Assembly: GCA_043753995.1 (NCBI GenBank)
Contig: JAYUVP010000249.1
Location: 39,684 to 103,683, forward strand
Source of the DNA: Fibrobacterota bacterium
GTDB lineage: Bacteria > Fibrobacterota > Fibrobacteria > UBA11236
Direction of reading: 5' to 3'
Length of the DNA stretch: 64,000 nucleotides
Below the pieces are notes generated by a model. It saw only the letters and a list, made by a program, of their open reading frames with translations, made no database searches and had not been told where the DNA came from. Of this stretch, positions 1 to 64,000 are shown one piece after another (positions within the stretch are counted from its first letter, which is position 1; each line of letters begins with the position of its first letter). Both the position numbers and the translations under genes were made by a program.

Positions 1-9346: not shown

Positions 9347-10777
9347 ATGGGGAAAGAAACCATCGCGGCCCCGGCCACTCCTCCGGGAATGTCGGGGCTG
9401 GCCATAGTCCGGCTTTCCGGACCGGATTGCCCCGCTGTTCTATTACACTGCCTGGGGCGTACTCTCGGAGTTACCGAAGCTCCGGAGTTACCCAAGGCCT
9501 CGCAGAAGCCGGTGCGCCCTCGGCATATGCATTATGGCGAGTTTCGCCATCCCGAAACCGGCGAAACGCTGGACCGGCTCACCTTCGTCTATTATCCCGC
9601 GCCTAAAAGCCCGACCGGCGAGGATGTGCTTGAGCTCTTCCCCCACGGCAATCGCCTGCTGGTCGAAAATATTCTGCATGCCTTATTGACCTTACCGGGC
9701 TTACGCTTGGCCGGCCCCGGCGAATTCACGCGCCGCGCCTGCGAGAATGGCAAGCTCGATTTGGTGCAAGCCGAAGGCCTCATGGCCTTGGTTCATGCCC
9801 AGTCGCAGGCCGCCTTGCGACATGCCGGACGCGTGCTGGACGGCGCCCTCTCGAAGCGCTTCTTGGCTTTACGGGGCAAACTGATTGACTTGCTGGTTCA
9901 CCTCGAACTCGATGTCGACTTCGCGGAAGAAGAGGCCGATCCCGACTATGCCTCTTGGCGTCCCCGCGTGCAAGACGCGCTCGCCGACATCGAAGCCTTG
10001 CTCCGCAGCCATGATCGCGGCGCCCGCCTGGAGCGCATCCCCCGCGTGGTCTTGCTGGGCGCGCCTAATGCGGGCAAAAGCAGTTTGATCAATGCCTTGC
10101 TGCGCGAGGAAAGGCTTTTGGTTTCCGACATTCCCGGTACGACGCGTGACTTCGTCGAAGTGCCTTTGCATTTGCCTTCGGGGCTAGTGCATTTGGTCGA
10201 CACCGCGGGGCTGGGCGAAGCTGTCGATAGCCTGGACGCTCGCGCCCAGGGAAAAACACGCGAGCAAGCCGACAAGGCCGATTTGCGACTCTGGGTTGCC
10301 AATGGTAACGCACCGGTCGATGCGCTTGCGTGGGCGGGAGATCCGCTCCAGACACTTGCAGGGGACGTCACTCCAACCATACGGGTGCGCACGCGCCGTG
10401 ATCAGCCTGGCTTTTGCTCTGAGGTCGGAGCCCTAGCCGTCGCCAATACCACCGGCGACGGTTTGCCTGAATTGATGGAAGCCCTGGAGACGATTTTGTT
10501 TGCGCCCGCCAAGGTTGTCAGATTAAAAGCTCCCGATGGGCAAGCAGGGGAAGGGGCCGACGAGGTTTTCCTCACCACGGAGCGTCAGCGAGAGGCCTTG
10601 GAAAAGGCCGCCGCGAATTTGCGCGCGGCATTGAATCAGCTCGATGGCCAACCCGCCATTGAAATTCTCGCCTTCGAAGCGCGCGAGGCCGTGCAGGCAC
10701 TGCGCGAATTGCTGGGCGAGGTGAGCGCTGACGATGTGCTCAATCGCTTGTTCTCAGGGTTTTGCATCGGGAAATAG
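9347..10777 (+). CDS. mnmE: tRNA modification GTPase MnmE (TrmE)
   Basis: 476 aa. G-domain motifs (GAPNAGKSSL, DTAGL). Ends with the MnmE-specific C-terminal FCIGK. Confidence 0.9.
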   Translation: MGKETIAAPATPPGMSGLAIVRLSGPDCPAVLLHCLGRTLGVTEAPELPKASQKPVRPRHMHYGEFRHPETGETLDRLTFVYYPAPKSPTGEDVLELFPHGNRLLVENILHALLTLPGLRLAGPGEFTRRACENGKLDLVQAEGLMALVHAQSQAALRHAGRVLDGALSKRFLALRGKLIDLLVHLELDVDFAEEEADPDYASWRPRVQDALADIEALLRSHDRGARLERIPRVVLLGAPNAGKSSLINALLREERLLVSDIPGTTRDFVEVPLHLPSGLVHLVDTAGLGEAVDSLDARAQGKTREQADKADLRLWVANGNAPVDALAWAGDPLQTLAGDVTPTIRVRTRRDQPGFCSEVGALAVANTTGDGLPELMEALETILFAPAKVVRLKAPDGQAGEGADEVFLTTERQREALEKAAANLRAALNQLDGQPAIEILAFEAREAVQALRELLGEVSADDVLNRLFSGFCIGK

Positions 10778-10837
10778 TCCGATCGCAGTAGACCCAAACA
10801 TATGGGCGAGGGAAAATTCCGCGCTGGGTTCCGGGCC

Positions 10838-11758
10838 CTAATGGGTTGAAGCTGGCGTCGAAGTGCGTCCCGCTTGGGCTCGCTTCAATTGTCGCAGCAT
10901 ATAGTGCAAGGATTCCGAGGAATAGCCGTGCAGCAGCAATCGGAAACCTGCGCGTAAAGTGGAAAGCGGCAACATGGGGTGGCGATTGTTCACTCGCCAC
11001 AAACGCGAATCGTCGTCTAGCAAAGTCGAGACATATATTCCAATTGTTTCGTCGAGTTGCAGGGAATTCGAAGCCCGCCAAAAGTCATTGTCGGAAAGTA
11101 GGAACTGGAAAATCGGAGTATAAATCTCGATGGCGGTTTCGACGTCCATGAAATTATGCCAGGAGTCGGGCAATTCTTCGAATTCGAAAGGCCCGTCGGT
11201 AATGGCTTGCAAGTTTATCGTCGTGACGGCATGCAAAACCTTGCCTTCTTTCTGCAAGGTTTGATTCAGGCGAATGATGAAATTGAAGAGATTGATATCA
11301 TGAAACAGGAAAAGGTGGTCTTTCACATCGGCCAGTCGCTTGGGCTTGAGTGGGTTGAGTGGAATATCGACCCCGCTATTGTCTCGAATGAATTCGAGAA
11401 TTTCGGAACCAATGTGGAAATGCCTCATGATCAGCAAATTCGCTTCGCGGCTGGCAAAATACCGGAGTCCCAAATAAATGAGGTGATGCAAAAGCCGTGA
11501 CGACTTGAAAGCAGAAGGAAAGGGTGTTTTCAGCACCATAATTAGGCAAATCAAGGTGCGCATGATGGGCCGGAGCAGGGGCAAAAGGAATTGCCGAGTC
11601 TTGGATTGCAGCCCAAACAGCAAGGCGCCCTTCACTTCGGGATCTATGGGCGTAGAATTGTCGAGAAACAAAGCTTGGGTAGGCAGCGGATCTTCCGGAT
11701 CATGCTTCAGCCCGTTGAAATAACTTTGATACCGGGTATGGCGCGTATTTTCAGTCAT
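10838..11758 (-). CDS. Hypothetical protein, last gene of the lipid-tailoring operon
   Basis: 306-aa ORF whose start overlaps the stop of the upstream KASIII-fusion gene at 11758. No recognisable motifs. Noticeably more AT-rich codon usage than its neighbours. Confidence 0.4.
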   Translation of the reverse strand: MTENTRHTRYQSYFNGLKHDPEDPLPTQALFLDNSTPIDPEVKGALLFGLQSKTRQFLLPLLRPIMRTLICLIMVLKTPFPSAFKSSRLLHHLIYLGLRYFASREANLLIMRHFHIGSEILEFIRDNSGVDIPLNPLKPKRLADVKDHLFLFHDINLFNFIIRLNQTLQKEGKVLHAVTTINLQAITDGPFEFEELPDSWHNFMDVETAIEIYTPIFQFLLSDNDFWRASNSLQLDETIGIYVSTLLDDDSRLWRVNNRHPMLPLSTLRAGFRLLLHGYSSESLHYMLRQLKRAQAGRTSTPASTH

Positions 11759-13635
11759 TAGTAATTGCCTATTTCTTCGAGTTGCAACCGGTAGAGGCGT
11801 GCCGTGGTTTTGGCTGCTTTTACGATTTCATCGGCAAGCATTGGGGTCAAGGGTAAAAGTTTCATCGCCGTATGCATTTCTTCGAGGTGATGCTCGTCAT
11901 TGTGACCGTGATAGAGAAGAAAGGACACCGCATCGGAACTCAGTTGAAGGGCCCTTTGGATTTTCTCGCCCCAAGCCTTGGCCAGGTTTTTTCCAAGTCC
12001 TTCGATGATAAAAACCGAGCCTAGCATGTGAAAAGGATTTTCCCTTCCGGCCTGGTGAAACATATAAGCGGAAAAGGCCTCGGATCCAATATTCTTGGGA
12101 TGGGAAAGTATGTCCCCGCGTTCGCCCCCGGAGGCGACATAGTTGGCTTCGAGCATGCGGAAATCGCGGTGCTCATCCCAGGAATGCTTGAGATAGAGAG
12201 AGCGCAATTCAAAATGCTCCGTGGTGATATTCGAGGCCGCTTTGGAAATCCAGCGACTGCCCTCCATGACTTGCTGGCGCAGGTTGAGAAGCAATTCCCT
12301 GTAGTCGGATCGGGTTAAGTTTCCGGTCTCGATTTTGTGGATGAGGGATAACTTGCTTAGTCCCAATTCGAAATCCGACCACACCAGGAAGAGGCGACGG
12401 AAAAGGGAGGCCAGTAAATCCTCGCCCGGCTGAAGCGGGATGTCGCTCGGAGTGGCGGATATTTCTTGTTGCGCCGGTAACAATGATTTTTTTTCCGTTG
12501 GCGATTCGCCGACTACGGTCAATAGCATAAAACTGGTGATAAAGCGACCGCTCTCGGGGACTTGGCAAAGGATTTTCTGCCCGGATTGAAGCCGTCCCGA
12601 TTGCCATAGTTCTTCGAGCATGATCAACAGGGAGGCCGCGCCTGTATTGCCCTTGTGATATAGGTTGGTGAACCACTTATGCGCAGGAATGTCGGCCAGG
12701 CATTTCTGCAATAGGTCGACGATTTGATCCTTGAAGACATGCGAGGAATAGTGACAAAGAAACCAGTCGAAATCGGGTTTGAGCTTGCCCTCTTCGATAA
12801 GCGAGAGATAATGCGACACACCCAAGGGGACGATTTTGTCGAGCATGGCGAGATCTTGTCTTAGGGTAAACAGACCTTGCCGAACGGCGTCACCATAATT
12901 CGCCATTTCTCCCGTGGTAACCCGTATGCTTCCGTCTTCGGATTTTTCACCGCCGGCATACATGCAAACATCCAGGCTATCGGCATGTGATTTCAAGTCT
13001 ATCCACTCGATACGGAGGGATAGGCCACTTTCCTTGGGCCGGTCTTGCAGAAGCGCGGCGCCCGCACCATCCGACAACATCCAGCGTAAAAATTCGGTGT
13101 CGAGCGGTATGCGCTTCTCATTCTGAAAGCTGTCTAGTTCTTCGAGTATCGGGGCCCGGAATTGACGGCTGGGAAATTCGCTGCCGCAAACCATGCCGGT
13201 CTTGTGCTTGCCGCAGGCAATGGCGTGATAGGCCCCTTGAAGCGCGGACATGACGCTCGCGCAAACACCTTGAAAAGAGGCGACATCGCAGCAGGCGATC
13301 TTGGCTTCGCCTTGCACCATGCTCGAAAAGCCGGGTACGAAGAGATCGCCTTGGGTGGTGGCGGTGGCCAAATAGTCAATACCCTTGGCGTCGATGGAGG
13401 AGTCTTTGAGGGCGGCGTGAATGGCGAGGGAAGCCATTTGCGCATTGCGATGTGTGGGTTTGCCATTTTCGTCGAGAGCATAATGGCGGGTTTCGATGCG
13501 ATTGAGTTTGAGCACTCGCTTTTTCGCGATCGATGGCTTTCCTCCCACGAGTCCGAGTCGCTTCTCGGCGGCTTCGGAGTCTAGCGCGGGTCCAGGAAGA
13601 AAGGCTCCGAGCGAAGTGATATAAACGGGTCGCAT
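11758..13635 (-). CDS. FabH-like 3-oxoacyl-ACP synthase III (KASIII) N-terminal domain fused to a C-terminal heme-oxygenase-like (TenA/PqqC/CADD-type, putative di-iron oxidase) domain
   Basis: Residues 1-~370 have the KASIII thiolase fold pattern: MRPVYITSLGAFLP, DYLATATTQGD, KIACCDVASFQGVCASVMSALQGA, CHYSSHVFKD. The C-terminal ~230 aa are helical with E/H/D clusters (WDEHRDF, IIEGLG, LLYHGHNDEHHLEE) reminiscent of heme-oxygenase-like di-iron enzymes. This domain assignment is inference. Confidence 0.6.
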   Translation of the reverse strand: MRPVYITSLGAFLPGPALDSEAAEKRLGLVGGKPSIAKKRVLKLNRIETRHYALDENGKPTHRNAQMASLAIHAALKDSSIDAKGIDYLATATTQGDLFVPGFSSMVQGEAKIACCDVASFQGVCASVMSALQGAYHAIACGKHKTGMVCGSEFPSRQFRAPILEELDSFQNEKRIPLDTEFLRWMLSDGAGAALLQDRPKESGLSLRIEWIDLKSHADSLDVCMYAGGEKSEDGSIRVTTGEMANYGDAVRQGLFTLRQDLAMLDKIVPLGVSHYLSLIEEGKLKPDFDWFLCHYSSHVFKDQIVDLLQKCLADIPAHKWFTNLYHKGNTGAASLLIMLEELWQSGRLQSGQKILCQVPESGRFITSFMLLTVVGESPTEKKSLLPAQQEISATPSDIPLQPGEDLLASLFRRLFLVWSDFELGLSKLSLIHKIETGNLTRSDYRELLLNLRQQVMEGSRWISKAASNITTEHFELRSLYLKHSWDEHRDFRMLEANYVASGGERGDILSHPKNIGSEAFSAYMFHQAGRENPFHMLGSVFIIEGLGKNLAKAWGEKIQRALQLSSDAVSFLLYHGHNDEHHLEEMHTAMKLLPLTPMLADEIVKAAKTTARLYRLQLEEIGNY

Positions 13636-13649
13636 GAATGTCCTGAGGT

Positions 13650-14582
13650 TTAGACGGGCGAAGGGGAATGGGCAGGTGCAGGAGCTTGCAAGGAATCGGA
13701 TCGGCGAAAATCGAAAGTTCGATAGCGGCGAACGAAATGCTGTAAGACGAAAATTTTCAAGAAGTAAAAGGCGAGACTAGGCTCATTCAATTGGGGATGG
13801 ATCCAATGACGTAGGCGATCGTGTTCCTTAGGCCATTGCGACCAATGCATGTTGATATTGCGGTGATGGACAAGATGATAACCGTGATTAAAGGTGATGC
13901 GGTTCAGCCAAACGCCGACGAAATTTCGGCTGGAATCATAGGGGTGATGGGGGGCTGTGTGATGATGTTGAAAATAGCCGGTGCCTACCATGGCCAAAAC
14001 GCCGAAGGCTTGCGGCAAGAGTAGGGCATAGGCGGTGGTCTTCGCGTCGATTCGCCAGAGATAAAGGGTCAAGGTAAGCCAAGCGGCGATTTGCAGCGAC
14101 CAAAAAAGGCCGAGCCGAAATCCCGAGGTGTTCCGAGGTTTCGCCATCAAGGAAAGCCAATAAAGGAAGCTTGCCCGAAAGTAAACCCTGACTCCATGCG
14201 CGAGATAACGAAAGAACTGCAAAAAATTATTGTGATGGGAATAACGGTAGGTGTAAGTGTAATCGTCGCTGCTGTTGGCATAACGGTGGTGATTGGCATT
14301 GTGCGTCGCTTTCCAGGCATAGCAGCCATCAAAGCGGTAGAGGGTGAAGAGGAATTCGATGGCGCGATTGGCCAACCTGGAGCGGAAAAAGGGCCAATGG
14401 CCGTGACAATGCTGAATGCAGCCGACCACATAGGTGATTAAAGCGGTGAGCACCGAAAGCCACAGGCGCGGCCCTATCAGGAAGTGCCAAGTCACGAGTA
14501 GCGGATAAACAGCCAAGACGCCAAGGCAGCGAAGGTCTTGTTTGTTTCTAAGGCCTAGAACGGAAGAAGACGCCTGCGGCAT
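13650..14582 (-). CDS. Membrane fatty-acid desaturase family protein (FA_desaturase-type histidine boxes)
   Basis: Multiple TM segments plus three His boxes: HCHGH, HNANHH, HGYHLVHH. Confidence 0.7.
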   Translation of the reverse strand: MPQASSSVLGLRNKQDLRCLGVLAVYPLLVTWHFLIGPRLWLSVLTALITYVVGCIQHCHGHWPFFRSRLANRAIEFLFTLYRFDGCYAWKATHNANHHRYANSSDDYTYTYRYSHHNNFLQFFRYLAHGVRVYFRASFLYWLSLMAKPRNTSGFRLGLFWSLQIAAWLTLTLYLWRIDAKTTAYALLLPQAFGVLAMVGTGYFQHHHTAPHHPYDSSRNFVGVWLNRITFNHGYHLVHHRNINMHWSQWPKEHDRLRHWIHPQLNEPSLAFYFLKIFVLQHFVRRYRTFDFRRSDSLQAPAPAHSPSPV

Positions 14583-14585
14583 GAC

Positions 14586-15350
14586 TTATTCCGCCGGGCT
14601 ATGCGCGCGACGACGGTAGCCCGAGGCCAGCCAGCGGTCAAGCCAGGGCGTCCAGAAGCCGAAATTGCGTGTCGCCTTGCGGTGGTGGGTGCCATGGCGC
14701 CAATTGTTTTCCAGAAAACTCGCGCCTTGAGTGTGGGTTGGCCAGGAGAAATTGGCATGCCCGAAAGTATTGGCAGTCATGCTGATAGCCGGCCAAAGCA
14801 TGATGGCGAGGATGTCGAAGTCATGCACAAGCATGATGAGAATCATGGTTCCGCTATAGAGTAAGGCCTCGAACCAGTGAAAGCTAAGGCTACTGAAAGG
14901 CGTAGTGGTCACGCTGTAATGATGCACGGAATGCACACGACGAAAAAGGAAAGGTCTATGCAATAACCAATGGCAGGAAAAGAAATAAAGCTCATTCCAA
15001 GCGGCGAAGAGAAGCAAGTCGCCGAGTGCGCGTACTAGGGAAAAGTCTTTCCATAAAATGGTGAGCATTCCATGCTCTTCCAATTTGAGCGCTAAAACCG
15101 CGAAGAAACTGAGAAAAAGCATGGCACTCATGGACTTCCGAATTTCATGGCCTATTTGACCCGCCTTGATTGGGCGGTTGTCGATATAAAATCCCAGTTT
15201 CCGTTTGATCAGAACGTCACGAATGAAAAGGAAAGATATGGCGGACAAGGAAAAATAAGCCACCAAAAAACCCGCAATATGCCAGGCATAGTATTCGGGC
15301 CAACTCAGACTATGCGACAGCGTTTGCAGGGCGCCGAAGTCGAGCATCAC
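14586..15350 (-). CDS. Fatty acid hydroxylase / sterol desaturase superfamily protein (paralogue 2)
   Basis: His boxes HWLLH, HSVHH, HGTHH embedded in TM helices. Paralogous to 15347..16117. Stop/start overlap with its neighbours. Confidence 0.7.
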   Translation of the reverse strand: MMLDFGALQTLSHSLSWPEYYAWHIAGFLVAYFSLSAISFLFIRDVLIKRKLGFYIDNRPIKAGQIGHEIRKSMSAMLFLSFFAVLALKLEEHGMLTILWKDFSLVRALGDLLLFAAWNELYFFSCHWLLHRPFLFRRVHSVHHYSVTTTPFSSLSFHWFEALLYSGTMILIMLVHDFDILAIMLWPAISMTANTFGHANFSWPTHTQGASFLENNWRHGTHHRKATRNFGFWTPWLDRWLASGYRRRAHSPAE

Positions 15351-16117
15351 GATTTCTCCAAGGGCTCGTCATAATTGAAGCGGGCCGAACGCGTCCGGAA
15401 AGTTTCGTCGAACCAGGGAAAGGCAAAACCGTAATTGCCCTTGATATGGGTGTGATGCAAGGTGTGTCGACGGCAAGAAGAGAAAAGATGATTCAAGGCG
15501 AGCTTGGGAAAAACGGCATAATTCATATGGCCGATATTGTTCATGAAAAGACTCAAAGCCGGGAAGAGAATGATGGCTCCCATGCTCAGAGGCGCGAAGG
15601 CCATATAGGTCACCATGACGCTGCTCAGCAAGACGGCTTCGAACCAGTGAAAGCTATAGGTCGAAAAGGGAGTGGGCACAACCGAAAGATGGTGATGCCG
15701 ATGCACATGTCGGTAAAACCAGGGTAGGTGCAAGAGATAATGCGAGGCATAGAAATGAACTTCATTCCATAAGGTGAGCAGAATGAGATCGAGGACTAGA
15801 CGCCAGGGTGAATGAATCCAATCGATGTGAATCAGGCCCAGCCGCTGCAAGCCCAAGGTCAATCCACCATAAGCGCCGAAGACGAGAATGGAGATTAAGG
15901 AAAGTCTCACTTCACGCGTGATTTGCCGGGGTGGAATGGGGCGTGAATCGATGACGCGGCCAATTTTGAAAGTCGGAAGGACTTTTTGGGTGAGCTGAAG
16001 CGTGATAAAAGCCAGGGCGAAGTAAATGAAAGCAAAACCGAGTGCAACTAAGGCGGCAATTTGCCAGAGCCTAAGTTCGAACATGAAATCGCGTAGTCCG
16101 ATTTGCAAGGCCGTCAT
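15347..16117 (-). CDS. Fatty acid hydroxylase / sterol desaturase superfamily protein (paralogue 1)
   Basis: His boxes HYLLH, HVHRHHH, HTLHHTH. Shared motif FSTYSFHWFEAVLLS vs FSSLSFHWFEALLYS in paralogue 2. Confidence 0.7.
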   Translation of the reverse strand: MTALQIGLRDFMFELRLWQIAALVALGFAFIYFALAFITLQLTQKVLPTFKIGRVIDSRPIPPRQITREVRLSLISILVFGAYGGLTLGLQRLGLIHIDWIHSPWRLVLDLILLTLWNEVHFYASHYLLHLPWFYRHVHRHHHLSVVPTPFSTYSFHWFEAVLLSSVMVTYMAFAPLSMGAIILFPALSLFMNNIGHMNYAVFPKLALNHLFSSCRRHTLHHTHIKGNYGFAFPWFDETFRTRSARFNYDEPLEKS

Positions 16118-16356
16118 GCTGCGCTTTCTAGGCGAAGTATCACATCGCCAATGGTGGCGGCGGCCATCAATTCTTCCAAAGGGATTTCAGCCAGGCCGCT
16201 TTGATGCAGTTCATACTCCAATTCGAGAGCGCTTAAAGAGTCGAGCCCTAAATCCTTTTTCAAGGACATATCATGGCTCAGGGATTCGACTGGGCGATGG
16301 GAGACTCGGCTGATGGCTTGCATCACCTTGATTTCAATAGCAGGCATACGGGTCAA
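16114..16356 (-). CDS. Acyl carrier protein
   Basis: 80 aa with the phosphopantetheine attachment motif DLGLDSL. Start overlaps the KAS stop and its stop overlaps the hydroxylase start (ATGA). Confidence 0.75.
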   Translation of the reverse strand: MTRMPAIEIKVMQAISRVSHRPVESLSHDMSLKKDLGLDSLSALELEYELHQSGLAEIPLEELMAAATIGDVILRLESAA

Positions 16357-17567
16357 TCTTGATGACGCGAAAAAAGGAGGGAAACATTATTCGAGCCGAA
16401 ACCGAAAGAATTCTTGAGGATGTTTCGCAATGGCGCATGTTGATTCGCCGATTCAGTCGCTGTCATACCTTCCTGAAGGTGAAAGGCTTGCGGCAATTGC
16501 TGCTTCATCAAGGCTTGGACGCATAGAATGGATTCGAGGATACCACAAGCCCCAAGACTATGTCCGATTTGGTTTTTTGGAGCCACCACGAGCTTGCCGC
16601 CGAGTTCCTTGCCAAATACCGAATGCATGCCGAGATATTCGACTTCATCATTCTTCAGGGTACCGGTGCCATGCGCGCAAATGGCATCGATATCTTTGGC
16701 CTCTATTCCGGCGCAAGCTAAGGCTTTGTGCATGACGGCAATAATATCGCTCGCATCGGGCTTCGGTGCGACTGGATGATATGCACCTGAATTCTGTGCC
16801 ACGCCGGAAAGCTTTGCCAAGATCGGTGCGCCACGCCTGCGCGCCGACTCTGGTGATTCAAGTATAAGGAAGCCAGCTCCCTCGGCGAGTATAAAGCCGT
16901 CGCGCTCCGGGTGAAAGGAGCGTCCCGGCTGCAGGGGATCGCGTTGGGCGCTGAGCACTTTCAATTGCTTATAAGCATGATAATTGAAGGGTGAAAGCGG
17001 GGCTTCTGCGCCGCCCACCAAAGCGATGTCCCATTGCCCAGTAGCGATTTTCCAAAAGCCTTCAGCAAGGGCATTTGCGCTTGAGGAGCAGGCCGTAGAG
17101 ATGCAGAGGTTCGGACCGGTAATGCCGGTTTGTTGGGCTATCCATGACCCCAGGGCACTGGGCATCACCTTGGGGACGGTGAAGGGATGTATCGCGCGCA
17201 TGCCTTCTTGCAAGGCTTTGGCGATCATTTCTTCATGAAAGTCCAGACCACCGAGACCACTGCCCAGGCAAATGCCGATGCGATAGTCGGAAGTGTCGCC
17301 GGACAAGCCCGCTTGATCCAAAGCCTCGCGGGCAGCGATGATACCTAAGTGTACGCAGCGAGCAGAGCGAGCGAGAATTTCGGGTGGTAGTCGCTTGGCG
17401 ACATCGATATGGACCTTGCCAACCAAAACCGGATCGATAGCAAAACCGTCCTGAAATGAGAATTGGGCTTTGCCGGAAGACATTTCATCCCAAAAAGCAT
17501 CTACTCCGCAGGCGCGGCCGACGAGCGCACCCAAGCCGGTGATGACAGGAAAGGTTACCATCAACAA
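16353..17567 (-). CDS. Beta-ketoacyl-ACP synthase (FabF/FabB-like KAS I/II)
   Basis: 404 aa. Active-site Cys motif ISTACSSSANALAEG. His motifs (AHGTGT, IGHSLGA) in the expected order. Confidence 0.85.
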   Translation of the reverse strand: MLMVTFPVITGLGALVGRACGVDAFWDEMSSGKAQFSFQDGFAIDPVLVGKVHIDVAKRLPPEILARSARCVHLGIIAAREALDQAGLSGDTSDYRIGICLGSGLGGLDFHEEMIAKALQEGMRAIHPFTVPKVMPSALGSWIAQQTGITGPNLCISTACSSSANALAEGFWKIATGQWDIALVGGAEAPLSPFNYHAYKQLKVLSAQRDPLQPGRSFHPERDGFILAEGAGFLILESPESARRRGAPILAKLSGVAQNSGAYHPVAPKPDASDIIAVMHKALACAGIEAKDIDAICAHGTGTLKNDEVEYLGMHSVFGKELGGKLVVAPKNQIGHSLGACGILESILCVQALMKQQLPQAFHLQEGMTATESANQHAPLRNILKNSFGFGSNNVSLLFSRHQD

Positions 17568-17576
17568 CCCCTCAAA

Positions 17577-18158
17577 TCATTGCTCTTGCTCGGGCATATC
17601 GAATAAAAAACCGATCTGAAAAAACATCTCTAAGTTGGCTGACGCCCCACGCCTAACAAACGAGTTATTGTTCGATCCCATGGGAATAAAAATCTCGATA
17701 GCATTTCCGGCGGCCATCTTAAAGTGACCCGCCTGAAAATGGAATTTGCCCCCTGGTGCAATGAGGGCGTCCTCGGATTTGAAGGAACCATAGTAGTCGC
17801 GCTCACGATAATACCGATATCCGAATTCGATTTCAGGAGTAAAGCCCCAGCGGTAGCCCTGCCAAACGCTATAGCCAAAATAGATGGACGGGCTAAGGTA
17901 TTTGCTTGTCTTCGACTGGGTCTGAATTTGAATCAAATTGATAATTCCCGGCTTTAAACCGAATTCAAAGCGATCCACATGTCTTTCCAAAAAAAGTTCG
18001 ATGGGAAAAATGCCAACCGTGCCTCCGCTATAGCTACGGTCAACCTGGGATTCTCCAGCGGAGGACAAAATGAAACCGACTTGATTATCATAGGCGCTTG
18101 CTCCAGAGTGAAACAAGGGCAAGGTGCTGAGCAGGAATAAAAACCGCGGTAGGAACAT
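17577..18158 (-). CDS. Hypothetical secreted protein (Tyr/Gly-rich, possibly beta-rich), first gene of the lipid operon
   Basis: The ORF extends to 18251, but MFLPRFLFLLSTLPLFHSGASA at 18158 is a plausible signal peptide and avoids overlap with the divergent ferredoxin. No family assignment. Confidence 0.4.
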   Translation of the reverse strand: MFLPRFLFLLSTLPLFHSGASAYDNQVGFILSSAGESQVDRSYSGGTVGIFPIELFLERHVDRFEFGLKPGIINLIQIQTQSKTSKYLSPSIYFGYSVWQGYRWGFTPEIEFGYRYYRERDYYGSFKSEDALIAPGGKFHFQAGHFKMAAGNAIEIFIPMGSNNNSFVRRGASANLEMFFQIGFLFDMPEQEQ

Positions 18159-18183
18159 GGGGTGCAAAGTAATATTCCCAATC

Positions 18184-18483
18184 ATGAGCCAGCCTTCGTC
18201 ATCCCATGATTCTTGTCGCCAAAAGCCGGGTCTTTTCAAACCCATTGTCAATCATTCGCGCTGTGAAGGCAAAAGCGATTGCGTGGTGGTCTGTCCGGTG
18301 AATGTTTTCGAAGTGCGCCGCATCGAAGATTCTGATTTCGCGGCACTAGGCATACTGGCCAAGGTCAAAGTCATGGTCCATGGCAGAAAAACGGCCTATA
18401 CGCCCCGCGCCGAGGCTTGCGAAGCCTGCGGCCTATGCGTCACGGCTTGTCCGGAAAAGGCGATTCGCCTGATGAAGGTTTAA
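18184..18483 (+). CDS. 2x[4Fe-4S] ferredoxin
   Basis: Two Cys clusters: CEGKSDCVVVCP and CEACGLCVTACP. Divergently transcribed from the lipid operon. A start at MSQPSS (18184) is preferred over the listed 18124. Confidence 0.65.
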   Translation: MSQPSSSHDSCRQKPGLFKPIVNHSRCEGKSDCVVVCPVNVFEVRRIEDSDFAALGILAKVKVMVHGRKTAYTPRAEACEACGLCVTACPEKAIRLMKV

Positions 18484-18489
18484 GCGGTT

Positions 18490-21400
18490 TTAATTCGGCG
18501 GGGTTCCCCATTTGAACCAGGCATTCAAGGTGGCCAGTTCGGTGGGAGTGAGTTGCACACCCGAAGCGGGCATATATCCTGCGGATAGGAATGGACGATT
18601 GATGCGATCGTAAACCTTGCTTCGCGTCAAGGAGTCGGCGACAGTCGTGGAATCGCAAACCGCGGTGGCGTTCACCTTCCCGGGCCCGTGGCATGTCAGG
18701 CAGTAGGTGTTTAGAACGGTGGAAACGCCGGAGTTAAAAGGCGGCAAAACCGTATTGCGAGCCAAGGCATGAATAGGCCCGTCCGTGGCGGTGGCCGTGA
18801 TGGTTGTCGTGCCGGTGATCATTTTCAAGACTTGAACTTGGGTGGAGCTCACCACTTTCAAAACCGCAGGATTGCTGCTGGTCAAGGCATAGGTCTTGAG
18901 CGTGGTGGAATCTGGCGCGAAAACCGCTGTGCTTTGCACCGTCGTTCCCACCACGAGCCGTGGCAGGGTTAGGGCGATTCCCGTAGCCACCACATTCCCC
19001 ACGGTTACATTGAAATTCGCTGTTTTCGCCCCGTCGGTCGAAGTCACGCGCCATACCGAATTCCCCGCCGCTGTTCCCGATAATTGAGTTGTTCCTACCA
19101 GAGTGGCACCTGTACCTGACACCAAGGAAAGGGTATAGCCCTTATTTGTCGCCGATGACGGCGTCCAGGATAAAGTTGGCGCCTTGGTACTGCCAACAAA
19201 AAGGCTGAGGTTAGCCGCGCTCACGCTCTGCACCGGGACCGGGCCCACGACCACGGTGAAGGTGTCCTTGACCGTGGGATTTTGCACCGAAGTCGCGACA
19301 ATCTTCACCGAGCCCAATGCGGATGCCGTCACCTTGCCTCCGGGCAAAACCGTGACGCCCAAGCCCAAGGAGGTGAGGGTATAGCTCTTACTCGTCGCCT
19401 CCTCAGGAAAGGCGCCTACCTGTGGAATCACGGTGTCGCCGACTTGAAAGGAAGTGTCTGCTCCGACCAAGCTGTCGACGGGCCACGGAATCACGGTCAC
19501 TTTAAAGGACTTGGATTTCGCTCCTTCTTCGGTGGTCAATCCGACATTGGCCGATCCCACGTAGGCGCCATGAATTCGAATACCCGTGGGCGTGGTCACT
19601 GTGGTATCGAAGGAAACCAAGCTATAGCCCTTATTGCTCGCATCCCCCGGCGCAAAAGTCACCTTGGGGAATTTCGTGTCGCCAAGCCTCACCGTGTCTT
19701 CCGCCACCGTCACGTTTTGCAAGGGGACGAAATGGGCATTGAGCCAGCCCAGTAAAATGCCCAGCTGGCTGGGAGTCAAGTCGCCTTCAGCCGGCATGCG
19801 ATCCTTGTCGGTTTTCGCGAGTTGCAAGCGCCGTAGCGATTCCGCGCCCTTGATCAAGAAAACGCTGGAGTCTTGCAAGTTGAAAGTAATGGTGGGGCTA
19901 TGGCATTTGCCGCATTTCTCGGTGGTGATGGGCTTAACATGCGCGTCGAATTGCGGCGTCACGGCCATAGCGGTGAAGGTGGCCGTCTTGTCTCCATCTT
20001 CGGCGCGCACCGTGATTTTTGCCGAGCCCAATACCCCGGCCACCAGGCGATTGCCGACCGGTTTGATGGCGGCGCTATTGTCGCTTTCCAAGGTGTAATT
20101 CTTATTGGTGGCGTCATTCGGTAAGAAGACCACTCTGGGCGTGATGGTGTCGCCGAGGGCGATGGCGGTGTCCTTGGCAGAGAGGCTAAGCACCGTTTTC
20201 ACATTGCGGCCCAACCAGAGCAGCATCAAATCGAGATCGCGCTTGTCCATGGTGGTGTCGGCAGGCATATGCGCCGTGTTTCCGAAAGGCAAGGACAATC
20301 GCGCGAGGGCCTTGCTTCCACGGCCGACGAGTACAGCCGAGTCCTGCAGATTGAAGGTAATGGTGGGGCTATGGCATTTGCCACACCACTTCTTGGAAAT
20401 GGGTTGTATATCGGCAAAGGTTGGGCCTCGTACGGTCACCGTAAAGGTGTCCTTTGCTCCGCCGGCAGTTGCGGTAACCGTCACCTGCGCCGAGCCTTCG
20501 GCGCGCAAGGCGAGGCGCTTGCCGACGACACGGACTCGGGTGGTATCATCGCTTGCTATTTCAAATTCGCGCTCGGTGGCATTGGAAGGCATGAAGACGA
20601 TGTTCGGTGTAAGGGTGTCATAAAGCAAACCCGTGGTGTCCACCGCGTCCAGCGCAGTCGGGGCGATGCTCTTGTCGCTAATCGAGAATGAGAAGGTGGC
20701 CTTGGCGCTGCCACGGTTGGCCTGCACCGTCACCTGGGTGCTACCTGCGGCGAGAGCGACGAGGCGAAGCCCGCTCAGCACCTTGGCCTTGGTGGTGTCC
20801 GCTACGATCAATTGCACGCCCTTGTCGGTGGCGCCGTCAGGCTCCAAGGTCGGCGTGACTGTCACGGTATCACCGGTTTTGGCGCCGAGATTCGATACCG
20901 AGATGGAGCTAAGCAAGATCACCTTTTCGGTGATGGTCACTGAGAAAGACATACGGGCCGTGTCGCGATGGGCTCGCACTTCGATAGTGACCTTGCCCGT
21001 ATCACGGCATAGCACGGCATGGCCGCGCGTTCCCGCGCGCAAGGTGTCGACGGCATGCAGGCTGTATTCCTTGTCGGCGGCGGTGTCGGGACGCACGGTC
21101 ACCCGGGCATTCACCGTGTCTCCCGCCTGGCAGTCCAGATCTTCGGCTGTCAGTCGCGTGCGCGCCCTGTCTACCTGCGCCAAGCTGTCTTGATGCGCGA
21201 CACTATCGGCGAGGATGACGCTGTCCTTGCGGGCCTTGACGTCCACCACGGCGCTGTCGCGCTTCTGTCCTTTTTCGGCATAGTCGAAGCGCTTTTCAAA
21301 GGCCACGGCATTGTCTTTCAGCCCCGTGATGACGGCCGAAAAATTGGGCGACACGTTTTCGGGCAAATCGAATTGCACCGTGCTCTGGCCCGGCTTCAAA

Positions 21401-21597
21401 ACAAAGGTTTTGCTGAACAGGGTTTTGCCCGTGTCGAGTCCCTTAGGATAAAGCGAAACCTTCACGCTGTCGAATTTCCCCACCAGAGTGGAATCGAGCT
21501 GGAATTGCAATTCGGTTTTTTCCTTGGGATTGCTCAGGCAGGAAAATAGCCCGAGCAAGACAAAGCCGAGAAGCGAAAGGGAAAGCAGGGTTTTCAT
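18490..21597 (-). CDS. Giant surface lipoprotein with multiple Big_2-type Ig-like domains and three embedded CxxCH (PSCyt1-like cytochrome c) modules
   Basis: True start MKTLLSLSLLGFVLLGLFSC (lipobox) at 21597 overlaps the stop of the upstream gene (TAATG). Repeated Big_2-like segments (for example TLESDNSAAIKPVGNRLVAGVLGSAKITV). WCGKCHSPTITFNLQDS occurs twice, plus CLTCHGPG near the C-terminus, each followed ~40 aa later by MP...W, matching the PSCyt1 pattern. Confidence 0.6.
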   Translation of the reverse strand: MKTLLSLSLLGFVLLGLFSCLSNPKEKTELQFQLDSTLVGKFDSVKVSLYPKGLDTGKTLFSKTFVLKPGQSTVQFDLPENVSPNFSAVITGLKDNAVAFEKRFDYAEKGQKRDSAVVDVKARKDSVILADSVAHQDSLAQVDRARTRLTAEDLDCQAGDTVNARVTVRPDTAADKEYSLHAVDTLRAGTRGHAVLCRDTGKVTIEVRAHRDTARMSFSVTITEKVILLSSISVSNLGAKTGDTVTVTPTLEPDGATDKGVQLIVADTTKAKVLSGLRLVALAAGSTQVTVQANRGSAKATFSFSISDKSIAPTALDAVDTTGLLYDTLTPNIVFMPSNATEREFEIASDDTTRVRVVGKRLALRAEGSAQVTVTATAGGAKDTFTVTVRGPTFADIQPISKKWCGKCHSPTITFNLQDSAVLVGRGSKALARLSLPFGNTAHMPADTTMDKRDLDLMLLWLGRNVKTVLSLSAKDTAIALGDTITPRVVFLPNDATNKNYTLESDNSAAIKPVGNRLVAGVLGSAKITVRAEDGDKTATFTAMAVTPQFDAHVKPITTEKCGKCHSPTITFNLQDSSVFLIKGAESLRRLQLAKTDKDRMPAEGDLTPSQLGILLGWLNAHFVPLQNVTVAEDTVRLGDTKFPKVTFAPGDASNKGYSLVSFDTTVTTPTGIRIHGAYVGSANVGLTTEEGAKSKSFKVTVIPWPVDSLVGADTSFQVGDTVIPQVGAFPEEATSKSYTLTSLGLGVTVLPGGKVTASALGSVKIVATSVQNPTVKDTFTVVVGPVPVQSVSAANLSLFVGSTKAPTLSWTPSSATNKGYTLSLVSGTGATLVGTTQLSGTAAGNSVWRVTSTDGAKTANFNVTVGNVVATGIALTLPRLVVGTTVQSTAVFAPDSTTLKTYALTSSNPAVLKVVSSTQVQVLKMITGTTTITATATDGPIHALARNTVLPPFNSGVSTVLNTYCLTCHGPGKVNATAVCDSTTVADSLTRSKVYDRINRPFLSAGYMPASGVQLTPTELATLNAWFKWGTPPN

Positions 21598-22418
21598 TAT
21601 TTCACCTTGGTCACGACGGTCGTCGTTTGCGTGCCGGGATCGCTCATGAGCATAATGGTGGTGATGCCGACTAGAGTCACCGCAGCTGCACCTCCCGCCA
21701 CCCACAGCCAGGTTTTATTGCCTTTGCCGTCGCCGGAGGTCGCAGCGGCGTTACCCCCCGCCTGAGATGCCGGATCCGAGGTCTTGGCACCTGCCGACCC
21801 AATAACCGCATTAGCTCCCGTGTCAGGCCTCACCTCGATGAGATTACGCCCGGTCGAGTCAATGGGATAGCCGAAAGTCTTCAAGTTCTTGCGTACGCGC
21901 TCGCGCTCGGCCACGCTATCGCTGTCGCTGGCGGTGCGATCATAACGCTTGCGCACCTCACGAAACATGTCCAGAATGGCATCACCCACTTCGAGGTCTT
22001 CCAAATCTTGGCGCGGATCGAGCTTAAGCATTTGATACAGAAAAGATTCTGCCTTGCGACGCGTTCCCATGTCGGCGCCATACACCACACCGAGGTATTT
22101 ATAGATGAAAATGCTGTCTTCCTTGTCGCGAATGCGGCGATCGCGGCGCATGTTTTCCAAAAGGGCGATGAGTTGATCGAAGTCGCCGCCATGATAAAGC
22201 TCTTCCACCGTTTTTTTATCGAGCACGGCTGATTTTTTCAACTTGGTCGCCGAGGTTTTCGCGGGCGACGCAGCGGGGGTGGCCTTGGTCGTGTTCGTTG
22301 AGTTCGCGGTCGTAGTTGCGGGCGTGGCTTTTTCGGGTTGCGGCGTTGCCGACCATGAAGTCATGACCCCAAAAACCGTAAGCGCGAGAAACCCGGCCAA
22401 GGTGCTGAAAAACCTCAT
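21597..22418 (-). CDS. Hypothetical secreted, C-terminally membrane-anchored protein with TPR-like core (module A small subunit)
   Basis: Signal peptide MRFFSTLAGFLALTVFGVMTSWSA, then a Thr/Ala/Pro-rich linker, a conserved core (DSIFIYKYLGVVYGADMGTRRKAESFLYQMLKLDPRQDLEDL) and a C-terminal TM helix (WLWVAGGAAAVTLVGITTIML). Paralogue of 25268..25936. Confidence 0.5.
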   Translation of the reverse strand: MRFFSTLAGFLALTVFGVMTSWSATPQPEKATPATTTANSTNTTKATPAASPAKTSATKLKKSAVLDKKTVEELYHGGDFDQLIALLENMRRDRRIRDKEDSIFIYKYLGVVYGADMGTRRKAESFLYQMLKLDPRQDLEDLEVGDAILDMFREVRKRYDRTASDSDSVAERERVRKNLKTFGYPIDSTGRNLIEVRPDTGANAVIGSAGAKTSDPASQAGGNAAATSGDGKGNKTWLWVAGGAAAVTLVGITTIMLMSDPGTQTTTVVTKVK

Positions 22419-22582
22419 GTGTACACCCCTTTTCACTACGCAAAGGTATCAAAGCGATTCGAACGGCTTCAAAGCATGATACACTTGCGGGGGTGGCTTC
22501 TGCCTCCCCCGGCTTGGCCCGCAAATATCTCCAAGCCCGGTCGGCCTCGCCTTCCCCACCGGCGACCTACCTTTGCCTGCCT

Positions 22583-25150
22583 ATGTTCTCGCCAAATTCA
22601 AATGCGAAGCCCCGCCCCGAAGTGCTGGCTCCCGTCGCCAGCATGGAAATGGCTCAGGCCGCGGTGCAAAACGGCGCGAATGCCATCTATGTGGGCTTTC
22701 CCGGTTTCAATGCGCGGGGCCGCACGCCGGATTTGGATCCCACGGCTTATGCGGAATTGGCCCAGCTCTGCCGCTTTCACGGGGTCAAGGTTTATGTGGC
22801 CCTCAATGTGCTCGTTTTTGAAGACGAGCTCGCCTCCCTCCTCGACACGGCCCGCACCCTCATCGCCTTGGGCATCGATGCCTTCATCGTGCAGGATTTG
22901 GGGGTCGCGCGCCTGTTACGTCGCCTGCATCCGGGCGTGCGCTTGCATGCTTCGACGCAAATGACGGTGACGGCTCCCGAGGCGGTGGCCTTGACCGAGG
23001 ATTTGCATCTGGCGCGATATGTCCTAGCGCGCGAGCTTTCCCTGCAAGACATCGAAGCGGTGCGCCTTGGCACCGATAAAGAGCTGGAAGTCTTCGTGCA
23101 CGGGGCCTTATGCGTTTCCTATTCCGGGCAATGCCTCACTTCCGAAAGCTTCGGAGGACGGTCGGCCAATCGCGGCCAATGCGCGCAAAGCTGCCGGCTC
23201 GACTATGATTTGCTCGTCGACGGAGAAAAGCGAGATTTAGGCGAGAAGCGCTACTTGGTTTCCCCGCAAGATCTCTGCGGCCTCGACGAAGTGCCGGCTC
23301 TCGCCGAATTGGGTGTGAATAGCCTCAAAATCGAAGGCCGCCTCAAGACTCCCGCTTATGTGGCCGCCGCCTCCAAAGCCTATCAAGAGGCCGTGCAGCG
23401 GGCCATGCCTGCGAAGAGCGAGGACGGCATTCCCACCGTCGATGCCTTGTCCGCCAAGGAAGCTCGGCGTGATTTGGCCGTTACTTATTCGCGCGGCTTT
23501 TTCTCAGGTTGGCTTCACGGCGTGGATCATCAAGCCTTGGTACCCGCTACCTTCAGCCATCATCGCGGCCTAGCCCTGGGGCCGGTGCTTCGGCGCGAAG
23601 GCGATGCCGTGCTGGTGGCCGGGCCGCGCCGGCCGCAGCGTGGCGATGGCGTTTTATTCGTGGCCACCGAAGGCATGCCTTCGGATGACGGCGTGGCGGG
23701 CCGGGTTTATGAGGTCGAGTTCGCCCGCGAGGGGAATTGGCTGCGCTTCGACCGTAACTTACCCGTGACGCGCATCGAGGCCGGCTGGGTAGCCTATCTC
23801 AATGATTCTCCGGCCTTAGAGCATGATCTTACCGCCTCCTGGCGGGATCGCGAAACCCAGACCCGAGTCCCAGTCATTGCCGCCGTGCAAGCCATTCCCG
23901 GCGAGCCCTTGCGCCTCACTCTCGACGATGGTCTCCGGCAAGTGACGGTGACGGGCGAGGAACCCCTCCTGCCCGCGCGCAATGCCCCGCTCGATGCCGG
24001 GCAATTAAACGAAGAGCTGGAGCGCATGCAAGGCGAGGGCTTTCAGCTCGAAAGCCTCGACGCCCACATCGCCGGGCCCGTTTTCCTGCACGGCAAGGCC
24101 TTGCGCAAATTGCGCCAAGCCGCTGTCGCCGAATTAAAAGCGGCACGATCCCTGGCCGCTCCTGTGGCGCTGGCCGAGGACGCGGCCGTGCTGTCCTGGA
24201 TGGAAGAACAAGCTGCCGAATTGCGTTCGTCGGCTTCCCTGCCTGCCTACGCCTCCGAGCCTGCACCCACCGCGGCCCCCCGCCTTCATGTGTTGCTGCG
24301 CGAAATCGCCCAGGTCGAAGCCCTGACGCGCTTGGCGGAGAGCGGCGTGCATACGGTTTATCTCGATTTCGAATATGGGCGCGACTATAAACCCGCCCTC
24401 GAAGCCTTGCGCGGCGCGGGAATTCGAGCGGCCTTGGCCACCACGCGCATCATGAAGCCGCTGGAAAAGCACAATCTCACCGTCATCGAAAAACTGCGCC
24501 CTGACGCTGTGCTAGTGCGCAACTTGGCAGCCTTGCAGGCCCTGCGTGCCACGGGACTACCCCTGATCGGCGACTTCAGCCTCAATGCCGCCAATAGCCT
24601 CACCTCGGGGTATTTGCTCGGCAAGGGTTTGCATCGATTGACGCCGAGCTACGATCTCAATCAGGCCCAATTGCTGGACTTGATCGGCGCGGCGGGGGGA
24701 CGTCACTTCGAAGTGACGGTGCATCAATTCTTGCCCGCCTTTCACATGGAGCATTGCGTTTTCGCGGCCTTCCTGAGCCAGGGGCATAGCTTTCGCGATT
24801 GCGGCAAGCCTTGCGAACGCCATCGCCTGGCTTTGCGCGATCATACCGGCGCCGAGCACCCCGTCAAGGCCGATCAAGAATGCCGCAATACCATGTTTCA
24901 TGGCCAACCGCAATCGAGCGCGCGCCTGGTGCCCCAGCTTTTGGCTGCCGGCGTGCGCGACTACCGCGTGGAATTGCTATGGGAAGGACCGGCCGAAATG
25001 GTACGGACCCTGGGGCTTTATCGCGACCTGCTGACCTCGGCTCGACCCGCCGCCGAGGTTTACGCCGAATTGCGCGTGGGCGAGCGCTATGGCGTGAGTG
25101 AAGGTCAATTACACCAAACTTCGGTATGGAAAGACCGGAAAAAGAAATAG
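22583..25150 (+). CDS. Peptidase U32 family protein with two tandem U32 domains (collagenase/PrtC/RlhA-like)
   Basis: First domain: PEVLAPVASMEMAQAAVQNGANAIYVGFPGFNARG...VFVHGALCVSYSGQCLTSESFGGRSANRGQCAQSCR. A second, U32-like half follows (VYLDFEY...HMEHCVFAAFLSQGHSFRDCGKPCERH). The listed ORF start (22493) is probably an N-terminal extension. Confidence 0.8.
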   Translation: MFSPNSNAKPRPEVLAPVASMEMAQAAVQNGANAIYVGFPGFNARGRTPDLDPTAYAELAQLCRFHGVKVYVALNVLVFEDELASLLDTARTLIALGIDAFIVQDLGVARLLRRLHPGVRLHASTQMTVTAPEAVALTEDLHLARYVLARELSLQDIEAVRLGTDKELEVFVHGALCVSYSGQCLTSESFGGRSANRGQCAQSCRLDYDLLVDGEKRDLGEKRYLVSPQDLCGLDEVPALAELGVNSLKIEGRLKTPAYVAAASKAYQEAVQRAMPAKSEDGIPTVDALSAKEARRDLAVTYSRGFFSGWLHGVDHQALVPATFSHHRGLALGPVLRREGDAVLVAGPRRPQRGDGVLFVATEGMPSDDGVAGRVYEVEFAREGNWLRFDRNLPVTRIEAGWVAYLNDSPALEHDLTASWRDRETQTRVPVIAAVQAIPGEPLRLTLDDGLRQVTVTGEEPLLPARNAPLDAGQLNEELERMQGEGFQLESLDAHIAGPVFLHGKALRKLRQAAVAELKAARSLAAPVALAEDAAVLSWMEEQAAELRSSASLPAYASEPAPTAAPRLHVLLREIAQVEALTRLAESGVHTVYLDFEYGRDYKPALEALRGAGIRAALATTRIMKPLEKHNLTVIEKLRPDAVLVRNLAALQALRATGLPLIGDFSLNAANSLTSGYLLGKGLHRLTPSYDLNQAQLLDLIGAAGGRHFEVTVHQFLPAFHMEHCVFAAFLSQGHSFRDCGKPCERHRLALRDHTGAEHPVKADQECRNTMFHGQPQSSARLVPQLLAAGVRDYRVELLWEGPAEMVRTLGLYRDLLTSARPAAEVYAELRVGERYGVSEGQLHQTSVWKDRKKK

Positions 25151-25267
25151 CGGGAAGGAGATCACCTTTTTTCTTCTCAAATGTCAAAAGGGGATGTCCG
25201 TGTACACCCCGCAAATCGGCCCGAAATGGCTATCTCCAGGGCCTCGCCTTAGGTGGAGACTTAATAC

Positions 25268-25936
25268 ATGTCTAGTCCTATTTCCCCCGTTTCTGTCCTG
25301 CTCTTTGCCCTTGGCTTGCCCGTATTCGGTGCAGCTCCCCAGCCATCCTCGGCGACGACTTCGGCACCGATGGCGAAAACCACCTCGTCCCCGAGTGTCT
25401 TAGATACCGCGGTGATTCATGGCGCCTATGCCGACGGCGATTTCGAAAAGGTGACGAGTTCGCTAGAGCCCATACTCGCCGCGAAAACCGTTTTGCCCAA
25501 GGCCGACAGCATTTTTCTTTTTCGCCACCTGGGCGTGATTTATGCCAAAGACCCAGGCACGCGCGAAAAGGGGAAATACTGCTTTCGCAAATTGCTCGAT
25601 GTCGATCCGCAAGCGCAAATTCTCGATCTCTATGCCACCGATGAGATCTATCAGGTCTTTCGCACCGTCCAGGCCGAATGGGACTTGTCTCATCCCAATG
25701 CCCAAAATCAAGCCGCCTCCTCCTCCAATCGCGTCTCCGCCGCTCCTGCTCCAGTCATGGAGCCCGCCGCTCCCCCTGCGGCCAAGCCCGCGAAGACGCA
25801 ATCCTGGAAACGCTATGCCGCCGTGGGCGGAGCCGTTGCTGTCACCGCCGGGTTAACCACCTGGTATTTGCTTTCTTCCCAAAAAGCCGACAACAAAACC
25901 GTGACTGTGGAAGTCGATCCCGCCCAGCCGAAATGA
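25268..25936 (+). CDS. Hypothetical secreted, C-terminally membrane-anchored protein with TPR-like core (module B small subunit)
   Basis: Signal peptide MSSPISPVSVLLFALGLPVFGAAP. Core DSIFLFRHLGVIYAKDPGTREKGKYCFRKLLDVDPQAQILDL is homologous to 21597..22418. C-terminal TM helix (YAAVGGAVAVTAGLTTWYLL). Confidence 0.5.
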   Translation: MSSPISPVSVLLFALGLPVFGAAPQPSSATTSAPMAKTTSSPSVLDTAVIHGAYADGDFEKVTSSLEPILAAKTVLPKADSIFLFRHLGVIYAKDPGTREKGKYCFRKLLDVDPQAQILDLYATDEIYQVFRTVQAEWDLSHPNAQNQAASSSNRVSAAPAPVMEPAAPPAAKPAKTQSWKRYAAVGGAVAVTAGLTTWYLLSSQKADNKTVTVEVDPAQPK

Positions 25937-28900
25937 ATAACATGAAAAAACTCTGTTTGCCCCAGTTTTTACGCCGCGCTGGCCTGCTCACGGGCATGGC
26001 TTTCGGTTTTGCCTTGCTGGCTTCTTTCGCCTTATTGCCCACCGCCTGCACCAGCACCGAGGGTGGCACTGATTTCGAAATTGCCTATGTCGATCGAGAT
26101 AATCTCACGTCTTTCGACTCCATTGTCGTGCTTCTCAATAAGGAGGGCTCCGAAAAGCCGGACACCCTTTTCAAGGGCAAGCTCACCGACAGCACGGTCT
26201 TGCGTCACTTGAAAGTTCCTGGTAACTTGCAAGGTACGGTGACTATTTCCGTGCAGGGCTTCAATCATGGCGAACTCGCCTTGGAACGCCATACCACGGT
26301 CGACGCGGACAAGCAAACCGTCGCCGGCACCGATTTGAAGCACAGCTCCCAAGGTCGCATTCGCTTCGCCGAACCTTCCCTGAAAATGAAAATCGGCGAT
26401 ACCGCTGCCATTCCAGCATTGGATATCGAGCCCTCCGAATGGAAAGACAAGGAAGTCACCTTCAGCTTTCAGGAAATCAAGGTGCTCGCTCTCATCGCCA
26501 AGAACAAGCTCGTGGGTTTAGCCCGCGGATCGGCGCGCGTGGTGGCCACCCTCGTCGGCGATAGCACCGTCACCGACACCCTTTTCGTGCAAGTCGTTGA
26601 TCCCGAGGCCGATAAAATCACCGTCCGCGTCTCGCCTGACACCTTGCGTCTCACCGCATTGGGCGCCTCGCTTTCCCTCAATGCCGAAACAACGCCTCTC
26701 TACTCGCCTCTCACCTGGAGTAGCGCCGATGATACTGTGGCCACCGTCGATGCCAATGGCTTGGTGCGTGGTTTGAAGGTCGGCAAGACTTGGGTTCGTG
26801 CCCGTTCTACTACCGACAGCTCCGGCGCGGACTCGTCTTGGGTCGTCGTATCGGGAGCCGTGCCAGTGGAAAGTGTCCGTTTCGCCCGCTCCACCCTCAG
26901 CTTATTCGAGGGCGGCGCGGCCGACAGCGTCAGCGTTCAAGTGCTCCCGACCGACGCCAATCCCGCGACTGGCCTGCGTCTCATCGGCAAGGCCGTGACG
27001 CTCAATGGCCGCCGCTTCATTCCCGTCGATACGGGATCCGCCATCGCCATCGCTTATTCCCTGGTGGACACGACCAAGACCGACACCTTGCGCATCAGCG
27101 TGAAGCAAGCCTTGACCATTCAATCCTTCCGGATTAAGCCGGACACCTTGCGTCTCTATCTCGGCGGGCCGGATAGCGCTTTCTCCATAGTTGTCGATCC
27201 TGCCTCGGCGGGCCTGGACGCGGTATGGCATTTGGCCAAGCTTGGCATTGCCAGAGTTTCCGATTCTGGCTTGGTGAAAGCCATTGGCGAAGGCCAGGTT
27301 TTAGTCTTGGCCCAAGCCCTCGCCGACAGTAGCAAGCGCGATACCTCCCTGATTCAAGTCGTGCGCGATATGCCCAAGCTCTCCGTGGGCAATGCCGTGG
27401 TGGCCAGCCCGGAATCCACGATCGATTTCGTGCCCAAGGTCGAGCAAGAATTCGGCGGGGTGACTCGGTTCTGGTGGGATCTCGATGGCAATGGCACTTG
27501 GGACGACAGCAGCGATGGCCTTAAAAACCTGAGCCGCAAATATGACGCCGTTGGCGAAACCACGACGCATTTCAAGGTGCGCGATGCCGAAGGCAATGAG
27601 GGAATGGCCGATCGCAAGGTGACCATTACCAAGGGGCCCCATGTAGTCATCCTGGTTCCTCCGGACGGCTTTGTCACCAATAAGAAAACCGTCGAGGTGA
27701 ATTGGGAAGTCGACCATGTCAAGCAAGACAAGCAAACTCAAGAGCAATTGACCCAAGAGGGCCCCAAGACTTTGGTGCGCTCCGCCAAGGATGCCAATGG
27801 CAATGAAACCGTCATTTCCATCACGGTATTTCTTGATACCAAGGCGCCCGAGCGACCCCTGGTGAGTTCGGTGTCGCCCACCAATAGCAAAACGCCGAAC
27901 TTCAGCTGGCGCAGCGGCGGCGGAAAAGGTGCCGGACTCTATCGGTATCAAATCGACGCTGAACCCGGCGCGAACCAAAGCGAAACCGGCGACACCACCT
28001 TGACCTGGCCCGCCGATTTGAATGCGGGCAGCCACACCTTGTTTGTACAGGAGCGCGACACAGCGGGCAATTGGTCGGCTAGCGGCAGCGCCAAGGTCAT
28101 CATCGACTTGACCGCCCCGCCAGCGCCGACGGTAAGTGCCGTCAGCGGCCCGAATAGCACGAATCTCCAGGTGACCTTTGTCTGGAAAGGCGCCGAGGAA
28201 GGTGCCCTGCGCTATCGCTATCAAATCGATAAGGAAAAATTCGAAGGCGGTGCCGTCGAGGTAGGGGACACCACGGTGACGGTGATCTTGACCGAGGGGC
28301 ATCATGCCTTTTATTTGCAGCAGCTCGACAGCGCCGGCAATGCTTCGACGCCGGGCAAGGCTTCGGTGAATGTGGATGTGACGGCCCCCAATAAGCCTTC
28401 CCTGCGTTCGCTCACGGGCGTCTGGTCCACGAATGGCAAACCCACTTGGATTTGGAAAACGGGTGGCGGCGCCGGCAATGGCAAATTCCGCACTCGCCTC
28501 GACACCGCCGACTTGAGCGCTAAGAGCTTTTTCACGGATACGTCCTTCACCCCCGCAGCTGCCATCGGCGAAGGCCCGCATCGACTCTTCGTGCAAGAAA
28601 TGGACAGCGTGGGCAATGTCTCACCTGCCGAATCTCTCACCATCACCGTGGACACCCAGGGGCCTTCAGCTCCGATTTGCCTTGAGCCCGCCGACAATGC
28701 CTGGGTCAATACGCAAAAGCCGACCTGGAAATGGAAAGGCGGCGGGGGCGGTGACGGACGTTATTATGCCTTCATCGCGGCAGCTTATACTCCTGACACC
28801 TCGACCCGGGTCACTGACACCACCCTTACTCCGCCGGCCAATCTCCCCGAAGGCCAAAAAATTCTCGGAGTGAAGGCCTATGATGCCGCAGGCAATGTCT

Positions 28901-30546
28901 CGCCCCTTACTACTTGCCGCGTTCGCATCGACGTGACGCCGCCCGGCACACCCGTGAGCGATACCAGCAATCACTTTTATGTCACTTCCGTGTTACCTAC
29001 GCGGAAATGGTCCCGCGTTGGCGGCGGCTCGGGCATGTATCGCTTCAAGCCCGATGATTCCACCTTGACTTCCGGCGCTACTTCCTTGGTCGGCCCAGGA
29101 AGCTGGACGGCACCTGCACCGCTTCCAGAAGGCAATCACTTCCTCGGCGTGCAAGAAATCGACAGCGCAGGCAATGTGTCGGCGCCGCTTTTCATGCCAT
29201 TCAAAATCGACACCACGGCTCCTGCCGCACCGGTCATCACCCAAGTGCAACCCGGTCCGTCTATCGGTTGCCCAAGCACGGTCGCTACGATCTGGAGCTA
29301 CACAGTTGCGGCGGATGCCAAAACCAATTATTACCAAATCGACTCGGCTGCCTTGCCCAGCCCGGTAGCTTCTCCGGTGAGCATCACCAGCTATCAAATA
29401 CCGACAAGCCCGTGCATTGCTGAAGGAGCACATTCCTTTAATATTCGCACGGTCGACAGTGCCGGTTTGCAGTCGCCCATAGCCTCTTCGACAACGCGCT
29501 TCATCACTAGGCAAGAAGCGACGGGGTTAACAGGAACGAGTGCCACCGGGCTGAATCTGGGTGTTTATAAGACGCTCTATTATTTGGGATACATCCGCAG
29601 TGGCGTAGTCAACGTGCTCACCGGAAAAGAAGTGGGCGAGATCCCGCTAAATTCAGGCACTTTGTCCACCCTTGTCAATCCGAATTATTTGCGCATGGCC
29701 GTAGGCCCCGGTGGAGAGCTCGGCATCCTCGACGGCATTCAAACCTCGGAAGGCACGGGCAAGGATTATGAATTGCATGTTCTCCTTCCCAGTGGAGAAA
29801 ATATTACCGTGGGCCTGCCCCGATGGCTGACCCTTCCCACCTGGTTCGCTTTGGATTTCAATGCCAAGGGTGATTTGTTTTTAGCCTACAATGACCTCGA
29901 TAATGAGGGGCGACTTTCGATTTGCATGGCAGTAAATCCCACAGGAGGAAAATCCACTTGCGTGGAACAGGTCCAGGGCATCAGTTCGCCCGGTGCCAAG
30001 CACATATTCATGACGGCGCGTCCCGCCGTTTTGGTCACCCTCGTGACTGCCGAGGGTTACCCTGAGGTTTATGGCCAGACCTCGGTGGAAGAAACAAAAT
30101 CTTATCCCCAAGTCATCACCGGATTGGAAAAAACCCCCATCAATCACTTCGGCTTGGGCGTGGTGAAAAGCACGGCTTCCATCATGAACTTCTCGCCCAC
30201 TGGTAGTCCGTTTTTTCAGGCCATCACCTTTAGGAATCTCACCGGCTGGACCGCAGGCAAGGTGCAAAGCACACCCGCTGCATTGGGCTCGGGCATGGGC
30301 GTCATGGATGTGGATCCCAGCGGCCGACCCTATGTCGTCATGGGGGGCAAAATGTGGGGTTATTCGGGCGGCAACTGGTATTCGGTTTCCACCAATGGCC
30401 ATGATTTCTCCGCCACACCCATGCTGGATTTGAAAGTGCGCGACGACGGCACGCCGCTGCTTTTCTATTCCACGGGCAATGCGGGCAAGCTCAATACCAA
30501 TCTCTTACGCACCGGCTTTGAATTGCCAGCCACCCAGGCGAGGTGA
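25933..30546 (+). CDS. Giant surface lipoprotein: N-terminal Big_2-type Ig-like domains, six tandem ~90-aa repeats, and a C-terminal ~350-aa domain of unknown function
   Basis: Start MNNMKKLCLPQFLRRAGLLTGMAFGFALLASFALLPTAC (lipobox) overlaps the stop of 25268..25936 (ATGA). The listed ORF 25678.. is an out-of-frame-context extension. Repeat consensus: TAPxxP...P(T/N)FxWxxGGGxG...YRYQID...(E/A)GxHxLxVQExDxAGNxS. Confidence 0.6.
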   Translation: MNNMKKLCLPQFLRRAGLLTGMAFGFALLASFALLPTACTSTEGGTDFEIAYVDRDNLTSFDSIVVLLNKEGSEKPDTLFKGKLTDSTVLRHLKVPGNLQGTVTISVQGFNHGELALERHTTVDADKQTVAGTDLKHSSQGRIRFAEPSLKMKIGDTAAIPALDIEPSEWKDKEVTFSFQEIKVLALIAKNKLVGLARGSARVVATLVGDSTVTDTLFVQVVDPEADKITVRVSPDTLRLTALGASLSLNAETTPLYSPLTWSSADDTVATVDANGLVRGLKVGKTWVRARSTTDSSGADSSWVVVSGAVPVESVRFARSTLSLFEGGAADSVSVQVLPTDANPATGLRLIGKAVTLNGRRFIPVDTGSAIAIAYSLVDTTKTDTLRISVKQALTIQSFRIKPDTLRLYLGGPDSAFSIVVDPASAGLDAVWHLAKLGIARVSDSGLVKAIGEGQVLVLAQALADSSKRDTSLIQVVRDMPKLSVGNAVVASPESTIDFVPKVEQEFGGVTRFWWDLDGNGTWDDSSDGLKNLSRKYDAVGETTTHFKVRDAEGNEGMADRKVTITKGPHVVILVPPDGFVTNKKTVEVNWEVDHVKQDKQTQEQLTQEGPKTLVRSAKDANGNETVISITVFLDTKAPERPLVSSVSPTNSKTPNFSWRSGGGKGAGLYRYQIDAEPGANQSETGDTTLTWPADLNAGSHTLFVQERDTAGNWSASGSAKVIIDLTAPPAPTVSAVSGPNSTNLQVTFVWKGAEEGALRYRYQIDKEKFEGGAVEVGDTTVTVILTEGHHAFYLQQLDSAGNASTPGKASVNVDVTAPNKPSLRSLTGVWSTNGKPTWIWKTGGGAGNGKFRTRLDTADLSAKSFFTDTSFTPAAAIGEGPHRLFVQEMDSVGNVSPAESLTITVDTQGPSAPICLEPADNAWVNTQKPTWKWKGGGGGDGRYYAFIAAAYTPDTSTRVTDTTLTPPANLPEGQKILGVKAYDAAGNVSPLTTCRVRIDVTPPGTPVSDTSNHFYVTSVLPTRKWSRVGGGSGMYRFKPDDSTLTSGATSLVGPGSWTAPAPLPEGNHFLGVQEIDSAGNVSAPLFMPFKIDTTAPAAPVITQVQPGPSIGCPSTVATIWSYTVAADAKTNYYQIDSAALPSPVASPVSITSYQIPTSPCIAEGAHSFNIRTVDSAGLQSPIASSTTRFITRQEATGLTGTSATGLNLGVYKTLYYLGYIRSGVVNVLTGKEVGEIPLNSGTLSTLVNPNYLRMAVGPGGELGILDGIQTSEGTGKDYELHVLLPSGENITVGLPRWLTLPTWFALDFNAKGDLFLAYNDLDNEGRLSICMAVNPTGGKSTCVEQVQGISSPGAKHIFMTARPAVLVTLVTAEGYPEVYGQTSVEETKSYPQVITGLEKTPINHFGLGVVKSTASIMNFSPTGSPFFQAITFRNLTGWTAGKVQSTPAALGSGMGVMDVDPSGRPYVVMGGKMWGYSGGNWYSVSTNGHDFSATPMLDLKVRDDGTPLLFYSTGNAGKLNTNLLRTGFELPATQAR

Positions 30547-30627
30547 TTCTCATAAACCACCGACCTCTTATTTAGAGGCCCGGCGGCTGCCTTCAACCTG
30601 CCGCAAGGGAATTACTTTAAGCTCTCT

Positions 30628-30704
30628 GCACTCTTAGCTCAACTGGATAGAGTACCGGCCTTCGAAGCCGAGGGTTGGGGGTTCGAATCCCTCAGGGTGC
30701 ACCA
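30628..30704 (+). tRNA. tRNA-Arg (anticodon TCG), CCA encoded
   Basis: Hand-folded cloverleaf. Acceptor stem gcactct/agggtgc (one G-U pair). D-arm gctc/gagt. Anticodon stem ccggc/gccga with loop cttcgaa (U33, anticodon tcg, A37). T-arm ggggg-ttcgaat-ccctc. Discriminator a, then cca. Confidence 0.8.
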
Positions 30705-30802
30705 AGTTTTCGCGGCATTGCCTTCCATCCCGTTACGGATTAAATTCTTACACCTCGCATGACTTTAGTGAGAAAGCATGCACTCATCCCAAGAGGTGTC
30801 TA

Positions 30803-31027
30803 GTGGCTAAATATTGTATTGAGAAATTCGAGAGCGATACCGGGCTTGAAAAAAAGGTCTGGTGGCGGCAGGACAAGCATGTCCATGACGCTGGCTTCAT
30901 TTCCACCATTAAGCAAAGGCTAGGGACGCGCTATGGCGGAAATTGGGATGTGCGCGTGAATAGCTATGAGTCGAATCAGTCCTCGCCACCGGTGGGAGGC
31001 GTGGACTACCAAGAAGAATTGGCGTGA
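30803..31027 (+). CDS. Small hypothetical protein (74 aa) downstream of tRNA-Arg
   Basis: Only ORF in the 370-bp tRNA-proximal gap. No motifs. Could be non-coding. Confidence 0.25.
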   Translation: MAKYCIEKFESDTGLEKKVWWRQDKHVHDAGFISTIKQRLGTRYGGNWDVRVNSYESNQSSPPVGGVDYQEELA

Positions 31028-31072
31028 CGCCAGGCCGATGCCCCCAAGCTTTGGGTCCCGGGGCTTCAGCCA

Positions 31073-31660
31073 TCACTCCTCCATAAATACCGGGGCCGCC
31101 AATTCCAAAACAAAGGCTTTCACGTCTTCCGGCCAAGCCCCGATTTGTTGCGTGAATTTTTTCTCTTCCTTTCGGTATAAGGCGCGCAGGGCTTCTTCAT
31201 AGCCCGGCATGTCCCCCGCCATCACCGTTAAGAATTTGTAGGCCCTTTCCTGAGCCTGCTTCACCGCATTCCCTTCGGCCGATTTTTTCTTGGCTTCGTC
31301 CACCAGCCGACGCAGGACGGCCGAGGCTCCGCCAGCCTGGGTGGCCAGCCATTCCCAATGCCGGGGCAATAAAGACACCTCGCGGGAAATCACGCCCAGC
31401 TTGGGCCGACCCGGCCCTGAATTTTCCAGGGGCGCGTCACTTACAAACACTTCCAAGCGTTTTTGCACGTCTTTTTCCGAGCCATGAAAATGGAAGTCGA
31501 TAGCCTTGCCGGTGGCATCGCTGAAAATCGTGCAAGGGTTGTGATCCGACTTGCCCAAACGTTTTTTGACCTTGAGGACGACCTCGGTCAACGACCCCCG
31601 AAACAGTATTTTGGCGCCTTCGAAAACCGTATAGGCCGTGCTGGTATTGGCTTTTTCCAT
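31073..31660 (-). CDS. DUF2239-like hypothetical protein
   Basis: MEKANTSTAYTVFEGAKILFRGSLTEV...CTIFSDATGKAIDFHFHGSEKDV resembles the DUF2239 family N-terminus. The listed ORF start 31708 is probably an extension; MEKANTS at 31660 is preferred. Confidence 0.45.
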   Translation of the reverse strand: MEKANTSTAYTVFEGAKILFRGSLTEVVLKVKKRLGKSDHNPCTIFSDATGKAIDFHFHGSEKDVQKRLEVFVSDAPLENSGPGRPKLGVISREVSLLPRHWEWLATQAGGASAVLRRLVDEAKKKSAEGNAVKQAQERAYKFLTVMAGDMPGYEEALRALYRKEEKKFTQQIGAWPEDVKAFVLELAAPVFMEE

Positions 31661-31678
31661 GATAACCCCCTTGCCACT

Positions 31679-31720
31679 AATATTACCCGGGTTTAATTTG
31701 ATTGTCAATATTACCCGGGT
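31679..31720. promoter_or_regulatory. Direct repeat of a 14-bp element aatattacccgggt (x2, 28-bp spacing), each containing the 8-bp palindrome acccgggt; candidate operator in the divergent DUF2239/rfbB promoter region
   Basis: Seen directly in the sequence: taatattacccgggtttaatttgattgtcaatattacccgggtaaatta, located between the 5' ends of divergent genes. Confidence 0.3.
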
Positions 31721-31792
31721 AAATTATTTCGAATCGGAGCTGCCGGTACCCGTACCGACCCTTTCCCTGCCGACCCTGCTACTTTATGGGCT

Positions 31793-32773
31793 ATGCATAT
31801 TCTCGTCACCGGCGGCTGCGGCTTTATCGGCAGCAATTTCGTGCGTCTTGTCCTCGCTCAACGTCGCGACCTGCGCATCACCAATCTCGACAAGCTCACC
31901 TATGCCGGCAATACGGCCAACTTGGCCGATGTGGCGCAGGACGCAAATTACCGCTTTGTGCAAGGCGATATTGCCGACGAAGCCGGCATGGAAGCCCTTT
32001 TCGCCGATGGGCGCTTCGATGCCATCGTGCACTTCGCCGCTGAGTCGCATGTCGACCGTTCGATTACCGGACCGGGCATTTTCGTGCATACCAATGTGTG
32101 GGGCACCCAGGTTTTACTTGAAGCCTCTCGCCGCCACAAGGTGGGTCGTTTTCTGCATGTTTCTACCGACGAAGTCTATGGTTCGCTCGGCGCTACCGGC
32201 TTATTCACCGAAACCACGCCTTATGCGCCCAATTCGCCTTATTCGGCCAGCAAGGCTGGGTCCGATATGTTAGTGCGCGCCTACCACCACACCTTCGGCA
32301 TGGATACCGTCATCACGAATTGTTCCAATAATTACGGTCCTTATCAGTTTCCCGAGAAATTGATTCCCCTGCTCATCACCCATCTCATCGACGGTCTCAA
32401 AATTCCGATTTATGGCGACGGGCAAAACATTCGTGATTGGCTGCATGTGGAAGACCATTGCCGGGGCATTTTGCTGGCCTTGGACAAGGGCAAGGCGGGC
32501 GAGACTTATAATATTGGTGGCCGTAATGAGCGAAAAAACCTTGAAATCGCCCATAGCCTACTGTCCCTTCTGGGACGCGATGCGACCTCCATCGAATATG
32601 TTCCCGATCGCCTAGGTCATGATCGGCGTTATGCCATTGACGCCGACAAGATTCGCCGCGATCTCGGCTGGGAGCCGGTGCACACCTTCGAAACCGGTTT
32701 GCCGGCCACCGTGAATTGGTATAAAACCCATGAAAGCTGGTGGCGTCCACTAAAGGTCCGTAAAAAGACCTGA
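31793..32773 (+). CDS. rfbB: dTDP-glucose 4,6-dehydratase
   Basis: MHILVTGGCGFIGSNFVR; YSASKAGSD catalytic motif; full-length RmlB pattern. Confidence 0.9.
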   Translation: MHILVTGGCGFIGSNFVRLVLAQRRDLRITNLDKLTYAGNTANLADVAQDANYRFVQGDIADEAGMEALFADGRFDAIVHFAAESHVDRSITGPGIFVHTNVWGTQVLLEASRRHKVGRFLHVSTDEVYGSLGATGLFTETTPYAPNSPYSASKAGSDMLVRAYHHTFGMDTVITNCSNNYGPYQFPEKLIPLLITHLIDGLKIPIYGDGQNIRDWLHVEDHCRGILLALDKGKAGETYNIGGRNERKNLEIAHSLLSLLGRDATSIEYVPDRLGHDRRYAIDADKIRRDLGWEPVHTFETGLPATVNWYKTHESWWRPLKVRKKT

Positions 32774-32802
32774 ATCTTTTTTGCCCGATTACCTTTTCCT
32801 GC

Positions 32803-35800
32803 ATGAGGAAGGGGTATCTCCGAAAATCCGGGGTGGAATCGCTATTCCCCAATTCCGGAATTAGGCAGGGCCTGCGCCTGGCTTGGCTGGGCCTTTTTTT
32901 TGTTTTTGCCACTTCTTTGCGCGCCGGGAATGTGGTGGATACCATAGCCAAGGCCGGCGATTTGGCATCCATTGGAACTCGTTACAGTAATAAAACCTTG
33001 GCCGCCAGCGATACGCTTTTTTTGCGCTTTGCCATACGTAGCGGATTCGGGTCTCTATCCCTGTCGAATTTCTCCGCTGCCGCGGTGGTGCTTGAGCCGC
33101 TGGAGCCATTCGATTCGACCTTGGCCTTGCATTTCACAACCGAATTCATGCGCATGGATTCGGTTGCGGCCACCGTGGTCATTCGCAATTTGAATATCAT
33201 CGCTGATGGCGCCAATCCCCGCTGGATAGTAGGCAACAACAACTATCCGAATGGTTCCTTGCTGATCTCGAAAGTGCAGGTATCGGGTTCATCGAGTTGG
33301 CCTGAAAAATTCATGGGTTGGTGGGGCGACTCCACTTCAACGGTGACCTTTCGTCAATGCGCCTTGGTGGCGCCGGCGGCCACCGGGATTTGGCGGTTCC
33401 TCAATCTGGGCCGGTTTGAAATGAGCCGCACCTTGATTCGCGTTGCCGGGCAGTTCAAGGTAGAGGCCTATGATGCCGTGACCTTTCAGGGGAATACTTT
33501 GGTGGCTTGCGGTTTTGATTTGGATGGATTGCCTACGGGCTATTCAACGGGTGTCGTGCAAGTGCAGAACAATCACTTTGTGCAAGCGGGCAAGGCGGCC
33601 ACTGAGCCCATAAATGTGGTGTCCAGTTTCGCCCTGCTGGACCCTACCTTGCAAACCGGTAATGTCCGTGCTGGTTATTCGGCTATTTTCAAGCCGGGCA
33701 ATGTCACTAATATTCTTGAGACGCCCAAAGACCGCTTCACTGCCGCCGACGGCGTTCCCGATTCCTCCGAAACCTGGCTGTGGCGTATCCCAGGCGATAC
33801 CCTGCGCGGCGCCTTCGCCTCGGGCGGCCTCCCGGCTTGGAATACGCGCCCCGGGGAGACCTCGCGGATATTCTCTCCGGGACTTCCCGCCGATTCGGGC
33901 ATCAAGCTGTCCTTCGCCGCCTGCGAAGTTCCCCGAAAGCTGGGATTGGTCTATGCGAAAGTCACTTATCCCCAGGAGTTGGTGTATCGTACGCGTTACC
34001 GTAGCGACACGGCTTTGCGGGTCACCGGCCCCGTCAGCGTCACCAAAATCCAATTCCCCGATGCCTTGCCCGTGGGCGACAATGCCGTCTTGCTTTTCGG
34101 GTCGAATCCCTTGCAAATCAAGGCCAGCAGCGATTCGTCGCGAGCGGTGTATACCTGGCCTCTCGACTATGTCGAGCCCGTGGTACCCGCGGCGGCCTTA
34201 ACCAGAGGAATTTCACGCGGTAAAAACATCGTTTTTCAGGCGGGAAATTCGGGCTCGGTGCAATGGCGCTTTCCGGAAGTGCAACGCGCCGGTCATGTGA
34301 TTATTACCGCCGACCCTGCTAAGAATTTCACTCGCCCCAATTTACGCCTGCTGACTTTAGAGGCGGGCAATACCGCCATCACGCTTTCCGGTGATTTCGA
34401 ACCGAAAACGGGCGACTCCATCACCTTGGGTCTCAAAGTGGTGAAAGCCTCTTGGCCATTCGATGCCGACAAAGTCGAACTGTGGCGGCAAACCGGTGGC
34501 GGCGATCCGGTTTCCCTGGGGCATTGTAAAGTGGATCCCGATTCGGGGCGATCCTTTTATCGCTGCGGTTGGGTATTGCCCCCCAAGGCGGGGCAGCCCT
34601 ATGGCGATATCAATGGAGCCTATTCGCTGACCGAAAAGCTCGCCGTGCCGGTAGGCAAAAGCGCGATGACCCCGTTCTCTTCCGCGTCGCTCAATGGCAT
34701 CAGCATGGAGTTCACCGCCAATCAAGGCTTTCAATTTTCAACCAGCTCGCAATTCCTCGATTCCCTGGCGTCGCCTTCCTTGGCCTACCTGTCCAACTTC
34801 AGCAAACGCGCGCTCTGGAAATGGCCGGGTCGCGAACAAGACTCTCTTTCCAAAGCGGTATTGAAGTGGACCGTGGCCGACTCGCAAGCGCAGCTCTTTC
34901 GCTTGAATTCGAAAACGGGCGAAGCCCTGCTTTATAAGGGCCAAGGTCGGCAGAATGGTGTCCTCTCCGTGGATTTGGGGCTGCATGATACCGATGTCTT
35001 TTTCGCCCGCAAATACAGCCTACCCCGCTATCTCAGCGGCGAAGGCTTTGACACGGCTTTTCGGGGTTTTGAGGTGAAGCATTTGCAGCTGCAGAATCCC
35101 TCGGATATGGCGATTGACTCTTTTTCCGTGTCAGGGAAAAAGTGGAGAACCGAGCGCGACATACGTAAAGCCTTGCGACTTTCCGGGCGGGGCCTGATTG
35201 TCTTGAGGCCCTTCGATATGATTTTGCCGGCGGCGAAAGACACGGTGGATTCGGTTTATTGGGTTCGCAGCCTTGGAAATGAATCGGAGATTCTGGATTC
35301 CGCAGCGGCCAATTGCAGCGGAAATTCCTGCACGGTCAAGGTTCCCAAATTCAAGGATAGCCTTTGCCTAGTCATGGTCGGCAAGTGGCCTACGAAAAAG
35401 CCCATCGACACGTTACCGCCAATAGACACCACCCAGAAGGGTGATACGGCCATTGACTCTATTCCCAAGCCGCCGGATCCCCAAACCAATCCGACCCCCG
35501 ATCCCCCTAAGGAACCCGAAATCAAGGTGGCCGTGCGTGATCAAGCGCAGGTCCTGGCCAACGGTACCATTCTCCTCATTCCCGGCATTCCCGATTCGCT
35601 GGCCAAGGCAACGAAGTCCATTACCGTGACTTGTTTAACCTTGAGTCCGCTCGGCGGGCCCCAGGCGGTGGCTTTGAAACCGCTAAAGCCAGGAGATTCG
35701 ATTTTACTCCGGCAGGGCAAGGCATGGGACTTGGGGTATCGTCTCAGTTACCTAGACAAAAAAGCAACGGTTTTGGCCCAGTCCGCCGATTCGCTTTTGC

Positions 35801-37065
35801 ATCAGCCTCTCAACTTGGTCATGAAGGAAATGAATGACACCTTGCCCAAATTGGCGAGACTGAATCGCCATTTAATGGGTTGGAGCTTGCCCGAAACTTC
35901 CGTCGACTCGGCCTTGGCCCTTTGGCTGGCAACGCCGAATCCGGCGGCCCGCGCCGATTCGCAATTGGAATTGCATGCCTTGAAGGCCGATGCGTGGAAG
36001 CCCTGGAGCCGCAATCAGCGGGTCAAGCCCGGCCTAGGGCTTTTGATGGCGTCGAAAAGCGAATTAAAACCTCGCTTTCCCGACAGTCTTCCCTTCCATG
36101 GAGAAGCGATTTCCCTGCCACTCGATAGCGGCTGGAATCTGGTCGCCAATCCTTTTCCTTTTCCCATAGCCCAAGCTTCCATCGTCGACACGACGCGACT
36201 CGATCGCTTTCAAGCCTTGAATACGAGTGAAGCCCAGCCCTGGCGGCAAGCCGACACGCTTTGGCCCTTTTGCGGCTATGCCGTATTCGCTACGCGCCGA
36301 CAAAATTTGGTTTTCGATCCGCTGAAATCGGCCGCGCCTCGCGCCGCCTCTAAAACCGCCGCCGCCGATGGCCGCGCCGCTGATTTGCTTTTGCGCATTG
36401 CCAGCAATGTCGGGGATGAAGCGGACTTGCGAATCACGGCTTCGCCGCGCGGAGCCGGTCATCTCGACGGCATGAAAACCCAGGCCATGGAGGCTTGGTT
36501 CGATGGAGGTAGGCCTTATCGCATTTTACCCGATCGCGACCCGTCGGCGACCCTAGCCGAACTGACTCTTCGATTGCCCGGAGCACGTCGCGTGCATGTT
36601 ACGGTAGCGTCTCTATTACCTGACGCCGCCGCCGGCACGGGCGCGGCTTGGCTTGACAAGCAAACCGGACTTTGGCGTATGCTTGAGCCGGATGCCTTTC
36701 TCGATTTGCCAGCTGGCCAATGGAGCTTTCAAATCAAGACGGGCCCTCCCGCCTCACTCCGGCAGCAATTGGCCCTCATGCAGCCGCGCGGGCCAGGTAG
36801 ACTGGCCCTGGCGCCCATGGGCCGCGATCGGGGCTTATGGCGCGTGGGTGTTCCTCCCGAATTGGGTTATGCGCGCTTGCGGGTCACGGTTTTTGATGGC
36901 ATGGGACGCATGCATTGGCGACAAGCCTTGTCGGTCTCGGGAGCGGGTTGGCATGCCTTTGTCCTGCCCGCCTTGCCGCCCGGGGTTTTCGTGAGCGTGA
37001 CGGCCGAACAGGCCGATGGCCTGCGACAAAAAATCACTCGTCGCGTCGGGCTGGCGGGGCCATGA
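32803..37065 (+). CDS. Very large secreted hypothetical protein (1420 aa), possibly beta-helix-rich, with a C-terminal beta-rich tail that could be a sorting domain
   Basis: N-terminal hydrophobic signal-like segment (LAWLGLFFVFATSLRAG). No catalytic motifs recognised. C-terminus: ARLRVTVFDGMGRMHWRQALSVSGAGWHAFVLPALPPGVFVSVTAE. Stop overlaps the start of the next gene. Confidence 0.5.
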   Translation: MRKGYLRKSGVESLFPNSGIRQGLRLAWLGLFFVFATSLRAGNVVDTIAKAGDLASIGTRYSNKTLAASDTLFLRFAIRSGFGSLSLSNFSAAAVVLEPLEPFDSTLALHFTTEFMRMDSVAATVVIRNLNIIADGANPRWIVGNNNYPNGSLLISKVQVSGSSSWPEKFMGWWGDSTSTVTFRQCALVAPAATGIWRFLNLGRFEMSRTLIRVAGQFKVEAYDAVTFQGNTLVACGFDLDGLPTGYSTGVVQVQNNHFVQAGKAATEPINVVSSFALLDPTLQTGNVRAGYSAIFKPGNVTNILETPKDRFTAADGVPDSSETWLWRIPGDTLRGAFASGGLPAWNTRPGETSRIFSPGLPADSGIKLSFAACEVPRKLGLVYAKVTYPQELVYRTRYRSDTALRVTGPVSVTKIQFPDALPVGDNAVLLFGSNPLQIKASSDSSRAVYTWPLDYVEPVVPAAALTRGISRGKNIVFQAGNSGSVQWRFPEVQRAGHVIITADPAKNFTRPNLRLLTLEAGNTAITLSGDFEPKTGDSITLGLKVVKASWPFDADKVELWRQTGGGDPVSLGHCKVDPDSGRSFYRCGWVLPPKAGQPYGDINGAYSLTEKLAVPVGKSAMTPFSSASLNGISMEFTANQGFQFSTSSQFLDSLASPSLAYLSNFSKRALWKWPGREQDSLSKAVLKWTVADSQAQLFRLNSKTGEALLYKGQGRQNGVLSVDLGLHDTDVFFARKYSLPRYLSGEGFDTAFRGFEVKHLQLQNPSDMAIDSFSVSGKKWRTERDIRKALRLSGRGLIVLRPFDMILPAAKDTVDSVYWVRSLGNESEILDSAAANCSGNSCTVKVPKFKDSLCLVMVGKWPTKKPIDTLPPIDTTQKGDTAIDSIPKPPDPQTNPTPDPPKEPEIKVAVRDQAQVLANGTILLIPGIPDSLAKATKSITVTCLTLSPLGGPQAVALKPLKPGDSILLRQGKAWDLGYRLSYLDKKATVLAQSADSLLHQPLNLVMKEMNDTLPKLARLNRHLMGWSLPETSVDSALALWLATPNPAARADSQLELHALKADAWKPWSRNQRVKPGLGLLMASKSELKPRFPDSLPFHGEAISLPLDSGWNLVANPFPFPIAQASIVDTTRLDRFQALNTSEAQPWRQADTLWPFCGYAVFATRRQNLVFDPLKSAAPRAASKTAAADGRAADLLLRIASNVGDEADLRITASPRGAGHLDGMKTQAMEAWFDGGRPYRILPDRDPSATLAELTLRLPGARRVHVTVASLLPDAAAGTGAAWLDKQTGLWRMLEPDAFLDLPAGQWSFQIKTGPPASLRQQLALMQPRGPGRLALAPMGRDRGLWRVGVPPELGYARLRVTVFDGMGRMHWRQALSVSGAGWHAFVLPALPPGVFVSVTAEQADGLRQKITRRVGLAGP

Positions 37066-37895
37066 ATAGGATTTACGACGCCTTCGCCTTAGGGCTTGCC
37101 GCCTTTGTCGTCCTGGTTTTGGCCACGCCTTTGCAAGCAGGGCAATGCTTGGGCGACAGCCTGCATTATCGCATTCTCTCTTACGAGGTGGGATATCCCA
37201 ATGTGAAATCCATCACACCCGTGCAAATGCCTTGCGATACCATGGTTGTCGAGGAAGGCAGAATCACGGAAATCTTTCCGGGTACGCTTTTGCATTTCGG
37301 CGACGACGCCCATTTCGATTGCGTTCTGCAAGTGCGCGGGCAATTGGTGGCCAAGGGCACGCCCACCAGGCCTATTTACCTGGCGGGCAATTCGGTGAAA
37401 ACCTCGGTCGGTGTCGTGCATGGAAAAGCGAAATGGGGCGGCCTGCAAATCGACAGTTTGGGTTCCCTCAATTTTCGCCATGTGCGAACCATGAATGCCT
37501 CGACGGCCATCACTTTTTTGGGCAAAGAAAGCCAATTGGACAGCGTTTTCTTTTCCGGTTGCTTTGGCCTCATTCTTCCCGGCGGACGCAATTATGCCCT
37601 GGATCCCCAGGGAAGCTTTTACCCCGAATTCGATATTCTTCGGCCGCCACGCAAGTCCAGTCCTTTGCCCATTTTCACGGTGGCCTCCCCCGTGGCAAGC
37701 AAGAAAGACAGCGCGGCCCATGCGCCTTTATGGGCTTGGGGAGCCGCGGCGGGAGTGTTTTTAGCGGGCGGTGCTGGGGCTTATGTTTGGTGGGAAAATC
37801 AGGATGGCGGCTTGGCTCCAACGACGGATAAGCCTGGGCCCGGGGAATCCTTTCAAAGCCTCCCTCCCACGCCGGGTTCCCTTCCCAGAAAATAA
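37062..37895 (+). CDS. Hypothetical exported protein with C-terminal TM anchor and Pro-rich cytoplasmic tail
   Basis: MNRIYDAFALGLAAFVVLVLATPLQAGQC signal peptide. Start overlaps the stop of 32803..37065 (ATGA). C-terminal helix WAWGAAAGVFLAGGAGAYVWW. The listed ORF 36915.. is an extension in the same frame. Confidence 0.45.
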   Translation: MNRIYDAFALGLAAFVVLVLATPLQAGQCLGDSLHYRILSYEVGYPNVKSITPVQMPCDTMVVEEGRITEIFPGTLLHFGDDAHFDCVLQVRGQLVAKGTPTRPIYLAGNSVKTSVGVVHGKAKWGGLQIDSLGSLNFRHVRTMNASTAITFLGKESQLDSVFFSGCFGLILPGGRNYALDPQGSFYPEFDILRPPRKSSPLPIFTVASPVASKKDSAAHAPLWAWGAAAGVFLAGGAGAYVWWENQDGGLAPTTDKPGPGESFQSLPPTPGSLPRK

Positions 37896-37909
37896 AGCAG
37901 GAAAAAATC

Positions 37910-38860
37910 TTGGCCTTAAGCATTGTCTTCATGGGCACGCCGGAATTCGCTGCCCCTTATTTACCGGCTTTGATTGCCGATGGTCATAAGATTTCCTTGG
38001 TGGTCACTCAGCCCGATAGGCCCAAGGGCCGGGGCCAGCAATTGGCGGCTTCGCCGGTCAAGCTTAAGGCCCTGGAATTAGGTCTTGAAATCGCGCAACC
38101 GGTTTCTCTGCGCACACCCGAATTTCATGATTTGATCGCCGCGCAAAAAGCCGATGTCCTGGTGGTGGTGGCCTTTCGCATTTTGCCAGCCTCTCTTTTT
38201 CCTCTGGCGCGGTATGGCGCGGTGAATGTGCATGGTTCGCTTTTGCCCAAGTATCGCGGTGCCGCGCCGATACAGTGGGCCATCGCCGAGGGCGAAAGCG
38301 AAACCGGCGTGACGATTTTCCAGCTCGATGCCGAAATTGATCATGGCGCACTTCTAGCCTCGGCCTCCTTGCCTATCGGGCCCGATGAAAATGCCGGAGA
38401 ATTATTCGCGCGCCTTTCGGCCCTAGGCTTGAATTTGCTGCGCGAGACCTTGCCCAAATTCGCCGCCGGCACCTTGCCGCCGCGAGAGCAAGCCCATGGT
38501 GAGGCGACGCCCGCGCCCAAGCTGAAAAAAGAGGACGGCCTGCTCGACTTTTCCAAGCCCGCCGCCTGGCTGCACAATCGCGTGCGCGCTTTGAATCCGT
38601 ATCCGGTGTGTTACGCTACCCTGGAGCCCTCCCACCGTAACCTGCGTGTTTATAAGACGGCGCGCCTCGCCGCGGGCGAAGCCCTGGCCTTGCAGCCGGG
38701 GGAATTGGCTGTGGATGCCACGCATTTCCCCCTCGTGGGCACCGGCGACGGCGCCTTGCGCCTCCTCGAAGTGCAGCTCGAAGGCCGCCCCCGCGTCACG
38801 GGCGCGGAATTCGTGAATGGCTTGCGGGGCTTGGAAGGAATGCGCCTGCAGGGGGTTTAA
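37910..38860 (+). CDS. fmt: Methionyl-tRNA formyltransferase
   Basis: IVFMGTPEFAAP; NVHGSLLPKYRGAAPIQWAI; full Fmt pattern. Confidence 0.9.
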   Translation: MALSIVFMGTPEFAAPYLPALIADGHKISLVVTQPDRPKGRGQQLAASPVKLKALELGLEIAQPVSLRTPEFHDLIAAQKADVLVVVAFRILPASLFPLARYGAVNVHGSLLPKYRGAAPIQWAIAEGESETGVTIFQLDAEIDHGALLASASLPIGPDENAGELFARLSALGLNLLRETLPKFAAGTLPPREQAHGEATPAPKLKKEDGLLDFSKPAAWLHNRVRALNPYPVCYATLEPSHRNLRVYKTARLAAGEALALQPGELAVDATHFPLVGTGDGALRLLEVQLEGRPRVTGAEFVNGLRGLEGMRLQGV

Positions 38861-39612
38861 GGGTTCCGGCGCAGTTCGCCTACCCCCTCGATCCTCACCT
38901 CGATATGATTCCAATCGAGCCCGTCACGGAATAGACCAAGGCCGACTTCCACTACCCCGGCGGCACTGCGCTGCTTGCCTTCGGTGGTGTCCCCGTCGAC
39001 GAGATTCCAAGCCCGATTCATGGCCGCTTCCAGGTGAGAGGCTCCTAGCATGGCGGCGAGATTACGTATCACCGCGATATGCCCCAGGGCGCGGCGCGTC
39101 ACTTCTTCGGATAGGGGTCCGCGTAAGAGGGCGATGGCCTCCTGGCCTTTGTGTATTAAGCCTTCGAGAGTTTCGCCATAGCGCTTCGGATCCAAGCCGA
39201 GTTTTAGGCGAGTGCGCGCTGGCGAAGCCACCAGGCTTTCTATGAAGGTATTCAAGACAGGAAAAACGCGCACGGTCACCTGCCGGCCTTCGACGGGTTT
39301 GACCAAAAGGCCTTCCAGCCCTAGGCCGCTGGCCTTCATCACCACCTCGCGTGCGGCTGTCGATGTGATCAACATCGCGGGTATTCCTAAAAATCGGGGA
39401 TCCTTCCGGGCTTTCGCTAAAAGTGAGACTCCATCAATGCCAGGTAAGCGCACATCGAAGAGAAACAAAGCCGGCGCTAATCCTTCGTCTAGGGCTTTCC
39501 AAGCGGCCTCGCCGTTTTCGAATTCGGCGAATTTGAGGCGTCCTTGGGTGGATAATGGCTCGCGCAGGGCAGTGCGCGCAATGGCATCGTCATCGACTAG
39601 CATGACCTTCAT
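38857..39612 (-). CDS. Response regulator (REC domain) with C-terminal domain of unknown function
   Basis: MKVMLVDDD...LFLFDVRLPGIDG (phospho-acceptor Asp context). Start overlaps the stop of the upstream hybrid kinase. Confidence 0.7.
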   Translation of the reverse strand: MKVMLVDDDAIARTALREPLSTQGRLKFAEFENGEAAWKALDEGLAPALFLFDVRLPGIDGVSLLAKARKDPRFLGIPAMLITSTAAREVVMKASGLGLEGLLVKPVEGRQVTVRVFPVLNTFIESLVASPARTRLKLGLDPKRYGETLEGLIHKGQEAIALLRGPLSEEVTRRALGHIAVIRNLAAMLGASHLEAAMNRAWNLVDGDTTEGKQRSAAGVVEVGLGLFRDGLDWNHIEVRIEGVGELRRNP

Positions 39613-41732
39613 GTCAGCGCCTCCATTTCCTTGAGCGATTCTGCGATAGCGGATTCAACGGCGGCCTTTAGGACTTCCAATTCCGTCCAAGTGGCGCCAT
39701 GGGCTCCAGTCTCATCGGCAGCGCTTTCCAAGCGACTGGCCAAGGCAACAAGCTGCGGCAATTTCAAATAGCCAGCAGAGCCTTTGATATTGTGGGCCTC
39801 GCGGGCGAGGCTTTCGCGATTGCGGTTGCTTTGCGCGAGACTCAAGGCGGAGAGTCGTTTTTCGGCCTCTTTTGGCCATAACTTCGCTAAGGCGGTGGAA
39901 AGGGAGGAGTCTTCAGCATTCGCCTTCTCGCTTTCGGAAGGTACGGCAGTCCAACCGGAGTCGCCGGTTTCATTTAAGGGCGGCAGAATAAAGCCTCGCA
40001 GCCTTTGACGGGTGGCGGTCTGTATGAGTTCCCGGCGTAAGTCGGAAGAGCGCAGAGGTTTGGTGAGAAATCCGCTCATACCCGCATCGAGGCAGGCTTG
40101 ACGATCGGCTTCGCCGGCATTCGCGGTCAAAGCGATGATTTCGACTTCAGTGTCCAGCACGGGAGTGTCTGGAAAGCCGCCGCGCCTTATGCATTGGCTC
40201 GCATCAATCCCATCCATCACGGGCATAAGCATATCCATAAATACCAGATCGTAACGAATTTCAGATAATTTACGGCAGGCCTCGGCCCCGTCTTCGGCCC
40301 AATCCACGGTTTGACCCAGCGCTTTCAACATGTGCAAGGCGATATACCGGTTGGTGGGGATGTCCTCCACCAGTAGGATTCTCAGTCGATAGTGCAATTC
40401 CTGCGGAGCTTCCGCAGGCGCGACGACCTTGGGAGGTTCGGACGCCACCAAGGGGAGATCGGCGGTAAATGCGCTGCCTCGCCCGACCAGGCTGTTCACG
40501 CTGAGGGTACCCCCCATGGCAAGGACTAGGTTATGGGTGATGGAAAGGCCGAGACCCGTACCACCGAAATGACGTGTCGTCGAGGTTTCCCCCTGTTCGA
40601 AGGCCATAAACAGGCGGCCTTGGGCCTCGGTGGAAATACCAGGCCCAGTATCGGTCACGGTCAGTCGAATGCCTCCTTTGCCTGTGAATAAATCAGGCTT
40701 GGCTTCGAAGGCCACTTGAATCGATCCCGAGGTAGTGAATTTCACGGCATTGGAGGCGAGATTCAGTAGGATTTGGCGCAAACGCAAGGGATCCCCTTCG
40801 AGCCAGGCGGGGACGTTTTCTTCGACTTTCCAAGAGAAAGCCAGGCCTTTGCCCAGGGCCGTTTGATGCAGGGCATAAAGGCCTTCGGAGAGCAAGGTCC
40901 GAGGATCGAAAGCGATGCACTCCAGGGACAGTCGTCCCGCTTCGACTTTGGCTAGATCGAGTACGTCGTTGATCAAATCCAATTGCGCCTCAGCCTGTCT
41001 GAGCGCCTGCTCGATTTCGGTGCGCGCTTCGGCGGGCAATTCTCTTTTCAAGGTGAGGCCAAGCAGGCCAATCACTCCGGCCACGGGAGTACGTAATTCA
41101 TGGCTCATTTGGGCAAAAAAACGGGACTTGGCTTGTAAACCCACCTCGGCCAGGTGGCGGGCGGCTTCCAGGCGAGACATGGTTTGAAGCAAAAAATGAC
41201 GTAAGACACTTTGCAATGCCAAGGCGACAAGGCCGTATAGCACAAGGTCGAGGGCATGGTTTGAAAAGGGAACAACGGGCTTTACCTGCTTTGAGAACAA
41301 CAGATCGCCCCACCGTCCATAGGCCGACCACAAGACCAAGCTGAATAAGATGTGCAGCAAACCTTCGACGGGACCGAGCAGAATACCGGCGACCATGAAG
41401 ACCAGCATGGCGCAAATAGCCGGTTCGTAGAGGCTTCCGAAATAAAACATGGATGCCCCGAAAAGCGCCCCACTCAATAAGGCGCCATTGGCTGCGAGGC
41501 GATAGTGGCCCAGTCGATTAGCTATAAACATGGTGGCGAGCAAGGTGTAAAGCGCGGCTTTGGGCTTCAGAGGCTCCCATGGCCTTTGCTCACTCTGAAT
41601 AAATAAAAACGTGTCGAAAGTGACGCCGAGAATTATGGCAACCGCAAGCACTCCCCCGAGCACGCGCGCATTGTGATGATCCACGGCGGGACCGGGAGGC
41701 GGCAAAATCCAATGGGAAAGACGTTTTAGCAT
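39609..41732 (-). CDS. Hybrid sensor histidine kinase (multi-TM sensor, HisKA, HATPase, REC, C-terminal Hpt)
   Basis: H-box MSHELRTPVAGV. G-box GGTGLGLSI. Receiver ILLVEDIPTNR...DLVFMDMLMPVMDG. Hpt-like HNIKGSAGYLKL at the C-terminus. Confidence 0.85.
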   Translation of the reverse strand: MLKRLSHWILPPPGPAVDHHNARVLGGVLAVAIILGVTFDTFLFIQSEQRPWEPLKPKAALYTLLATMFIANRLGHYRLAANGALLSGALFGASMFYFGSLYEPAICAMLVFMVAGILLGPVEGLLHILFSLVLWSAYGRWGDLLFSKQVKPVVPFSNHALDLVLYGLVALALQSVLRHFLLQTMSRLEAARHLAEVGLQAKSRFFAQMSHELRTPVAGVIGLLGLTLKRELPAEARTEIEQALRQAEAQLDLINDVLDLAKVEAGRLSLECIAFDPRTLLSEGLYALHQTALGKGLAFSWKVEENVPAWLEGDPLRLRQILLNLASNAVKFTTSGSIQVAFEAKPDLFTGKGGIRLTVTDTGPGISTEAQGRLFMAFEQGETSTTRHFGGTGLGLSITHNLVLAMGGTLSVNSLVGRGSAFTADLPLVASEPPKVVAPAEAPQELHYRLRILLVEDIPTNRYIALHMLKALGQTVDWAEDGAEACRKLSEIRYDLVFMDMLMPVMDGIDASQCIRRGGFPDTPVLDTEVEIIALTANAGEADRQACLDAGMSGFLTKPLRSSDLRRELIQTATRQRLRGFILPPLNETGDSGWTAVPSESEKANAEDSSLSTALAKLWPKEAEKRLSALSLAQSNRNRESLAREAHNIKGSAGYLKLPQLVALASRLESAADETGAHGATWTELEVLKAAVESAIAESLKEMEALT

Positions 41733-41926
41733 GTCGGTTTTGTTCAGTCAGCTAAAAAACCGTATCACGGCCGGGGGCAGACGCGATAGCCGGTTTTTCT
41801 AGATGCCCTTAAGCTTATCCCCGGGCAGCGGTGACCATCAAGGCTGGAGTCATTTCGAGATCAGAATCACGGAATTGACGCATCCCAGACTTCGGAAAGG
41901 GGGTGGCAAGGCGCTAGAATGAGAAT

Positions 41927-43828
41927 ATGCCGACCTTGGGCCAAGAAGTGCTATGTCAAATTTTGACCGAAGCCCTGACCGCGGTCGAAGGTAAAGGGGT
42001 GGATGCGAATGCGGCCTTGCAGCGTCAAGGTTTGGATGCGGCCCAGATTCGTCAACCGAAAAACCGCATCGCATGGGAAACTTTTGCCCTGATTTTACGC
42101 GCTTTCGGCGATCATCTCCACGAGTCGGATTTTCGCGCTGCGGGTGAGAGATTTTGCACCCAGGGCGGTTTTGCTCTGAATGCCTTTCTCTTTCGGACTT
42201 TTTTCACGGTGCGTCAAGGCTATGCCGACTTTTTCGGTCATCCCGGCGCAGCGGGATCGGTCTGGAAGCGCCAAGTCGACTGCCTGGAAACCCGCTGCGA
42301 GGATCGTGGCGCGCGCGGATTACAAGTGACTTTGAAATTGTTGCCCGGCTATGCCATGTCGCGTGAGTTTTTTTGGTTGACACAGGGCATTGCCATGGGC
42401 TTTCCCCGCATTTGGGGCCTGCCTTCGACCTGGGCTGAAACCACTTGGCGTGGCGATGGCATTGTTCTCGATTTTGCCGTGCCCGAGAAAAGCCCTTGGT
42501 TGGCCTGGCTGGGACCTTGGTTGGGTTTGCGATCCGTGTCGCCAATACTTTCACGTGAAACGTTATTGGCGAATCAGGCCCTGCAGGAAAAAAACCGGGA
42601 ATTGGAAATCTGCGTGACGAATTTGAAAACTGCGTACGCAGCTTGTGAGGCCGAAAGGTTACGGGCTGAAATGGCAAATAAGGCCAAGAGTGATTTTCTT
42701 TCGGCTCTAAGCCATGAATTGCGTACTCCTTTGAGCAATATCCTCGGCTTGTCGGACCTGCTCGCCGAGGCATTGCCGCAAGGCGAGGTTCGCAGCGATG
42801 CCCAGGCCATCGCAGAATGCGGCGATACTCTGCGTAGCACCCTCGATCGCCTTCTCGAATATTGCCAAAAGGCCCAGGTTCAGGAAGCGGCGCAAAGCCA
42901 TGAGGTCGATGTGCCCGCCTTGCTCAAAGAATTGGGCGAAGGGTATGCCCCCAAGTGTTATGCCAAGAATATGGATTTTCAATTGACCATACCCAGCACC
43001 TTGCCGCCCTTGTATGGTGATGCACGACGCATGCGCGGGATTTTGGCGGCTTTTCTCGACAATGCAATCAAGTTTACGGACAAGGGCAAGGTGTCACTCA
43101 CCACCTACTTCGAAGGACCGGCCTTGATCTTCACCGTAGAAGACACTGGGCCGGGAATGCCATCGCAGCAAATACCCCGTCTTTTCAAGCCCTTAGAAAT
43201 GGGCGAGACTTCGCCGAACCGATTCCTAGGCGGGACAGGCAAGGGCCTCGCTTTGGCGGCCAAACTTTCCGAATCCTTAGGCGGCGCCATCAGCGCTTCC
43301 AGTCGGCTTGGCGAAGGTGCAAGCTTCAGCCTGCGACTGGCTTTGAGCCGGCTGCCTCCCAAGGTCGGCGCGGCTTGGCCGGATTGGAACGCGGCAAGCC
43401 ACGATAATTCCCCGACCCCATCGGGATCCATGAAGGTTTTGTTGGCCGAAGACAATGAGTTTAATCGAGATGTGACAAGACGTATTTTGGAAAAAGCCGG
43501 ACATCGCGTCGATGTCGCCAAGCATGGACTCGAAGCCGCCATCTCCGCCAAGGCCCGGGCCTATGATGTCATCTTGCTCGACATACGCATGCCGGTCATG
43601 GACGGCCTCGCTGCCGCGAAATCCATTTTGAGAAGCGTCTCGGTAAAACCCAGGCTTATCGCCCTGACCGCCAATGCCGGCGAGGAGGATCGACAAGCTT
43701 GCCTCAATGCAGGATTTGAGCTTTTTTTGCCCAAGCCTGTGGCACCGCTGGAATTATTGGAAGCCTTGACGGGCAATCCAGGGAAAATCCAAAGGGGCAA
43801 GTCGGCCGATGGAGACGGACTCCGGTAA
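41927..43828 (+). CDS. Hybrid sensor histidine kinase (cytoplasmic/peripheral sensor, HisKA, HATPase, C-terminal REC)
   Basis: H-box LSALSHELRTPLSNILG. GGTGKGLALA. Receiver VLLAEDNEFNR...DVILLDIRMPVMDG. Confidence 0.85.
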   Translation: MPTLGQEVLCQILTEALTAVEGKGVDANAALQRQGLDAAQIRQPKNRIAWETFALILRAFGDHLHESDFRAAGERFCTQGGFALNAFLFRTFFTVRQGYADFFGHPGAAGSVWKRQVDCLETRCEDRGARGLQVTLKLLPGYAMSREFFWLTQGIAMGFPRIWGLPSTWAETTWRGDGIVLDFAVPEKSPWLAWLGPWLGLRSVSPILSRETLLANQALQEKNRELEICVTNLKTAYAACEAERLRAEMANKAKSDFLSALSHELRTPLSNILGLSDLLAEALPQGEVRSDAQAIAECGDTLRSTLDRLLEYCQKAQVQEAAQSHEVDVPALLKELGEGYAPKCYAKNMDFQLTIPSTLPPLYGDARRMRGILAAFLDNAIKFTDKGKVSLTTYFEGPALIFTVEDTGPGMPSQQIPRLFKPLEMGETSPNRFLGGTGKGLALAAKLSESLGGAISASSRLGEGASFSLRLALSRLPPKVGAAWPDWNAASHDNSPTPSGSMKVLLAEDNEFNRDVTRRILEKAGHRVDVAKHGLEAAISAKARAYDVILLDIRMPVMDGLAAAKSILRSVSVKPRLIALTANAGEEDRQACLNAGFELFLPKPVAPLELLEALTGNPGKIQRGKSADGDGLR

Positions 43829-44048
43829 CTCTTTTCTTGATTTTGAAGTTGCTCTTGATCGGGTCAATTTGGCGGGATTCAGGCTTGACCCGTTTCGGCG
43901 AAGAGAAATTTTCAATACCAAGCCAATCGTGAGTCGATGGCATCGTAACCGCTTGCGCAGCAATTGGTTATTAAGTTATTTTCAAGCAATCAGATCTCAA
44001 TTATCGTCTCATTCCCATAGTTACGCCTTCTATGCAGGAGAGCCCACA

Positions 44049-45542
44049 ATGCGGCAGCTTTTATCCTTTCGCGCTAAAACCCTAGCTCGGCCCATCGGTC
44101 TTCAGAACCGGATCCTCGCCACGGTGGCTGGCCTAGCTATGGCTGCCCAGTTTACTTCCGCTCAAATTGTGCCTGGCATACGCAATTTTGATGCTGACTC
44201 GATTGAAACCACCATGACCGCCGTGCCCGCCCTTTTGTCCCAGACCGGCATTTACACCGGCATCGCCACCAGTGCCCGTAAAATCTCGGATACCAATTCC
44301 ATCGTTTCTTTCGAAGTAAATAGCCCGCTTTGGACCGATGGGTCAAGCAAGGAAAGGTTTATCTCCTTGCCTCCTGGTGCAGCCAAGGTTATACCCACCG
44401 ATACCTCCAACTATACCTTTCCCCCGAAAACGGTCCTAATCAAGAATTTCATGATAGACACGATATACGGCAATCCCGCCAGCCGCATTAATGTCGAAAC
44501 ACGAATATTGGTTTATCAATCGGGTCTAAAAACTTGGTCGGGTCTCAGCTATAAATGGCGACGGAATCAAACCGATGCCGATCTCATCCCCCCTGAAATT
44601 GACTCGACCTTTGTCCACGGTGTTTGGTTGAATGGCACTCTGGTAGGCAAGCGTTGGCTCTATCCCTCCTCCTTTAGTTGCAAGGCTTGCCATCTCGGGA
44701 AAGAAGCCAATGGCAAAAGGGGAACCCTTGGATTCATCACGCCCCAGCTCAATCGCATTATCAATGGCACGAATCAATTGCAAAGGCTCGTCGACAAAGG
44801 CGTGCTTTCCGTCAACCCGGTAGCGGGCAAGCCGAATGCGCATCGCTGGTATGGCTTAAAAGAAACTTCGGCGACCTTGGAGCAAAGAGCCCGCTCCTAT
44901 TTTGCCGCGAACTGCTCACATTGCCATGGAAACAATAATGTGCTTACCGTCAATCATCGGTTTGATTATTTCAATCCAGCCAAGAAAATCACCACGGCCG
45001 ATGACGAAGGCGGTTTTGTAGGCCTCCATCCCATGGGCAATACCCCGCTTATCACTCCCGGAAATGCGACCACAGACAGCTCGGTCCTTTTGGAGAAAAT
45101 GATGTTTCGCGACGATCAGTTCAACTCCGTCGACAATAGACAAATGCCTCCTATCGCCACTTCCCAACCGGACTCAACGGCCATCCTCTTGATCAAGGAT
45201 TGGATTTGCTCCATGAAGCCTAGCGCGACTTGCAATTTGTCCCCTTGGCTGCCGGACGAAACCTTTTGGACGGGAAAGGAGGAAATCACCGCAGGAATCG
45301 GAAAACGCTCCTTGGCCCATCACCAGGGCGCGGCCTTCCAGCCGCGAATCCTGAATCACCAGCTCTTTATTCCGGTCAATATCGCCGCCTCCAGCAAGGT
45401 GGTTCTGCGCGACTATAGTGGCCGTACCATTCCAATTCAATCCATGGGCAGCGGTTTTTACAAGCTGCCTGCTGGTTTGAAGCGGGGCGTCTATTTGGTC
45501 TCAGTCGGCACGGTTCAAGTGCGATTGAATTATTTGCCTTAG
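44049..45542 (+). CDS. Secreted CxxCH-motif protein (PSCyt1-like cytochrome c module), tandem paralogue 1
   Basis: Start MRQLLSF is preferred; the listed 43809 start is an extension. Signal peptide. CKACH and CSHCH motifs followed by QMPPIA...IKDWI. C-terminal beta tail GVYLVSVGTVQVRLNYLP. About 85% aa identity to 45740..47251. Confidence 0.6.
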   Translation: MRQLLSFRAKTLARPIGLQNRILATVAGLAMAAQFTSAQIVPGIRNFDADSIETTMTAVPALLSQTGIYTGIATSARKISDTNSIVSFEVNSPLWTDGSSKERFISLPPGAAKVIPTDTSNYTFPPKTVLIKNFMIDTIYGNPASRINVETRILVYQSGLKTWSGLSYKWRRNQTDADLIPPEIDSTFVHGVWLNGTLVGKRWLYPSSFSCKACHLGKEANGKRGTLGFITPQLNRIINGTNQLQRLVDKGVLSVNPVAGKPNAHRWYGLKETSATLEQRARSYFAANCSHCHGNNNVLTVNHRFDYFNPAKKITTADDEGGFVGLHPMGNTPLITPGNATTDSSVLLEKMMFRDDQFNSVDNRQMPPIATSQPDSTAILLIKDWICSMKPSATCNLSPWLPDETFWTGKEEITAGIGKRSLAHHQGAAFQPRILNHQLFIPVNIAASSKVVLRDYSGRTIPIQSMGSGFYKLPAGLKRGVYLVSVGTVQVRLNYLP

Positions 45543-45587
45543 GTGTTCGGGCGCCCTTAACTACAGCGCCCTAAGATGCGGACCTGA

Positions 45588-45618
45588 AACAGATGCCCAG
45601 GATAACTAGGCATCTGTT
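45588..45618. terminator. Perfect 10-bp stem / 11-nt loop hairpin (aacagatgcc-N11-ggcatctgtt) preceded by a GC hairpin gggcgc-N11-gcgccc (45549..45571)
   Basis: Seen directly in the sequence. Lies between the tandem paralogues. The GC hairpin is repeated after paralogue 2 (about 47259..47281). Confidence 0.3.
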
Positions 45619-45739
45619 CTCGCCCTGGTTGTGCTCTTTCGGATGTCGCCAAGCGGATTTATTAGTTAAGTGCAAGTAGTCAGGTTTTATTTATCACGCG
45701 CGCTAATTTTTGTATGTCCGAAATGCAGGAGAGCCCACA

Positions 45740-47251
45740 ATGCTGCAGCCGATCTCTTTTCGCCCTAAGACCCTAGCCAGGCCCGCCGGTCTTCAAGGCC
45801 GGATTCTCGCGGTTATTGCCTGCCTGACTGTGGCTGCCCAGCTTACCTCCGCCCAAATTGTTTCCGGCATACGCAATTTTTTCTTTGACGAGATTGAACC
45901 CAATCCCGCCATCCTGGCTGCCGTGCCCAAGCTTTTATCCCAGACCGGCATTTACACGGGCATCGCCACCAGTGCCCGAAAAATTTCAGATACCAATTCC
46001 ATCGTTTCCTTCGAGGTGAATAGCCCGCTTTGGACCGATGGGTCAAGCAAGGAAAGGTTTATTTCCTTGCCCCCGGGGACTGCCAGAGTCATTCCAACCG
46101 ATACGGCCAACTATTCCTTCCCCGCGAAAACGGTTCTGATTAAGAATTTCATGATTGACACTATAGTCGGCAATCCTGCTAGCCGCATTTATGTTGAAAC
46201 GCGAATCCTGGTTTATCAATCGGGGGCAAAAACTTGGTCGGGTCTCAGCTATCAATGGCGGCGGAATCAAAGCGATGCCGATCTCATTCCTCCCGAAAGT
46301 GACTCGACCTATGTCCATGGTGTTAGGTTGAATGGGACTCTAGTAGGCAAGCGTTGGCTCTATCCCTCATCCAAAAATTGCAGGTCATGCCATATCGGAA
46401 ATGAAGTCAATGCTAAAAGGGGAGCGCTTGGATTCATCACCCCCCAACTCAATCGTATCATTAATGGCGCGAATCAATTGCAAAGACTCGTCGACAAAGG
46501 CGTGCTTTCCAACAATCCCGTGGCTGGCAAACCAAATGCGCATCGTTGGTATGGATTGAAGGAGACTTCGGCGACCTTGGAACAAAGGGCCCGCTCCTAT
46601 TTCGCAGCCAATTGTTCACATTGTCATGAAAACAATCATGGGCTCACCGTCAATCATCAGTTCGACTATTTCAATCCGGCCAGGAAAATAACCACGGTCG
46701 ATGACCCCATAGGTGGTTATTTGGGCCTGCATCCCAAGGGCAATACGCCACTCCTCACACCTGGGAATGTGACGTTTGACAGCTCAGTCATTTTGGAAAA
46801 AATGATGCATCGCGTGGATCAGCTCCCTAGCACCTCGCTCGAAAATTCCCAAATGCCTCCCATCGCCACCTCCCAACCGGACTCTGCGGCCGTGCTCTTG
46901 ATTAAGGATTGGATTTGCTCCATGAAGCCTAATGCGACCTGCACTTTATCACCTTGGCTGCCGGACGACACCTTTTGGGCAGATTCTTTGGAAATCTCCG
47001 TAAGTATCAGAAAACAACAGCGGGCTCATCCCCAAGGCATGGCCATTCAGCCGCAAATTTTAAATCACCAGCTTTTCATTCCCGCCAATATGACCGCATC
47101 GAATAAGGTGGTTCTGCGCGACCATAATGGCCGCACCATTCCAATTCAATCCATGGGTAGCGGTTTTTACAAGCTGCCTGCTGGTTTGAATCGGGGCGTC
47201 TACTTGGTCTCGGTCGGCACGGTTCAGGTGCGATTGAATTATCTGCCTTAA
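45740..47251 (+). CDS. Secreted CxxCH-motif protein (PSCyt1-like cytochrome c module), tandem paralogue 2
   Basis: MLQPISF start; the upstream sequence GAGAGCCCACAATG is duplicated from paralogue 1. CRSCH and CSHCH motifs. Identical C-terminal tail to paralogue 1. Confidence 0.6.
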   Translation: MLQPISFRPKTLARPAGLQGRILAVIACLTVAAQLTSAQIVSGIRNFFFDEIEPNPAILAAVPKLLSQTGIYTGIATSARKISDTNSIVSFEVNSPLWTDGSSKERFISLPPGTARVIPTDTANYSFPAKTVLIKNFMIDTIVGNPASRIYVETRILVYQSGAKTWSGLSYQWRRNQSDADLIPPESDSTYVHGVRLNGTLVGKRWLYPSSKNCRSCHIGNEVNAKRGALGFITPQLNRIINGANQLQRLVDKGVLSNNPVAGKPNAHRWYGLKETSATLEQRARSYFAANCSHCHENNHGLTVNHQFDYFNPARKITTVDDPIGGYLGLHPKGNTPLLTPGNVTFDSSVILEKMMHRVDQLPSTSLENSQMPPIATSQPDSAAVLLIKDWICSMKPNATCTLSPWLPDDTFWADSLEISVSIRKQQRAHPQGMAIQPQILNHQLFIPANMTASNKVVLRDHNGRTIPIQSMGSGFYKLPAGLNRGVYLVSVGTVQVRLNYLP

Positions 47252-47293
47252 GTGCACGGGCGCCATTAACTACAGCGCCCTAAGCTACGGACC

Positions 47294-47734
47294 CTATTGC
47301 GCCGATCCAAATTGGCGCACCAGGTTATCCAGGCATCCATTCCAGCCGCGATTGTGATTTTCCCTCTGTTCCACGGCTAAGAACTCGTGGGTCAAGGTCA
47401 ATTCGGTCCCTTCTTTGACCTTGCGAAAGTGCAAGGTCACCACACTTTCTTTTGCGTATGGGCTGTTCCAGGTGAAGACCAGCTTTTCACCTGGAATGAT
47501 TTCCGTGTAGATGCCTTCATGGCGGACAATTGTATCCTTGTCTTTTCGCATTCCAATCACAAAGGCGCCGCCCTGGCGAAAATCATTGGTCACCTCGGAT
47601 GACCAGCCTTGGTCGGCGAAGAACCAGCGGCACATTTCCTTGGCATCGGTGAAGGCCCGGAACACGACATCGGGCGCAAAGGGCAAAGTGCGCTTGACGA
47701 CTAGGGCTGCGGTTTGGGTGGTTGTGCTTTCCAT
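47294..47734 (-). CDS. SRPBCC family protein (Aha1/activator of Hsp90 ATPase-like domain)
   Basis: 146 aa with typical SRPBCC/AHSA1 pattern (VVKRTLPFAPDVVFRAFTD...WF; EGTELTLTHE). Classic partner of the adjacent ArsR-family regulator. Confidence 0.7.
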   Translation of the reverse strand: MESTTTQTAALVVKRTLPFAPDVVFRAFTDAKEMCRWFFADQGWSSEVTNDFRQGGAFVIGMRKDKDTIVRHEGIYTEIIPGEKLVFTWNSPYAKESVVTLHFRKVKEGTELTLTHEFLAVEQRENHNRGWNGCLDNLVRQFGSAQ

Positions 47735-47738
47735 AACA

Positions 47739-48077
47739 TCATCCTTTGGATTGGGTTTCGTGCAAATACTTTTCCAGGGCGTCGAATTGGTTCTCCCAGA
47801 ACCGTTTGTATTCCAGTAGGAGCTTGGCTACGCCTCCCAGTGGTTGGGGATTGAGGCGGCAGTGTTGAATGCGCCCTTCCTTTCTTTTGACCACGAGCTT
47901 TGCCTTTTCCAGCACCTGTATGTGCTTGGAGACTCCCGCTAGTGAAATGTCGTAGGGCTCGGCAATTTCATTGACCGTGTACTCCCGACGTGAGAGCTGC
48001 TTGAGGATGGCGCGGCGGGTGGGGTCGGCCAGGGCCATCAGAACCGTGTCTAGCGAATCGGCTTTATTATCAACCAT
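47739..48077 (-). CDS. ArsR/SmtB family transcriptional regulator
   Basis: LADPTRRAILKQLSRREYTVNEIAEPYDISLAGVSKHIQVLEKAKLV: a winged-HTH ArsR signature. Confidence 0.8.
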   Translation of the reverse strand: MVDNKADSLDTVLMALADPTRRAILKQLSRREYTVNEIAEPYDISLAGVSKHIQVLEKAKLVVKRKEGRIQHCRLNPQPLGGVAKLLLEYKRFWENQFDALEKYLHETQSKG

Positions 48078-48209
48078 GTGGTTGAATATATCACAGGAGC
48101 GAGGGGATTGTCAACTGATTGGTTGAATATTCGGGTTCGAGCCCACCGCCTCCTGGCTTTCTCGGCAGGGTTTTCATAGAATCGGCTTTGAAACCCATCC
48201 AGGCAGGCC

Positions 48210-49616
48210 GTGCTCTTTAACTCGCTGGAATTCGCCACTTTCTTCCTCGCCTTTTTCGCGATCTACTGGCTGGTGCCCGAGGCTTGGAAAAAGCCCTTAC
48301 TTCTGGCTGCCAGCCTCTGGTTCTATGCCGCTTGGGATTGGCGTTTTCTTGGCCTTATTTTCATCTCGTCGGGAACCGACTTTCTTTGCGGACTCTATAT
48401 GGCCGAGTCGGAAAGGCCTCGAGCGCGCAAAGCCTACCTGCTTATCAGCCTTGGGGTTAATCTCGGCATACTCGGCTTCTTTAAGTATTTCGGCTTTTTT
48501 CTTTCTTCCTTCCATGCCGCCTTTCCATCCGTGCCCGTGCCGGTACTCGAGATCGTCCTCCCGGTAGGCATTTCTTTTTTCACCTTCCAGAGCCTCAGCT
48601 ATACCATCGACATTTACCGGCGTCAGTTGCAGCCGGTGCCTGCATTGGACTTTTTTCTTTTCGTCACCTTTTTCCCACAACTCGTGGCAGGCCCCATAGT
48701 CCGGGCTTCCGAGTTTCTGCACCAGCTCAAAGCCCCGTTACCATGGCTCAATTGGGACTTGGTCTCGGAGGGGGCCCTCCTTTTTGCCCGAGGCTTTTGC
48801 AAAAAGGTTTTCCTGGCCAATACCTTGGCTCACTTCGCCGATCCCATTTTCGCCAATCCCAAAGACTACGGCGCCTGGGACTGCCTGCTGGCCACCTATG
48901 CTTTCGCCTTTCAGATTTATTGGGACTTTTCGGGATATACCGACATGGCCAAGGGATCCGCGCTGGCCTTTGGCTTTCGTTTCCCGGAGAATTTCAACCT
49001 TCCCTATTTGAGTGCCTCGCCACGTGAATTCTGGCGGCGATGGCATATCACTCTCTCCACCTGGTTGCGGGATTATCTGTATAAGCCCATGGGCGGGGAT
49101 AGGGTTGGCCGAACGCGTACCCTCCTCCACCTTTTTCTGACCATGGCTCTGGGTGGCTTGTGGCATGGAGCGGGATGGACCTTTATTATTTGGGGCTGCT
49201 ATCACGGGCTCTTGCTGGCTATCCAGCGCGTCATTTCCGGATCGAGAGGTTTGGACGAAAATAGGGGTAACACCTGGAATACCTGGCGCCCACTGAAAAT
49301 CTTCGTCACCTTTCACCTGATTTGCTTAGGTTGGGTTTTCTTCCGGGCGGAAAACTTGGAAAAGGCCCTGGCCTTCCTGGAACGCTTGGCAAGTAGCGAT
49401 TGGGGTTGGAGCCCGGGCCTGGGCGCGGTTGCCCTAGGCCTCCTCGCTTGTGCGGCTTGGCAAATCCTTTCTGGTCGAGTGCAGGCCCGACGTATTGCAG
49501 GGCATCCTGAGGGAGCGCTTTGGCAGGTTTTTCACCTGGCTACGACTGCCGCGGGTGTGGCCCTGGCCTTTGTCTTTTCCACTGAGAATGCCCCCTTCCT
49601 CTATTTCCAGTTCTGA
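48210..49616 (+). CDS. MBOAT family membrane-bound O-acyltransferase (AlgI/DltB-like)
   Basis: MLFNSLEFATFFLAFFAIYWL N-terminus; conserved RRWHITLSTWLRDYLY...GGLWHGAGWTFIIWGCYHG (MBOAT catalytic His region). Confidence 0.85.
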   Translation: MLFNSLEFATFFLAFFAIYWLVPEAWKKPLLLAASLWFYAAWDWRFLGLIFISSGTDFLCGLYMAESERPRARKAYLLISLGVNLGILGFFKYFGFFLSSFHAAFPSVPVPVLEIVLPVGISFFTFQSLSYTIDIYRRQLQPVPALDFFLFVTFFPQLVAGPIVRASEFLHQLKAPLPWLNWDLVSEGALLFARGFCKKVFLANTLAHFADPIFANPKDYGAWDCLLATYAFAFQIYWDFSGYTDMAKGSALAFGFRFPENFNLPYLSASPREFWRRWHITLSTWLRDYLYKPMGGDRVGRTRTLLHLFLTMALGGLWHGAGWTFIIWGCYHGLLLAIQRVISGSRGLDENRGNTWNTWRPLKIFVTFHLICLGWVFFRAENLEKALAFLERLASSDWGWSPGLGAVALGLLACAAWQILSGRVQARRIAGHPEGALWQVFHLATTAAGVALAFVFSTENAPFLYFQF

Positions 49617-49619
49617 GTC

Positions 49620-50645
49620 ATGGCCTGGTCTCCGAAAATCCGACTCGCCGCAGGCTGCATTATTTTGGCGGCCTGCCTAGCTATGGTGGAGGCCTTTGCA
49701 CGGCGCATCGTCACCACCACGCCCGCCCGCCAAGCCCTGGCGCGCTATGCCCCGGAAAGCAACAATCACGTGGTTTTCCTAGGCAGCTCCCTGACCGACG
49801 CCGCCGTGCGCACCGACCACTTGGAAGGTCTCCTCAGCTCGCGATGGCCGGGTTTCAGGGCCTTCAACTTGGCTCTCGCCGGACTCAATGGAAATGAGAA
49901 TGCTTACTTGCTCTACAAGCATTTCATCCTGCCGAGGTCACGTCCGCGCTACCTGGTGGTGGAAGCTTCGGGCATTCCCTTTCTTCCCTCTGGCGCGCCC
50001 TTCCGCCTCGAAGGCCAGGGGCTACGCGTGGAGTCTTTCCGGTCCGAATATATCGACTACCGTGACTTATGGTATTTATCGGATGGATTCCCGGGGATTG
50101 CCTCGTCCTTGTCCTATTGGCTTCACAAGCATTGGTTCTCCTACCATTACCGCCTCGAAATTCAAGCACGCCTGCGCGAGAGGCTATTTCCGACGGCTAG
50201 GGCGGACCGGAGACTATCGCGGCCAGGGAATCCCTACCGAATGGTGGACGAGGCCGCGAGGAGATTCACCGATATGGCTCGGAAGGATTTGCATCGCCTG
50301 GAAAGTATGCCCGGTAGAAACGAGGCCATGCGCCAGCGAGAGGCTCATTTCTTGGACCTCGCCACCCTGGCTCGCCAAAACGGCGCCACCTTGGTCGTTC
50401 TGAAGCCGCCGCTTCCTCCTTCAGATTCCCTGCTTGCGGCCTCTCCGGTCTTCGCGGAATACCAGCGCGCCTTCACTAGGCTTTGCGATTCCTTGGGTGT
50501 GCTGTATTTGGATTTGAGTCGCAAGGCGGACTATTCCCAGCTCTATACCTATTCCGATGGCATACACCTGGACTCGGCAGGCGCCAGGGAATTCACTTTA
50601 TGTCTAGCTGCCCGGCTTGGGGAAGGCATGGCACGGAAGCCCTAA
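49620..50645 (+). CDS. SGNH-hydrolase-like partner protein of the MBOAT acyltransferase (AlgJ/AlgX/DltD-type), N-terminal membrane anchor
   Basis: Immediately follows the MBOAT gene with a 3-bp gap. TM anchor. VVFLGSSLTDAAV (block I-like). DGIHLDSAGAREFT (block V-like DxxH). The assignment is partly contextual. Confidence 0.5.
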   Translation: MAWSPKIRLAAGCIILAACLAMVEAFARRIVTTTPARQALARYAPESNNHVVFLGSSLTDAAVRTDHLEGLLSSRWPGFRAFNLALAGLNGNENAYLLYKHFILPRSRPRYLVVEASGIPFLPSGAPFRLEGQGLRVESFRSEYIDYRDLWYLSDGFPGIASSLSYWLHKHWFSYHYRLEIQARLRERLFPTARADRRLSRPGNPYRMVDEAARRFTDMARKDLHRLESMPGRNEAMRQREAHFLDLATLARQNGATLVVLKPPLPPSDSLLAASPVFAEYQRAFTRLCDSLGVLYLDLSRKADYSQLYTYSDGIHLDSAGAREFTLCLAARLGEGMARKP

Positions 50646-50651
50646 AACCGA

Positions 50652-52088
50652 CTACACGGTGATTTGCAAGAACTTGAGTACACCCGGGCAGAGGCCCAGG
50701 GCCAGGAGGAGAATGGCTAGCACAGCCATGGCAGCCTTTGAAGCGAAAGACAAAACGATGGCCGGTCGATCGGGCTCCGAGGGGGTCAGGTAGGCCTCCT
50801 TGACCAGCATCATGTAGTAGTAGAAAGAGACCACGGCATTGAGGACGGCTAGGGTAACGAGGATGTAACGTCCCTCCGCAGCAGCGGCGGAGAAGAGCAG
50901 GAATTTGCCGAGGAATCCGGCCAGGGGCGGAATGCCCGCCAGGGAAAACATGCTTAGGGCCAGCAGCGCCGCCAAGGCGGGATTGCGGCGGCCGAGGCCG
51001 CGCAGAGAAGCCATAGTCTCCGGGCCTTCGCGGCCGATAATGCCGATGACGAAGTATAAAGCCACGCTGGTGGCACCATAGGCCACCATATTGTATTGCA
51101 AAGCGACCCGAGCGGAGGTCGCTTCGCCAGTCAAGCCCACGAGGATATAGCCCACCTGGGCGATGGAAGAATAGGCCACGAAGCGCCGCAAATGGGTTTG
51201 CCGCATGGCGCCCAAATTGCCAACGACCATGGAAAGCACAGCCGCAACGGAAAGCACAAAAGTCAGAGAGGGACGAAGGGGGTCGAGCGGTCCCAGGAAG
51301 AGGACAGCCACGGCCGCCACGGCGGTGGCCTTAGAGCCAATGGACAGAAAGGCCATCACCGGAGTGGGCGAGCCTTGATAGACGTCAGGGGCCCACATAT
51401 GCAAAGGGACCATGGCCAGCTTGAAGCCCAAGCCACCCAGAAGCAGGAAGACACCAGCCTGAAGCGGACCACTGCCTGGATTCATGGTGACGGCTTCCAT
51501 TAAGGCGGGGAAACCCAGACTACCGGCCGCGCCATACAGGAAGGACATACCGAAGAGAGTTAGGGCCGAGGAGAATCCGCCCATAAGCACATACTTGGAT
51601 CCCGCCTCGATGGAATCGCCATCCTTGGGTTGGAAGGCGGCTAGAGCATAGAGCGGCAAGGTGGCCAATTCGATACCGATATAAAGCGTGAGAAGATCCT
51701 GGGCCGAGACCACGGCGAACATGCCGAAGGTGCAAAGCAATAGCAAGGCATAAAAAGTGCCGGGACGGGTCAGCAATCCCCGGGCGCTACCGCCTTCGCG
51801 GAAATATCCGGGGGATAAAAGCACGGTCGCAAAGGTCGCGAGCAGGAAGATTTGCTTCCAAAGGCCCGCTTCCGGGGAAATACGATAGCTTCCAACCACG
51901 GTCGTTACGTCCATAGCAATCAGGACTCCCTGAAGCACGAAAACGACGACAAGCCCTAGCCAGGCGACATGGAAAATCCCGCGACCGGACTGGTGGGCTG
52001 CCTTCCCGTCTTGACCCATTTCCAGGGCTAAAACGAGAATAGACAAAGCCAGCATGGCTATCTCGGGAAGGAAGGGCAGAAAATCCAT
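50652..52088 (-). CDS. nuoN: NADH-quinone oxidoreductase subunit N
   Basis: True start MDFLPFLPEIAMLAL; the listed ORF to 52295 is an extension. 14-TM antiporter-like subunit. Last gene of the nuo operon. Confidence 0.85.
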   Translation of the reverse strand: MDFLPFLPEIAMLALSILVLALEMGQDGKAAHQSGRGIFHVAWLGLVVVFVLQGVLIAMDVTTVVGSYRISPEAGLWKQIFLLATFATVLLSPGYFREGGSARGLLTRPGTFYALLLLCTFGMFAVVSAQDLLTLYIGIELATLPLYALAAFQPKDGDSIEAGSKYVLMGGFSSALTLFGMSFLYGAAGSLGFPALMEAVTMNPGSGPLQAGVFLLLGGLGFKLAMVPLHMWAPDVYQGSPTPVMAFLSIGSKATAVAAVAVLFLGPLDPLRPSLTFVLSVAAVLSMVVGNLGAMRQTHLRRFVAYSSIAQVGYILVGLTGEATSARVALQYNMVAYGATSVALYFVIGIIGREGPETMASLRGLGRRNPALAALLALSMFSLAGIPPLAGFLGKFLLFSAAAAEGRYILVTLAVLNAVVSFYYYMMLVKEAYLTPSEPDRPAIVLSFASKAAMAVLAILLLALGLCPGVLKFLQITV

Positions 52089-52095
52089 GAAGGTC

Positions 52096-53616
52096 TTACC
52101 GGTGCAGATTGTTGAGTATGGGCTCAAGAGCTTGATCGACCAAGGAGACGATGGGGCCTGGGTAAAGACCCATGGCAAGGATGCAGAGGAGCAGTAATAC
52201 CACCGGTACCTTTTCGAGAAAGGTGGCATCTGTGAGATGGGAGTTCTCTTCTCGCTCGGGGCCATGCAAAATGGAATTGGTGGCGCGCAGCACATAGACC
52301 GCCGCCAACACGATGGAGCCGATGGCCACTGCCGTTCCCAGGCGGGATAGCAGGCTTTCGGAGGCGAAGCCTCCCAGGAAAATATTCAGCTCAGCCGCGA
52401 AGCCCGCCATGCCTGGAAGGCCTAAAGCGGCGAAACCGGCGATGGCAAAGGTTACGCCGAGAAAGGGCATTTTCGCCATGAGCCCACCCATGTCCGGGAT
52501 ATGCCGAGTATGAGTGCGGGAATAAATCATGCCGATGAGGCAGAAAACGGTGGCCGTGATAAAACCGTGGGCCAGCATTTGCAGCACGGCTCCTCGCAGG
52601 CCAATGGTGGTCATCACCGCGAGACCGACGAAGACTAAACCGCAATGGCTTACCGAAGCATAGGCATTCAAATACTTGAGGTCCTTTTGCTTAATCGCCA
52701 CCACGGCGCCCCAGACTGTGCCCGCAACAGCCAGGACGAGGAAGACGCTCATCCATTGGCTGGCGCCTTCGGGCAGCAAATACATGGCAATGCGCAGGCA
52801 GCCATAACTGCCCAATTTCATATGCACGCCGGCCAGGAGCATGGAAATGGCCGTGGGTGCGGAGGCATGGCCGTCAGGCGACCAAATATGGAAGGGGAAC
52901 ATATTCCCGAGTATGCCGAAGCCCAGGAATAGGGCGGGGAAAGCCCACATCTGAAAAGAGCGATCGAAAGGGATTTGCGAGAGTTCGAGTATGTCGAAGC
53001 TGCGAATGCCGCTCTGAAAGAAAAGCCCGAGTATGCCCACTAGGATGAGAGCGCTTCCGCCCATGAGCATGAGGTTCAACTTCATGGCGGCGTATTCTTT
53101 GCGTCCGCTGCCGAAGAGTCCGATGAGGAGATAGGTGGGAATGAGGGTGAGCTCATTGAAAACGAAAAAGGCGAAAAGATCAAAGGAGATAAAGCTCCCG
53201 AAGACGCCTGCTGCGAGAACCTGGAAGAGGATGAAGAATTCCTTGGTCTTGTCCGTAATATTCCAGCTGGCTATAGTGCCTGTGAAAACAATCACGGCGG
53301 CCAAAACCATGAGGGTCATGGAAATCGCATCCACGCCGATCTGATAATAGATGTTTAAAGACGTGAACCAGGGAAGCTTGGTGGCAAAGGCCAAGGCCGA
53401 TCGGGTCGATCCCACTTCGGCGACAGGCGGATTCATCGCGAAGGCGATGGCCAGAAAGACCACGAGGGCGAGAACGGCAGCATTGGCGGCGAGGCTAAAG
53501 CGGCGAATGGCCTTGGCATTGCCAGCGGGCATGGCCATGAGCACCAAGGCCGAGGCCAGGGGTAATACCCAGGTGAGGGTCAGGAGCGAGCTTCCCATGG
53601 AACCCAATGCGTCCAT
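52096..53616 (-). CDS. nuoM: NADH-quinone oxidoreductase subunit M
   Basis: Start MDALGSMGSSLLTLTWVL overlaps the nuoL stop (ATGA). Antiporter-like family. Positionally between nuoL and nuoN. Confidence 0.85.
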   Translation of the reverse strand: MDALGSMGSSLLTLTWVLPLASALVLMAMPAGNAKAIRRFSLAANAAVLALVVFLAIAFAMNPPVAEVGSTRSALAFATKLPWFTSLNIYYQIGVDAISMTLMVLAAVIVFTGTIASWNITDKTKEFFILFQVLAAGVFGSFISFDLFAFFVFNELTLIPTYLLIGLFGSGRKEYAAMKLNLMLMGGSALILVGILGLFFQSGIRSFDILELSQIPFDRSFQMWAFPALFLGFGILGNMFPFHIWSPDGHASAPTAISMLLAGVHMKLGSYGCLRIAMYLLPEGASQWMSVFLVLAVAGTVWGAVVAIKQKDLKYLNAYASVSHCGLVFVGLAVMTTIGLRGAVLQMLAHGFITATVFCLIGMIYSRTHTRHIPDMGGLMAKMPFLGVTFAIAGFAALGLPGMAGFAAELNIFLGGFASESLLSRLGTAVAIGSIVLAAVYVLRATNSILHGPEREENSHLTDATFLEKVPVVLLLLCILAMGLYPGPIVSLVDQALEPILNNLHR

Positions 53617-55670
53617 CAGTGAATCGCCCTTCCGAGGAGATAAAGGAGAATGAGACCTAACATGGCGACAGCGATATACCGTTGCACTTGTCCATTCTGG
53701 AAACGGCATTGGAAGGCGGCGAAGCGCTTGAGCAGGCCGCTGCCGGCATCGAAAGAGCCATTGATGAGGGTGCGCTCGATACGATTTAATGGCGAGGCAA
53801 TCAGGCGACCCCCGACAACTCGAACCACGATCAGATAAAGCTCATCGATAAAAAACTTGTTGTGGATGAGGCGAAACCAGGCCGGTGATTGGCCCTCGGG
53901 ATAGCCCACCTTGCGGTTTTTTCCGGCGTAGAAAAACCAGCCTACTCCCGCACCCACAACTGCGAGGCCAATGGCCACTAGCGGCAGCCAAGCGAAGTGC
54001 GCGCCATGGCCTTCCGCTGCCGCCAGGAAGGAGGGAGGAATCACATTCGCGACGAAGAAATCTTTGGCGAACCAGCCGATGAGGGCGCTGGGCAAGGCCA
54101 AAATAAGGATGGGCAAAACCATCAGCAAGCCTTCGTGGGTCTTGGGCGCATGGGCAGAGGCATGTGACGCGGAGTGAGAATGTTCCTTGGCATGCGCCGT
54201 CTCATGGCCAGGGCCATGAAAAACGAGGAGGAAATAGCGGGTCATGTAAAAGGCGGTGAGGCCGCCCGTGAATAGGCAAGCCAGGAAAGAAGCGTAATGA
54301 CCATTGGCCAAGGCGGCTGTCATGATTTCTTCCTTAGAGAAAAAGCCCGAAAAGGGTGGGAAGCCCGCGAGAGCCAGCACAGCGATGAGGGTCGCGCCAT
54401 AGGTCATGGGCAACCGCTTGCGCATGCCACCTGCGTCACGAATATCATTGCTGTGAATGGCATGAATGATGACGCCCGCCGAAAGGAAAAGCAGGCATTT
54501 GAAAAAGGCATGGGTGAAGACATGGAACATGGAGGCCGTGAAGGCAAGGGGACTCGCAGCATGGGCCGCCGCACCGATGCTGGCTTCGGGGGCCCCGGCT
54601 CCCAAAGAAGCCATCATGAGGCCAAGTTGAGACAAGGTCGAGAAGGCGAGTATGCGCTTCAAGTCGGTTTGGGTGCAGGCGATGACGGCGGCGAAAACCG
54701 CCGTGAAGGAGCCCGTGATTTCCACCACGCTCAAGGTGCCTTGCGCCGCTGAGAACAAAGGATAAAGCCTTGCGGTGAGGAAAATTCCCGCGACCACCAT
54801 GGTGGCCGAATGAATTAAAGAGGAAACGGGAGTAGGCCCTTCCATGGCATCGGGCAACCAACCATGAAGCGGGAACATGGCTGACTTTCCCCAGGCTCCA
54901 GCATAGATGAGTACGGTCCCCAAGGTGAGTAGGTTCACGGTAAAGAGCCCCACGCTGGCGCTGTGATTGAGGGCCGAGGCGGCGCCGTGACTATTCACCA
55001 ACAGGAAGTCGAAGCCATTCGCTTGCAGGCCGACGAGGAGCACGCCCATGAGGAAGAAGGCATCGGCGAAGCGAGTCATGATGAAGGCTTTTTTGCTGGC
55101 GGCCACCGCCGAGGGCTTTCGATACCAAAAACCGATGAGCAGATAAGAGGCGACGCCCACCAGTTCCCAGAAGAAAAAAGTCTGAATGAGATTACTGGCG
55201 ACCACGAGACCGAGCATGGCGAAGGTGAAAAAGGAAAGAGTGGGAAAGAAACGTCCGGCTGCGGGATCACCGTGCATGTAACCGATCGAATAGACATGCA
55301 CCAGGAAGGAGATGAAGGAGACGACGAGGACCATCATCACCGATATGGGATCGAGGTAAAAGCCGAGCTTGGCGGCCTGGGCCGTGCCTGGGCCAAAGGA
55401 CATCCAGACATGGTCGAAGGCCACCGCGATATTGCCGGGGAAATTCGCATTGCCCAGGATCTCGGAGCGATAACCCAGGGCGAGAATCACAGCCATGACC
55501 AAGGTCACACCCATGAGAATGGCGGCAGTCCAACCCGAAGCCGTGGCATTCTTACGCCCCAGCCAGAGGCCATTGAACACGAAGGAAAGCAGGGGCAAAG
55601 CCAGCACGCCATAAGCGGCTAGAGTCATAGTCCCCGCCGAAGCGAGAGAGGAGAAGGGCGTATCAACCAT
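53616..55670 (-). CDS. nuoL: NADH-quinone oxidoreductase subunit L
   Basis: Start MVDTPFSSLASAGTMTLAAYGVLALPLL is preferred; the listed 55823 start would overlap nuoK by 160 bp. Long antiporter-like subunit with C-terminal extension. Confidence 0.8.
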   Translation of the reverse strand: MVDTPFSSLASAGTMTLAAYGVLALPLLSFVFNGLWLGRKNATASGWTAAILMGVTLVMAVILALGYRSEILGNANFPGNIAVAFDHVWMSFGPGTAQAAKLGFYLDPISVMMVLVVSFISFLVHVYSIGYMHGDPAAGRFFPTLSFFTFAMLGLVVASNLIQTFFFWELVGVASYLLIGFWYRKPSAVAASKKAFIMTRFADAFFLMGVLLVGLQANGFDFLLVNSHGAASALNHSASVGLFTVNLLTLGTVLIYAGAWGKSAMFPLHGWLPDAMEGPTPVSSLIHSATMVVAGIFLTARLYPLFSAAQGTLSVVEITGSFTAVFAAVIACTQTDLKRILAFSTLSQLGLMMASLGAGAPEASIGAAAHAASPLAFTASMFHVFTHAFFKCLLFLSAGVIIHAIHSNDIRDAGGMRKRLPMTYGATLIAVLALAGFPPFSGFFSKEEIMTAALANGHYASFLACLFTGGLTAFYMTRYFLLVFHGPGHETAHAKEHSHSASHASAHAPKTHEGLLMVLPILILALPSALIGWFAKDFFVANVIPPSFLAAAEGHGAHFAWLPLVAIGLAVVGAGVGWFFYAGKNRKVGYPEGQSPAWFRLIHNKFFIDELYLIVVRVVGGRLIASPLNRIERTLINGSFDAGSGLLKRFAAFQCRFQNGQVQRYIAVAMLGLILLYLLGRAIH

Positions 55671-55986
55671 GCAGCCCGTCCAAATCCACGATGTCGAGGC
55701 TGCGGCGATAGCGATGCAGGGCGATGACGATGGCGAGGGCCAAAGCCATTTCCGCTGCGGTGACGGCCACGGCGAATAAGGCGAAGATGGGCCCGGCTTC
55801 GCTGTCTCGGCCTGCCACACCAATACTCGTGCCGAAGCGGGCGAAAGCGATGAAGTTGATCAAGGCCGCATTCACCATGAGCTCCAGGGACATGAGGGCG
55901 GCGATCATATTGCGCCGCGTGAGAAGGCCGTAGGCGCCGATGGCGAAAAGCAAGGACGAAACGACGAGACAAACCGTGAGATTCAT
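55663..55986 (-). CDS. nuoK: NADH-quinone oxidoreductase subunit K
   Basis: 107 aa, three TM helices, MNLTVCLVVSSLLFAIGAYGLLTRRNMIAALMSLELMVNA. Confidence 0.85.
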   Translation of the reverse strand: MNLTVCLVVSSLLFAIGAYGLLTRRNMIAALMSLELMVNAALINFIAFARFGTSIGVAGRDSEAGPIFALFAVAVTAAEMALALAIVIALHRYRRSLDIVDLDGLHG

Positions 55987-56522
55987 GCGCTCGGCTCCGA
56001 TCCAGGCTTGCTCGGGGCTTCTACTCGGCCTTGCCGGGCAATGGCAATGGCGCCGACCATGGCGGCTAGAAGCAAGACGGAGATGAGCTCGAAAGGCACT
56101 AGGAATCCGTTGGGTCCTGGGTCCAGAAGGCGGAGGCCCAAGGATTTCACCGCAGCAATATTCCCTTGAGCAGATTCCGAACTAGGACCAGTCCCTCGGG
56201 AGACCCCGGCGAGTACGGCCAGGGTCGCCAACGAAAGCCCCAGGGCGGCCCAGGCCTTGGGGCGGGCAGGGGAGGGCATTTTCCCACCGAGCTCCGAGGT
56301 CAGGAGCACGGCATACAGAACGAAAATTAGGATGCCGCCGATATAGACCATCACCTGCACCAGGGCCACGAGTTCCGCCTGAAGCAGGATGAAAAGAATG
56401 GCGGTGCAAAAGAGCACGCCGAGTAGGGACAGGGCAGCCCGGAATAGATTACTGGCCGCCACGGTGAGCATGGCCAGGCCCAAAAGAACGGAGCAGACAC
56501 CATAAAAGAACAGGTCACGCAC
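55983..56522 (-). CDS. nuoJ: NADH-quinone oxidoreductase subunit J
   Basis: 179 aa hydrophobic, VQVMVYIGGILIFVLY motif; operon position. Confidence 0.8.
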   Translation of the reverse strand: MRDLFFYGVCSVLLGLAMLTVAASNLFRAALSLLGVLFCTAILFILLQAELVALVQVMVYIGGILIFVLYAVLLTSELGGKMPSPARPKAWAALGLSLATLAVLAGVSRGTGPSSESAQGNIAAVKSLGLRLLDPGPNGFLVPFELISVLLLAAMVGAIAIARQGRVEAPSKPGSEPSA

Positions 56523-56525
56523 GAG

Positions 56526-57008
56526 TTACCTGCCCTCTTTCTTGTTCAGGATCAAGTCCAATTCTTCCCGGGTCTTGGTGGCCATTTCGAAATCATGTCC
56601 CATGCGTATGGCGTCGAAAGGGCAGGCTTCGATGCAAAGATTGCAGAGGGTGCAGGAGGAGAGGCGGTACACATATTCGCCCAGGACTTTTTTTCCGGCG
56701 AGGTTGCGGGTATTAAGAACCGAAATGCTGCCATTGGGGCAGGCTTTTTCGCACAGGGTACAGCCGGTACAATTGTGATCGTCGTTCTCATCATGGGGCA
56801 TGACCACGCGACCACGGTAGGGTTCCGGGAATTTCAAAGTCTCGCGATTCTCGGGGTATTGCCTTGTCACTATTCTGGAAGGGCGGGAAATATATCGGAA
56901 GGTGACGCCCATGCCCTGGAGTAGGGCGACCAAGTCTCGCCACACTCGTCCAAGGGTGAATCGGCCCTCGGCGATGGCCACATCACGGGATTGAGTTTCC
57001 GTGCTCAT
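56526..57008 (-). CDS. nuoI: NADH-quinone oxidoreductase subunit I (2x[4Fe-4S])
   Basis: CTGCTLCEKACP and CTLCNLCIEACP ferredoxin motifs. Confidence 0.85.
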   Translation of the reverse strand: MSTETQSRDVAIAEGRFTLGRVWRDLVALLQGMGVTFRYISRPSRIVTRQYPENRETLKFPEPYRGRVVMPHDENDDHNCTGCTLCEKACPNGSISVLNTRNLAGKKVLGEYVYRLSSCTLCNLCIEACPFDAIRMGHDFEMATKTREELDLILNKKEGR

Positions 57009-57017
57009 GGTTGCCTC

Positions 57018-58100
57018 TTAGGGTAGGAGGAGGTTGTAGGTGACAAGGCCGGCTGCCAGGAGAAGATTGGCCAGGGAAACGGGCAGGAGAAACCGCCATT
57101 CCAAGGACAGCAAGTGGTCGATGCGCAGGCGGGGAAAGGACCAGCGAAACCACATATAAAGGAAGATGAGGAAATAAGCCTTCAAGCCGAACCAAACCCA
57201 GCCCGGTGCGAAATCCAGGATGCCATCCACGGTCGCAATGCCCACATGCGGTGCCAGGAAACCACCGAGGAAAAAAGTGGCTCCCAGGCCAGCAGCCGCA
57301 AACATGTTCACGAATTCCGCCAAGAAGAACATCGAAAAACCCATGCCCGCATATTCGGTATGGAAGCCACCGGTAAGCTCCGATTCGGCTTCGGAAAGAT
57401 CGAGGGGCCCGCGATTCAGCTCGGCGGTGGAAGAAATCAGGTAAACCAAAAAGGCCAGCAAGCCGGCCACCGGAAGCTTGAATATCCACCAGTCGAAAAC
57501 GGTTCCCTGTTGCGACAGGACTATGCCCCGCAGCGAAGCCGTGCCGCTCACCATCACCACCAGTAACATGCACAGTACCATGGAAAGCTCATAGGAAAAC
57601 ATCTGCGCTCCCGAGCGCATGGAGCCAAGCAGGGAAAACTTGTTATTGGAGGCCCATCCCCCGATGAGAATGCCGAGAACCCCGAGGCCGGAAACCCCTG
57701 CGATATAAATCACGCCCGCGTTTAAATCCACCGCTTGAAGATTGCTGTCGAAGGGCATGATGGCGAGCACCAAGAAGGACCCGGTGATAGGCAGCATGGG
57801 GGCGAGATAATAGGCCAGAATATCCACCGAGCGCGGACGCAAGTTTTCCTTGAGTAGCAGTTTAATCGAATCGGCGATGGGCTGCAGGGATCCATGCCAA
57901 CCCACGCGCATGGGGCCGAGGCGGGCCTGGAAATGGGCGCAGACCTTGCGCTCTAGCCACACGAGAAAGATGGCTGTGACGACGACGAGAGCCATGACTG
58001 AAACCACGGCGATGAGACCATTCGCAAGGGCCGCAGGCAAAGGTGGAAGCAGGTCGCGGACAAGATCGCCTATGGGATGATTAGCGGGATATTCCTTCAT
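57018..58100 (-). CDS. nuoH: NADH-quinone oxidoreductase subunit H
   Basis: 360 aa, 8-TM NuoH/ND1 pattern (WLERKVCAHFQARLGPMRVGWHGSLQPIADSIKLLLKE). Confidence 0.85.
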   Translation of the reverse strand: MKEYPANHPIGDLVRDLLPPLPAALANGLIAVVSVMALVVVTAIFLVWLERKVCAHFQARLGPMRVGWHGSLQPIADSIKLLLKENLRPRSVDILAYYLAPMLPITGSFLVLAIMPFDSNLQAVDLNAGVIYIAGVSGLGVLGILIGGWASNNKFSLLGSMRSGAQMFSYELSMVLCMLLVVMVSGTASLRGIVLSQQGTVFDWWIFKLPVAGLLAFLVYLISSTAELNRGPLDLSEAESELTGGFHTEYAGMGFSMFFLAEFVNMFAAAGLGATFFLGGFLAPHVGIATVDGILDFAPGWVWFGLKAYFLIFLYMWFRWSFPRLRIDHLLSLEWRFLLPVSLANLLLAAGLVTYNLLLP

Positions 58101-59260
58101 CGGTCAATATCCGGGACTATGATGTCCAAGGTGGAAAGAATGGTGACGAGATCGGCGATCTTGCCGCCCGCCGCCATTTCATTGATGCCGGAGAGATTGG
58201 AGAAATTGGGCGAGCGTGACTTGATGCGATAAGGCTTGACGCTATTGTCCGAAACCATATAGGTGCCCTGCATGCCACGGGCCGTTTCCACGGAAGAGAA
58301 ATAGGATCCTGCAGGGACTTTGTAGAGCGGCTTTTCCTTGGAGCGATAGGGGCCTTCGGGAAAGGTGTCGGCGGCTTGTTCCAAGATGCGTATAGACTGG
58401 CGCATTTCTTCCATGCGCACCATATAACGGTCATAACAATCGCCATTCCCGCCGAGAGGAATGTCGAATTGAAAGCGCTCGTAAATGGAATAGGGCTGAT
58501 TCTTACGCACGTCGAAATTCACCCCCGAGGCCCGGCCCACGGGGCCAGTGCAGCCATAGCTCAAGGCTTTCTCTTTGGAGAGGCATCCCACCAGGCGGGT
58601 GCGTTCCCGGATAATGGGATTGTGCGAAAGCAAGGTGTCGAATTCATGAAGGGAAAACTTCATGGCCTCGATGATATCCCTAACCTTGGGAAGGAAGTCG
58701 GCGGGCACGTCGGCATTGGAGCCGCCCGGGCGAAAGAAATTCATGGTCAGCCGCGCACCGCAAATTTCCTCGAAGAGAGCGGTGATTTTTTCGCGTTCTT
58801 TAAAGCCATAAAGAAAAGCCGTCACGGCTCCAAGATCCATGCCGAAGCAACCCCACCAAAGCAAATGGCTTTGAATGCGTTGCAGCTCCGAAATCATGAC
58901 GCGTATATATTCGCCACGTTCCGGAACCCCGATATTCATGGCTTTCTCGATGGCCAGACATACACCGAGATTATTGATGTGGCTGGAGAGATAATCCATC
59001 CGGTCCGTCAGGTGGATGTATTGGAGGAAGGTCTCGTTCTCGCCCATCTTCTCGATGCCGCGATGAATGAATCCCAAGTGGGGTACCACCTGGATGACGG
59101 TCTCACCGTCGAGACGTACCACCAGCTTGAGTACGCCATGGGTGCTGGGATGCTGCGGTCCCATATTGAGGAAGAATTCCTGGGACCCATCGGTGAGCGT
59201 TTGCCTAAGCGAGAATCCCGGTGGCAGCGGGGCATTTCCGAGGCTTGGTACGGAGCTCAA
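58097..59260 (-). CDS. nuoD: NADH-quinone oxidoreductase subunit D
   Basis: [20 protein letters not shown]; ...[11 protein letters not shown]...; 387 aa 49-kDa subunit. Confidence 0.9.
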
Positions 59261-60609
59261 TAGGGCCTCTTGACCACGCGGGTCGGATCTTCGAAGTCCT
59301 TGCGAAGCGGATGGCCGGGAAAATCGTCTTCTAGGAAAAGCCTCCGCAAATCCGGATGCCCGGCGAATCGGATTCCGAAGAAGTCATAGACTTCGCGCTC
59401 ATGCCAATCCGCGCCAGCGAATAGACTCGAAAGAGAATCGATTTCCGGATGTTCTTCGTGAGGTAAGCTGCAACGCACAAAAACCTTGTGCCCTTTATTC
59501 ACTGATAAGAAATGCGCCACTAAATCAAAGTGATCTTTCCAATCCACTGCCGTCACATCGATGAGGAGATCGAGCTCTAAGCGAGGGTCATCCTTGAGGA
59601 ATTGCACCAGAGACTTATAGTCTTCTCGCTTGACCGCGACATCGAGCACAAACTCAACTCCCTGCGCGGCGATCTTTTCTGAGATCGTGAGCGGAGCGGG
59701 CGGAATGGCTGGCGCTTCGGCTTTGGGTTCGACTGGGGCGGTGGAGGAAGCCGTCGGTTCCGCAGGCGCAGCGGCAGGCTTCTGGGCTGCGGCTGCCGGT
59801 GCTACGGCAGGTAAGCCATAGACGGTTGCGGTTGGAAAGGCCTTCTCTATAATAGGCCAGATTTCAGCCGCGGGTAAACCTCGCTCCGGCTTGGGCACAC
59901 GGGCCACTTCATCGAACTTGGGACCCACCACACGCTTAATGGTATAGCCTTTATAATCAGGATTCTCTTTCTTGAAAAGCTCCTGCGCTTCCTTCATCCC
60001 CTCTTGCTTGGCCTTTTCCTTTTCTTCCCAGGCCTTGGCGCAATCCGACCAAGCATCCTTGATGGGGGCCGTATGCAGAGGTCGCGGGACGGCTCCAGCC
60101 TTGCGGCCACTGGCGCGAATAATCTCTTGAAGCTGCATGATTCCGAATAGCAAGGACTCGGGGCGTGGCGGGCATCCGGGTATATAGACGTCGACGGGGA
60201 TGAGCCTGTCCGCGCCTTTGACGACGGAATAACTGTCATAATGAAAGGGACCGCCAGATATGGTGCAAGCACCCATGGCGATCACGAATTTCGGTCCCGG
60301 CATTTGCTCATAGAGAGTAATGAGTCGGGGCCCCATCTTCTCGACTATGGTCCCCGCCAACACAATGAGATCCGCTTGTCGAGGAGTCGCGCGCGCCACT
60401 TCAAGGCCGAAGCGGGCCCAGTCATTGTGCGACGCACCCGCAGCCATCATCTCAATGGCGCAGCAGGAAGTCCCGAAAACAAGCGGCCAAAGGGAATTCG
60501 CGCGGGCCCAGCCCACCACGTAGTCCACGGCATTGAGCATGGTTCCTTGCTGTTCGGCAATACTCGGATAAAGCAGGGGCGTCGGATTGGGTTGCGGGGT
60601 CAATCCCAT
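59257..60609 (-). CDS. Fused NADH-quinone oxidoreductase subunits B and C (NuoB N-terminal, Pro/Ala-rich linker, NuoC C-terminal)
   Basis: NuoB part: [29 protein letters not shown]...[12 protein letters not shown]...IPGCPPRPE (N2 cluster cysteines). The linker is about 110 aa, rich in K/E/A/P. NuoC part: [40 protein letters not shown]...[23 protein letters not shown]. Confidence 0.8.
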
Positions 60610-60992
60610 GTGAGGGCCTTTTTCCGCAGGGCATAAACTAGAGCAAAACCGAGTATGGCAATGAAAAGGATGACTTCGAAAAGGAGGAGGGTCGGTGGAA
60701 TCGCGACCGCCGATGTTTCGGTATCTCTTCGCATCACGGATAAGACTGGGAATAGAAAAATGGCTTCGACGTCAAACACCAGGAAGACGAGCGCGAATAG
60801 GTAATAGCCGACTTTGAATTGAATGCGGGCCGAGCCTATAGGCTTTTCACCCGATTCATAAGGGTCAAGCTTGCGGCCCTTGTCCGGGAATCGCGGAGCC
60901 AACAGGTAGGACACTAACATGGCCCCCCCTGCGAATATCGCCCCAATCAGGGCGAAGATACCGATGAGAATGTATTCAGACAATCTGGGCAT
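60600..60992 (-). CDS. nuoA: NADH-quinone oxidoreductase subunit A
   Basis: 130 aa, 3 [43 protein letters not shown]. Confidence 0.85.
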
Positions 60993-61216
60993 CCAATCTG
61001 GTGATTCATTGGAGCAAATCTTATGCCTTTTTCAGCGACAGAAACAATACATCCTTCACGCGGTTGAATCGACACAAGCAGTCGTGATTTCGCGGAAAGC
61101 TTGTCAGGATGTCTACAACGAGGCGCCAAATTGTCTGGGTTGAGGCGGGGGGCTTGTTAGGTGGGAAGAGCGGCGTGTATACTTGGAGGTAAGAAATTCA
61201 TATTTCGGAGGTCGCC

Positions 61217-61489
61217 ATGTCGCAACTGGAATTCGCCACCATGTCTTCACGGGGCCAAGTGGTCATACCTGGCGATATTCGAAAGCAATTGGGCCTGGAA
61301 GAAGGCACCCGGTTCATGGTATATAGCGATGGCGTGAACCTATTGATGAAGCCTATTGTCCCTCCCAGCATCGAGGCATTTGAGAAAATGGTTCGCGCCA
61401 GCCAAAAGCACGCCAAGGAAGCGGGATTGAAAAAAAGTGACGTAGCCAAAGCCATCAAGGAAGTGCGCAAGCGTGCTCGTAGTGCTTGA
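61217..61489 (+). CDS. AbrB/MazE/SpoVT-family antitoxin-like DNA-binding protein
   Basis: SSRGQVVIPGDIRKQLGLEEGTRFMVYSDGVNLLMKP is a SpoVT/AbrB swapped-hairpin motif. Its 3' end overlaps by 8 nt the start of a decayed PIN-toxin reading frame. Confidence 0.6.
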   Translation: MSQLEFATMSSRGQVVIPGDIRKQLGLEEGTRFMVYSDGVNLLMKPIVPPSIEAFEKMVRASQKHAKEAGLKKSDVAKAIKEVRKRARSA

Positions 61490-61703
61490 TACCAATGGGG
61501 TTGCCTCCGGGTTTTTATTAGGCGGCCACCCTTTGTCGCGATCCAGATGATGATAAATTTTAAGCTGTGCTGTTTCGACGAATGCCGCTTGGATTGTGTC
61601 GGGCGACAAAGACCTTTTGACCCTGAATGAAGTCGAGTGAATTCCCATCGTTAAGCCTGTGGACTTTATTAAAGCGAACTCAGCCTTGTTTGAGGCTAAG
61701 TAA
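61482..61703 (+). pseudogene. Frameshifted remnant of a PIN-domain (VapC-like) toxin gene
   Basis: Three consecutive frame segments together resemble a small PIN protein: VLDTNGVASGFLLGGHP... (canonical PIN N-terminus with catalytic Asp), then VSGDKDLLTLNEVE* in a second frame, then IPIVKPVDFIKANSALFEAK* in a third. Confidence 0.45.
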
Positions 61704-62471
61704 TCTGGAATGGCTTACCTGTGAGGTTAGCCTCAAACTCTTGGATGTAACGCACTTGCTCTTGGGATAGAAAGGCGGGATCGCTCATCAGCCCAATTTG
61801 TCAAGGCTTTTGCGATGGCGCTTGGAAATGTCGGCATAAACATCTTTGATTTTGTTTTACTTTCGTCATTAAAACGAGTCCACCGGTCCTTCTGTAATCT
61901 CTGAGAATTGTTTAAGAGCGATAATGCTGAGGTCGTTATCAAAATCGTCGACCATCATTCTAATCATTTGCCGATTCAGTGGACTTGAGGTTCGTGGATC
62001 GACCTACAAAGAGGAATACCTGACATTGCGGGGGGATTGGAGGCCTTAATCCTCTCGGAGGATAAACCCACGATCCCCACATTAGCAAAAAGGGCGAATT
62101 TGGCCTGAGAATCCCCATTCCTCGCCCAAGGTCACTCTACCGCTGCCACTGCCTTGGCTACGCCCAAGGTTCTCGAACTGCAATGAATGGCGGTTTCTAC
62201 GGAATAGGCACTGGGTATCGCCAAGTGGGAAATTGCGCATTGTCTGCCTCTGCATGGTTTGCAACCCGCATCCACCACAATGGTTTACAATCCCACGGCC
62301 TTGGTTTCCTTGTCAGAGGCTTTGGCGGATGAGGGTGTTAGGGGGAAGGGAAGGAATGCCTGAAAGACTCTACATCGGCATAGATGGGACCCATAATTAT
62401 TTGATCAAAGCTCCCCGTGCTCTAAAGGAGCCGGGCTACTTTAAGCATTCCCAGGCCAATTTTGCCAGGTT

Positions 62472-62783
62472 TTATTGGAATGTTTTCTCGTCCACCTTCT
62501 CACCTTCGATATTCCAATAGATCCAGATGCCACTCTGCGACCCATTTGTATACTGGCCTAGTGTTGTCTTTCGGTAAGATTCAACGCCCCCAAGATTCAC
62601 TGCAGGTTGGCTCCAAACCTCAAATGGACCGTGCAATTTAGCATTTGCGTTAAGACACGCTTTCATCCATTGGGCTTCATCTTTTCGCTCAAGAAAGGTG
62701 GTTCCCGTAGGACACCCGAAATCAGCTAGGCAGGGCAGGGTGCAGGCGAGAATACTAATCAGGAACAGGGGTGAACGAAGCAT
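62472..62783 (-). CDS. Hypothetical small secreted/lipoprotein (possible MORN-like repeat fragment)
   Basis: MLRSPLFLISILACTLPC signal/lipobox-like start. GQYTNGSQSGIWIYWNIEGEKVDEKTF resembles a MORN/YwqK-type repeat. Lower-GC region. Confidence 0.35.
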   Translation of the reverse strand: MLRSPLFLISILACTLPCLADFGCPTGTTFLERKDEAQWMKACLNANAKLHGPFEVWSQPAVNLGGVESYRKTTLGQYTNGSQSGIWIYWNIEGEKVDEKTFQ

Positions 62784-62800
62784 AGTGGGACCTCCTTCAA

Positions 62801-63994
62801 TCATTGAACGAATCGCAGGTTGTCGAACAGGAGAGGCGGCGCTCCGGCATTGACGTTGATATTGAATTGGAGGGAGAAATCACTGTAATCCCCCCGCAAC
62901 GCCGCAAGTACATCCTCGGGAACCGTAAAGGAAATCGTGGAAAACCGTTGCTGAGGCAAAGGCGTTAGCTCTACGTGGCCAAGATATGCGTTGTGGATAT
63001 TCGCCGAAGGACAGCTCGCCAACAGGTCAACCGACCCTAACCACCACGGATTCGGCTGGCTTCCCGGAAGAAAAACGTCTAGCGCAAGGGTCGCAAGCTC
63101 CCCGGTAATCCCCGCAGTAGCGATGGGCACGCTCTGAAGAGTAAACCAACCCGCTCCTGCAATGCTTAAGGATGCCTTCCCCTCGCTGTATGCAACAGTG
63201 TCCAGAGAAATTAAGGCTTGCGGAGCTGACCAATCAGCGACGCGTCCAAATCCAAGCACTGGATGCCGGTTCGCAGGTGGTTGGGGAGCGGTCGGTAAGT
63301 CGTTTACAACAGGCCAGTCCCCGTATAGAATGCGACCATCTGAGCCTAGAATTGTGATATTTCTGGTGACGTTGTAAACTTCTGAAATACCCTGCCATGA
63401 AAAGTCGTTGCTTTTCTTCCATTTGCCCGGCCAATAGTTCTGGAAATGAATGCCGAATTGGAACCCTGGATCCGATGTGGATTGCCCTGGATTAAGCTGG
63501 AAGGACGTAGGATAGGTGAAATCGGCGAAAACCAGGTTCGGATTCCTAGGATGGTATCCAACGGAAGCGCTTATTGACGAAGGTTCGGTATAGTAGCGGT
63601 CTACCACGATACTTTGGGAAGGCATCTCTCCCCTATCCATCCACATCCGTACGGTGAATCCTTGGAGTTGGCCTTGGGATTGATTTGTTACGATAAGGGT
63701 GGGTTTGGAAATGTCTGGTTCTGAAATTCCGGTTTCTTTCATTTGCACCGAGTAGGGCTGTTGTTGGCCGGGTTTGGAAAGCACCATATCCTTGACGAAT
63801 ACATCCACCGGATGGGTCACGTCGTCAACCATGTATGACTTGACGGTCATCCTGTACAGTCTGTTTTCCGGTAATTGGATGCCACTGTACACGCCAGTAT
63901 TTCCCTCCATTGCGAATGCGGCGTAACCCTTGCCGCCTCCGAAGATGGGAAGATCAGTAGGATTCTTAATCCAAACCACGGTCGGGTCTGCCAT
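62801..63994 (-). CDS. Hypothetical protein, probably secreted and beta-rich, possibly carbohydrate-binding; may extend 5' beyond the window
   Basis: 397-aa ORF with the first in-window Met 6 nt from the window edge, so it may be N-terminally truncated here. Rich in W/Y/N/G/T/S. No catalytic motif recognised. Confidence 0.4.
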   Translation of the reverse strand: MADPTVVWIKNPTDLPIFGGGKGYAAFAMEGNTGVYSGIQLPENRLYRMTVKSYMVDDVTHPVDVFVKDMVLSKPGQQQPYSVQMKETGISEPDISKPTLIVTNQSQGQLQGFTVRMWMDRGEMPSQSIVVDRYYTEPSSISASVGYHPRNPNLVFADFTYPTSFQLNPGQSTSDPGFQFGIHFQNYWPGKWKKSNDFSWQGISEVYNVTRNITILGSDGRILYGDWPVVNDLPTAPQPPANRHPVLGFGRVADWSAPQALISLDTVAYSEGKASLSIAGAGWFTLQSVPIATAGITGELATLALDVFLPGSQPNPWWLGSVDLLASCPSANIHNAYLGHVELTPLPQQRFSTISFTVPEDVLAALRGDYSDFSLQFNINVNAGAPPLLFDNLRFVQ

Positions 63995-64000
63995 TGTGGA

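Follow-up and report, generated by a model that had tools for sequence, protein, structure and literature searches.

A ketosynthase fused to a heme-oxygenase-like di-iron domain, together with a DUF6999 protein, forms the conserved core of a putative DarA-independent dialkylresorcinol/cyclohexanedione-type operon

In the darABC, stlCD and brtCD pathways, a ketosynthase of the DarB/StlD type operates together with an aromatase, DarA or StlC, with or without the acyl carrier protein (ACP) DarC. The substrate of DarA is a carboxy-cyclohexanedione, whose aromatisation is accompanied by decarboxylation; canonical dar operons carry an ACP, and a wide distribution of DarB-type ketosynthases that lack an aromatase, their products being unknown at that time, was pointed out in 2019 (PMC6836626). 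A putative cluster of the microcarbonin type, composed of DarAB, two desaturases and an oxygenase, has been proposed in Microcystis (PMC6836626), and the listianol cluster belongs to the canonical DarA/DarB systems. The canonical DarB loci examined here also contain an ACP, as dar operons do. Operons of the Srs type, in which a type III PKS, a methyltransferase and a hydroxylase yield alkylresorcinols and alkylquinones, are likewise small and widespread across phyla, and make a ring-bearing membrane lipid that is then oxidised; they differ from the operon described below in their ring former, the type III PKS, and in their tailoring enzymes, which are entirely different. Heme-oxygenase-like di-iron oxidases and oxygenases (HDOs) such as UndA, BesC, CADD, SznF, HrmI and RohS are the nearest described counterparts of the di-iron domain reported here. 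In the literature on these HDOs we found no description of a fusion to a ketosynthase, and no DarB–HDO fusion was found described elsewhere in the literature.

The window, a stretch of 64,000 nucleotides from a Fibrobacterota bacterium, contains on its minus strand an eight-gene operon that had been proposed in an earlier note on this DNA and that proves to be real, all eight open reading frames being present at the coordinates given here. In the window it begins with G1 (17577..18158, 193 aa), an orphan with a signal-peptide-like N-terminus, which is followed after 9 nt by a FabF-like elongating ketoacyl synthase (KAS; 16353..17567, 404 aa, N- and C-terminal ketoacyl-synt domains). The KAS gene overlaps that of a dedicated ACP (16114..16356, 77–80 aa) by 4 nt, or, should the ATG at 16347 be the start of the ACP, is separated from it by 5 nt. 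Overlaps of 4 nt also join ACP to FAH1 (15347..16117, 256 aa) and FAH1 to FAH2 (14586..15350, 254 aa), two paralogous membrane di-iron enzymes of the FA_hydroxylase family (PF04116). DES, a membrane di-iron enzyme of the FA_desaturase family (13650..14582, 310 aa, PF00487), lies 3 nt further on, and after another 14 nt comes the ketosynthase–HDO fusion (11758..13635, 625 aa, ACP_syn_III_C and Haem_oxygenas_2), whose stop codon is overlapped by 1 nt by the start of the last gene, encoding a DUF6999 protein (10838..11758, 306 aa, PF22523). Profile searches matched the KAS, the ACP, both hydroxylases and the desaturase to the families under which they had been named. Promoter, terminator and Rfam scans returned nothing informative.

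The earlier note had placed its weight on the KAS, ACP, hydroxylases and desaturase; these genes are present, but the conserved core lies instead in the last two genes. The fusion and DUF6999 occur as a pair in at least 578 bacterial species, and in essentially all of 81 other loci, from at least nine phyla or classes, the fusion stands directly upstream of DUF6999. A split version, with the ketosynthase, HDO and DUF6999 encoded separately, exists in Pseudoalteromonas; the Paenibacillus operon consists of the two core genes only, and in Acidobacteriota a desaturase is found between them. A hydroxylase and/or a desaturase recurs with the core in 39 of the 81 loci and neither does in the remaining 42; none of the 81 has G1, KAS, ACP or the ferredoxin. 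As judged from these gene neighbourhoods, the heart of the operon is an uncharacterised pair, fusion plus DUF6999. Closer to the window, two relatives, the sister genome L085 and the contig P0122, share a block of seven genes in syntenic arrangement, and the sister proteins are 96% (ketosynthase domain), 93% (HDO domain) and 94% (DUF6999) identical to those of the window, the housekeeping proteins MnmE and YidC being 90% identical. In relatives the genes are clustered rather than scattered, which supports the earlier note, and among the characterised clusters that we found none is identical to this one.

The ketosynthase domain of the fusion spans residues 1–375 (about 12511–13635). The StlD structure 5gk0 matches it collinearly over residues 3–375 (E 5e-82), and the Cys-His-Asn triad and the conserved glutamate (C125, H295, N330 and E153) are invariant among 76 homologues; E153 and FLRWMLSDGAGA are among the invariant motifs of the StlD/DarB family that are kept. 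Scores against the curated models fall under the cut-offs, with 388 bits for the StlD/DarB subfamily NF005293 (cut-off 450) and 348 bits for the DarB model NF053539 (cut-off 550), a canonical DarB giving 600 and 501 bits on the same models. HDO-associated ketosynthase domains share 35–47% identity with canonical, DarA-linked DarBs, which among themselves fall in the same range (34–41%). At the level of sequence, these comparisons establish the N-terminal domain as a complete ketosynthase of the StlD/DarB type with its catalytic residues intact, so that the previous label of FabH-like KASIII holds as to a ketosynthase fusion and is refined by NF005293 and 5gk0 as to its type. A ketosynthase of this type suggests head-to-head cyclisation to a product of the cyclohexanedione or resorcinol kind; beta-keto and 2-enoyl thioesters would be the substrates of the domain and a carboxy-cyclohexanedione its product.

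Next in the fusion comes a linker of low conservation (residues about 376–404); the HDO domain that follows it (residues about 405–625, about 11761–12423) has a heme-oxygenase-like helical fold. In the alignment of homologues H484, E488, D491, E545, H576 and H583 are invariant, D580 is conserved in at least 90% and position 458 is E or D. The H-x3-D-x2-H motif, conserved along with the glutamates, aligns with 3dde, a structural-genomics protein and the only sequence match of this domain in the PDB. The domain carries on its core helices a conserved set of three histidines and three to four carboxylates, the probable metal ligands, and may be expected to bind two irons and to activate O2. Its nearest characterised structural neighbour is CADD, which is a self-sacrificing pABA synthase and not a decarboxylase.

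The partner protein covers the whole PF22523 model (positions 1–275 of 275) and scores 372 bits, the cut-off being 27. Its homologues in all 80 species loci are 49–57% identical to the window protein, with 66 columns invariant across phyla. The family is extremely conserved and stands without a fold relative, and we found no mention of it in the literature. Descent from DarA or from the HDO domain was considered and rejected, hhalign giving a probability of 0.2% for a diverged DarA and of 0.1% for a diverged HDO. The genes 3′ of DUF6999 in other genomes are mutually unrelated (toxin, antiporter, M23 peptidase, oxidoreductase, TIR), and DUF6999 is the end of the cluster.

With respect to the darABC, stlCD and brtCD systems, the operon shares a full-length ketosynthase of the same family with the same catalytic residues, substrates that are presumably fatty-acid-derived and, in the lineage of the window, a dedicated ACP comparable to DarC. 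Unlike them, it has a ketosynthase that falls short of the curated cut-offs of the family, carries a fused di-iron domain and is paired with DUF6999, and it lacks a DarA or StlC homologue. Indeed, tblastn with a DarA-like protein found no DarA homologue in the window and none in the loci that were fetched; the query has a counterpart next to the DarB of canonical loci (36% identity between two of them, E 1e-48). Conversely, neither an HDO nor DUF6999 adjoined the canonical DarBs that we examined. The putative Microcystis cluster resembles the operon in combining a DarB-type ketosynthase with membrane tailoring enzymes of the desaturase type, but it includes DarA together with a DevBCA exporter and lacks both HDO and DUF6999.

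Taken together, the data support a co-transcribed, O2-dependent, specialised pathway that starts from fatty acids, in line with the earlier claim that the operon goes beyond bulk fatty-acid synthesis. We give about even odds to its being a pathway of the dialkylresorcinol/cyclohexanedione ('dar') type that operates independently of DarA. The sub-cut-off scores of the ketosynthase domain, the closeness of the HDO domain to CADD and the restriction of ferredoxin and G1 to the closest relative weigh against this reading. In such a pathway, the FabF-like KAS and its dedicated ACP would supply a beta-ketoacyl-ACP, which the ketosynthase domain would couple head-to-head with a 2-enoyl thioester by Michael addition and Claisen cyclisation, giving a carboxy-dialkyl-cyclohexanedione as DarB, StlD and BrtD do. 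The tethered di-iron domain, acting with DUF6999 or followed by it, might then replace the DarA step, i.e. oxidative decarboxylation and aromatisation to the resorcinol, by an O2-driven reaction, possibly with further oxidation; formally this would be a reaction of the UndA or BesC type, in which CO2 and a beta-hydrogen are lost. The membrane enzymes of the FA_hydroxylase and FA_desaturase families could afterwards act oxidatively on the ring or on the alkyl chains, giving for example a hydroxyquinol, a quinone or unsaturated chains, and the divergent ferredoxin would be the likely reductant of the di-iron enzymes. The end product would be a phenolic or quinoid lipid residing in the membrane, or a signal molecule. 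It is tempting to go further and to regard the fusion and DUF6999 as an O2-dependent, DarA-free finish of head-to-head fatty-acyl cyclisation, with DUF6999 as a catalyst of new fold, leading to an unrecognised class of phenolic or quinoid membrane lipids or signals in hundreds of soil and aquatic species from at least nine phyla or classes; this broader proposal is tentative, and we hold it with well under even confidence.

Other readings of the locus deserve consideration. The ketosynthase could act in the manner of OleA, producing a 2-alkyl-3-keto acid without cyclisation, from which the HDO would strip the carboxylate in an UndA-like reaction to leave a long-chain internal olefin, enone or ketone. 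An olefin, one of the products suggested previously, is thus kept as a minority possibility, but the type of the ketosynthase points elsewhere: the domain is collinear with StlD, keeps E153 and FLRWMLSDGAGA and is as near to canonical DarBs as those are to each other. Moreover, neither OleB-, OleC- or OleD-like genes nor any match to a hydrolase, AMP-ligase or reductase family was found among the nine genes scanned, and we regard this reading as unlikely. The presence of two FA_hydroxylase paralogues, a desaturase, a KAS and an ACP in one operon would instead suit ordinary tailoring of membrane or outer-membrane lipids (hydroxy or unsaturated fatty acids, ornithine-lipid or lipid-A-type products), with the hydroxylases and the desaturase as the central enzymes. 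The position of the block between fabZ–lpxA-like genes and lpxC in one relative, and a Woeseia hydroxylase fused to a PAP2 lipid-phosphatase domain, would fit as well. Against this, 42 of the 81 loci do without hydroxylase and desaturase and none has KAS or ACP, whereas fusion and DUF6999 are universal; the operon contains no genes of the OlsA/OlsB type or for lipid A acyltransferases, and a StlD/DarB-type ketosynthase points to a cyclohexanedione or resorcinol rather than to the hydroxy or unsaturated fatty acid or ornithine lipid that had been proposed, so that we find ordinary tailoring quite improbable.

The chemistry of the HDO might also be unrelated to the carboxylate of the ketosynthase product, for example if it made an aromatic unit as CADD does, or oxygenated N or C of a non-lipid, the ketosynthase then acylating that unit to give neither a dialkylresorcinol nor a cyclohexanedione. 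The core-only operon of Paenibacillus, which has no obvious supplier of a special substrate, and the lipid-type membrane di-iron enzymes that are the recurrent partners of the core make this very unlikely. Finally, the confinement of KAS, ACP and the second hydroxylase to one lineage might be taken to mean that a KAS–ACP–hydroxylases module and a desaturase–fusion–DUF6999 module are neighbours by chance. Since three genomes with differing flanks share one gene order, with junctions of the same tightness, and since the terminator scan revealed no terminator-like excess within the operon, such a coincidence is hardly credible.

The preferred reading, a DarA-independent dar-type pathway, has the merit of making the question of the aromatase-less DarBs testable, with a defined core of two genes that is small enough to express and a clear mechanistic hypothesis, a di-iron HDO in place of DarA. 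If it is true, the HDO superfamily would gain a new reaction together with its first ketosynthase fusion, DUF6999 would gain a function, and a new class of lipids might be present in Acidobacteriota, Paenibacillus, myxobacteria, relatives of Lysobacter, Planctomycetota and Bacteroidota.

The accessory enzymes vary from one lineage to the other. The KAS, with the active-site motifs ACSS, HGTGT and GHSLG, scores 305 bits against the FabF model TIGR03150, under its cut-off of 494, and is specific to the lineage of the window; a single weak match (34%) is found in another locus, L060, about 1.3 kb upstream of the core and in opposite orientation. The ACP (PP-binding, 35 bits; DSL at residue 39), a positional analogue of DarC, is conserved in the sister genome (87%) and in the P0122 contig and is present only in this lineage. 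FAH1 and FAH2 (74 and 67 bits against PF04116, histidine boxes present in both) are only 35–38% identical to each other, and the hydroxylases of the family loci, present in 26 of the 81, are closer to FAH1 (35–52%) than to FAH2 (29–38%). By this measure FAH1 is the orthologue of the family-wide accessory hydroxylase; FAH2 is a lineage-specific addition, a second hydroxylase being found only in the window, the sister genome and the P0122 contig. DES (70 bits against PF00487) has the histidine boxes HCHGH, HNANHH and HHTAPHH, and in 25 of the 81 loci a gene of the desaturase family occurs no more than 1.5 kb from the core.

The divergent gene on the plus strand (18184..18483) encodes a dicluster-type ferredoxin of 99 aa with Fer4 family matches, a candidate electron donor. 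The divergent ferredoxin described earlier is thus there, with its start moved to the ATG at 18184, the most likely one and that used in the sister genome; its assignment as 2x[4Fe-4S] is a tentative one, since only the second motif is canonical (CX2CX2CX3CP), the first being CX5CX3CP with a further conserved cysteine 16 residues upstream. A ferredoxin, 78% identical, again adjoins the KAS divergently in the sister genome; none was found in the P0122 contig or in the 81 other loci. G1 gave no Pfam or NCBIfam family match, and its supposed kinship with a His-rich membrane protein of about 186 aa encoded beside the core in four loci was rejected, the two being unrelated. For both ferredoxin and G1, conservation stops at the closest relative. 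One homologue of G1 (66%) was found among 5.8 billion proteins, and in the sister genome the G1 homologue is encoded at the opposite end of the operon, 3′ of DUF6999.

Eight minus-strand genes form an uninterrupted series from 18158 to 10838 in the ORF table, and a ferredoxin ORF (18124-18483) lies on the plus strand. The tight translational coupling proposed in the earlier note is borne out by the spacing from gene to gene (+9, -4, -4, -4, +3, +14 and -1 nt), and its family assignments were all upheld in profile searches: a FabF-like ketosynthase (KAS) whose score falls short of the cut-off for the FabF equivalog, a DSL-containing ACP, two FA_hydroxylase proteins (FAH1 and FAH2), an FA_desaturase (DES), a KASIII-type protein with a C-terminal Haem_oxygenas_2 domain (the fusion, 11758-13635) and, as the final gene, DUF6999 (372 bits). 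The first operon gene, G1, encodes a protein whose N-terminus resembles a signal peptide; it had no family match in these searches, and a search of 5.8 billion proteins yielded one homologue. The divergent ferredoxin, whose first cysteine motif is non-canonical, probably starts at 18184. The likely starts of G1 and the ferredoxin gene are separated by about 25 nt (18158-18184), which leaves almost no space for two promoters; in the sister genome the gap between ferredoxin and KAS is about 100 nt.

The fusion is best described by the StlD/DarB subfamily (388 bits) and DarB (348 bits) models over residues 1-375, under the respective cut-offs of 450 and 550 bits. Judged from sequence, this ketosynthase (KS) domain is not a generic FabH: it aligns collinearly with the solved StlD structure (E 5e-82), and all 76 homologues in an alignment share C125, H295, N330 and E153. 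The heme-oxygenase-like di-iron (HDO) domain has a high-confidence predicted fold (pLDDT 93) and retains H484, E488, D491, E545, H576, D580 and H583, some of which lie in the H-x3-D-x2-H helix that di-iron members typically possess.

In canonical systems DarB is paired with the aromatase DarA, which acts on a carboxy-cyclohexanedione and couples aromatisation to decarboxylation (PMC6836626; PMC13192835). Plasmid-borne examples are the operons of B. pseudomallei (DarA-like, DarB at 600 bits, ACP) and Streptomyces (ACP, DarB, DarA-like, FAD monooxygenase), whose DarA-like proteins share 36% identity (E 1e-48). Whereas DarA stands beside DarB in such systems, tblastn with the DarA-like protein gave no match across the 64 kb of the window or the fetched loci. 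We classify the locus as a variant of the dar-type head-to-head condensation cluster. A 2019 review regarded 'DarA-less' DarB homologues as orphans of considerable interest, with these partners unmentioned (PMC6836626), and the literature searched mentions neither DUF6999 nor a DarB-HDO fusion.

A plausible route would begin with a beta-ketoacyl-ACP provided by KAS and ACP, from which the KS domain would form a carboxy-cyclohexanedione by Michael-Claisen cyclisation of the DarB/StlD type. The fused di-iron domain and/or DUF6999 would replace DarA, catalysing an O2-dependent oxidative decarboxylation with aromatisation, formally similar to that of UndA/BesC, or a further oxidation. The membrane enzymes of the FA_hydroxylase and FA_desaturase families may then decorate the ring or chains, with electrons supplied by the ferredoxin.

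It is unlikely that the product is instead an acyclic olefin or ketone; KS domains of the fusion type share 35-47% identity with canonical DarA-linked DarBs, the same range as that of canonical DarBs among themselves (34-41%). Slightly less likely still is an ordinary membrane lipid tailored by the operon. HMM-based counts over 81 loci gave the core pair of fusion and DUF6999 alone in 42, with FA_hydroxylase in 14, with FA_desaturase in 13 and with both in 12; KAS, ACP, G1 and ferredoxin were part of the cluster in none of the 81. That the HDO domain performs unrelated chemistry, for example of the CADD type, appears more doubtful again. Chance juxtaposition of two modules would be a highly improbable account.

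The core pair is widespread. DUF6999 resolves into more than 3000 clusters when grouped at 90% identity, full-length fusions number at least hundreds, and scanning one genome per species revealed the core in at least 578 species. The best 80 of these comprise Bacillota (24, mostly Paenibacillus and Cohnella), Acidobacteriota (22), Gammaproteobacteria (11), Burkholderiales (8), Bacteroidota/Rhodothermales (6), Planctomycetota (5), Myxococcus (2), Bdellovibrionota (1) and Alphaproteobacteria (1). The nearest named homologues belong to a Candidatus Tectomicrobia MAG. The fusion lies directly 5' of DUF6999 in essentially every locus and is a single ORF in 77. In Acidobacteriota the desaturase gene sits between the two core genes.

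DUF6999 is the component conserved most evenly across phyla (it holds at 49-57% identity in comparisons in which KS and HDO drop to 30-39%), and clustering at 50% yields a compact family with no distant relatives. Its AF2 model is confident (pLDDT 85, pTM 0.85) and all-helical. Across phyla, 66 alignment columns show no variation, and many of these hold His, Asp, Glu, Arg or Asn, a pattern that suggests an enzyme rather than a scaffold. In hhalign comparisons it is related to neither DarA nor the HDO domain.

Within the lineage of the window, the gene order KAS-ACP-FAH-FAH-DES-fusion-DUF6999 is shared by a metagenomic contig (the contig of P0122, JGI 3300056388, 74% identity), where lpxC on one side and divergent fabZ-like/lpxA-like genes on the other place the block inside lipid A biosynthesis genes. 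In the sister genome (L085) the cluster adjoins mnmE-yidC, as in the window, and comprises the divergent ferredoxin, the same seven genes and then a G1 homologue at the opposite end: G1 is the 5'-most gene of the window's operon (17577-18158), whereas its L085 counterpart (8980-9552) follows DUF6999 at the 3' end, so that the gene has changed position but stayed with the cluster. G1 is 66% identical between the two genomes, as against 85-96% for the rest of the operon; the ferredoxin is 78% identical. Since the KS domain (96%), DUF6999 (94%) and the HDO domain (93%) exceed the housekeeping proteins MnmE and YidC (90%), the core is, by amino acid identity, under stronger constraint than these. 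The cluster genes (10838-18158) have a G+C content of 0.47-0.54, lower than the flanking mnmE (0.61) and 1071-aa cytochrome gene (0.58) and just marginally below yidC (0.545), which could mean that they were acquired horizontally next to the rnpA-yidD-yidC-mnmE block.

On the Pseudoalteromonas sp. THAF3 megaplasmid pTHAF3_a (L086:6995-9613) the core occurs in a naturally split form, in which separate genes for KS (366 aa) and HDO (226 aa) precede DUF6999. A His-rich membrane protein of about 186 aa, without a Pfam family and unrelated to G1, adjoins the core in four loci from Planctomycetota, a Rickettsiales MAG and Pseudoalteromonas (L069:9877-10437, L072:10879-11439, L079:3497-4072, L086:6436-6993), and may be a further accessory metallo-enzyme. 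In a Woeseia MAG (L022:10979-12367) one ORF joins the accessory FA_hydroxylase to a PAP2 lipid-phosphatase-type domain, and in an Acidobacteriota MAG (L005:2345-4266) a GNAT acetyltransferase and a 445-aa family-less protein lie between fusion and DUF6999. The copy on the Nostoc flagelliforme plasmid pNFSY08 (L088:7001-9713) may be a decaying cluster: the fusion seems to be broken by a frameshift into ORFs of 482 and 167 aa and is followed by a short ORF of 209 aa, a cytochrome P450 gene is adjacent, and the stretch carries no annotation in the record's gene table.

Elsewhere in the window, the 1071-aa protein (18490-21705) has several CXXCH motifs, Big_2 Ig-like repeats and, at its C-terminus, a cytochrome c domain; it is presumably a multihaem protein of the surface or periplasm. 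An eCIS_core domain is present in a 674-aa protein (3328-5352) that is 88% conserved in the sister genome, and an 885-aa peptidase U32 (collagenase-type) protein (22493-25150) has a weak radical-SAM-like match at its N-terminus. A 1420-aa ORF (32803-37065) has no Pfam family at E <=1e-4. The strong positive AT skew at 50652-60609 (0.22-0.35) has an ordinary explanation in the complex I (nuo) operon of membrane subunits that lies there on the minus strand.

What the first reader, a model, noticed from the sequence alone, without database searches (positions are those of the whole stretch)
11758..13635. Single polypeptide fusing a FabH-like KASIII domain to a heme-oxygenase-like (putative di-iron oxidase/decarboxylase) domain
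**Seen in sequence.**
- The N-terminal ~370 aa read as a KASIII/thiolase-fold condensing enzyme.
- The C-terminal ~230 aa are predicted helical and carry spaced acidic/His clusters: WDEHRDF, IIEGLG, LLYHGHNDEHHLEE.

**Established knowledge.**
- Heme-oxygenase-like di-iron enzymes (UndA, SznF, BesC, CADD-type) perform fatty-acid decarboxylation to terminal olefins, N-oxygenation or C-C cleavage.

**Inference.**
- I am not aware of a described KASIII-HDO fusion.
- If both halves are active, the protein could couple an acyl condensation/priming step to an oxidative decarboxylation or oxygenation on the same substrate.
- The domain assignment of the C-terminal half is inference from motif spacing only.
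Basis: inference. Interest (0 to 1): 0.75.

Follow-up and report, generated by a model that had tools for sequence, protein, structure and literature searches.

The report
Ketosynthase fused to di-metal oxidase
One gene fuses a resorcinol-type (StlD/DarB-like) ketosynthase to a heme-oxygenase-like di-metal oxidase; in many bacterial phyla this pair plus an unknown-fold partner (DUF6999) sits where the usual aromatase DarA would be, pointing to an undescribed route to ring-shaped lipids.

Summary
Window 11758-13635 (- strand) encodes a 625-aa protein. Residues 3-375 are about 40% identical to the stilbene/dialkylresorcinol ketosynthase StlD (E 2e-81), with the catalytic Cys/His/Asn kept. Residues ~405-625 are a heme-oxygenase-like domain: Pfam PF14518, a model with pLDDT 93.5, and best structural matches 3DDE, CADD, TenA and UndA.

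Seven candidate metal ligands (H484, E488, D491, E545, H576, D580, H583) are invariant in 118 fused homologues.

The fusion is not rare. It occurs fused or as adjacent genes in Acidobacteriota, Myxococcota, Actinomycetota, Bacillota, Bacteroidota, Pseudomonadota and a degraded copy in Nostoc. A DUF6999 gene always follows it: 52 of 52 informative metagenome loci.

The canonical partner, the aromatase DarA/StlC, lies beside 77 of 80 canonical StlD/DarB genes. It is absent from every ketosynthase-oxidase locus and is unrelated to both the oxidase domain and DUF6999.

My best reading is inference, not shown. The ketosynthase makes a carboxy-cyclohexanedione. The tethered oxidase then aromatises it by an UndA-like oxidative decarboxylation.

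DUF6999 has no structural relative in the PDB. I found no paper describing this module. I rate it a new variant of a known pathway.

The parts
12511..13635 (-). Ketosynthase domain (residues 1-375), StlD/DarB-like, thiolase fold. Catalytic residues C125, H295 and N330, plus the conserved E153.
   Evidence: - Aligns with StlD 5gk0 at E 2e-81 and about 40% identity.
- Scores 387.9 bits on the NCBIfam StlD/DarB model NF005293.
- The catalytic residues are conserved in 118 of 118 fused homologues.
- Coordinates.
12424..12510 (-). Interdomain linker (residues about 376-404), poorly conserved and variable in length.
   Evidence: - Column conservation is 0.3-0.5 here, against 0.7-0.9 in the flanking domains.
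- Linker length ranges from 30 to 66 residues among 118 homologues.
- The first ~10 residues of the domain model have low pLDDT.
11761..12423 (-). Heme-oxygenase-like di-metal oxidase (HDO) domain, residues 405-625. Candidate ligands are H484, E488, D491, E545, H576, D580 and H583. The stop codon is at 11758-11760.
   Evidence: - Passes PF14518.
- AlphaFold2 model has pLDDT 93.5.
- Foldseek best matches are 3DDE, CADD and UndA.
- Ligand conservation is shown.
10838..11758 (-). DUF6999 protein (306 aa), an obligatory partner gene. Its ATG overlaps the stop of the fusion gene (TAATG).
   Evidence: - Matches PF22523 at E 1.7e-111.
- The start/stop junction is shown.
- It follows the ketosynthase-oxidase gene in every locus examined.
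- Its confident model has no PDB relative.
13650..14582 (-). Membrane fatty-acid-desaturase-family protein (310 aa) with His boxes. An accessory tailoring gene.
   Evidence: - Matches PF00487 at E 3.2e-19.
- His boxes and hydrophobic segments are shown.
- It lies 14 nt upstream of the fusion gene.
14586..15350 (-). Fatty-acid-hydroxylase / sterol-desaturase-family membrane protein (254 aa).
   Evidence: - Matches PF04116 at E 3.8e-18.
- His boxes are shown.
15347..16117 (-). Second fatty-acid-hydroxylase-family membrane protein (256 aa).
   Evidence: - Matches PF04116 at E 2.5e-20.
- It overlaps both neighbouring genes by 4 nt.
16114..16356 (-). Acyl carrier protein (80 aa) with the DSL phosphopantetheine-attachment motif.
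   Evidence: - Matches PF00550 at E 2e-8.
- The sequence is shown.
16353..17567 (-). FabF-like beta-ketoacyl-ACP synthase II (404 aa).
   Evidence: - Matches PF00109 and PF02801.
- Scores 305 bits on TIGR03150, below that model's cut-off.
17577..18251 (-). 224-aa protein of unknown family at the head of the operon. It may be a small outer-membrane beta-barrel.
   Evidence: - No Pfam hit.
- The sequence is shown.
- It lies 9 nt from the next gene.
- Its membership of the unit is inferred from spacing only.

Best explanation
**Shown.**
- The gene encodes a StlD/DarB-type ketosynthase joined by a variable linker to a heme-oxygenase-like di-metal oxidase (HDO).
- It is translationally coupled to a DUF6999 gene.
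- These three parts form a conserved module found across many phyla. The ketosynthase and oxidase parts are fused in some genomes and separate adjacent genes in others.
- The module is mutually exclusive with DarA/StlC, the aromatase of the canonical dialkylresorcinol/stilbene pathway.

**Inferred mechanism.**
1. The ketosynthase condenses a beta-ketoacyl thioester with a 2-enoyl thioester. Here the substrates would sit on the cluster's own ACP; in minimal clusters they would come from fatty-acid synthesis. The product is a 2,5-dialkyl-cyclohexane-1,3-dione-4-carboxylate (carboxy-CHD), as StlD and DarB make.
2. The tethered HDO domain captures this labile beta-keto acid. The substrate carboxylate binds the di-metal site as lauric acid does in UndA. 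O2-dependent oxidative decarboxylation introduces the C4=C5 double bond, and the product tautomerises to a 2,5-dialkylresorcinol. The HDO would thus do the job of DarA by unrelated chemistry.
3. DUF6999 is needed in an unknown role, such as a further ring or chain modification, membrane delivery, or cofactor and electron supply.
4. In this window, one desaturase-family and two hydroxylase-family membrane enzymes then tailor the alkyl chains or the ring.
For: **Ketosynthase identity.**
- About 40% identical to StlD, E 2e-81.
- The Cys/His/Asn triad and a family-wide Glu are kept.
- The best NCBIfam models are StlD/DarB and DarB.

**HDO identity.**
- PF14518 passes in 56 of 56 subfamily members.
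- The model has pLDDT 93.5.
- Structural matches are 3DDE, CADD and UndA; the profile matches 3DDE at E 1.7e-10, with aligned HxxxE and HxxxDxxH motifs.
- Seven ligand candidates are 100% conserved in 118 fusions. The full set is kept in 22 of 36 divergent representatives, down to 31% identity; the two furthest (24-26%) keep it with His in place of D491.

**Module.**
- Fused or adjacent ketosynthase and HDO genes plus DUF6999 appear in every locus: Pseudoalteromonas, Archangium, Pyrinomonadaceae, Microthrixaceae, Cohnella, Bacteroidota and others.
- 52 of 52 metagenome DUF6999 loci with enough upstream DNA carry the fusion.

**DarA replaced.**
- A DarA/StlC homologue lies directly upstream of 77 of 80 canonical StlD/DarB genes, including all 15 Photorhabdus loci. 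None of those loci has an HDO or DUF6999.
- No ketosynthase-HDO locus has DarA.

**Chemistry from the literature.**
- Carboxy-CHDs are the substrates of DarA aromatases, and decarboxylation occurs during aromatisation (PMC6836626).
- UndA is an HDO that oxidatively decarboxylates a fatty acid whose carboxylate binds Fe1. HDOs lacking the extra auxiliary-helix carboxylate are the C-H/C-C-cleaving class (PMC7848743).
- The corresponding position here (458) is not conserved in divergent homologues, and its helix is uninterrupted in the model.
Against: - No product, substrate or metal content is known for any member.
- The ketosynthase scores below the curated StlD/DarB cut-off (387.9 against 450 bits). 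In a simple neighbour-joining tree it groups with the other HDO-linked ketosynthases, apart from all canonical StlD/DarB enzymes sampled except one Streptomyces DarA-linked enzyme. Its product could therefore differ from a carboxy-CHD.
- Two proteins (HDO and DUF6999) stand where one (DarA) stood, so either could be the aromatase. The HDO could instead be a hydroxylase.
- Similarity to UndA is at fold level only (TM 0.68). The closest structures, 3DDE and CADD, do different or unknown chemistry.
- I could not read the model coordinates, so I did not measure the geometry of the proposed ligands.
- A fused sub-clade has altered ligands: E488G, D580E, H583N/Q.
Confidence: 0.45

Rival explanations
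1. The HDO domain is an oxygenase, not the aromatase. It hydroxylates or otherwise oxygenates the ring or a side chain of the ketosynthase product, giving for example a hydroxy-resorcinol, hydroquinone or quinone lipid. Aromatisation would then be done by DUF6999 or occur spontaneously.
For: - HDOs include oxygenases as well as desaturases and decarboxylases (PMC7848743).
- DUF6999 is as strictly linked to the ketosynthase as the HDO is.
- DUF6999 carries many invariant His, Asp and Glu residues, as an enzyme would.
- Seven conserved ligand candidates (three His, four carboxylates) match the count reported for HDO N-oxygenases.
Against: - The fused partner is the HDO, not DUF6999. This argues that the HDO acts first on the labile ketosynthase product.
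- The auxiliary-helix carboxylate position that marks oxygenase-type HDOs is not conserved.
- DUF6999 resembles no known oxidoreductase fold.
Confidence: 0.25
2. The ketosynthase clade linked to the HDO does not make cyclohexanediones at all. It would make, for example, an acyl-alkyl-pyrone or a linear beta-keto acid. The HDO would then perform an UndA/BesC-like decarboxylation or C-C cleavage on that product, yielding an olefin or ketone lipid unrelated to resorcinols.
For: - The ketosynthase scores below the StlD/DarB cut-off.
- It groups with the other HDO-linked ketosynthases in the tree.
- A review notes that DarA-less DarB homologues may have different products (PMC6836626).
- Frequent neighbours are fatty-acid desaturase- and hydroxylase-family enzymes and lipid exporters of MMPL or MacB type.
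Against: - All four active-site residues shared by StlD/DarB enzymes are kept.
- Identity to StlD is about 40% over the whole domain.
Confidence: 0.2
3. The HDO domain is catalytically inert in this context. It would serve as a structural, dimerisation or carrier-protein-docking domain, or be a self-sacrificing or single-turnover protein like CADD.
For: - CADD, a close structural match, is a self-sacrificing enzyme (PMC11965152 abstract).
- Some divergent representatives have lost ligand residues.
Against: - Seven metal-ligand candidates are invariant across 118 fusions and 56 stand-alone proteins from several phyla.
- Stand-alone versions are kept as separate genes in the same operon position. 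A mere docking domain would be unlikely to survive that way.
Confidence: 0.07

Closest known systems
StlD/DarB ketosynthase with the StlC/DarA aromatase and an ACP (bacterial stilbene, dialkylresorcinol, flexirubin and bartoloside pathways)
   Same: - The N-terminal domain is about 40% identical to StlD over its full length and has the same catalytic residues.
- An ACP and a FabF-like ketosynthase lie in the same operon.
- The expected first product is the same class, a carboxy-cyclohexanedione.
   Different: - No DarA/StlC homologue is in the window or in any related locus.
- In its place are a fused HDO domain and DUF6999. Neither is related to DarA (for DUF6999; DarA finds nothing in any HDO/DUF6999 locus).
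- The ketosynthase scores below the curated family cut-off.
UndA (Pseudomonas 1-undecene synthase), a heme-oxygenase-like diiron oxidative decarboxylase
   Same: - Same fold (TM 0.68).
- Same H-x3-D-x2-H motif on the last core helix, plus a Glu on the middle core helix.
- An uninterrupted auxiliary helix with no conserved extra carboxylate.
- The proposed reaction, loss of CO2 with formation of a C=C bond next to it, is the same type.
   Different: - No significant sequence similarity: only 342 cluster representatives in 1.84 billion reach E 1e-3 with this domain.
- The first core helix reads H-x3-E-x2-D here. The closest solved relative, 3DDE, has His at the last of these positions (H-x3-E-x2-H), as do the two most divergent relatives.
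- The presumed substrate is a cyclic beta-keto acid, not a free fatty acid.
- The domain is fused to the enzyme that makes its substrate.
Sden_3740 (PDB 3DDE, unknown function) and CADD (Chlamydia self-sacrificing p-aminobenzoate synthase)
   Same: - These are the best structural matches (TM 0.80-0.82).
- 3DDE is the only PDB sequence hit (E 1.7e-10), with aligned His/Glu/Asp motifs.
   Different: - 14-19% identity.
- Both are stand-alone proteins with unrelated or unknown substrates and no ketosynthase or DUF6999 context.
SznF (an HDO fused to other catalytic domains)
   Same: It is a precedent for an HDO domain working as one domain of a multidomain biosynthetic enzyme.
   Different: - SznF is an N-oxygenase with an extra auxiliary-helix Glu ligand, fused to a cupin domain.
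- It acts on an amino acid, not on a polyketide or fatty-acid product.

Membership tests
StlD/DarB family beta-ketosynthase | Thiolase-fold KASIII-like enzyme with a Cys-His-Asn triad and full-length similarity to StlD | tested here: met
   - Residues 3-375 align with StlD 5gk0 at E 2e-81.
- C125, H295 and N330, plus E153, are conserved.
StlD/DarB family beta-ketosynthase | Score at or above the curated NCBIfam cut-offs (NF005293, 450 bits; resorcinol_DarB NF053539, 550 bits) | tested here: not met
   - This protein scores 387.9 and 348.4 bits.
- A DarA-linked ketosynthase from B. pseudomallei scores 599.8 and 501.4 bits.
StlD/DarB family beta-ketosynthase | Adjacent DarA/StlC aromatase gene (canonical darAB / stlCD arrangement) | tested here: not met
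   - 77 of 80 canonical loci have DarA directly upstream.
- The window and all ketosynthase-HDO loci have none.
StlD/DarB family beta-ketosynthase | Forms a carboxy-cyclohexanedione from a beta-ketoacyl and a 2-enoyl thioester | not testable with these tools
   This needs an enzyme assay or heterologous expression.
Heme-oxygenase-like di-metal oxidases/oxygenases (HDO; Pfam PF14518) | Sequence match to PF14518 above the gathering score | tested here: met
   - 33.0 bits in the full protein and 35.3 bits for the domain alone, against a cut-off of 28.9.
- 56 of 56 subfamily members match.
Heme-oxygenase-like di-metal oxidases/oxygenases (HDO; Pfam PF14518) | All-helical heme-oxygenase fold | tested here: met
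   - The model has pLDDT 93.5 and pTM 0.88.
- Foldseek TM scores are 0.80-0.82 to 3DDE and CADD and 0.68-0.70 to UndA.
Heme-oxygenase-like di-metal oxidases/oxygenases (HDO; Pfam PF14518) | His/carboxylate ligand set on three core helices, including H-x3-D-x2-H | tested here: met
   - H484, E488, D491, E545, H576, D580 and H583 are invariant in 56 stand-alone and 118 fused homologues.
- The full set is kept in 22 of 36 divergent representatives.
- This was tested at sequence level only. Side-chain geometry in the model could not be read.
Heme-oxygenase-like di-metal oxidases/oxygenases (HDO; Pfam PF14518) | Binds two metal ions and activates O2 | not testable with these tools
   This needs metal analysis, spectroscopy and activity assays.
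N-oxygenase subclass of HDOs (SznF/RohS type) | Extra carboxylate ligand on a beta-turn insertion in auxiliary helix 2 (PMC7848743) | tested here: inconclusive
   - The helix before core helix 1 (domain residues 48-74) is uninterrupted in the model.
- Its acidic residue E458 is E or D in close homologues but varies in divergent ones: N, Q, R, G, H, L, S, M.
DarA/StlC aromatase | Sequence homology to StlC/DarA (about 315 aa; flavodoxin-like N-terminus, hydrophobic C-terminus) | tested here: not met
   - DUF6999 against DarA gives no significant BLASTP alignment.
- A tblastn search with DarA finds nothing in the window or in ketosynthase-HDO loci.
- StlC shows a weak WrbA-type match.
FabH (initiating KASIII of fatty-acid synthesis) | Score above the FabH equivalog/subfamily cut-offs | tested here: not met
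   - TIGR00747 scores 59.4 bits against a cut-off of 292.
- NF006829 scores 76.8 bits against a cut-off of 249.

The most novel reading that the evidence does not exclude
- The ketosynthase-HDO-DUF6999 module is a widespread second route to resorcinol-type or related cyclic lipids that has not been characterised experimentally.
- In it, a heme-oxygenase-like di-metal enzyme acts as a decarboxylative aromatase on a cyclic beta-keto acid. This reaction has not been reported for the HDO superfamily.
- DUF6999 would be an enzyme with a previously unseen fold.
- The products would be an unrecognised class of envelope lipids or signals in soil Acidobacteriota, myxobacteria, Paenibacillaceae and others.
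Probability: 0.35. Interest if true: 0.75.

Novelty: new variant of a known kind. Interest (0 to 1): 0.62.

Why it matters
- Dialkylresorcinols, cyclohexanediones and bacterial stilbenes are signals, antibiotics and pigment anchors. Papers up to mid-2026 still describe their synthesis as DarB plus DarA.
- If a di-metal heme-oxygenase-like enzyme replaces DarA, that adds a new reaction type to a fast-growing enzyme superfamily.
- It would also explain the 'DarA-less' DarB homologues noted in reviews.
- It would give genome-mining tools a new rule for finding resorcinol-type clusters in phyla that are poorly explored chemically.
- The fusion suggests substrate channelling of an unstable beta-keto acid.
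- DUF6999 offers a family with several thousand members, a confident model and no known fold relative, tied to a defined pathway. That makes its function directly testable.

Tried and rejected
1. **The fusion is simply DarB fused to its known partner DarA.** Rejected. I identified DarA/StlC by synteny in Burkholderia, Streptomyces and 15 Photorhabdus genomes. It is a different, unrelated protein.
2. **DUF6999 is DarA.** Rejected by the same data.
4. **Literature.** Searches for DUF6999, PF14518 or 'iron-containing redox enzyme' with ketosynthase, and HDO with StlD/DarB or resorcinol, found nothing on this architecture.
5. **Naming the organism.** The exact proteins are in NCBI and Logan assemblies without names. 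The nearest named relative of the fusion is a Candidatus Tectomicrobia MAG at 62% identity.
6. **NCBIfam on the HDO domain and on StlC.** No model matched.
7. **Word-index search with the HDO domain alone.** It listed mostly stand-alone or truncated proteins and omitted the full-length fusions, even the query's own protein. I therefore did not use it to estimate the fused-to-split ratio. The exhaustive search and the locus counts were used instead.
8. **Ligand geometry.** I could not measure inter-residue distances because model coordinates are not exposed.
Full report
**1. Observation**

The ORF at window 11758..13635 (- strand) is real: 625 codons, an ATG start and a TAA stop.
- WDEHRDF at residues 486-492
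- IIEGLG at residues 543-548
- LLYHGHNDEHHLEE at residues 573-586

Pfam places ACP_syn_III and ACP_syn_III_C in the N-terminal half. It places Haem_oxygenas_2 (PF14518, 'iron-containing redox enzyme') in the C-terminal half, above its gathering score.

**2. The N-terminal domain**

This domain is not a generic FabH.
- Against solved structures, residues 3-375 align end to end with StlD. StlD is the Photorhabdus ketosynthase that builds the cyclohexanedione precursor of isopropylstilbene. The match has E 2e-81 and about 40% identity. True FabH enzymes reach only E 1e-10 or worse.
- The best NCBIfam models are 'StlD/DarB family beta-ketosynthase' (387.9 bits) and 'DarB' (348.4 bits). Both are below their curated cut-offs of 450 and 550 bits. 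FabH models score 59-77 bits.
- C125, H295, N330 and E153 align with the StlD active-site Cys, His and Asn and a family-wide Glu. The triad is kept in 118 of 118 fused homologues; E153 is E in 112 and D in 6.

**3. The C-terminal domain**

*Fold.* I aligned residues 395-625 with 55 stand-alone homologues and modelled the domain. AlphaFold2 gave pLDDT 93.5 and pTM 0.88, all helices. Foldseek against the PDB returned heme-oxygenase-fold proteins:
- 3DDE (function unknown), TM 0.81-0.82
- CADD, TM 0.78-0.80
- TenA proteins and heme oxygenases
- UndA, TM 0.68-0.70

A profile of the subfamily hits only 3DDE in PDB sequences (E 1.7e-10). In that alignment H-x3-E-x2-(H/D), the Glu of 'IIEGLG' and H-x3-D-x2-H are all in register.

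*Candidate ligands.* H484, E488, D491, E545, H576, D580 and H583 are invariant in 56 stand-alone and 118 fused sequences.
- Among 36 divergent cluster representatives (24-52% identity), 22 keep the full set.
- The two most distant have His at the D491 position (H-x3-E-x2-H, as in 3DDE).
- Three representatives that are fused or long enough to be (P0379, P0387, P0389) show correlated changes.
- The rest carry one or more substitutions at these positions.

E458, on the helix before the first core helix, is E or D in close relatives but variable in distant ones. That helix is uninterrupted in the model.

According to the SznF study, an extra carboxylate on a beta-turn insertion in that auxiliary helix marks N-oxygenases. 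Its absence marks the C-H/C-C-cleaving HDOs UndA and BesC, where the substrate carboxylate binds Fe1 instead (PMC7848743).

**4. How common the architecture is**

- All 120 best hits to the full protein carry ACP_syn_III_C, and all but two also PF14518; 118 are full-length (600-730 aa). Named sources include Acidobacteria (Pyrinomonadaceae, Blastocatellia), Candidatus Tectomicrobia and Archangium.
- Stand-alone HDO proteins of about 230 aa from the same subfamily are also abundant. They come from Microthrixaceae, Sphingomonas, Micavibrio and Alphaproteobacteria.
- An exhaustive search of 1.84 billion cluster representatives with the HDO domain found only 342 at E <= 1e-3 and 51 at E <= 1e-30. 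These include forms of about 630 aa (fused) and about 235 aa. This is a compact, discrete HDO subfamily, well separated from the rest of PF14518.

**5. Genomic context**

In the window, the fusion gene sits in a tightly packed eight-gene operon on the - strand. Gaps between genes are -4, -4, -4, 3, 14, -1 and 9 nt. The order is:
1. an unknown 224-aa protein
2. a FabF-like ketosynthase
3. an ACP
4. two FA_hydroxylase-family membrane proteins
5. an FA_desaturase-family membrane protein
6. the ketosynthase-HDO fusion
7. DUF6999

The DUF6999 start overlaps the fusion's stop codon (TAATG).

The core is the same elsewhere, with varying accessory genes:

| Source | Arrangement |
|---|---|
| Pseudoalteromonas sp. 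THAF3 plasmid | ketosynthase / HDO / DUF6999 as three adjacent genes |
| Microthrixaceae | ketosynthase / HDO / DUF6999 / MMPL transporter |
| Archangium | fusion / FA_desaturase / DUF6999 / FA_hydroxylase, with a MacB-type exporter nearby |
| Pyrinomonadaceae | TetR / fusion / DUF6999 only |
| Cohnella, a Bacteroidota MAG and another metagenome contig | fusion / DUF6999 |
| Nostoc flagelliforme plasmid | a degraded copy |

I also scanned metagenome contigs with a DUF6999 alignment and kept 80 loci.
- All 52 loci with enough upstream DNA carry an in-frame ketosynthase-HDO fusion.
- 13 more show the HDO, with the ketosynthase cut off by the contig end.
- The other 15 have 400 nt or less of upstream sequence.
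- About 19 loci have a gap of 810-950 nt (1223 nt in one) between the fusion and DUF6999. In the two cases checked, this gap is an FA_desaturase-family gene.
- 17 loci have an FA_hydroxylase homologue.

These 80 loci were the closest relatives of the window's DUF6999 (49-58% identity). The count is therefore biased toward the fused form.

**6. Relation to the canonical pathway**

My first working idea was that the fusion joins DarB to its known partner DarA. It does not.

- The canonical arrangement (DarA-DarB-ACP) is present on a Burkholderia pseudomallei plasmid. Its 318-aa upstream protein has no Pfam match and no similarity to DUF6999.
- Scanning species genomes with the StlD sequence returned 80 loci, 15 of them Photorhabdus.
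- A homologue of that 318-aa protein lies directly upstream of the ketosynthase in 77 of the 80 loci. It is 52-55% identical in every Photorhabdus, where it is StlC: 315 aa, followed by StlD and an 88-aa ACP.
- None of the 80 loci has an HDO or DUF6999. Conversely, no ketosynthase-HDO locus and none of the 80 metagenome loci has a DarA homologue.
- StlC shows only a weak flavodoxin-like (WrbA-type) match.
- In a simple neighbour-joining tree, the HDO-linked ketosynthases group together, apart from the Proteobacterial DarA-linked ones. The tree is midpoint-rooted and was not bootstrapped.

The window thus contains a variant of the DarB/StlD system in which DarA is replaced by two unrelated proteins.

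**7. DUF6999**

The family has at least 3000 members, all annotated as hypothetical.
- An alignment of 47 members shows many invariant polar residues, including an H153-D154 pair.
- The model is confident (pLDDT 89.4, pTM 0.88) and all-helical, with one hydrophobic helix at residues 57-76.

Its role is unknown.

**8. Mechanism (inference)**

Published work establishes three points:
- DarB and StlD make carboxy-cyclohexanediones (PMC6836626).
- These, not the decarboxylated CHDs, are the substrates of DarA aromatases, and CO2 is lost during aromatisation (PMC6836626).
- UndA, an HDO, binds a substrate carboxylate on Fe1 and performs an O2-dependent oxidative decarboxylation that creates a C=C bond (PMC7848743).

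The same transformation applied to the C4 carboxylate of a carboxy-CHD gives a cyclohexenedione, which is the keto tautomer of a 2,5-dialkylresorcinol. Four observations favour the HDO as a non-homologous replacement for DarA:
- the mutual exclusivity with DarA
- the physical tethering of the HDO, not DUF6999, to the ketosynthase
- the lability of the beta-keto acid intermediate
- the UndA-like features of the auxiliary helix

I give this reading about 45% confidence. The rivals are:
- an oxygenase role for the HDO, with DUF6999 as the aromatase (25%)
- a ketosynthase product that is not a CHD (20%)
- an inert or single-turnover domain (7%)

**9. Novelty**

I found no paper on this architecture, on DUF6999, or on an HDO in resorcinol or cyclohexanedione biosynthesis. 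A 2026 preprint still describes the pathway as DarB plus DarA. A 2019 review notes unexplained 'DarA-less' DarB homologues.

Sequence databases already hold thousands of copies with automatic names. The window's gene is therefore one member of a widespread but uncharacterised variant of a known pathway. It is not a unique invention of this genome.

I rate it 'new variant of a known kind', with interest 0.62.

Noticed in passing
[not shown]
   Followed up: partly
window 17577-18251 (-): A 224-aa ORF lies 9 nt upstream of the FabF-like gene, at the head of the operon. It has no Pfam family. It has a hydrophobic N-terminal segment (signal-peptide-like by eye), so it may be a small outer-membrane beta-barrel.
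   Followed up: partly
window 13650-16117 (-): Three membrane di-iron-type enzymes with His boxes lie in a row: one FA_desaturase-family and two tandem FA_hydroxylase-family paralogues. Homologues of these families recur next to the ketosynthase-HDO/DUF6999 unit in Archangium and in many metagenome loci. Their substrates are unknown.
   Followed up: partly
proteins P0379, P0387, P0389 (representatives found): Three homologues that are fused or long enough to be (317-633 aa) show correlated changes at three ligand positions: E488 to G, D580 to E, H583 to N or Q. This may be a variant metal site or a loss of one metal.
   Followed up: no
L012 (Nostoc flagelliforme CCNUN1 plasmid pNFSY08) about 9001-11635: An unannotated copy of the ketosynthase-HDO gene plus DUF6999 sits next to a cytochrome P450 gene. 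It appears degraded: the match is in two pieces and DUF6999 is only half covered.
   Followed up: no
protein P0452: An 1825-aa protein has 15 separate matches to residues 103-163 of the HDO domain. It could be a repeat protein or an assembly oddity.
   Followed up: no
window 7445-10777 (+) and the composition profile: yidC and mnmE lie directly next to the cluster. On matching assemblies, rpmH-rnpA-yidD precede them. The cumulative GC skew has a minimum near 8-10 kb. The cluster may therefore lie close to the chromosomal replication origin region.
   Followed up: no
window 18490-21705 (-) and 25678-30546 (+): Two large proteins lie nearby: 1071 aa with cytochrome-c and Big_2 domains, and 1622 aa with Big_13 and Big_2 domains. 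They do not look like part of the lipid operon.
   Followed up: no

Follow-up and report, generated by a model that had tools for sequence, protein, structure and literature searches.

The stretch of DNA analysed here (64,000 nt, referred to as the window) carries two copies of a two-gene cassette that joins a new family of helical-repeat proteins to a new lipobox-proximal domain. The first gene codes for a small exported protein and the second for a giant predicted lipoprotein. Across the family, the constant parts are the small protein and the domain that directly follows the lipobox of the giant (the N-domain), while the passengers behind it (Ig-like, PKD, cadherin and propeller domains) vary. 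The small-protein family and its pairing with giants are undescribed, and have so far been seen only in metagenome-assembled genomes (MAGs) of uncultured members of the class Fibrobacteria.

Two cassette copies in the window

Module A lies on the minus strand and consists of the genes for small A (21597..22418, 273 aa) and giant A (18490..21597, a lipoprotein of 1035 aa). Module B lies on the plus strand, with the genes for small B (25268..25936, 222 aa), a paralogue of small A with the same layout, and giant B (25933..30546, 1537 aa). These coordinates and strands, taken from the ORF map, agree with those given in an earlier sequence-only reading of the same DNA, and all four gene boundaries were reproduced by an independent gene call made on the same DNA in another assembly. 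The database protein P0001 is small A, with identity over the full length.

In both modules the stop codon of the small gene overlaps the start codon of the giant gene, as had been noted before, and both overlaps are present in the independent gene call. At the module A junction (TAATG, 21595..21599, minus strand; AAATAATGAAAA) the reading is AAA-TAA-TG, an overlap of 1 nt, and the last codons of small A (AAG GTG AAA) supply a Shine-Dalgarno-like AAGGTGA that is 5–7 nt before the ATG of giant A. The module B junction (ATGA, 25933..25936, plus strand; AAATGAATAACATG) reads AAA-TGA with ATGA, an overlap of 4 nt, and an alternative ATG for giant B is found at 25942, 6 nt past the stop of small B. 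Scans for sigma-70 promoters and terminators gave chance-level hits only.

The small proteins share 30% identity over 172 aa (BLASTP, E=4e-24), and the alignment spans the non-repetitive core, so that the paralogy claimed earlier holds outside the low-complexity regions. They score 199–218 bits against the family profile (217.6 bits for small A, 199 bits for small B), and a search of the window with this profile finds exactly these two copies and no third. The giants are weakly similar to each other, first over the N-terminal ~190 aa (BLASTP, E=2e-4) and then in Big_2 repeats (E=9e-4). Identity between A and B is 34% for the small-protein cores and 23% for the N-domains, and each module has closer relatives in other genomes than its neighbour in the window. 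Given these low identities and closer relatives elsewhere, the modules are old paralogues from different, anciently diverged subfamilies with different passengers, and did not arise by local duplication around the peptidase gene between them.

Domain structure of the small proteins and giants

Both small proteins are ordered as a short Sec-type signal peptide, a Pro/Ala/Thr-rich linker, a core of ~120 aa, a second low-complexity linker, a hydrophobic segment and a tail. The conserved core of small A (residues ~62–185; 21864..22235, minus strand) is a helical repeat of six helices. Hydropathy scans place the C-terminal hydrophobic segment of small A at 21642..21707 (minus strand; WLWVAGGAAAVTLVGITTIMLM, followed by the tail SDPGTQTTTVVTKVK) and that of small B at 25817..25882 (plus strand; YAAVGGAVAVTAGLTTWYLL), and such a segment is found by the same type of scan in 141 of 150 family members. 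It is Gly/Ala-rich and preceded by W-x-W, and the tail after it is short (12–29 aa), with a conserved T-x-V-x-V-like pattern.

An AF2 model of the small protein, built from a 17-sequence alignment, has pLDDT >90 at residues ~62–166 only, with lower values at 167–185 and the rest predicted to be disordered. The core is modelled as helical hairpins, with six helices if the lower-confidence stretch 167–185 is counted. In structure it comes closest to TPR adaptors and chaperones, among them Cns1, TOM70, BamD, PilF and NlpI. A Foldseek search of the PDB gave no significant match. Searches of small A and small B against Pfam and NCBIfam returned no match, and no TPR family at E<=0.01; the isolated core hit no TPR model in Pfam even at E<=5, and a PDB sequence search with a profile of 150 small proteins gave nothing meaningful. 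The label 'TPR-like' given to these proteins earlier thus probably applies at the level of fold, but not at that of sequence family. Overall, the small gene codes for a protein that is predicted to be Sec-exported, with a compact six-helix TPR-like core between disordered linkers and a single C-terminal hydrophobic anchor.

Charged residues near the hydrophobic segment are unevenly distributed, with K/R outnumbering D/E before it (380 vs 112) and D/E outnumbering K/R after it (304 vs 186). This bias is opposite to what the positive-inside rule predicts for an anchor in the inner membrane with N-out/C-in topology. Together with a barrel-bearing relative described below, it leaves the anchoring membrane uncertain and makes an outer-membrane association possible. 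Known C-terminal sorting signals (PEP-CTERM, GlyGly-CTERM, MYXO-CTERM and the T9SS CTD) were considered and rejected, as small A and small B have no NCBIfam match and the tail after the membrane segment is net acidic, not basic.

It had been stated that the giants share N-terminal Big_2 domains. Big_2 repeats are indeed common to both, but the first shared element is the N-domain, a beta-sandwich of ~90 aa that comes right after the lipobox and before the Big_2 repeats. In giant A it covers residues 21–115 (21253..21537, minus strand) and is predicted to form a 7-strand sandwich, in an AF2 model based on a two-row alignment of the window sequences only. The N-domain of giant B (residues 40–130; 26050..26322, plus strand) is homologous to it, as judged from alignments and the BLASTP match over the N-terminal region. 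It is family-specific: neither Pfam nor NCBIfam contains a matching model, and a profile of the domain searched against a database of 5.8 billion proteins gave no match at E<=1e-3.

The order of elements in giant A, from Pfam and an internal repeat map, is lipobox Cys20, N-domain, three Big_2 repeats, cytochrome c, one Big_2, cytochrome c, four Big_2 and a terminal cytochrome c. The lipobox (LFSC) is typical when compared with the pattern [LVI][ASTVI][GAS]C, and the Big_2 match (PF02368) scores 27.5 bits (cut-off 22.8). Three haem-binding motifs are present (CGKCH at 405, CGKCH at 562 and CLTCH at 966), each with a Met-Pro downstream. Over its full length the protein scores 36.9 bits against Cytochrome_CBB3 (cut-off 27), by way of its C-terminal domain; the cytochrome segments scanned alone all fall below 27 (25.4 bits for the C-terminal one and 13–16 bits for the two internal ones). 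A unit of Big_2 plus cytochrome has been duplicated, with 48% identity between the copies. The CXXCH sites, the Met distal to each and the match to a family model together identify class I c-type cytochrome domains in giant A.

Giant B begins with a signal sequence ending at Cys39, where the putative lipobox (PTAC) has an atypical residue at -3, and continues with the N-domain, Big_2 repeats, a PKD-like unit, about six Big_13/OmpL47-type repeats and a C-terminal domain of 360 aa for which Pfam and NCBIfam offered no family match. In Pfam it scores 100.7 bits for Big_13 and 38.2 bits for Big_2 (cut-off 22.8), and in NCBIfam it matches the OmpL47-type barrel. It has no CXXCH. Multiple internal repeats are evident in the repeat maps of both giants.

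The lipobox Cys is invariant in 36 giants examined across the family. The giants have no Asp at +2, and an acidic cluster occurs at +5 to +8 after the Cys (~40% D/E against a background of 13.6%). In Bacteroidetes, the lipoprotein export signal consists of K/S/Q followed by at least two D/E at about +3 to +6 from the Cys, and is position-sensitive (PMC5080379). By analogy, the acidic cluster and the absence of Asp at +2 suggest that the giants are targeted to the outer membrane, and possibly to the surface, although the register differs from that of the Bacteroidetes signal. The greater distance of the acidic cluster from the Cys, like the reversed charge bias of the small proteins, is an observation that runs against an escort function such as that discussed below.

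Pairing, range and passengers of the family

Genomic context was compared in 79 metagenome loci, 45 of which extend at least 2.4 kb downstream of the small gene and 64 at least 450 nt. In 39 of the 45, an ORF of at least 690 aa with a lipoprotein-type signal starts on the same strand between -20 and +175 nt from the stop of the small gene. Its start overlaps that stop in about half of the 39 pairs, a proportion that may be over-counted as the most upstream start was used. An N-domain is found within 900 nt in 55 of the 64 loci, a count that is partly circular since ~24 of these N-domains had gone into the profile. The pair is also present in independent gene calls at loci L001, L002/L003, L010 and L090. 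The idea that these are two-gene modules with translational coupling, drawn originally from the window, therefore has much stronger support than when it was first put forward, and the modules do look like a diversified cell-envelope system.

When the neighbouring genes of 46 loci were clustered, those for the small protein and the giant were the sole recurrent families, and no conserved third gene (transporter, sortase or peptidase) emerged; one cluster of ~600-aa proteins, from nine loci, showed no consistent position. Pairs with more similar small-protein cores tend to have more similar N-domains as well (identities, Spearman 0.40, Mantel p=0.001), though co-inheritance alone could yield such a correlation. 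A 267-aa gene before a 1286-aa gene in L001 was considered as the equivalent of module B and ruled out, as it is not homologous.

Some family members lack a giant partner, which also runs against an escort function. In P0166 (L008:628-1848), the small-protein core is fused to a barrel of OMP_b-brl type, recognised by a faint match only, which replaces the hydrophobic helix, and no giant lies downstream. P0209 and L078 have a Transgly PBP gene on one side of the small gene and an FHA-SLT gene on the other. In L026 and L027, two small genes occur in tandem.

A first search for relatives of the small protein found 21. With a profile, 533 cluster representatives were retrieved at E<=1e-3 and 412 at E<=1e-10 from 1.84 billion representatives searched, and 262 proteins at E<=1e-10 from a 90%-identity database. 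Every named match is a hypothetical protein of a MAG assigned to Fibrobacteria, Fibrobacterota or Fibrobacteres. At least four copies of the small gene are present in one MAG, and two or three can share a contig. The literature on Fibrobacter mentions canonical TPR proteins in surface complexes but nothing that resembles the cassette. The small protein and the N-domain are two definable domain families, and so provide handles for annotating hundreds of genes now called 'hypothetical' in MAGs of Fibrobacteria.

The passengers were surveyed with Pfam in 36 giants. Big_13 is the most frequent (25/36), followed by Big_2 and Glucodextran_B (18 giants each), PKD_4 (15), Y_Y_Y (14), Cadherin-like (8), PSII_BNR (6), Beta_helix (4) and Cytochrome_CBB3 (2). 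Since cytochrome domains are found in only two of the 36, giant A, with its three monohaem cytochrome c domains, is an unusual variant and giant B represents the typical architecture. Giant A is a rare Ig-plus-cytochrome-c lipoprotein from a phylum that is known chiefly for cellulose degraders with a fermentative metabolism.

Possible roles of the cassette and comparison with known systems

The sequence-only reading had suggested, as one example, an adhesin together with its anchor or chaperone, and modules A and B may have a role of this kind. The small protein is perhaps a dedicated periplasmic partner (escort or anchor) of its cognate surface lipoprotein, a reading to which we give somewhat less than an even chance. 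Translational coupling would put the small protein and the giant in one place and in fixed proportion, and the first part of the giant to enter the periplasm would be its N-domain, at the site where the coupled small protein had just been inserted. There the helical core could bind the N-domain of the cognate lipoprotein. The small protein would serve as an escort or holding factor, and possibly as a lasting tether, during translocation and lipidation of the passenger, a load of 1000–1500 aa that would be moved to the outer membrane and probably to the cell surface.

Alternatively, the small protein could be a stalk or anchor associated with the outer membrane by its Gly/Ala-rich helix (or by a barrel), and form a stable surface complex with the giant in place of a transient escort. 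The TPR-like core would sit beneath the membrane, and the short, beta-like C-terminal tail would reach the giant. The reversed charge bias is consistent with this, as are the fusion of the same core to an OMP_b-brl barrel in P0166, the T-x-V-x-V-like pattern of the tail and the long disordered linkers on either side of the core. However, outer membranes rarely contain single alpha-helical anchors and there is no obvious pathway for inserting one, the barrel variant lacks a downstream giant, and neither the helix nor the tail is modelled with confidence by AF2. We regard this as unlikely, if still the best of the alternatives to a periplasmic escort.

A more far-reaching version of the outer-membrane placement would make the small proteins a Fibrobacteria-specific device for bringing giant lipoproteins to the surface, spanning the outer membrane once (as a helix or barrel), capturing the cognate N-domain with the core and using the tail to aid translocation or anchoring. 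This appears improbable. If it were true, the device would be a functional analogue of Slam assembled from unrelated parts, and module A would display a row of cytochrome c domains, spaced by Ig repeats, for extracellular electron transfer.

Slam proteins have a TPR N-domain and a DUF560 barrel, and 52% adjoin genes with a lipobox (PMC5449769). The cassette resembles them in several ways. The gene for an envelope protein whose periplasmic domain is of TPR type adjoins the gene for the lipobox protein that it would serve (a lipoprotein-type giant ORF lies directly downstream in the 39 of 45 loci given above), there are several paralogous pairs per genome, and the putative substrates are modular surface lipoproteins. 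The small proteins are 200–270 aa in length, without the 14-strand DUF560 barrel and without a TPR_Slam match in Pfam or NCBIfam, and they are anchored by one hydrophobic helix or, in rare cases, by an OMP_b-brl barrel of 8 strands. Their partners are Ig-repeat giants instead of proteins with TbpB-like folds, and they belong to Fibrobacteria, whereas Slam is proteobacterial. As the DUF560 barrel and the TPR_Slam match are both absent, membership of the Slam family fails, and pairs of Slam and surface lipoprotein are the closest analogue.

Fibrobacteria and Bacteroidetes are usually grouped in one superphylum (FCB). The giants resemble surface lipoproteins of Bacteroidetes in having an acidic cluster soon after the +1 Cys and an N-terminal beta-sandwich spacer, but differ in the register of the cluster (+5 to +8 instead of +3 to +6). 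To our knowledge, no dedicated small partner gene accompanies the surface lipoproteins of Bacteroidetes. For the route by which lipoproteins reach the cell surface in the Fibrobacteres-Chlorobi-Bacteroidetes group, the cassette, which is abundant and strictly paired, names two candidate partners.

TPR-like adaptors regulate PBPs in Proteobacteria, and the small protein might likewise be a general envelope or peptidoglycan adaptor (LpoA/CpoB-like), with its linkage to the giant a matter of operon convenience. One sub-branch lies in just such a setting, between the Transgly PBP and FHA-SLT genes of L078. This would hardly account for the many paralogues per genome, each tied to a different giant with a conserved N-domain, or for the frequent stop/start overlaps, and we consider a general adaptor improbable. 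The small proteins have no sequence relationship to known TPR adaptors of envelope machines, whether membrane-tethered or lipoproteins (BamD, the PilF/PilW pilotins, NlpI, YfgM, CcmI), and differ from them in topology (a cleaved signal peptide and a C-terminal anchor) and in that each copy is genetically dedicated to one client.

The gene between the modules codes for a double-domain U32 peptidase (22583..25150, plus strand, 855 aa). Its ORF opens at 22493, and 22583 is the likely start, which gives the 855-aa product of the independent gene call. The protein matches Peptidase_U32 (PF01136) in two stretches with 276 bits, above the gathering score, and also contains DUF3656. It is co-directional with module B and lies 117 nt upstream of small B, and it was originally described as being flanked by the two modules. 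On this basis it might be the centre of a functional unit, in which U32 acts on the adjacent surface proteins or shares their regulation, and in which the inverted order has a purpose; an orthologue of module A also adjoins U32 in L001. The flanking is real, but among 90 loci no module adjoins U32 except in the window and in the closest relative (L001/L011, where the U32 protein is 66% identical), and neighbour clustering recovered no third recurrent gene. The best matches to such U32 proteins are cytoplasmic enzymes that hydroxylate tRNA or quinones, TrhP and UbiU among them. A U32-centred unit is very unlikely and was rejected on the synteny check: the flanking is incidental, and U32 is a bystander outside the cassette.

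Least credible of all is that the small protein serves giant A as an apocytochrome chaperone like CcmI/CycH, CcmI being a membrane-anchored TPR protein; the three CXXCH motifs of giant A with their downstream Met-Pro and the Cytochrome_CBB3 match invite the comparison, but it is largely refuted by the family-wide census of partners, only two of 36 having cytochrome domains, as well as by the lack of CXXCH in giant B and of any match between the small proteins and TPR_CcmH_CycH or another TPR model.

The giants themselves resemble the Leptospira Lig/OmpL47-type proteins and other surface proteins with Big_2/Big_13 repeats, being lipoproteins built of Big_2 and Big_13/OmpL47-type repeats. They differ in their family-specific, conserved N-domain, in the obligatory small partner encoded upstream and, for giant A, in the cytochrome c domains interspersed among the Ig repeats.

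Cytochrome domains of giant A and neighbouring genes

Giant A, the 1035-aa lipoprotein encoded at 18490..21597 (minus strand), carries three monohaem c-type cytochrome domains (residues 396-470, 553-625 and 955-1035), with the haem motifs CGKCH, CGKCH and CLTCH and, in all three cases, an M-P downstream. Big_2 repeats alternate with these domains, and a Big_2-plus-cytochrome unit is duplicated, the copies being 48% identical. Among the 36 giant lipoproteins encoded downstream of small-family genes that were scanned for domains, only giant A and its orthologue at metagenome locus L011 matched a cytochrome model. The window also includes a set of genes for complex I (NADH:quinone oxidoreductase; 50652..60609, minus strand), encoding Proton_antipo_M subunits together with a 20-kDa/30-kDa fusion subunit. 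Their presence is consistent with a respiring organism that might use c-type cytochromes.

Giant A is adjoined by a lipid-type biosynthesis cluster (10838..18251, minus strand), with genes for a DUF6999 protein, a fatty acid desaturase, two FA_hydroxylase proteins, an ACP, a KAS, a fusion of KAS III with a haem-oxygenase-like domain, and a 193-aa protein without a family match. A convergent gene (18184..18483, plus strand) encodes a 99-aa 2x[4Fe-4S] ferredoxin.

The C-terminus of giant B and variants of the small-protein family

Giant B, the 1537-aa lipoprotein, has a C-terminal region of 360 aa (residues 1176-1537; 29458..30546, plus strand) that gave no match in a family search to E<=5. Since other giants of the family end in BNR/Sortilin-type propellers, this region may be a divergent propeller.

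Members of the small-protein family depart from the usual arrangement in several ways. At two metagenome loci (L008:628-1848 and L009:650-1870), a 406-aa relative combines the helical core of the small proteins with a beta-barrel of the OMP_b-brl type, which terminates in GYHF and replaces the linker and TM helix; the gene that follows encodes a heptosyltransferase rather than a giant lipoprotein. A sub-branch found on the contig of database relative P0209 and at L078:6749-9330 is flanked by genes for a Transgly (PBP1-like) protein of 1187 aa and an FHA plus SLT lytic transglycosylase protein of about 530 aa, and may represent a peptidoglycan-linked, perhaps ancestral, member. At L026:1804-3210 and L027:3583-4990 the family occurs as tandem pairs, the second small gene taking the place expected for the giant and overlapping the stop of the first.

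Upstream sequences and other genes

Upstream of the small A and small B genes (22419..22460 and 25180..25215, respectively) is a candidate shared element, AAAAGGGG(A)TGT...GTACAC, and some 30 nt upstream of the ATG of small A is a candidate TAccTTTG box, with the pattern of the Bacteroidetes-type -7 element.

A 1420-aa ORF downstream of a dTDP-glucose dehydratase-like gene (32803..37065, plus strand) matches no family in Pfam or NCBIfam and lacks a lipobox. A 674-aa protein (3328..5352, plus strand) contains an eCIS_core domain, a marker of extracellular contractile injection systems, whereas the genes around it are housekeeping ones (YidC, MnmE).

Follow-up and report, generated by a model that had tools for sequence, protein, structure and literature searches.

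A Fibrobacterota Lipoprotein with Three Monohaem-Type Cytochrome c Modules Strung among Big_2 Repeats, a Possible Tethered Electron Carrier

In the window (the whole stretch of DNA analysed, 64,000 nucleotides), one gene on the minus strand (18490..21597) encodes a lipoprotein of 1035 residues in which three monohaem-type cytochrome c modules are set into a string of eight Ig-like Big_2 repeats. The CxxCH motif and a downstream Met-Pro pair are invariant in every one of the 36–42 modules that were aligned, and the protein type has so far been seen only in uncultured Fibrobacterota. We propose that the protein may carry electrons at the cell envelope while tethered by its lipid anchor, as a relay of "haems on a string", a reading which the sequence and the analogy with known systems leave about evenly balanced. 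Such a relay would most likely resemble PgcA of Geobacter, with folded Ig spacers replacing the flexible linkers.

To our knowledge, cultured Fibrobacterota are fermentative fibre degraders, and the literature yielded only general context and no described function of c-type cytochromes in this phylum. A conserved lipoprotein with three haem domains suggests envelope or extracellular redox chemistry in some environmental lineages of Fibrobacterota. With its folded Ig spacers, the design would be an addition to the class of "haems on a string" proposed in recent work, and it prompts the question of how electrons bridge the gaps. The modules, having 75–80 residues and a confidently predicted fold, also lend themselves to tests of whether they bind haem and at what redox potential.

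Architecture of the Lipoprotein

The gene was delineated from its open reading frame and translation, Pfam matches, orthologues and an AlphaFold domain map. Residues are numbered from MKTLL, the coordinates include the stop codon, and all features of this gene and of the one upstream of it lie on the minus strand. The first-pass annotation had described a lipobox-anchored protein of 1035 residues, and this description holds: the reading frame is real, and residues 1–20 (MKTLLSLSLLGFVLLGLFSC; 21538..21597) form a signal peptide ending in the lipobox L-F-S-C20, with Cys20 as the predicted lipidation site. Cys20 is invariant across six orthologues, and the seven relatives on genome contigs also have a Cys after the hydrophobic stretch (WSC, SSC or SAC). 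Position −2 is F or W, unlike the textbook lipobox. By the criterion of signal peptide plus lipobox, the protein is predicted to be a Sec-exported lipoprotein.

The mature part begins with a beta-sandwich at residues 28–105 (21283..21516), which carries a conserved LDSTLVGKFDSV motif and is defined by AlphaFold strands at 29–105 and by the orthologue alignment. Residues 107–145, the sole disordered stretch in the model (pLDDT<50), are a predicted linker to the first Big_2 repeat. Big_2 repeats 1–3 (residues 148–223, 231–307 and 315–390; 20428..21156) are followed by cytochrome c module 1 (391–468; 20194..20427), Big_2 repeat 4 (471–546; 19960..20187), module 2 (548–625; 19723..19956), Big_2 repeats 5–8 (628–703, 709–785, 791–867 and 873–947; 18757..19716) and the C-terminal module 3 (952–1035; 18493..18744). 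The cytochrome modules are helical and of about 75 residues each.

The interleaving of Big_2 repeats with the modules, proposed earlier from the letters of the sequence, was borne out. Big_2 (PF02368) reached 27.5 bits against a threshold of 22.8 in three stretches, the best at 237–301, and AlphaFold predicts eight beta-sandwiches, each of ~78 residues, whose aligned repeats share GDT..P..F.P..AT.K.Y.L. The pair of Big_2 repeat 3 and module 1 is duplicated as Big_2 repeat 4 and module 2 (BLASTP of the two units, 43% identity over 149 aa, E 9e-42). The full-length model has a pTM of 0.35, and the arrangement of the domains is not reliably readable from it. A Foldseek search with this model matched only generic multi-Ig chains, among them S-layer proteins and adhesion molecules.

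Haem-Site Motifs and Their Conservation

All three cytochrome-c-type modules that had been recognized at first sight are present. Their CxxCH motifs are CGKCH at 405–409 (20371-20385), CGKCH at 562–566 (19900-19914) and CLTCH at 966–970 (18688-18702), the last continuing, as reported before, as CLTCHGPG. The first-pass annotation also placed Met-Pro about 40 residues after each CxxCH, with a Trp behind it, and rightly so: Met444-Pro445 (20263-20268), Met601-Pro602 (19792-19797) and Met1009-Pro1010 (18568-18573) lie at +39, +39 and +43, with W461, W618 and W1027 downstream. Successive CxxCH motifs are 157 and 404 residues apart. The composition of the protein predicts 0.0011 CxxCH motifs, against the three observed, and two or more occurred in 0 of 20,000 shuffles; a chance origin of the three motifs is excluded.

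The report of two identical internal copies stood in part. A 16-residue haem-site stretch, CGKCHSPTITFNLQDS, is common to modules 1 and 2, but the 17-mer WCGKCHSPTITFNLQDS is found in exact form at one place only, the other copy being KCGKCHSPTITFNLQDS. The DNA of the shared stretch differs at 6 of 48 bases, and since all six differences are synonymous, purifying selection is indicated. Recent gene conversion as the source of the identical 16-mer was rejected on account of these synonymous differences and of the conservation of the stretch in orthologues.

The alignments of modules drew on up to 19 relatives with 29–57% identity to the query protein; full-length orthologues are 32–57% identical to it. 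In the set of 36 modules (13 proteins), C, C, H, D, R, M and P are invariant, while in the set of 42 modules this is true of C, C, H, D, S, M and P, and R, F and W occur in at least 90%. A lack of CxxCH conservation had been named beforehand as a possible refutation; CxxCH and Met-Pro were found to be retained in all the orthologues, although the pairwise identity among the aligned modules is as low as 20% (range 20–70%). All seven genome-resolved relatives are Fibrobacterota MAGs. The relatives bear two to four cytochrome modules, and in one locus (L010) the string is divided between two genes.

Family and Fold of the Modules

Of the Pfam models, PF13442 (Cytochrome_CBB3) fits each of the three modules best. 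The whole protein scored 36.9 bits against a cutoff of 27, with the best stretch at 961–1027, while the modules taken singly scored 13.3 and 15.2 (internal) and 25.1 bits (C-terminal), all below the cutoff. Among the 36 family modules, 21 matched PF13442 (best E 1.1e-8), more than matched any other family. Against the PDB, the module profile found cytochromes c6 and c-552 as well as the C-terminal haem domain of CcoP (9g83_v, E 1.3e-6). In three alignments, all to CcoP subunits, CxxCH falls over CxxCH and Met-Pro over the MP of the CcoP chain, which is established as the source of the haem-ligand Met there. The model of an isolated module has a pLDDT of 93.7 and four helices, with CxxCH following helix 3–15; Foldseek found no significant PDB match for it.

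The label of PSCyt1 given to the modules in the first pass survived only with a qualification. The closest relatives outside the family are indeed PSCyt1-repeat proteins: the module profile aligned to P0049 (PSCyt1 x3, 158.7 bits) with hhalign 98.2%, E 3.3e-14 and 36% identity, and to P0040 (PSCyt1 x6, 254 bits) with hhalign 96.9%. A protein with PF13442 only, P0044, was about equal to the latter (hhalign 96.8%), and PSCyt1 is carried by 16 of the 43 nearest relatives outside the family. Nevertheless, PF07635 (PSCyt1; threshold 22 bits) matched neither the whole protein at E<=1 nor the three modules and the 36 family modules at E<=10, searches in which the HMMER speed filters may mask faint matches. 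PSCyt1 is usually partnered with PSCyt2 (DUF1549) and PSD1 (DUF1553), which is not a formal criterion; the Pfam scan found neither in the protein. The modules share with the PSCyt1 repeat proteins the pattern F..[DN]I.PI....C..CH ... DS ... R ... MP ... L..W, but differ in their shorter CxxCH-to-Met spacing (39–43 residues, where the first module of P0040 has 56), in the lack of PSCyt2 and PSD1, and in belonging to Fibrobacterota and not Planctomycetota. With such relatives and yet no PF07635 match, the best description of the modules is a PSCyt1-like branch within class I cytochrome c, in shortened form. We know of no biochemical characterisation of PSCyt1, although the domain is very common.

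Comparison with Known Systems

Like class I cytochromes c (CcoP, c6, c-551, c-552 and PccH), the modules place CxxCH by the N-terminal helix and carry a distal Met-Pro, and they are predicted to be all-helical, with ~75 residues; the internal ones diverge from PF13442 (13–15 bits). Class I cytochromes c are free-standing or subunits of respiratory enzymes, whereas here three copies reside inside an Ig lipoprotein.

The closest parallel in overall design is PgcA of Geobacter sulfurreducens, a lipoprotein whose three tethered monohaem domains exchange electrons, for which the term "microbial heme-tethered redox strings" was coined and which has been proposed to pass electrons along tens of nanometres through collisions of its domains (PMC10570954). 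Both proteins have a lipobox and an N-terminal beta-rich domain, and then three separate monohaem-type domains as beads on a string. Where PgcA has unstructured linkers of Pro-Thr repeats, the present protein has folded Big_2 domains as spacers: a single one separates module 1 from module 2, and four separate module 2 from module 3. The haems of PgcA vary in axial ligation (PMC10570954), whereas Met-Pro is kept in all modules here. The host phylum differs as well, and the present protein has no known link to metal reduction. The sequence similarity is marginal and the protein is therefore probably not a member of the PgcA family.

A small cytochrome c domain within a large multidomain protein is also known as X183, found in Cbp2D of Cellvibrio japonicus and in TERTU_2913 of Teredinibacter turnerae (PMC8981238, PMC10916295). 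The hosts of X183 are extracellular proteins of polysaccharide degraders, and the domain of Cbp2D reduces LPMOs (PMC8981238). X183 and the modules have a weak structural similarity and no sequence match among the matches listed; as a further difference, the Pfam scan found no carbohydrate-binding module in the present protein.

Proteins of the MtrC/OmcA type are likewise lipid-anchored, with beta-rich domains alternating with haem domains, the surface site being only predicted in our case. They hold about ten bis-His haems in a continuous chain, against three predicted His/Met haems in 1035 residues, separated by Ig domains. The match to PF22113 was local to CxxCH (14.7 bits, cutoff 30). A multihaem nanowire was considered and rejected, as the matches to Cytochrome_C7, Paired_CXXCH, MtrC/MtrF and nanowire_3heme were all below threshold and confined to the CxxCH stretch.

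Proposed Mechanism and Alternatives

In the proposed relay, the three apo-domains would gain haem c in the periplasm after Sec export, and the protein would be lipidated at Cys20 and then held in the outer membrane by this anchor, probably turned to the outside of the cell. We infer the surface exposure only from the lipobox, the acidic residues shortly after the Cys and the habit of Big_2 domains. CxxCH would provide the covalent attachment of haem and the proximal His ligand, while Met-Pro falls, in the alignments, where solved cytochromes have their distal Met ligand. In an extended chain, the haems would lie one and four Ig domains apart, gaps too long for direct tunnelling, and hence the protein would not be a wire. 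Each low-spin His/Met haem domain would instead be a tethered one-electron carrier, and electrons would pass by domain–domain or protein–protein collisions from the envelope to external partners, for which soluble or mineral acceptors or oxidative polysaccharide-degrading enzymes are candidates. That the predicted spacers are folded domains and not flexible linkers would count against a relay by collisions. The scores of the single modules below the Pfam cutoff, the lack of a WWD-motif protein in the ~260 kb of the window and ten loci, and the lack of a redox partner gene conserved in the neighbourhood also weigh against the relay.

A more rigid arrangement was also envisaged, namely an outer-surface redox stalk specific to Fibrobacterota, in which a semi-rigid Ig chain would hold the haems at fixed heights and carry electrons over tens of nanometres to extracellular partners. 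We consider this rather improbable. Its partners could be oxidative polysaccharide-degrading enzymes, humic substances or minerals. If it were true, a phylum known chiefly for fermenting fibre would have an extracellular electron transfer of its own, and PSCyt1-like modules would have their first demonstrated function; oxidative polysaccharide-degrading enzymes as partners would make the protein relevant to research on biomass degradation.

The other readings depart from the extracellular relay in site or in function. c-type cytochromes mature in the periplasm, and a tethered cytochrome facing that compartment, held by its lipid anchor on the periplasmic side of a membrane and with three monohaem domains serving the cell's own respiratory chain in the manner of cytochrome cy or the CcoP domains, would agree with the best sequence matches of the modules, which are the CcoP haem domains of cbb3 oxidases. 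Complex I genes in the same window and the description of some uncultured Fibrobacterota as denitrifying degraders (PMC11653725) were counted on the same side. We nevertheless find the periplasmic site unlikely: eight Ig and three haem domains in extended form would, by our own estimate, exceed the typical width of the periplasm, strings of Big_2 are typical of surface proteins, in line with the S-layer, adhesion and multi-Ig chains among the fold matches, and no oxidase or reductase gene is conserved beside the gene when the window is compared with the related loci.

The predicted wide spacing of the haems, which speaks against a wire, would also fit a haem role other than relaying, such as redox or gas sensing at the envelope or detoxification of peroxide and ROS, for which the Ig string would be a mere stalk. 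A large hybrid histidine kinase gene directly downstream of the orthologue in L001 points the same way, but it is conserved neither in the window nor in the other loci, and the Pfam scan found no signalling output domain in the protein. Moreover, the invariant His and Met-Pro predict a six-coordinate low-spin haem, and class I haems of this kind normally have no open site for ligands or peroxide; such a role appears quite improbable to us. Finally, Ig-like domains make up most of the protein, the internal modules stay below the Pfam threshold and a maturation gene was not found, the WWD motif of CcsA, CcmC and CcmF being absent from all ORFs of the window and ten loci (~260 kb). These observations would suit an adhesin or structural surface protein whose cytochrome-like modules are haem-free and act as helical spacers or binding domains. 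Degenerate modules, however, would lose C, C, H, M and P, which have persisted through the divergence of the aligned copies; the purifying selection on the 16-residue stretch and the placement of six of the ten Cys of the protein in CxxCH motifs speak likewise for retained haem sites, and we hold the haem-free reading to be highly improbable.

Genomic Neighbourhood

For the preferred relay, a possible associate is the product of the upstream gene (21597..22418; 273 residues from MRFFST), which was identified from its sequence and from orthologues in related loci. The protein has a signal peptide, a low-complexity stretch, a conserved helical domain of ~95 residues and a C-terminal transmembrane helix, and it found no match in Pfam or NCBIfam and no meaningful one in the PDB. 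Its stop codon overlaps the start codon of the lipoprotein (TAATG), and an orthologue stands immediately 5' at three related loci (L001, L004 and L010) out of the eight inspected. This translationally coupled membrane protein is likely to be an anchoring or assembly partner.

The comparison of the window with the related loci gave no conserved redox partner gene in the neighbourhood, and no LPMO gene was found near the lipoprotein gene. Two candidates were dismissed: a 4Fe-4S ferredoxin gene (18124-18483), which converges on the 3' end of the lipoprotein gene, has no counterpart in any related locus, and a divergent peptidase U32 gene is shared by the window with L001 alone. In the clade of L005–L009, genes of fatty-acid oxidation and the TCA cycle are nearby instead. 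In L004, genes for a CcdA-type (DsbD_TM) protein and a TlpA-like redoxin lie 2–3 kb from the orthologue, with a DUF3570 gene in the same cluster; since such genes are not confined to cytochrome maturation, they give only a hint of it.

Two other predicted c-type cytochromes, paralogous dihaem proteins of the SO2930 family, are encoded in the same window and likewise bear on maturation only indirectly, and a paralogue of the upstream gene is found at 25268-25936.

Gene, Motifs and Domain Architecture

The open reading frame at window 18490-21597 (-) comprises 1035 codons from its ATG (MKTLL), and its N-terminus, MKTLLSLSLLGFVLLGLFSC, is a signal peptide which ends in the lipobox-like L-F-S-C20. 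CxxCH motifs were found at residues 405 (CGKCH), 562 (CGKCH) and 966 (CLTCH, extended as CLTCHGPG). Met-Pro follows 39, 39 and 43 residues past the first Cys of each motif, and the Trp after Met-Pro is located at 461, 618 and 1027. Six of the ten Cys residues of the protein lie inside CxxCH. The three motifs are far above chance, as composition predicts 0.0011 CxxCH per protein and two or more never arose in 20,000 shuffles. The first-pass annotation reported two internal copies of one sequence; a 16-mer, CGKCHSPTITFNLQDS, is indeed shared, while the 17-mer WCGKCHSPTITFNLQDS occurs once only, the second copy beginning with K. The two DNA copies of the 16-mer differ at 6 of 48 bases, and all the differences are synonymous. 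Big_2 scores 27.5 bits on the whole lipoprotein vs. a cutoff of 22.8. The description of three CxxCH modules in a Big_2 lipobox protein was correct except for its Pfam label (see below).

Domain boundaries were taken from a full-length AlphaFold model (mean pLDDT 74, pTM 0.35); with so low a pTM, the model does not predict how the domains are placed relative to one another. The model places a beta-sandwich at residues 28-105 and a disordered linker at 107-145, followed by Big_2 repeats 1-3 (148-223, 231-307 and 315-390), helical cytochrome module 1 (394-466), Big_2 repeat 4 (471-546), module 2 (550-622), Big_2 repeats 5-8 (628-703, 709-785, 791-867 and 873-947) and module 3 (956-1031). On alignment the eight repeats have a common Big_2-like pattern, and a "Big_2 + module" unit is duplicated with 43% identity over 149 aa (E 9e-42). 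Fold matches of the full-length model were generic multi-Ig chains only (e.g. Nup210, GhpA neck, DSCAM and S-layer proteins).

Identity of the Cytochrome Modules

PF13442 (Cytochrome_CBB3) scored 36.9 bits on the whole lipoprotein against a cutoff of 27, with the best stretch at 961-1027. When the modules were searched alone, it was the top family for all three and was covered over nearly the whole profile, though at sub-threshold 13.3, 15.2 and 25.1 bits. Among 36 family modules, PF13442 matched 21 and PF00034 matched 9. The module profile found the CcoP C-terminal haem domain as its PDB sequence match (9g83_v, E 1.3e-6), followed by the cytochrome subunit of fructose dehydrogenase and cytochromes c-552, c6, c-551 and c-553. 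The three alignments shown, all with CcoP subunits, set CxxCH over CxxCH and the Met-Pro of the module over the chain's own MP. On this solid sequence evidence, the modules can be assigned to class I as divergent monohaem cytochrome c domains of the His/Met type. The predicted fold agrees with this, though the support it lends is modest: in a confident AlphaFold prediction for module 2 (42 input sequences; pLDDT 93.7, pTM 0.83) the chain forms four helices, the first of which is closed by CxxCH.

The modules had been labelled PSCyt1 (PF07635) in the first-pass annotation. No PSCyt1 match was obtained for any of the 36 family modules, even at E ≤ 10, and a Pfam search of the whole lipoprotein found neither PSCyt2 nor PSD1, the usual partners of PSCyt1. 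The kinship behind the label is nevertheless real. The top non-family match of the module profile, P0040, contains six PSCyt1 copies (254 bits), and P0049, another protein from the same search, contains three (158.7 bits). Comparison by hhalign gave 98.2% probability with P0049 (E 3.3e-14, 36% identity), 96.9% with P0040 and 96.8% with P0044, which carries PF13442 only. PSCyt1 was present in 16 of the 43 nearest outside relatives and PF13442 in all 43. PSCyt1-repeat proteins share with the modules the pattern F..[DN]I.PI....C..CH...DS...R...MP...L..W, but they differ in the distance from CxxCH to Met, which is 56 residues in the first P0040 module vs. 39-43 here. This amounts to a deletion of ~17 residues, and therefore the PSCyt1 model fails on the modules. 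The modules are fairly described as shortened, PSCyt1-like modules of class I cytochrome c.

Relatives and Conservation

Among 5.8 billion proteins searched, only five full-length homologues were recovered (32-57% identity), all without informative names; the remaining matches cover the Ig repeats alone. When GTDB species were scanned, each represented by one genome, relatives turned up at seven loci, all in MAGs labelled Fibrobacterota, Fibrobacteres or Fibrobacteria. A profile run against 1.84 billion cluster representatives added about 13 members (525-1150 aa, two or three modules), below which the scores fall to generic multi-domain cytochromes. The lipoprotein belongs to an uncharacterised family, so far seen in Fibrobacterota only.

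The lipobox Cys, the three CxxCH and the three Met-Pro are invariant in a six-protein alignment. Across 36 modules, drawn from 13 proteins, no variation was seen at C, C, H, D, R, M and P. A set of 42 modules has fixed C, C, H, D, S, M and P, with R, F and W retained in 90% or more. CxxCH is invariant in all alignments, which clearly disposes of the concern that it might not be conserved in orthologues.

The number of modules varies among the related loci. The relative at L008 has two cytochrome modules. In L010, a Fibrobacteria MAG, the string is divided between two adjacent genes (9899-12001 and about 12000-13450), the first encoding a 700-aa protein with three cytochrome modules and the second Big_2 repeats with a C-terminal cytochrome module of their own. 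The L009 orthologue has a frame break at about 12640-12700, ahead of the last Big_2 + cytochrome module, and its C-terminal module is intact in another frame; the break could reflect a true frameshift or a mistake in assembly. At all three loci a cytochrome module closes the polypeptide.

Lipobox, Big_2 and class I/PSCyt1-like cytochrome c are known parts whose arrangement here has not been studied before. Two uncharacterised proteins from the representative search, P0045 (1283 aa) and P0046 (1197 aa), are unrelated to the family; in them, Ig-like domains (fn3, Big_7 or Kre9_KNH) are interspersed among cytochrome modules of class I. In P0045 five cytochrome modules recur at a regular spacing of ~295 aa, and P0046 is similar. 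Therefore, the principle is not unique to this family, and cytochromes on an Ig/fn3 string may represent a wider, unstudied architecture.

Possible Haem Attachment and Respiratory Setting

No CcsA, CcmC or CcmF signatures were present in the ~260 kb scanned (window and related loci). Indirect support for haem attachment comes from three sides. The pattern of conservation in the modules points to it. The window also encodes tandem paralogues, 80% identical, at 43809-45542 (+) and 45710-47251 (+), each with a pair of CxxCH at a spacing of 78 residues; NCBIfam TIGR03806 (SO2930 family dihaem c-type cytochrome) matches them over the full profile at ~150 bits, against a cutoff of 313, and their C-termini (...GVYLVSVGTVQVRLNYLP) resemble a T9SS sorting tail. 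Finally, L004 has at 14892-16136 (-) genes for a CcdA-type transporter (DsbD_TM, 156.7 bits) and a TlpA/redoxin-like protein, 2-3 kb downstream of the orthologue and adjoining a DUF3570 gene. The periplasmic thiol reduction by their products could serve cytochrome maturation, for which such genes are not specific.

A complex I (nuo-type) gene block, including two Proton_antipo_M subunits, was observed at window 50652-61000 (-) and fits a respiratory chain in this organism. Uncultured Fibrobacterota (UBA5070) have been reported among denitrifying lignocellulose degraders (PMC11653725), which fits a respiratory lifestyle in some lineages of the phylum.

Possible Mechanism and Alternatives

The lipoprotein would be exported, three haems would be attached in the periplasm, and lipidation at Cys20 would be followed by anchoring in the outer membrane. 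The residue at +2 after the lipobox Cys is not Asp, and the sorting rule known from E. coli would then favour the outer membrane, although this rule may not hold in Fibrobacterota. Orthologues have in common acidic residues 4-8 positions past the lipobox Cys, presumably resembling the surface-export signal of Bacteroidota lipoproteins. With the haem domains one and four Ig domains apart, an extended chain rules out direct tunnelling along its length. Instead, the haems would have to act as tethered one-electron carriers that collide with one another, with adjacent molecules or with external partners.

The closest functional precedent is Geobacter PgcA, a lipoprotein whose N-terminal beta domain is accompanied by three monohaem domains joined through Pro-Thr linkers; its domains exchange electrons and reduce metal oxides (PMC10570954). 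A second one comes from Cellvibrio, where LPMOs are reduced by the cytochrome domain of Cbp2D (PMC8981238). The present protein may work like PgcA, but it stands outside the PgcA family: its linkers are folded while those of PgcA, as a defining feature, are disordered, and no homology between the two was detectable beyond the superfamily level. Less probable alternatives are a respiratory carrier that faces the periplasm, and a sensor or peroxidase. That the protein is an adhesin devoid of haem is unlikely, as the conservation data speak against it.

Genomic Neighbourhood

Directly upstream lies a gene for a 273-aa protein (21597-22418 (-)), whose stop overlaps the start of the lipoprotein gene (TAATG). 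Its product has a signal peptide, a low-complexity stretch, a conserved ~95-aa helical domain and a C-terminal transmembrane helix, and gave no Pfam, NCBIfam or PDB match. Orthologues occupy the same position in L001, L004 and L010. A paralogue at window 25268-25936 (+), with 28-33% identity to these orthologues, directly precedes the gene of a 1622-aa Big_13/Big_2/OmpL47-like protein (25678-30546 (+)). Therefore, the pairing of a small membrane protein with a giant Ig-domain protein occurs twice in the window. The 273-aa protein would probably act together with large Ig-domain proteins of the envelope.

Apart from this gene, comparison of the related loci revealed no conserved neighbour. A small 2x[4Fe-4S] ferredoxin gene at 18124-18483 (+) is convergent with the 3' end of the lipoprotein gene, with 6 bases between the stop codons, and has no counterpart in any related locus. 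A peptidase U32 gene is common to the window and L001 only, and in the L005-L009 clade the orthologues are surrounded by unrelated neighbours.

Elsewhere in the window, a 674-aa protein encoded at 3328-5352 (+) carries an eCIS_core domain (PF13699, 70 bits), and no further contractile-injection genes were seen in its vicinity. A 1420-aa ORF at 32803-37065 (+), with a hydrophobic stretch near its N-terminus (GLRLAWLGLFFVFATSL), has no Pfam or NCBIfam match. A lipid-modification cluster at 10838-17567 (-) encodes DUF6999, a fatty-acid desaturase, two FA_hydroxylase proteins, a KAS III-like protein fused to a Haem_oxygenas_2 domain, an acyl carrier protein (PP-binding, from the gene calls) and a ketoacyl synthase; its product may be an unusual lipid or polyketide-like compound.

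Follow-up and report, generated by a model that had tools for sequence, protein, structure and literature searches.

The six tandem repeat units (90-98 aa each; aa 637-1192, nt 27841..29508) of a 1537-aa protein encoded in the window, the whole 64,000-nt stretch of DNA that was analysed, are divergent members of the bacterial Ig-like domain family Big_13 (PF19077), within a very large FN3-like subtype. Compared as a whole with the Pfam Big_13 model, the protein matches in five stretches with 100.7 bits (E=7.1e-29) against a gathering cut-off of 27 bits, and the novelty implied for the repeats by an earlier note, made from the letters of the DNA, thus gives way to a named family. The Ig/FN3-like fold proposed in that note is borne out by modeling: an AF2 model of the first unit (U1; pLDDT 95.3) is an Ig/FN3-like beta sandwich whose top PDB matches in Foldseek are structures 2yn3 and 2yn5 of the Salmonella giant adhesin SiiE (TMq 0.64-0.70, probability 1.00), with many FN3 domains coming next. 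A sequence profile built from the units likewise matches SiiE 2yn3 with E=1.9e-10, so that SiiE is the best match of the units in both sequence-profile and fold searches. SiiE BIg50-52 serve as the structural reference for PF19077. The family is itself illustrated by PDB 2yn3 and is counted among stalk-forming domains (PMC9704523).

Periodicity, signature and family of the six units

The internal periodicity noticed in the earlier note is real, and the extent first assigned to it (27850..29500) was right to within about 10 nt. U1-U5 detect one another by blastp with E-values down to 3e-15, the outlier U6 reaching a best E of 1e-4, and an HMM trained solely on unrelated external proteins gives the full-length units scores of 91 (U1), 73 (U2), 84 (U3), 69 (U4), 67 (U5) and 38 bits (U6), whereas the best of 1200 shuffled units scored 11.5 bits. 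Pairwise identity between units is 23-47%, and Tandem Repeats Finder, run on the gene, detected no DNA array repeating at about 270 nt; this lack of an array at the DNA level agrees with old divergence of the units, and the view that they did not arise by recent slippage stands.

The subtype is marked by a T-x-P-x-x-P linker, a core [WF]-x-W in strand B and a Gly-rich B-C loop, and from strand F onward by L-x-[DE]-G-x-H-x-L-x-V (strand F itself), then D-x-A-G-N-x-S, and an [IV]-D that ends strand G. Of the signature elements in the earlier note, a T-[AP]-P-x-x-P boundary precedes U2, U3, U5 and U6, with variants at U1 (K-A-P-E-R-P) and U4 (T-Q-G-P-S-A-P). U1, U3 and U4 show [WF]-x-W with the Gly-rich loop clearly; in U2 and U5 this element is degenerate, and U6 lacks it. 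Y-R-Y/F is found in U1, U2 and U5 and is weaker in the other three. The stretch EG-x-H...D-x-AGN-x-S is present in U1-U5, with a D-S-V-G-N variant in U3, and its counterpart in U6 is D-S-A-G-L-Q-S. U1-U5 each end in [IV]-D; U6, which no unit follows, lacks this terminal Asp as well as the W-x-W and the Gly-rich loop and is the most divergent of the six. The "AGN-x-S" listed in the earlier signature corresponds to the D-x-A-G-N motif reported for SiiE (PMC6272769).

Taken singly, only U1 exceeds the Big_13 cut-off (39.7 bits, model positions 24-101). U2, U3, U4 and U5 score 19.7, 25.7, 23.6 and 23.0 bits, their matches lying mostly in the C-terminal half of the model (in U3-U5, positions 60-102 only), and U6 has no Pfam match. 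At E<=0.01, Big_13 is matched by 20 of the 22 units from the 1537-aa protein and its orthologues. A Big_2 identity of the units was rejected: Big_2 (PF02368) matches none of the six, and its matches fall outside them. The earlier observation that the repeats differ from the N-terminal Big_2 domains of the same protein was correct, Pfam assigning aa 231-293 to Big_2 and the repeats to Big_13.

The size of the subtype became apparent from an exhaustive search with the unit profile, which returned 44,925 cluster representatives at E<=1e-3 and 2,995 at E<=1e-30, with as many as 56 subtype units in one protein. A word-indexed search with the unit alignment had given just three short matches, and in view of the exhaustive result this small number is an effect of the word filter. 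All seven of the top unit-profile matches that were scanned contain Big_13 (E 1e-31 to 1e-77), and many of the top matches carry a near-perfect signature. Conservation over 1309 units is 94% for D75, 89% for G78, 91% for N79, 98% for D91 and 100% for P3 (profile numbering).

Domain map, orthologues and the upstream partner

The repeat region lies entirely within an open reading frame on the forward strand (25933..30546, stop codon included), with a likely ATG start at 25933 and a stop at 30544-30546; this frame and its full-length orthologues define the gene of a multidomain probable lipoprotein. Antisense ORFs within the same interval have no family matches and were rejected as real genes. 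An exact look-up of the 1537-aa protein found no record, and a whole-protein scan of 185,579 species-representative genomes found no relative. The window comes from an uncultured Fibrobacterota bacterium, and its nearest NuoL relatives belong to Fibrobacteria/Fibrobacterota MAGs, with 54-72% identity. Three full-length orthologues (P0001, P0002 and P0003, with 84%, 49% and 46% identity) were available for comparison.

The protein begins with a signal peptide and lipobox (aa 1-39, ...LLPTA-C39; 25933..26049, +), read from the sequence as a basic n-region, a hydrophobic core and L-P-T-A-C. Pro at -3 is not canonical in a lipobox; it is kept, with the Cys, in P0001-P0003, and N-terminal lipidation at Cys39 would be expected from this reading. 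An N-terminal domain of about 100 aa follows (aa 40-142; 26050..26358, +), conserved in the orthologues and with no Pfam match, and then four Big_2-like Ig domains of about 84 aa each (aa 143-478; 26359..27366, +). The latter were delimited from Pfam Big_2 matches of 39.8 bits at aa 227-307 and a weak 14.9 bits at aa 393-478, together with internal blastp, which pairs the second segment with the fourth (E=4e-8) and the first with the third (E=0.002). A tentative PKD-like domain (aa 479-566; 27367..27630, +) is suggested by a weak PKD_4 match (E=0.041) and the pattern FWWDLDGNG...D.EGN. Between it and the repeats lies a short Ig-like domain (aa 567-636; 27631..27840, +) ending in ...FLD-T-K-A-P, with a weak Glucodextran_B match (E=0.0013); its C-terminal part matches the external unit HMM weakly, and it shares the terminal [IVL]-D-T-x-P junction with the six units.

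The units themselves, all on the forward strand, are U1 (aa 637-726; 27841..28110), assigned from Pfam, the external HMM, AF2 and Foldseek; U2 (aa 727-816; 28111..28380), U3 (aa 817-907; 28381..28653), U4 (aa 908-1001; 28654..28935) and U5 (aa 1002-1094; 28936..29214), assigned from Big_13 and the external HMM; and U6 (aa 1095-1192; 29215..29508), assigned from the external HMM only. Cys pairs are found in U4 (C916/C995, kept in P0001-P0003) and U6 (C1113/C1161). The four relatives, 46-84% identical, each have exactly six units, and in P0002 and P0003 each is the orthologue of the unit at the same position. When the six units are compared with those of the orthologue of 84% identity, dN/dS is 0.096, and gene-wide values are 0.10-0.17, with the propeller computed on a gapped alignment. 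The units evolve under purifying selection, and the diversifying selection that had been offered as one option is contradicted by this ratio and by the position-wise orthology.

The remainder of the protein (aa 1193-1537; 29509..30543, +) had been described as an uncharacterised C-terminal domain of about 350 aa. The domain is indeed present, at about 345 aa, but is predicted from a structure model to be a seven-bladed beta-propeller. The model is of medium confidence (pLDDT 74) and was built on a 5-sequence alignment. The propeller has no family-level sequence match, and a word-indexed search with its alignment gave one match. Its structural neighbours are the Photorhabdus lectins PHL and PLL, CylK, Vgb lyase, integrin alpha and YncE, at 6-13% identity; at this distance no specific activity can be transferred to it, nor can the sugar-binding residues of the PHL/PLL propeller lectins.

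Immediately upstream, and overlapping the main gene by ATGA, is a conserved partner gene (25268..25936, +) for a 222-aa protein that combines a signal peptide with a helical part and a TM helix at its C-terminus, and that has no Pfam match. P0002 has a homologue of it (54% identity) as immediate upstream neighbour, in a context that is otherwise different, and a gene of this type is found in the same upstream arrangement at a further locus (L001).

Comparison with SiiE and other readings of the units

As domains of the Big_13/SiiE type, the units are probably part of a fixed-length, lipid-anchored stalk that shows the propeller as a distal binding head; the stalk role, the surface exposure and a ligand-binding head are the most likely interpretation of this domain order. 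Six Big_13 domains, four Big_2-like domains, one PKD-like domain and one short Ig-like domain would together make a rod-like stalk of fixed length, tethered to the membrane by the N-terminal lipid anchor, and the C-terminal propeller would be the putative ligand-binding head of a surface adhesin-like protein. If each domain extends about 3.3 nm, as in SiiE, the six units would measure about 20 nm, and the whole series of twelve Ig-like domains would reach about 40 nm.

With the BIg domains of SiiE (2yn3, 2yn5) the units share a length of about 90 aa, an Ig-like beta sandwich, head-to-tail tandem arrays with short linkers, an L-x-D-G before strand F, the D-x-A-G-N after it and an Asp that ends the last strand. 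SiiE reaches 175 nm with its 53 domains; it has the motif 97D-x-A-G-101N, and a type I Ca2+ site where domains meet makes its rod rigid (PMC6272769, PMC5466336). Here, in contrast, there are only six diverged units. The nearly invariant Asp of D-x-A-G-N corresponds to SiiE D97 and the unit-terminal Asp to SiiE D117, the two residues that in SiiE bind the interface Ca2+ and stiffen the rod. The D97-type motif is present in U1, U2, U4 and U5 (D-S-V-G-N in U3, D-S-A-G-L in U6; across the family D 94%, G 89%, N 91%), and the D117-type Asp in U1-U5 and in the preceding Ig domain (FLD), with a frequency of 98% across the family. In place of the third SiiE Ca2+ ligand, the B-C loop residue D43, the units have the Gly-rich loop, D43 having been placed by counting along the sequence and not from coordinates; in the profile alignment SiiE "LESD" stands opposite this loop, and of the six units U2, U4 and U6 alone have acidic residues in it. 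A stiffening role of the two Asp residues as in SiiE, in a modified form, is likely by analogy, with a candidate Ca2+ site at the domain interface; the replacement of D43 and the missing type II site count against Ca2+ binding. The type II site of SiiE (D16, D24) has no counterpart, in that the first 20 positions of the units hold no conserved Asp pair. The two proteins also differ in export, SiiE using type I secretion with a C-terminal signal and the present protein an N-terminal lipoprotein signal. RTX/T1SS families have no match in Pfam or NCBIfam, and a T1SS adhesin (RTX/Bap-like) was rejected on account of the N-terminal signal with its Cys39 lipobox and the C-terminal propeller.

It is unlikely that the units are themselves the binding elements, attaching to glycans or matrix in a multivalent, zipper-like manner, instead of forming a passive stalk. 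Such a role has been proposed for SiiE, with GlcNAc and sialic-acid structures bound through many of its BIg domains (PMC6272769, PMC5466336), and the whole protein matches the NCBIfam model barrel_OmpL47 (NF047446) with 64.1 bits against a cut-off of 40; the model takes its name from a Leptospira surface protein that was investigated together with OmpL37, an adhesin that binds elastin (PMC2935396). However, binding by SiiE is tied to its type II Ca2+ sites (PMC5466336), which the units lack, their conserved positions belong to the core and the interface with no obvious surface patch, and a dedicated distal propeller is already predicted. The OmpL47 match is, moreover, limited to a shared C-terminal half-motif (...G-x-H-x-L-x-V-x-A-x-D-x-A-G-N...; 15-21 bits per unit, model positions 23-68 only), and orthology with OmpL47 was rejected since the equivalog Lepto_OmpL47 reaches 38 bits against a cut-off of 250.

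There is still less to recommend the view that the units are not Big_13 but fibronectin type III modules, as in the linkers of bacterial carbohydrate-active enzymes, and we consider it very unlikely. The unit profile does match the FN3 domains of Bacillus chitinases (1k85, from ChiA1, 3.5e-5; 6bt9, 5e-4), and after SiiE most Foldseek neighbours are FN3 domains. The ChiA1 domain of Bacillus circulans (fold match to U1, TMq 0.67) shares with the units its fold class, a P-x-x-P start, the strand-B Trp and a D-A-A-G-N-x-S at the F-G turn, and we read the order P-x-x-P...W...Y-x-[YF]...L...V-x-A-x-D-x-A-G-N-x-S as a parallel to the FN3 consensus. Yet Pfam fn3 (PF00041) has no match at E<=1 for the whole protein or at E<=0.1 per unit, whereas Big_13 matches; SiiE outranks FN3 in sequence and fold searches alike; the external proteins have fn3 and units of this kind called as separate domains; and neither the terminal [IV]-D-T-x-P junction nor the Gly-rich loop is a feature of FN3 modules. 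Big_13 versus FN3 is in any case a nuance of classification inside one superfamily more than a different mechanism. A "periscope" array of variable length, or an origin of the repeats by recent slippage, with a copy number differing between strains, has almost nothing to commend it: Big_13 is among the domains of periscope proteins (PMC9704523), but there is no tandem repeat in the DNA, the units have diverged to 23-47% identity, and the constant six position-wise orthologous units in all four relatives contradict it. This explanation was rejected.

Significance for the probable Big_13 stalk and the Fibrobacterota protein

Beyond the Big_13/SiiE-type stalk preferred here, there is a smaller chance that units with the W-x-W, Gly-rich loop, D-x-A-G-N and terminal Asp make up a distinct and very large subfamily with a rebuilt interdomain metal site, set in an undescribed Big_13-adhesin architecture that serves as a substrate-adhesion module of Fibrobacterota. 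The Gly-rich B-C loop, perhaps together with the conserved Asp where strand C ends, would in that case replace SiiE D43; the architecture would use an N-terminal lipid anchor in place of a T1SS, carry an orphan propeller of seven blades as its head and be encoded together with a small, conserved membrane-protein partner; and the module could be specific to the lineage.

For annotation, the 1.7-kb "unknown signature" turns out to be a common bacterial Ig-like stalk domain, a result that matters little beyond annotation itself. Pfam Big_13 does, however, under-detect this abundant subtype, U2-U6 falling below its cut-off where a subtype HMM gives 38-91 bits, and many such stalks consequently appear as unannotated sequence. 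The analysis also yields a full domain map of a rare, probable Fibrobacterota surface protein, with a putative lipid anchor, twelve Ig-like domains and a predicted seven-bladed propeller. The propeller head and the small upstream partner gene are almost orphans, and are the parts worth study for the biology of this protein.

The six-unit array and its gene

The repeat region lies inside a single long forward-strand ORF (25678..30546) whose start codon is likely the ATG at 25933 (MNNMKK...), giving a product of 1537 residues. Cutting residues 637-1192 at the T-x-P-x-x-P junctions delimits six units, U1-U6, of 90, 90, 91, 94, 93 and 98 residues (27841..29508); the limits of 27850-29500 proposed in an earlier note were right within about 10 nt. 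Identity between unit pairs is 23-47%. By blastp, each of U1-U5 retrieves the other four (E 3e-5 to 3e-15), with U6 the outlier (best E 1e-4), and Tandem Repeats Finder detected no DNA-level array in the region. As an independent check, an HMM made solely from units of unrelated proteins scored the full-length U1-U6 at 91, 73, 84, 69, 67 and 38 bits, the top one of 1200 shuffled control units reaching 11.5 bits. The periodicity of six units is thus genuine and well in excess of chance, and the tandem repeats of about 90 residues described earlier are borne out by both comparisons.

As read from the sequence, the N-terminus passes from a basic stretch through a hydrophobic core to L-P-T-A-C39 (residues 35-39, 26035..26049, forward strand), probably a lipoprotein signal despite the non-canonical Pro at -3. 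That Pro is kept in the metagenomic relatives P0001-P0003 (LLPTAC, LLPLAC and LAPLGC), a departure from the canonical lipobox rule that could mean either that Fibrobacterota have a relaxed lipobox or that the processing is of another kind. Residues 40-142 match no family, residues 143-478 hold four Big_2-like segments of about 84 residues each (one clear Pfam match, one weak, and two by internal similarity alone), residues 479-566 are weakly PKD-like, and residues 567-636 form a short Ig-like domain with the same C-terminal junction, ...L-D-T-x-A-P, as U1-U6. Antisense ORFs of 100-431 residues inside the gene, including one overlapping the repeats (27301..28596, reverse strand), have no Pfam or other family match and are most readily explained as a side effect of GC-rich forward-strand coding sequence.

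Family, fold and abundance of the units

At the protein level the product is a member of Pfam Big_13 (PF19077, 'Bacterial Ig-like domain'), matching over five stretches with E=7.1e-29 and 100.7 bits against a cut-off of 27, and the novelty implied in the earlier note, which turned on no named repeat family being matched, is not supported. Since this whole-protein scan places Big_2 at residues 231-293 alone, the units are indeed distinct from the N-terminal Big_2 segments, and Big_2 membership of U1-U6 was rejected, as were fn3 membership by sequence and T1SS adhesin membership of the protein. NCBIfam barrel_OmpL47 reaches 64.1 bits summed (cut-off 40), added up from partial matches, worth 15-21 bits per unit, to the shared C-terminal half-motif; an OmpL47 orthologue was rejected, the equivalog model giving 38 bits against a cut-off of 250.

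Scanned one by one, U1 scores 39.7 bits with Big_13, above the cut-off, U2-U5 score 19.7-25.7 bits, and U6 has no Pfam match; U3-U5 match just the C-terminal half of the model, their N-terminal halves being unmatched. Over the protein and four orthologues, Big_13 is found at E<=0.01 in 20 of 22 units. U1-U6 thus belong to a subtype with poor coverage by the Pfam model: where Pfam gives 20-40 bits or nothing, an HMM made from unrelated members of the subtype gives 38-91, so that the current Big_13 model under-detects these abundant units with W-x-W and a Gly-rich loop.

A profile of the 22 units, compared with all PDB sequences, ranked BIg50-52 of the Salmonella giant adhesin SiiE first (2yn3, E=1.9e-10), followed by FN3 domains of two Bacillus chitinases (1k85, 3.5e-5; 6bt9, 5e-4). 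In the literature PF19077 is exemplified structurally by 2yn3, and the domain is among listed stalk-forming repeats (PMC9704523). The AlphaFold2 model of U1 is a six-strand beta sandwich (pLDDT 95.3) for which Foldseek against the PDB again placed SiiE first (TMq 0.64-0.70), then many FN3 domains, in agreement with the Ig/FN3-like fold suggested earlier. The AGN-x-S signature noted earlier is the D-x-A-G-N motif already described in SiiE, in which D97 serves as a ligand at the type I Ca2+ site between consecutive domains (PMC6272769, PMC5466336).

The signature is also common. An exhaustive profile search of 1.84 billion cluster representatives returned 44,925 proteins at E<=1e-3 (16,362 at E<=1e-10; 2,995 at E<=1e-30), with 56 unit copies in one protein; all seven high-scoring matches scanned were Big_13 (E 1e-31 to 1e-77), and many matches carry the near-ideal signature P-T-W-T-W-x-S-G-G-x-G-x-G-x-Y-R-Y-K-L-D ... 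L-[ST]-E-G-x-H-T-L-Y-V-Q-E-x-D-x-A-G-N-W-S ... I-x-I-D-T. The repeat therefore belongs to a very abundant FN3-like Big_13 subtype. A relative at NCBI carries the name 'Ig-like domain-containing protein [Chitinispirillaceae bacterium]'. Counted across 1309 near-full-length units and numbered by the profile, the conserved positions are P3 (100%), D91 (98%), D75 (94%), T1 (93%), G65 and N79 (91%), G78 (89%), P6 (87%), L62 (82%), H67 and G31 (63%), D40 (62%), W25 (56%) and W23 (51%).

Age of the array and a possible Ca2+-stiffened stalk

Among 5.8 billion proteins only five full-length-like relatives were found, all metagenomic. P0001, P0002 and P0003 (84%, 49% and 46% identical) have exactly six units each; P0004 and P0005 have four each, with a weak fifth match in P0005. 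Each unit is closest to the unit of the same rank in P0002 and P0003, U5 against P0002 being the one exception, and the array is therefore older than these lineages and not homogenised. In a gapped alignment with the gene for P0001 (on contig L001), dN/dS is 0.096 for the six units, 0.139 for the N-terminal Ig part and 0.169 for the C-terminal domain. Of the two histories once offered for the divergence of the units, great age without recent slippage is supported by this orthology and by the lack of a DNA-level array, and diversifying selection is contradicted by the dN/dS; purifying selection acts on the repeats, which are old. A variable-length 'periscope' array was rejected on the same orthology and lack of DNA-level repeat.

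The analysis shows a fixed tandem array of six Ig-like domains of the Big_13 type, with a signal and its conserved Cys at the N-terminus of the protein and, at the other end, a predicted propeller. Its twelve Ig-like domains would form an extended stalk, anchored by the N-terminal lipid and presenting the propeller as a putative binding head, and would work like the non-fimbrial adhesin stalks of the SiiE/Bap type. SiiE measures 175 nm with 53 domains (PMC6272769), or about 3.3 nm per domain, at which the six units would extend about 20 nm and the twelve domains about 40 nm.

Profile alignment to SiiE equates D75 with D97, N79 with N101, D91 with D117 and [DE]64 with D86, and of the three type I Ca2+ ligands, two are near-invariant. 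The terminal Asp is absent precisely in U6, which no unit follows, and the Ig domain before U1 does end in it, as would suit a role at the interface. D43, the third ligand, lies in the SiiE B-C loop (placed by counting along the sequence) and aligns here to the Gly-rich loop; the units lack the type II site specific to SiiE. Ca2+-dependent stiffening of the rod, needing a modified site, is plausible from these alignments.

Cys pairs in U4 (C916, C995; 28678..28680, 28915..28917), U6 (C1113, C1161; 29269..29271, 29413..29415) and the propeller (C1331, C1343; 29923..29925, 29959..29961) are kept in P0001-P0003. The U4 pair links the first and last strands of its domain and could be a mechanical clamp disulfide; U4 is also the one unit whose strand C does not end in Asp.

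The C-terminal domain and the partner gene

The C-terminal domain (residues 1193-1537) has no Pfam or NCBIfam match and essentially no sequence relatives. AlphaFold2 predicts an all-beta domain (pLDDT 73.9, pTM 0.79, from a 5-sequence alignment), for which Foldseek ranked the seven-bladed Photorhabdus lectins PHL/PLL highest (E=4e-8, TM 0.55-0.60); identity is 6-13%, so the fold alone is transferable, and no activity. The domain, earlier called uncharacterised, remains so by family but is now predicted to be a seven-bladed beta-propeller.

The window is chromosomal, carrying yidC, mnmE and nuo genes, and its NuoL is nearest to those of uncultured Fibrobacteria/Fibrobacterota MAGs (54-72% identity). 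Directly upstream of the main gene, with its stop codon overlapping the ATG at 25933 through ATGA, is a 222-residue ORF (25268..25936, forward strand) with a signal peptide, a short helical region, a Pro/Ala-rich linker and a C-terminal TM helix, and no Pfam match. A 54%-identical homologue lies directly upstream of P0002 (locus L081, 6553..7293), where the rest of the neighbourhood is unrelated, and the arrangement in L001 (5549..6220) is alike; the two genes look like a conserved two-gene module.

Elsewhere in the window, a 1420-residue ORF downstream of rfbB (32803..37065, forward strand) and its 1427-residue counterpart in the syntenic L001 have no Pfam match. The reverse strand encodes a 1071-residue ORF (18490..21705) that combines a Big_2 match with c-type cytochrome matches (Cytochrome_C7 and, C-terminally, Cytochrome_CBB3), probably the "first giant lipoprotein" of the earlier note, and a 450-residue ORF (59257..60609) matching NuoB at residues 20-174 and NuoC at 323-440, apparently a fusion of NuoB to NuoC across a spacer of some 150 residues, in a nuo operon (nuoL 53616..55823; nuoN 50652..52295).

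The repeat signature itself is of little interest; more lies in the propeller head, which is an orphan, in the small conserved gene that partners it upstream, and in the loop at the interface, apparently rebuilt.
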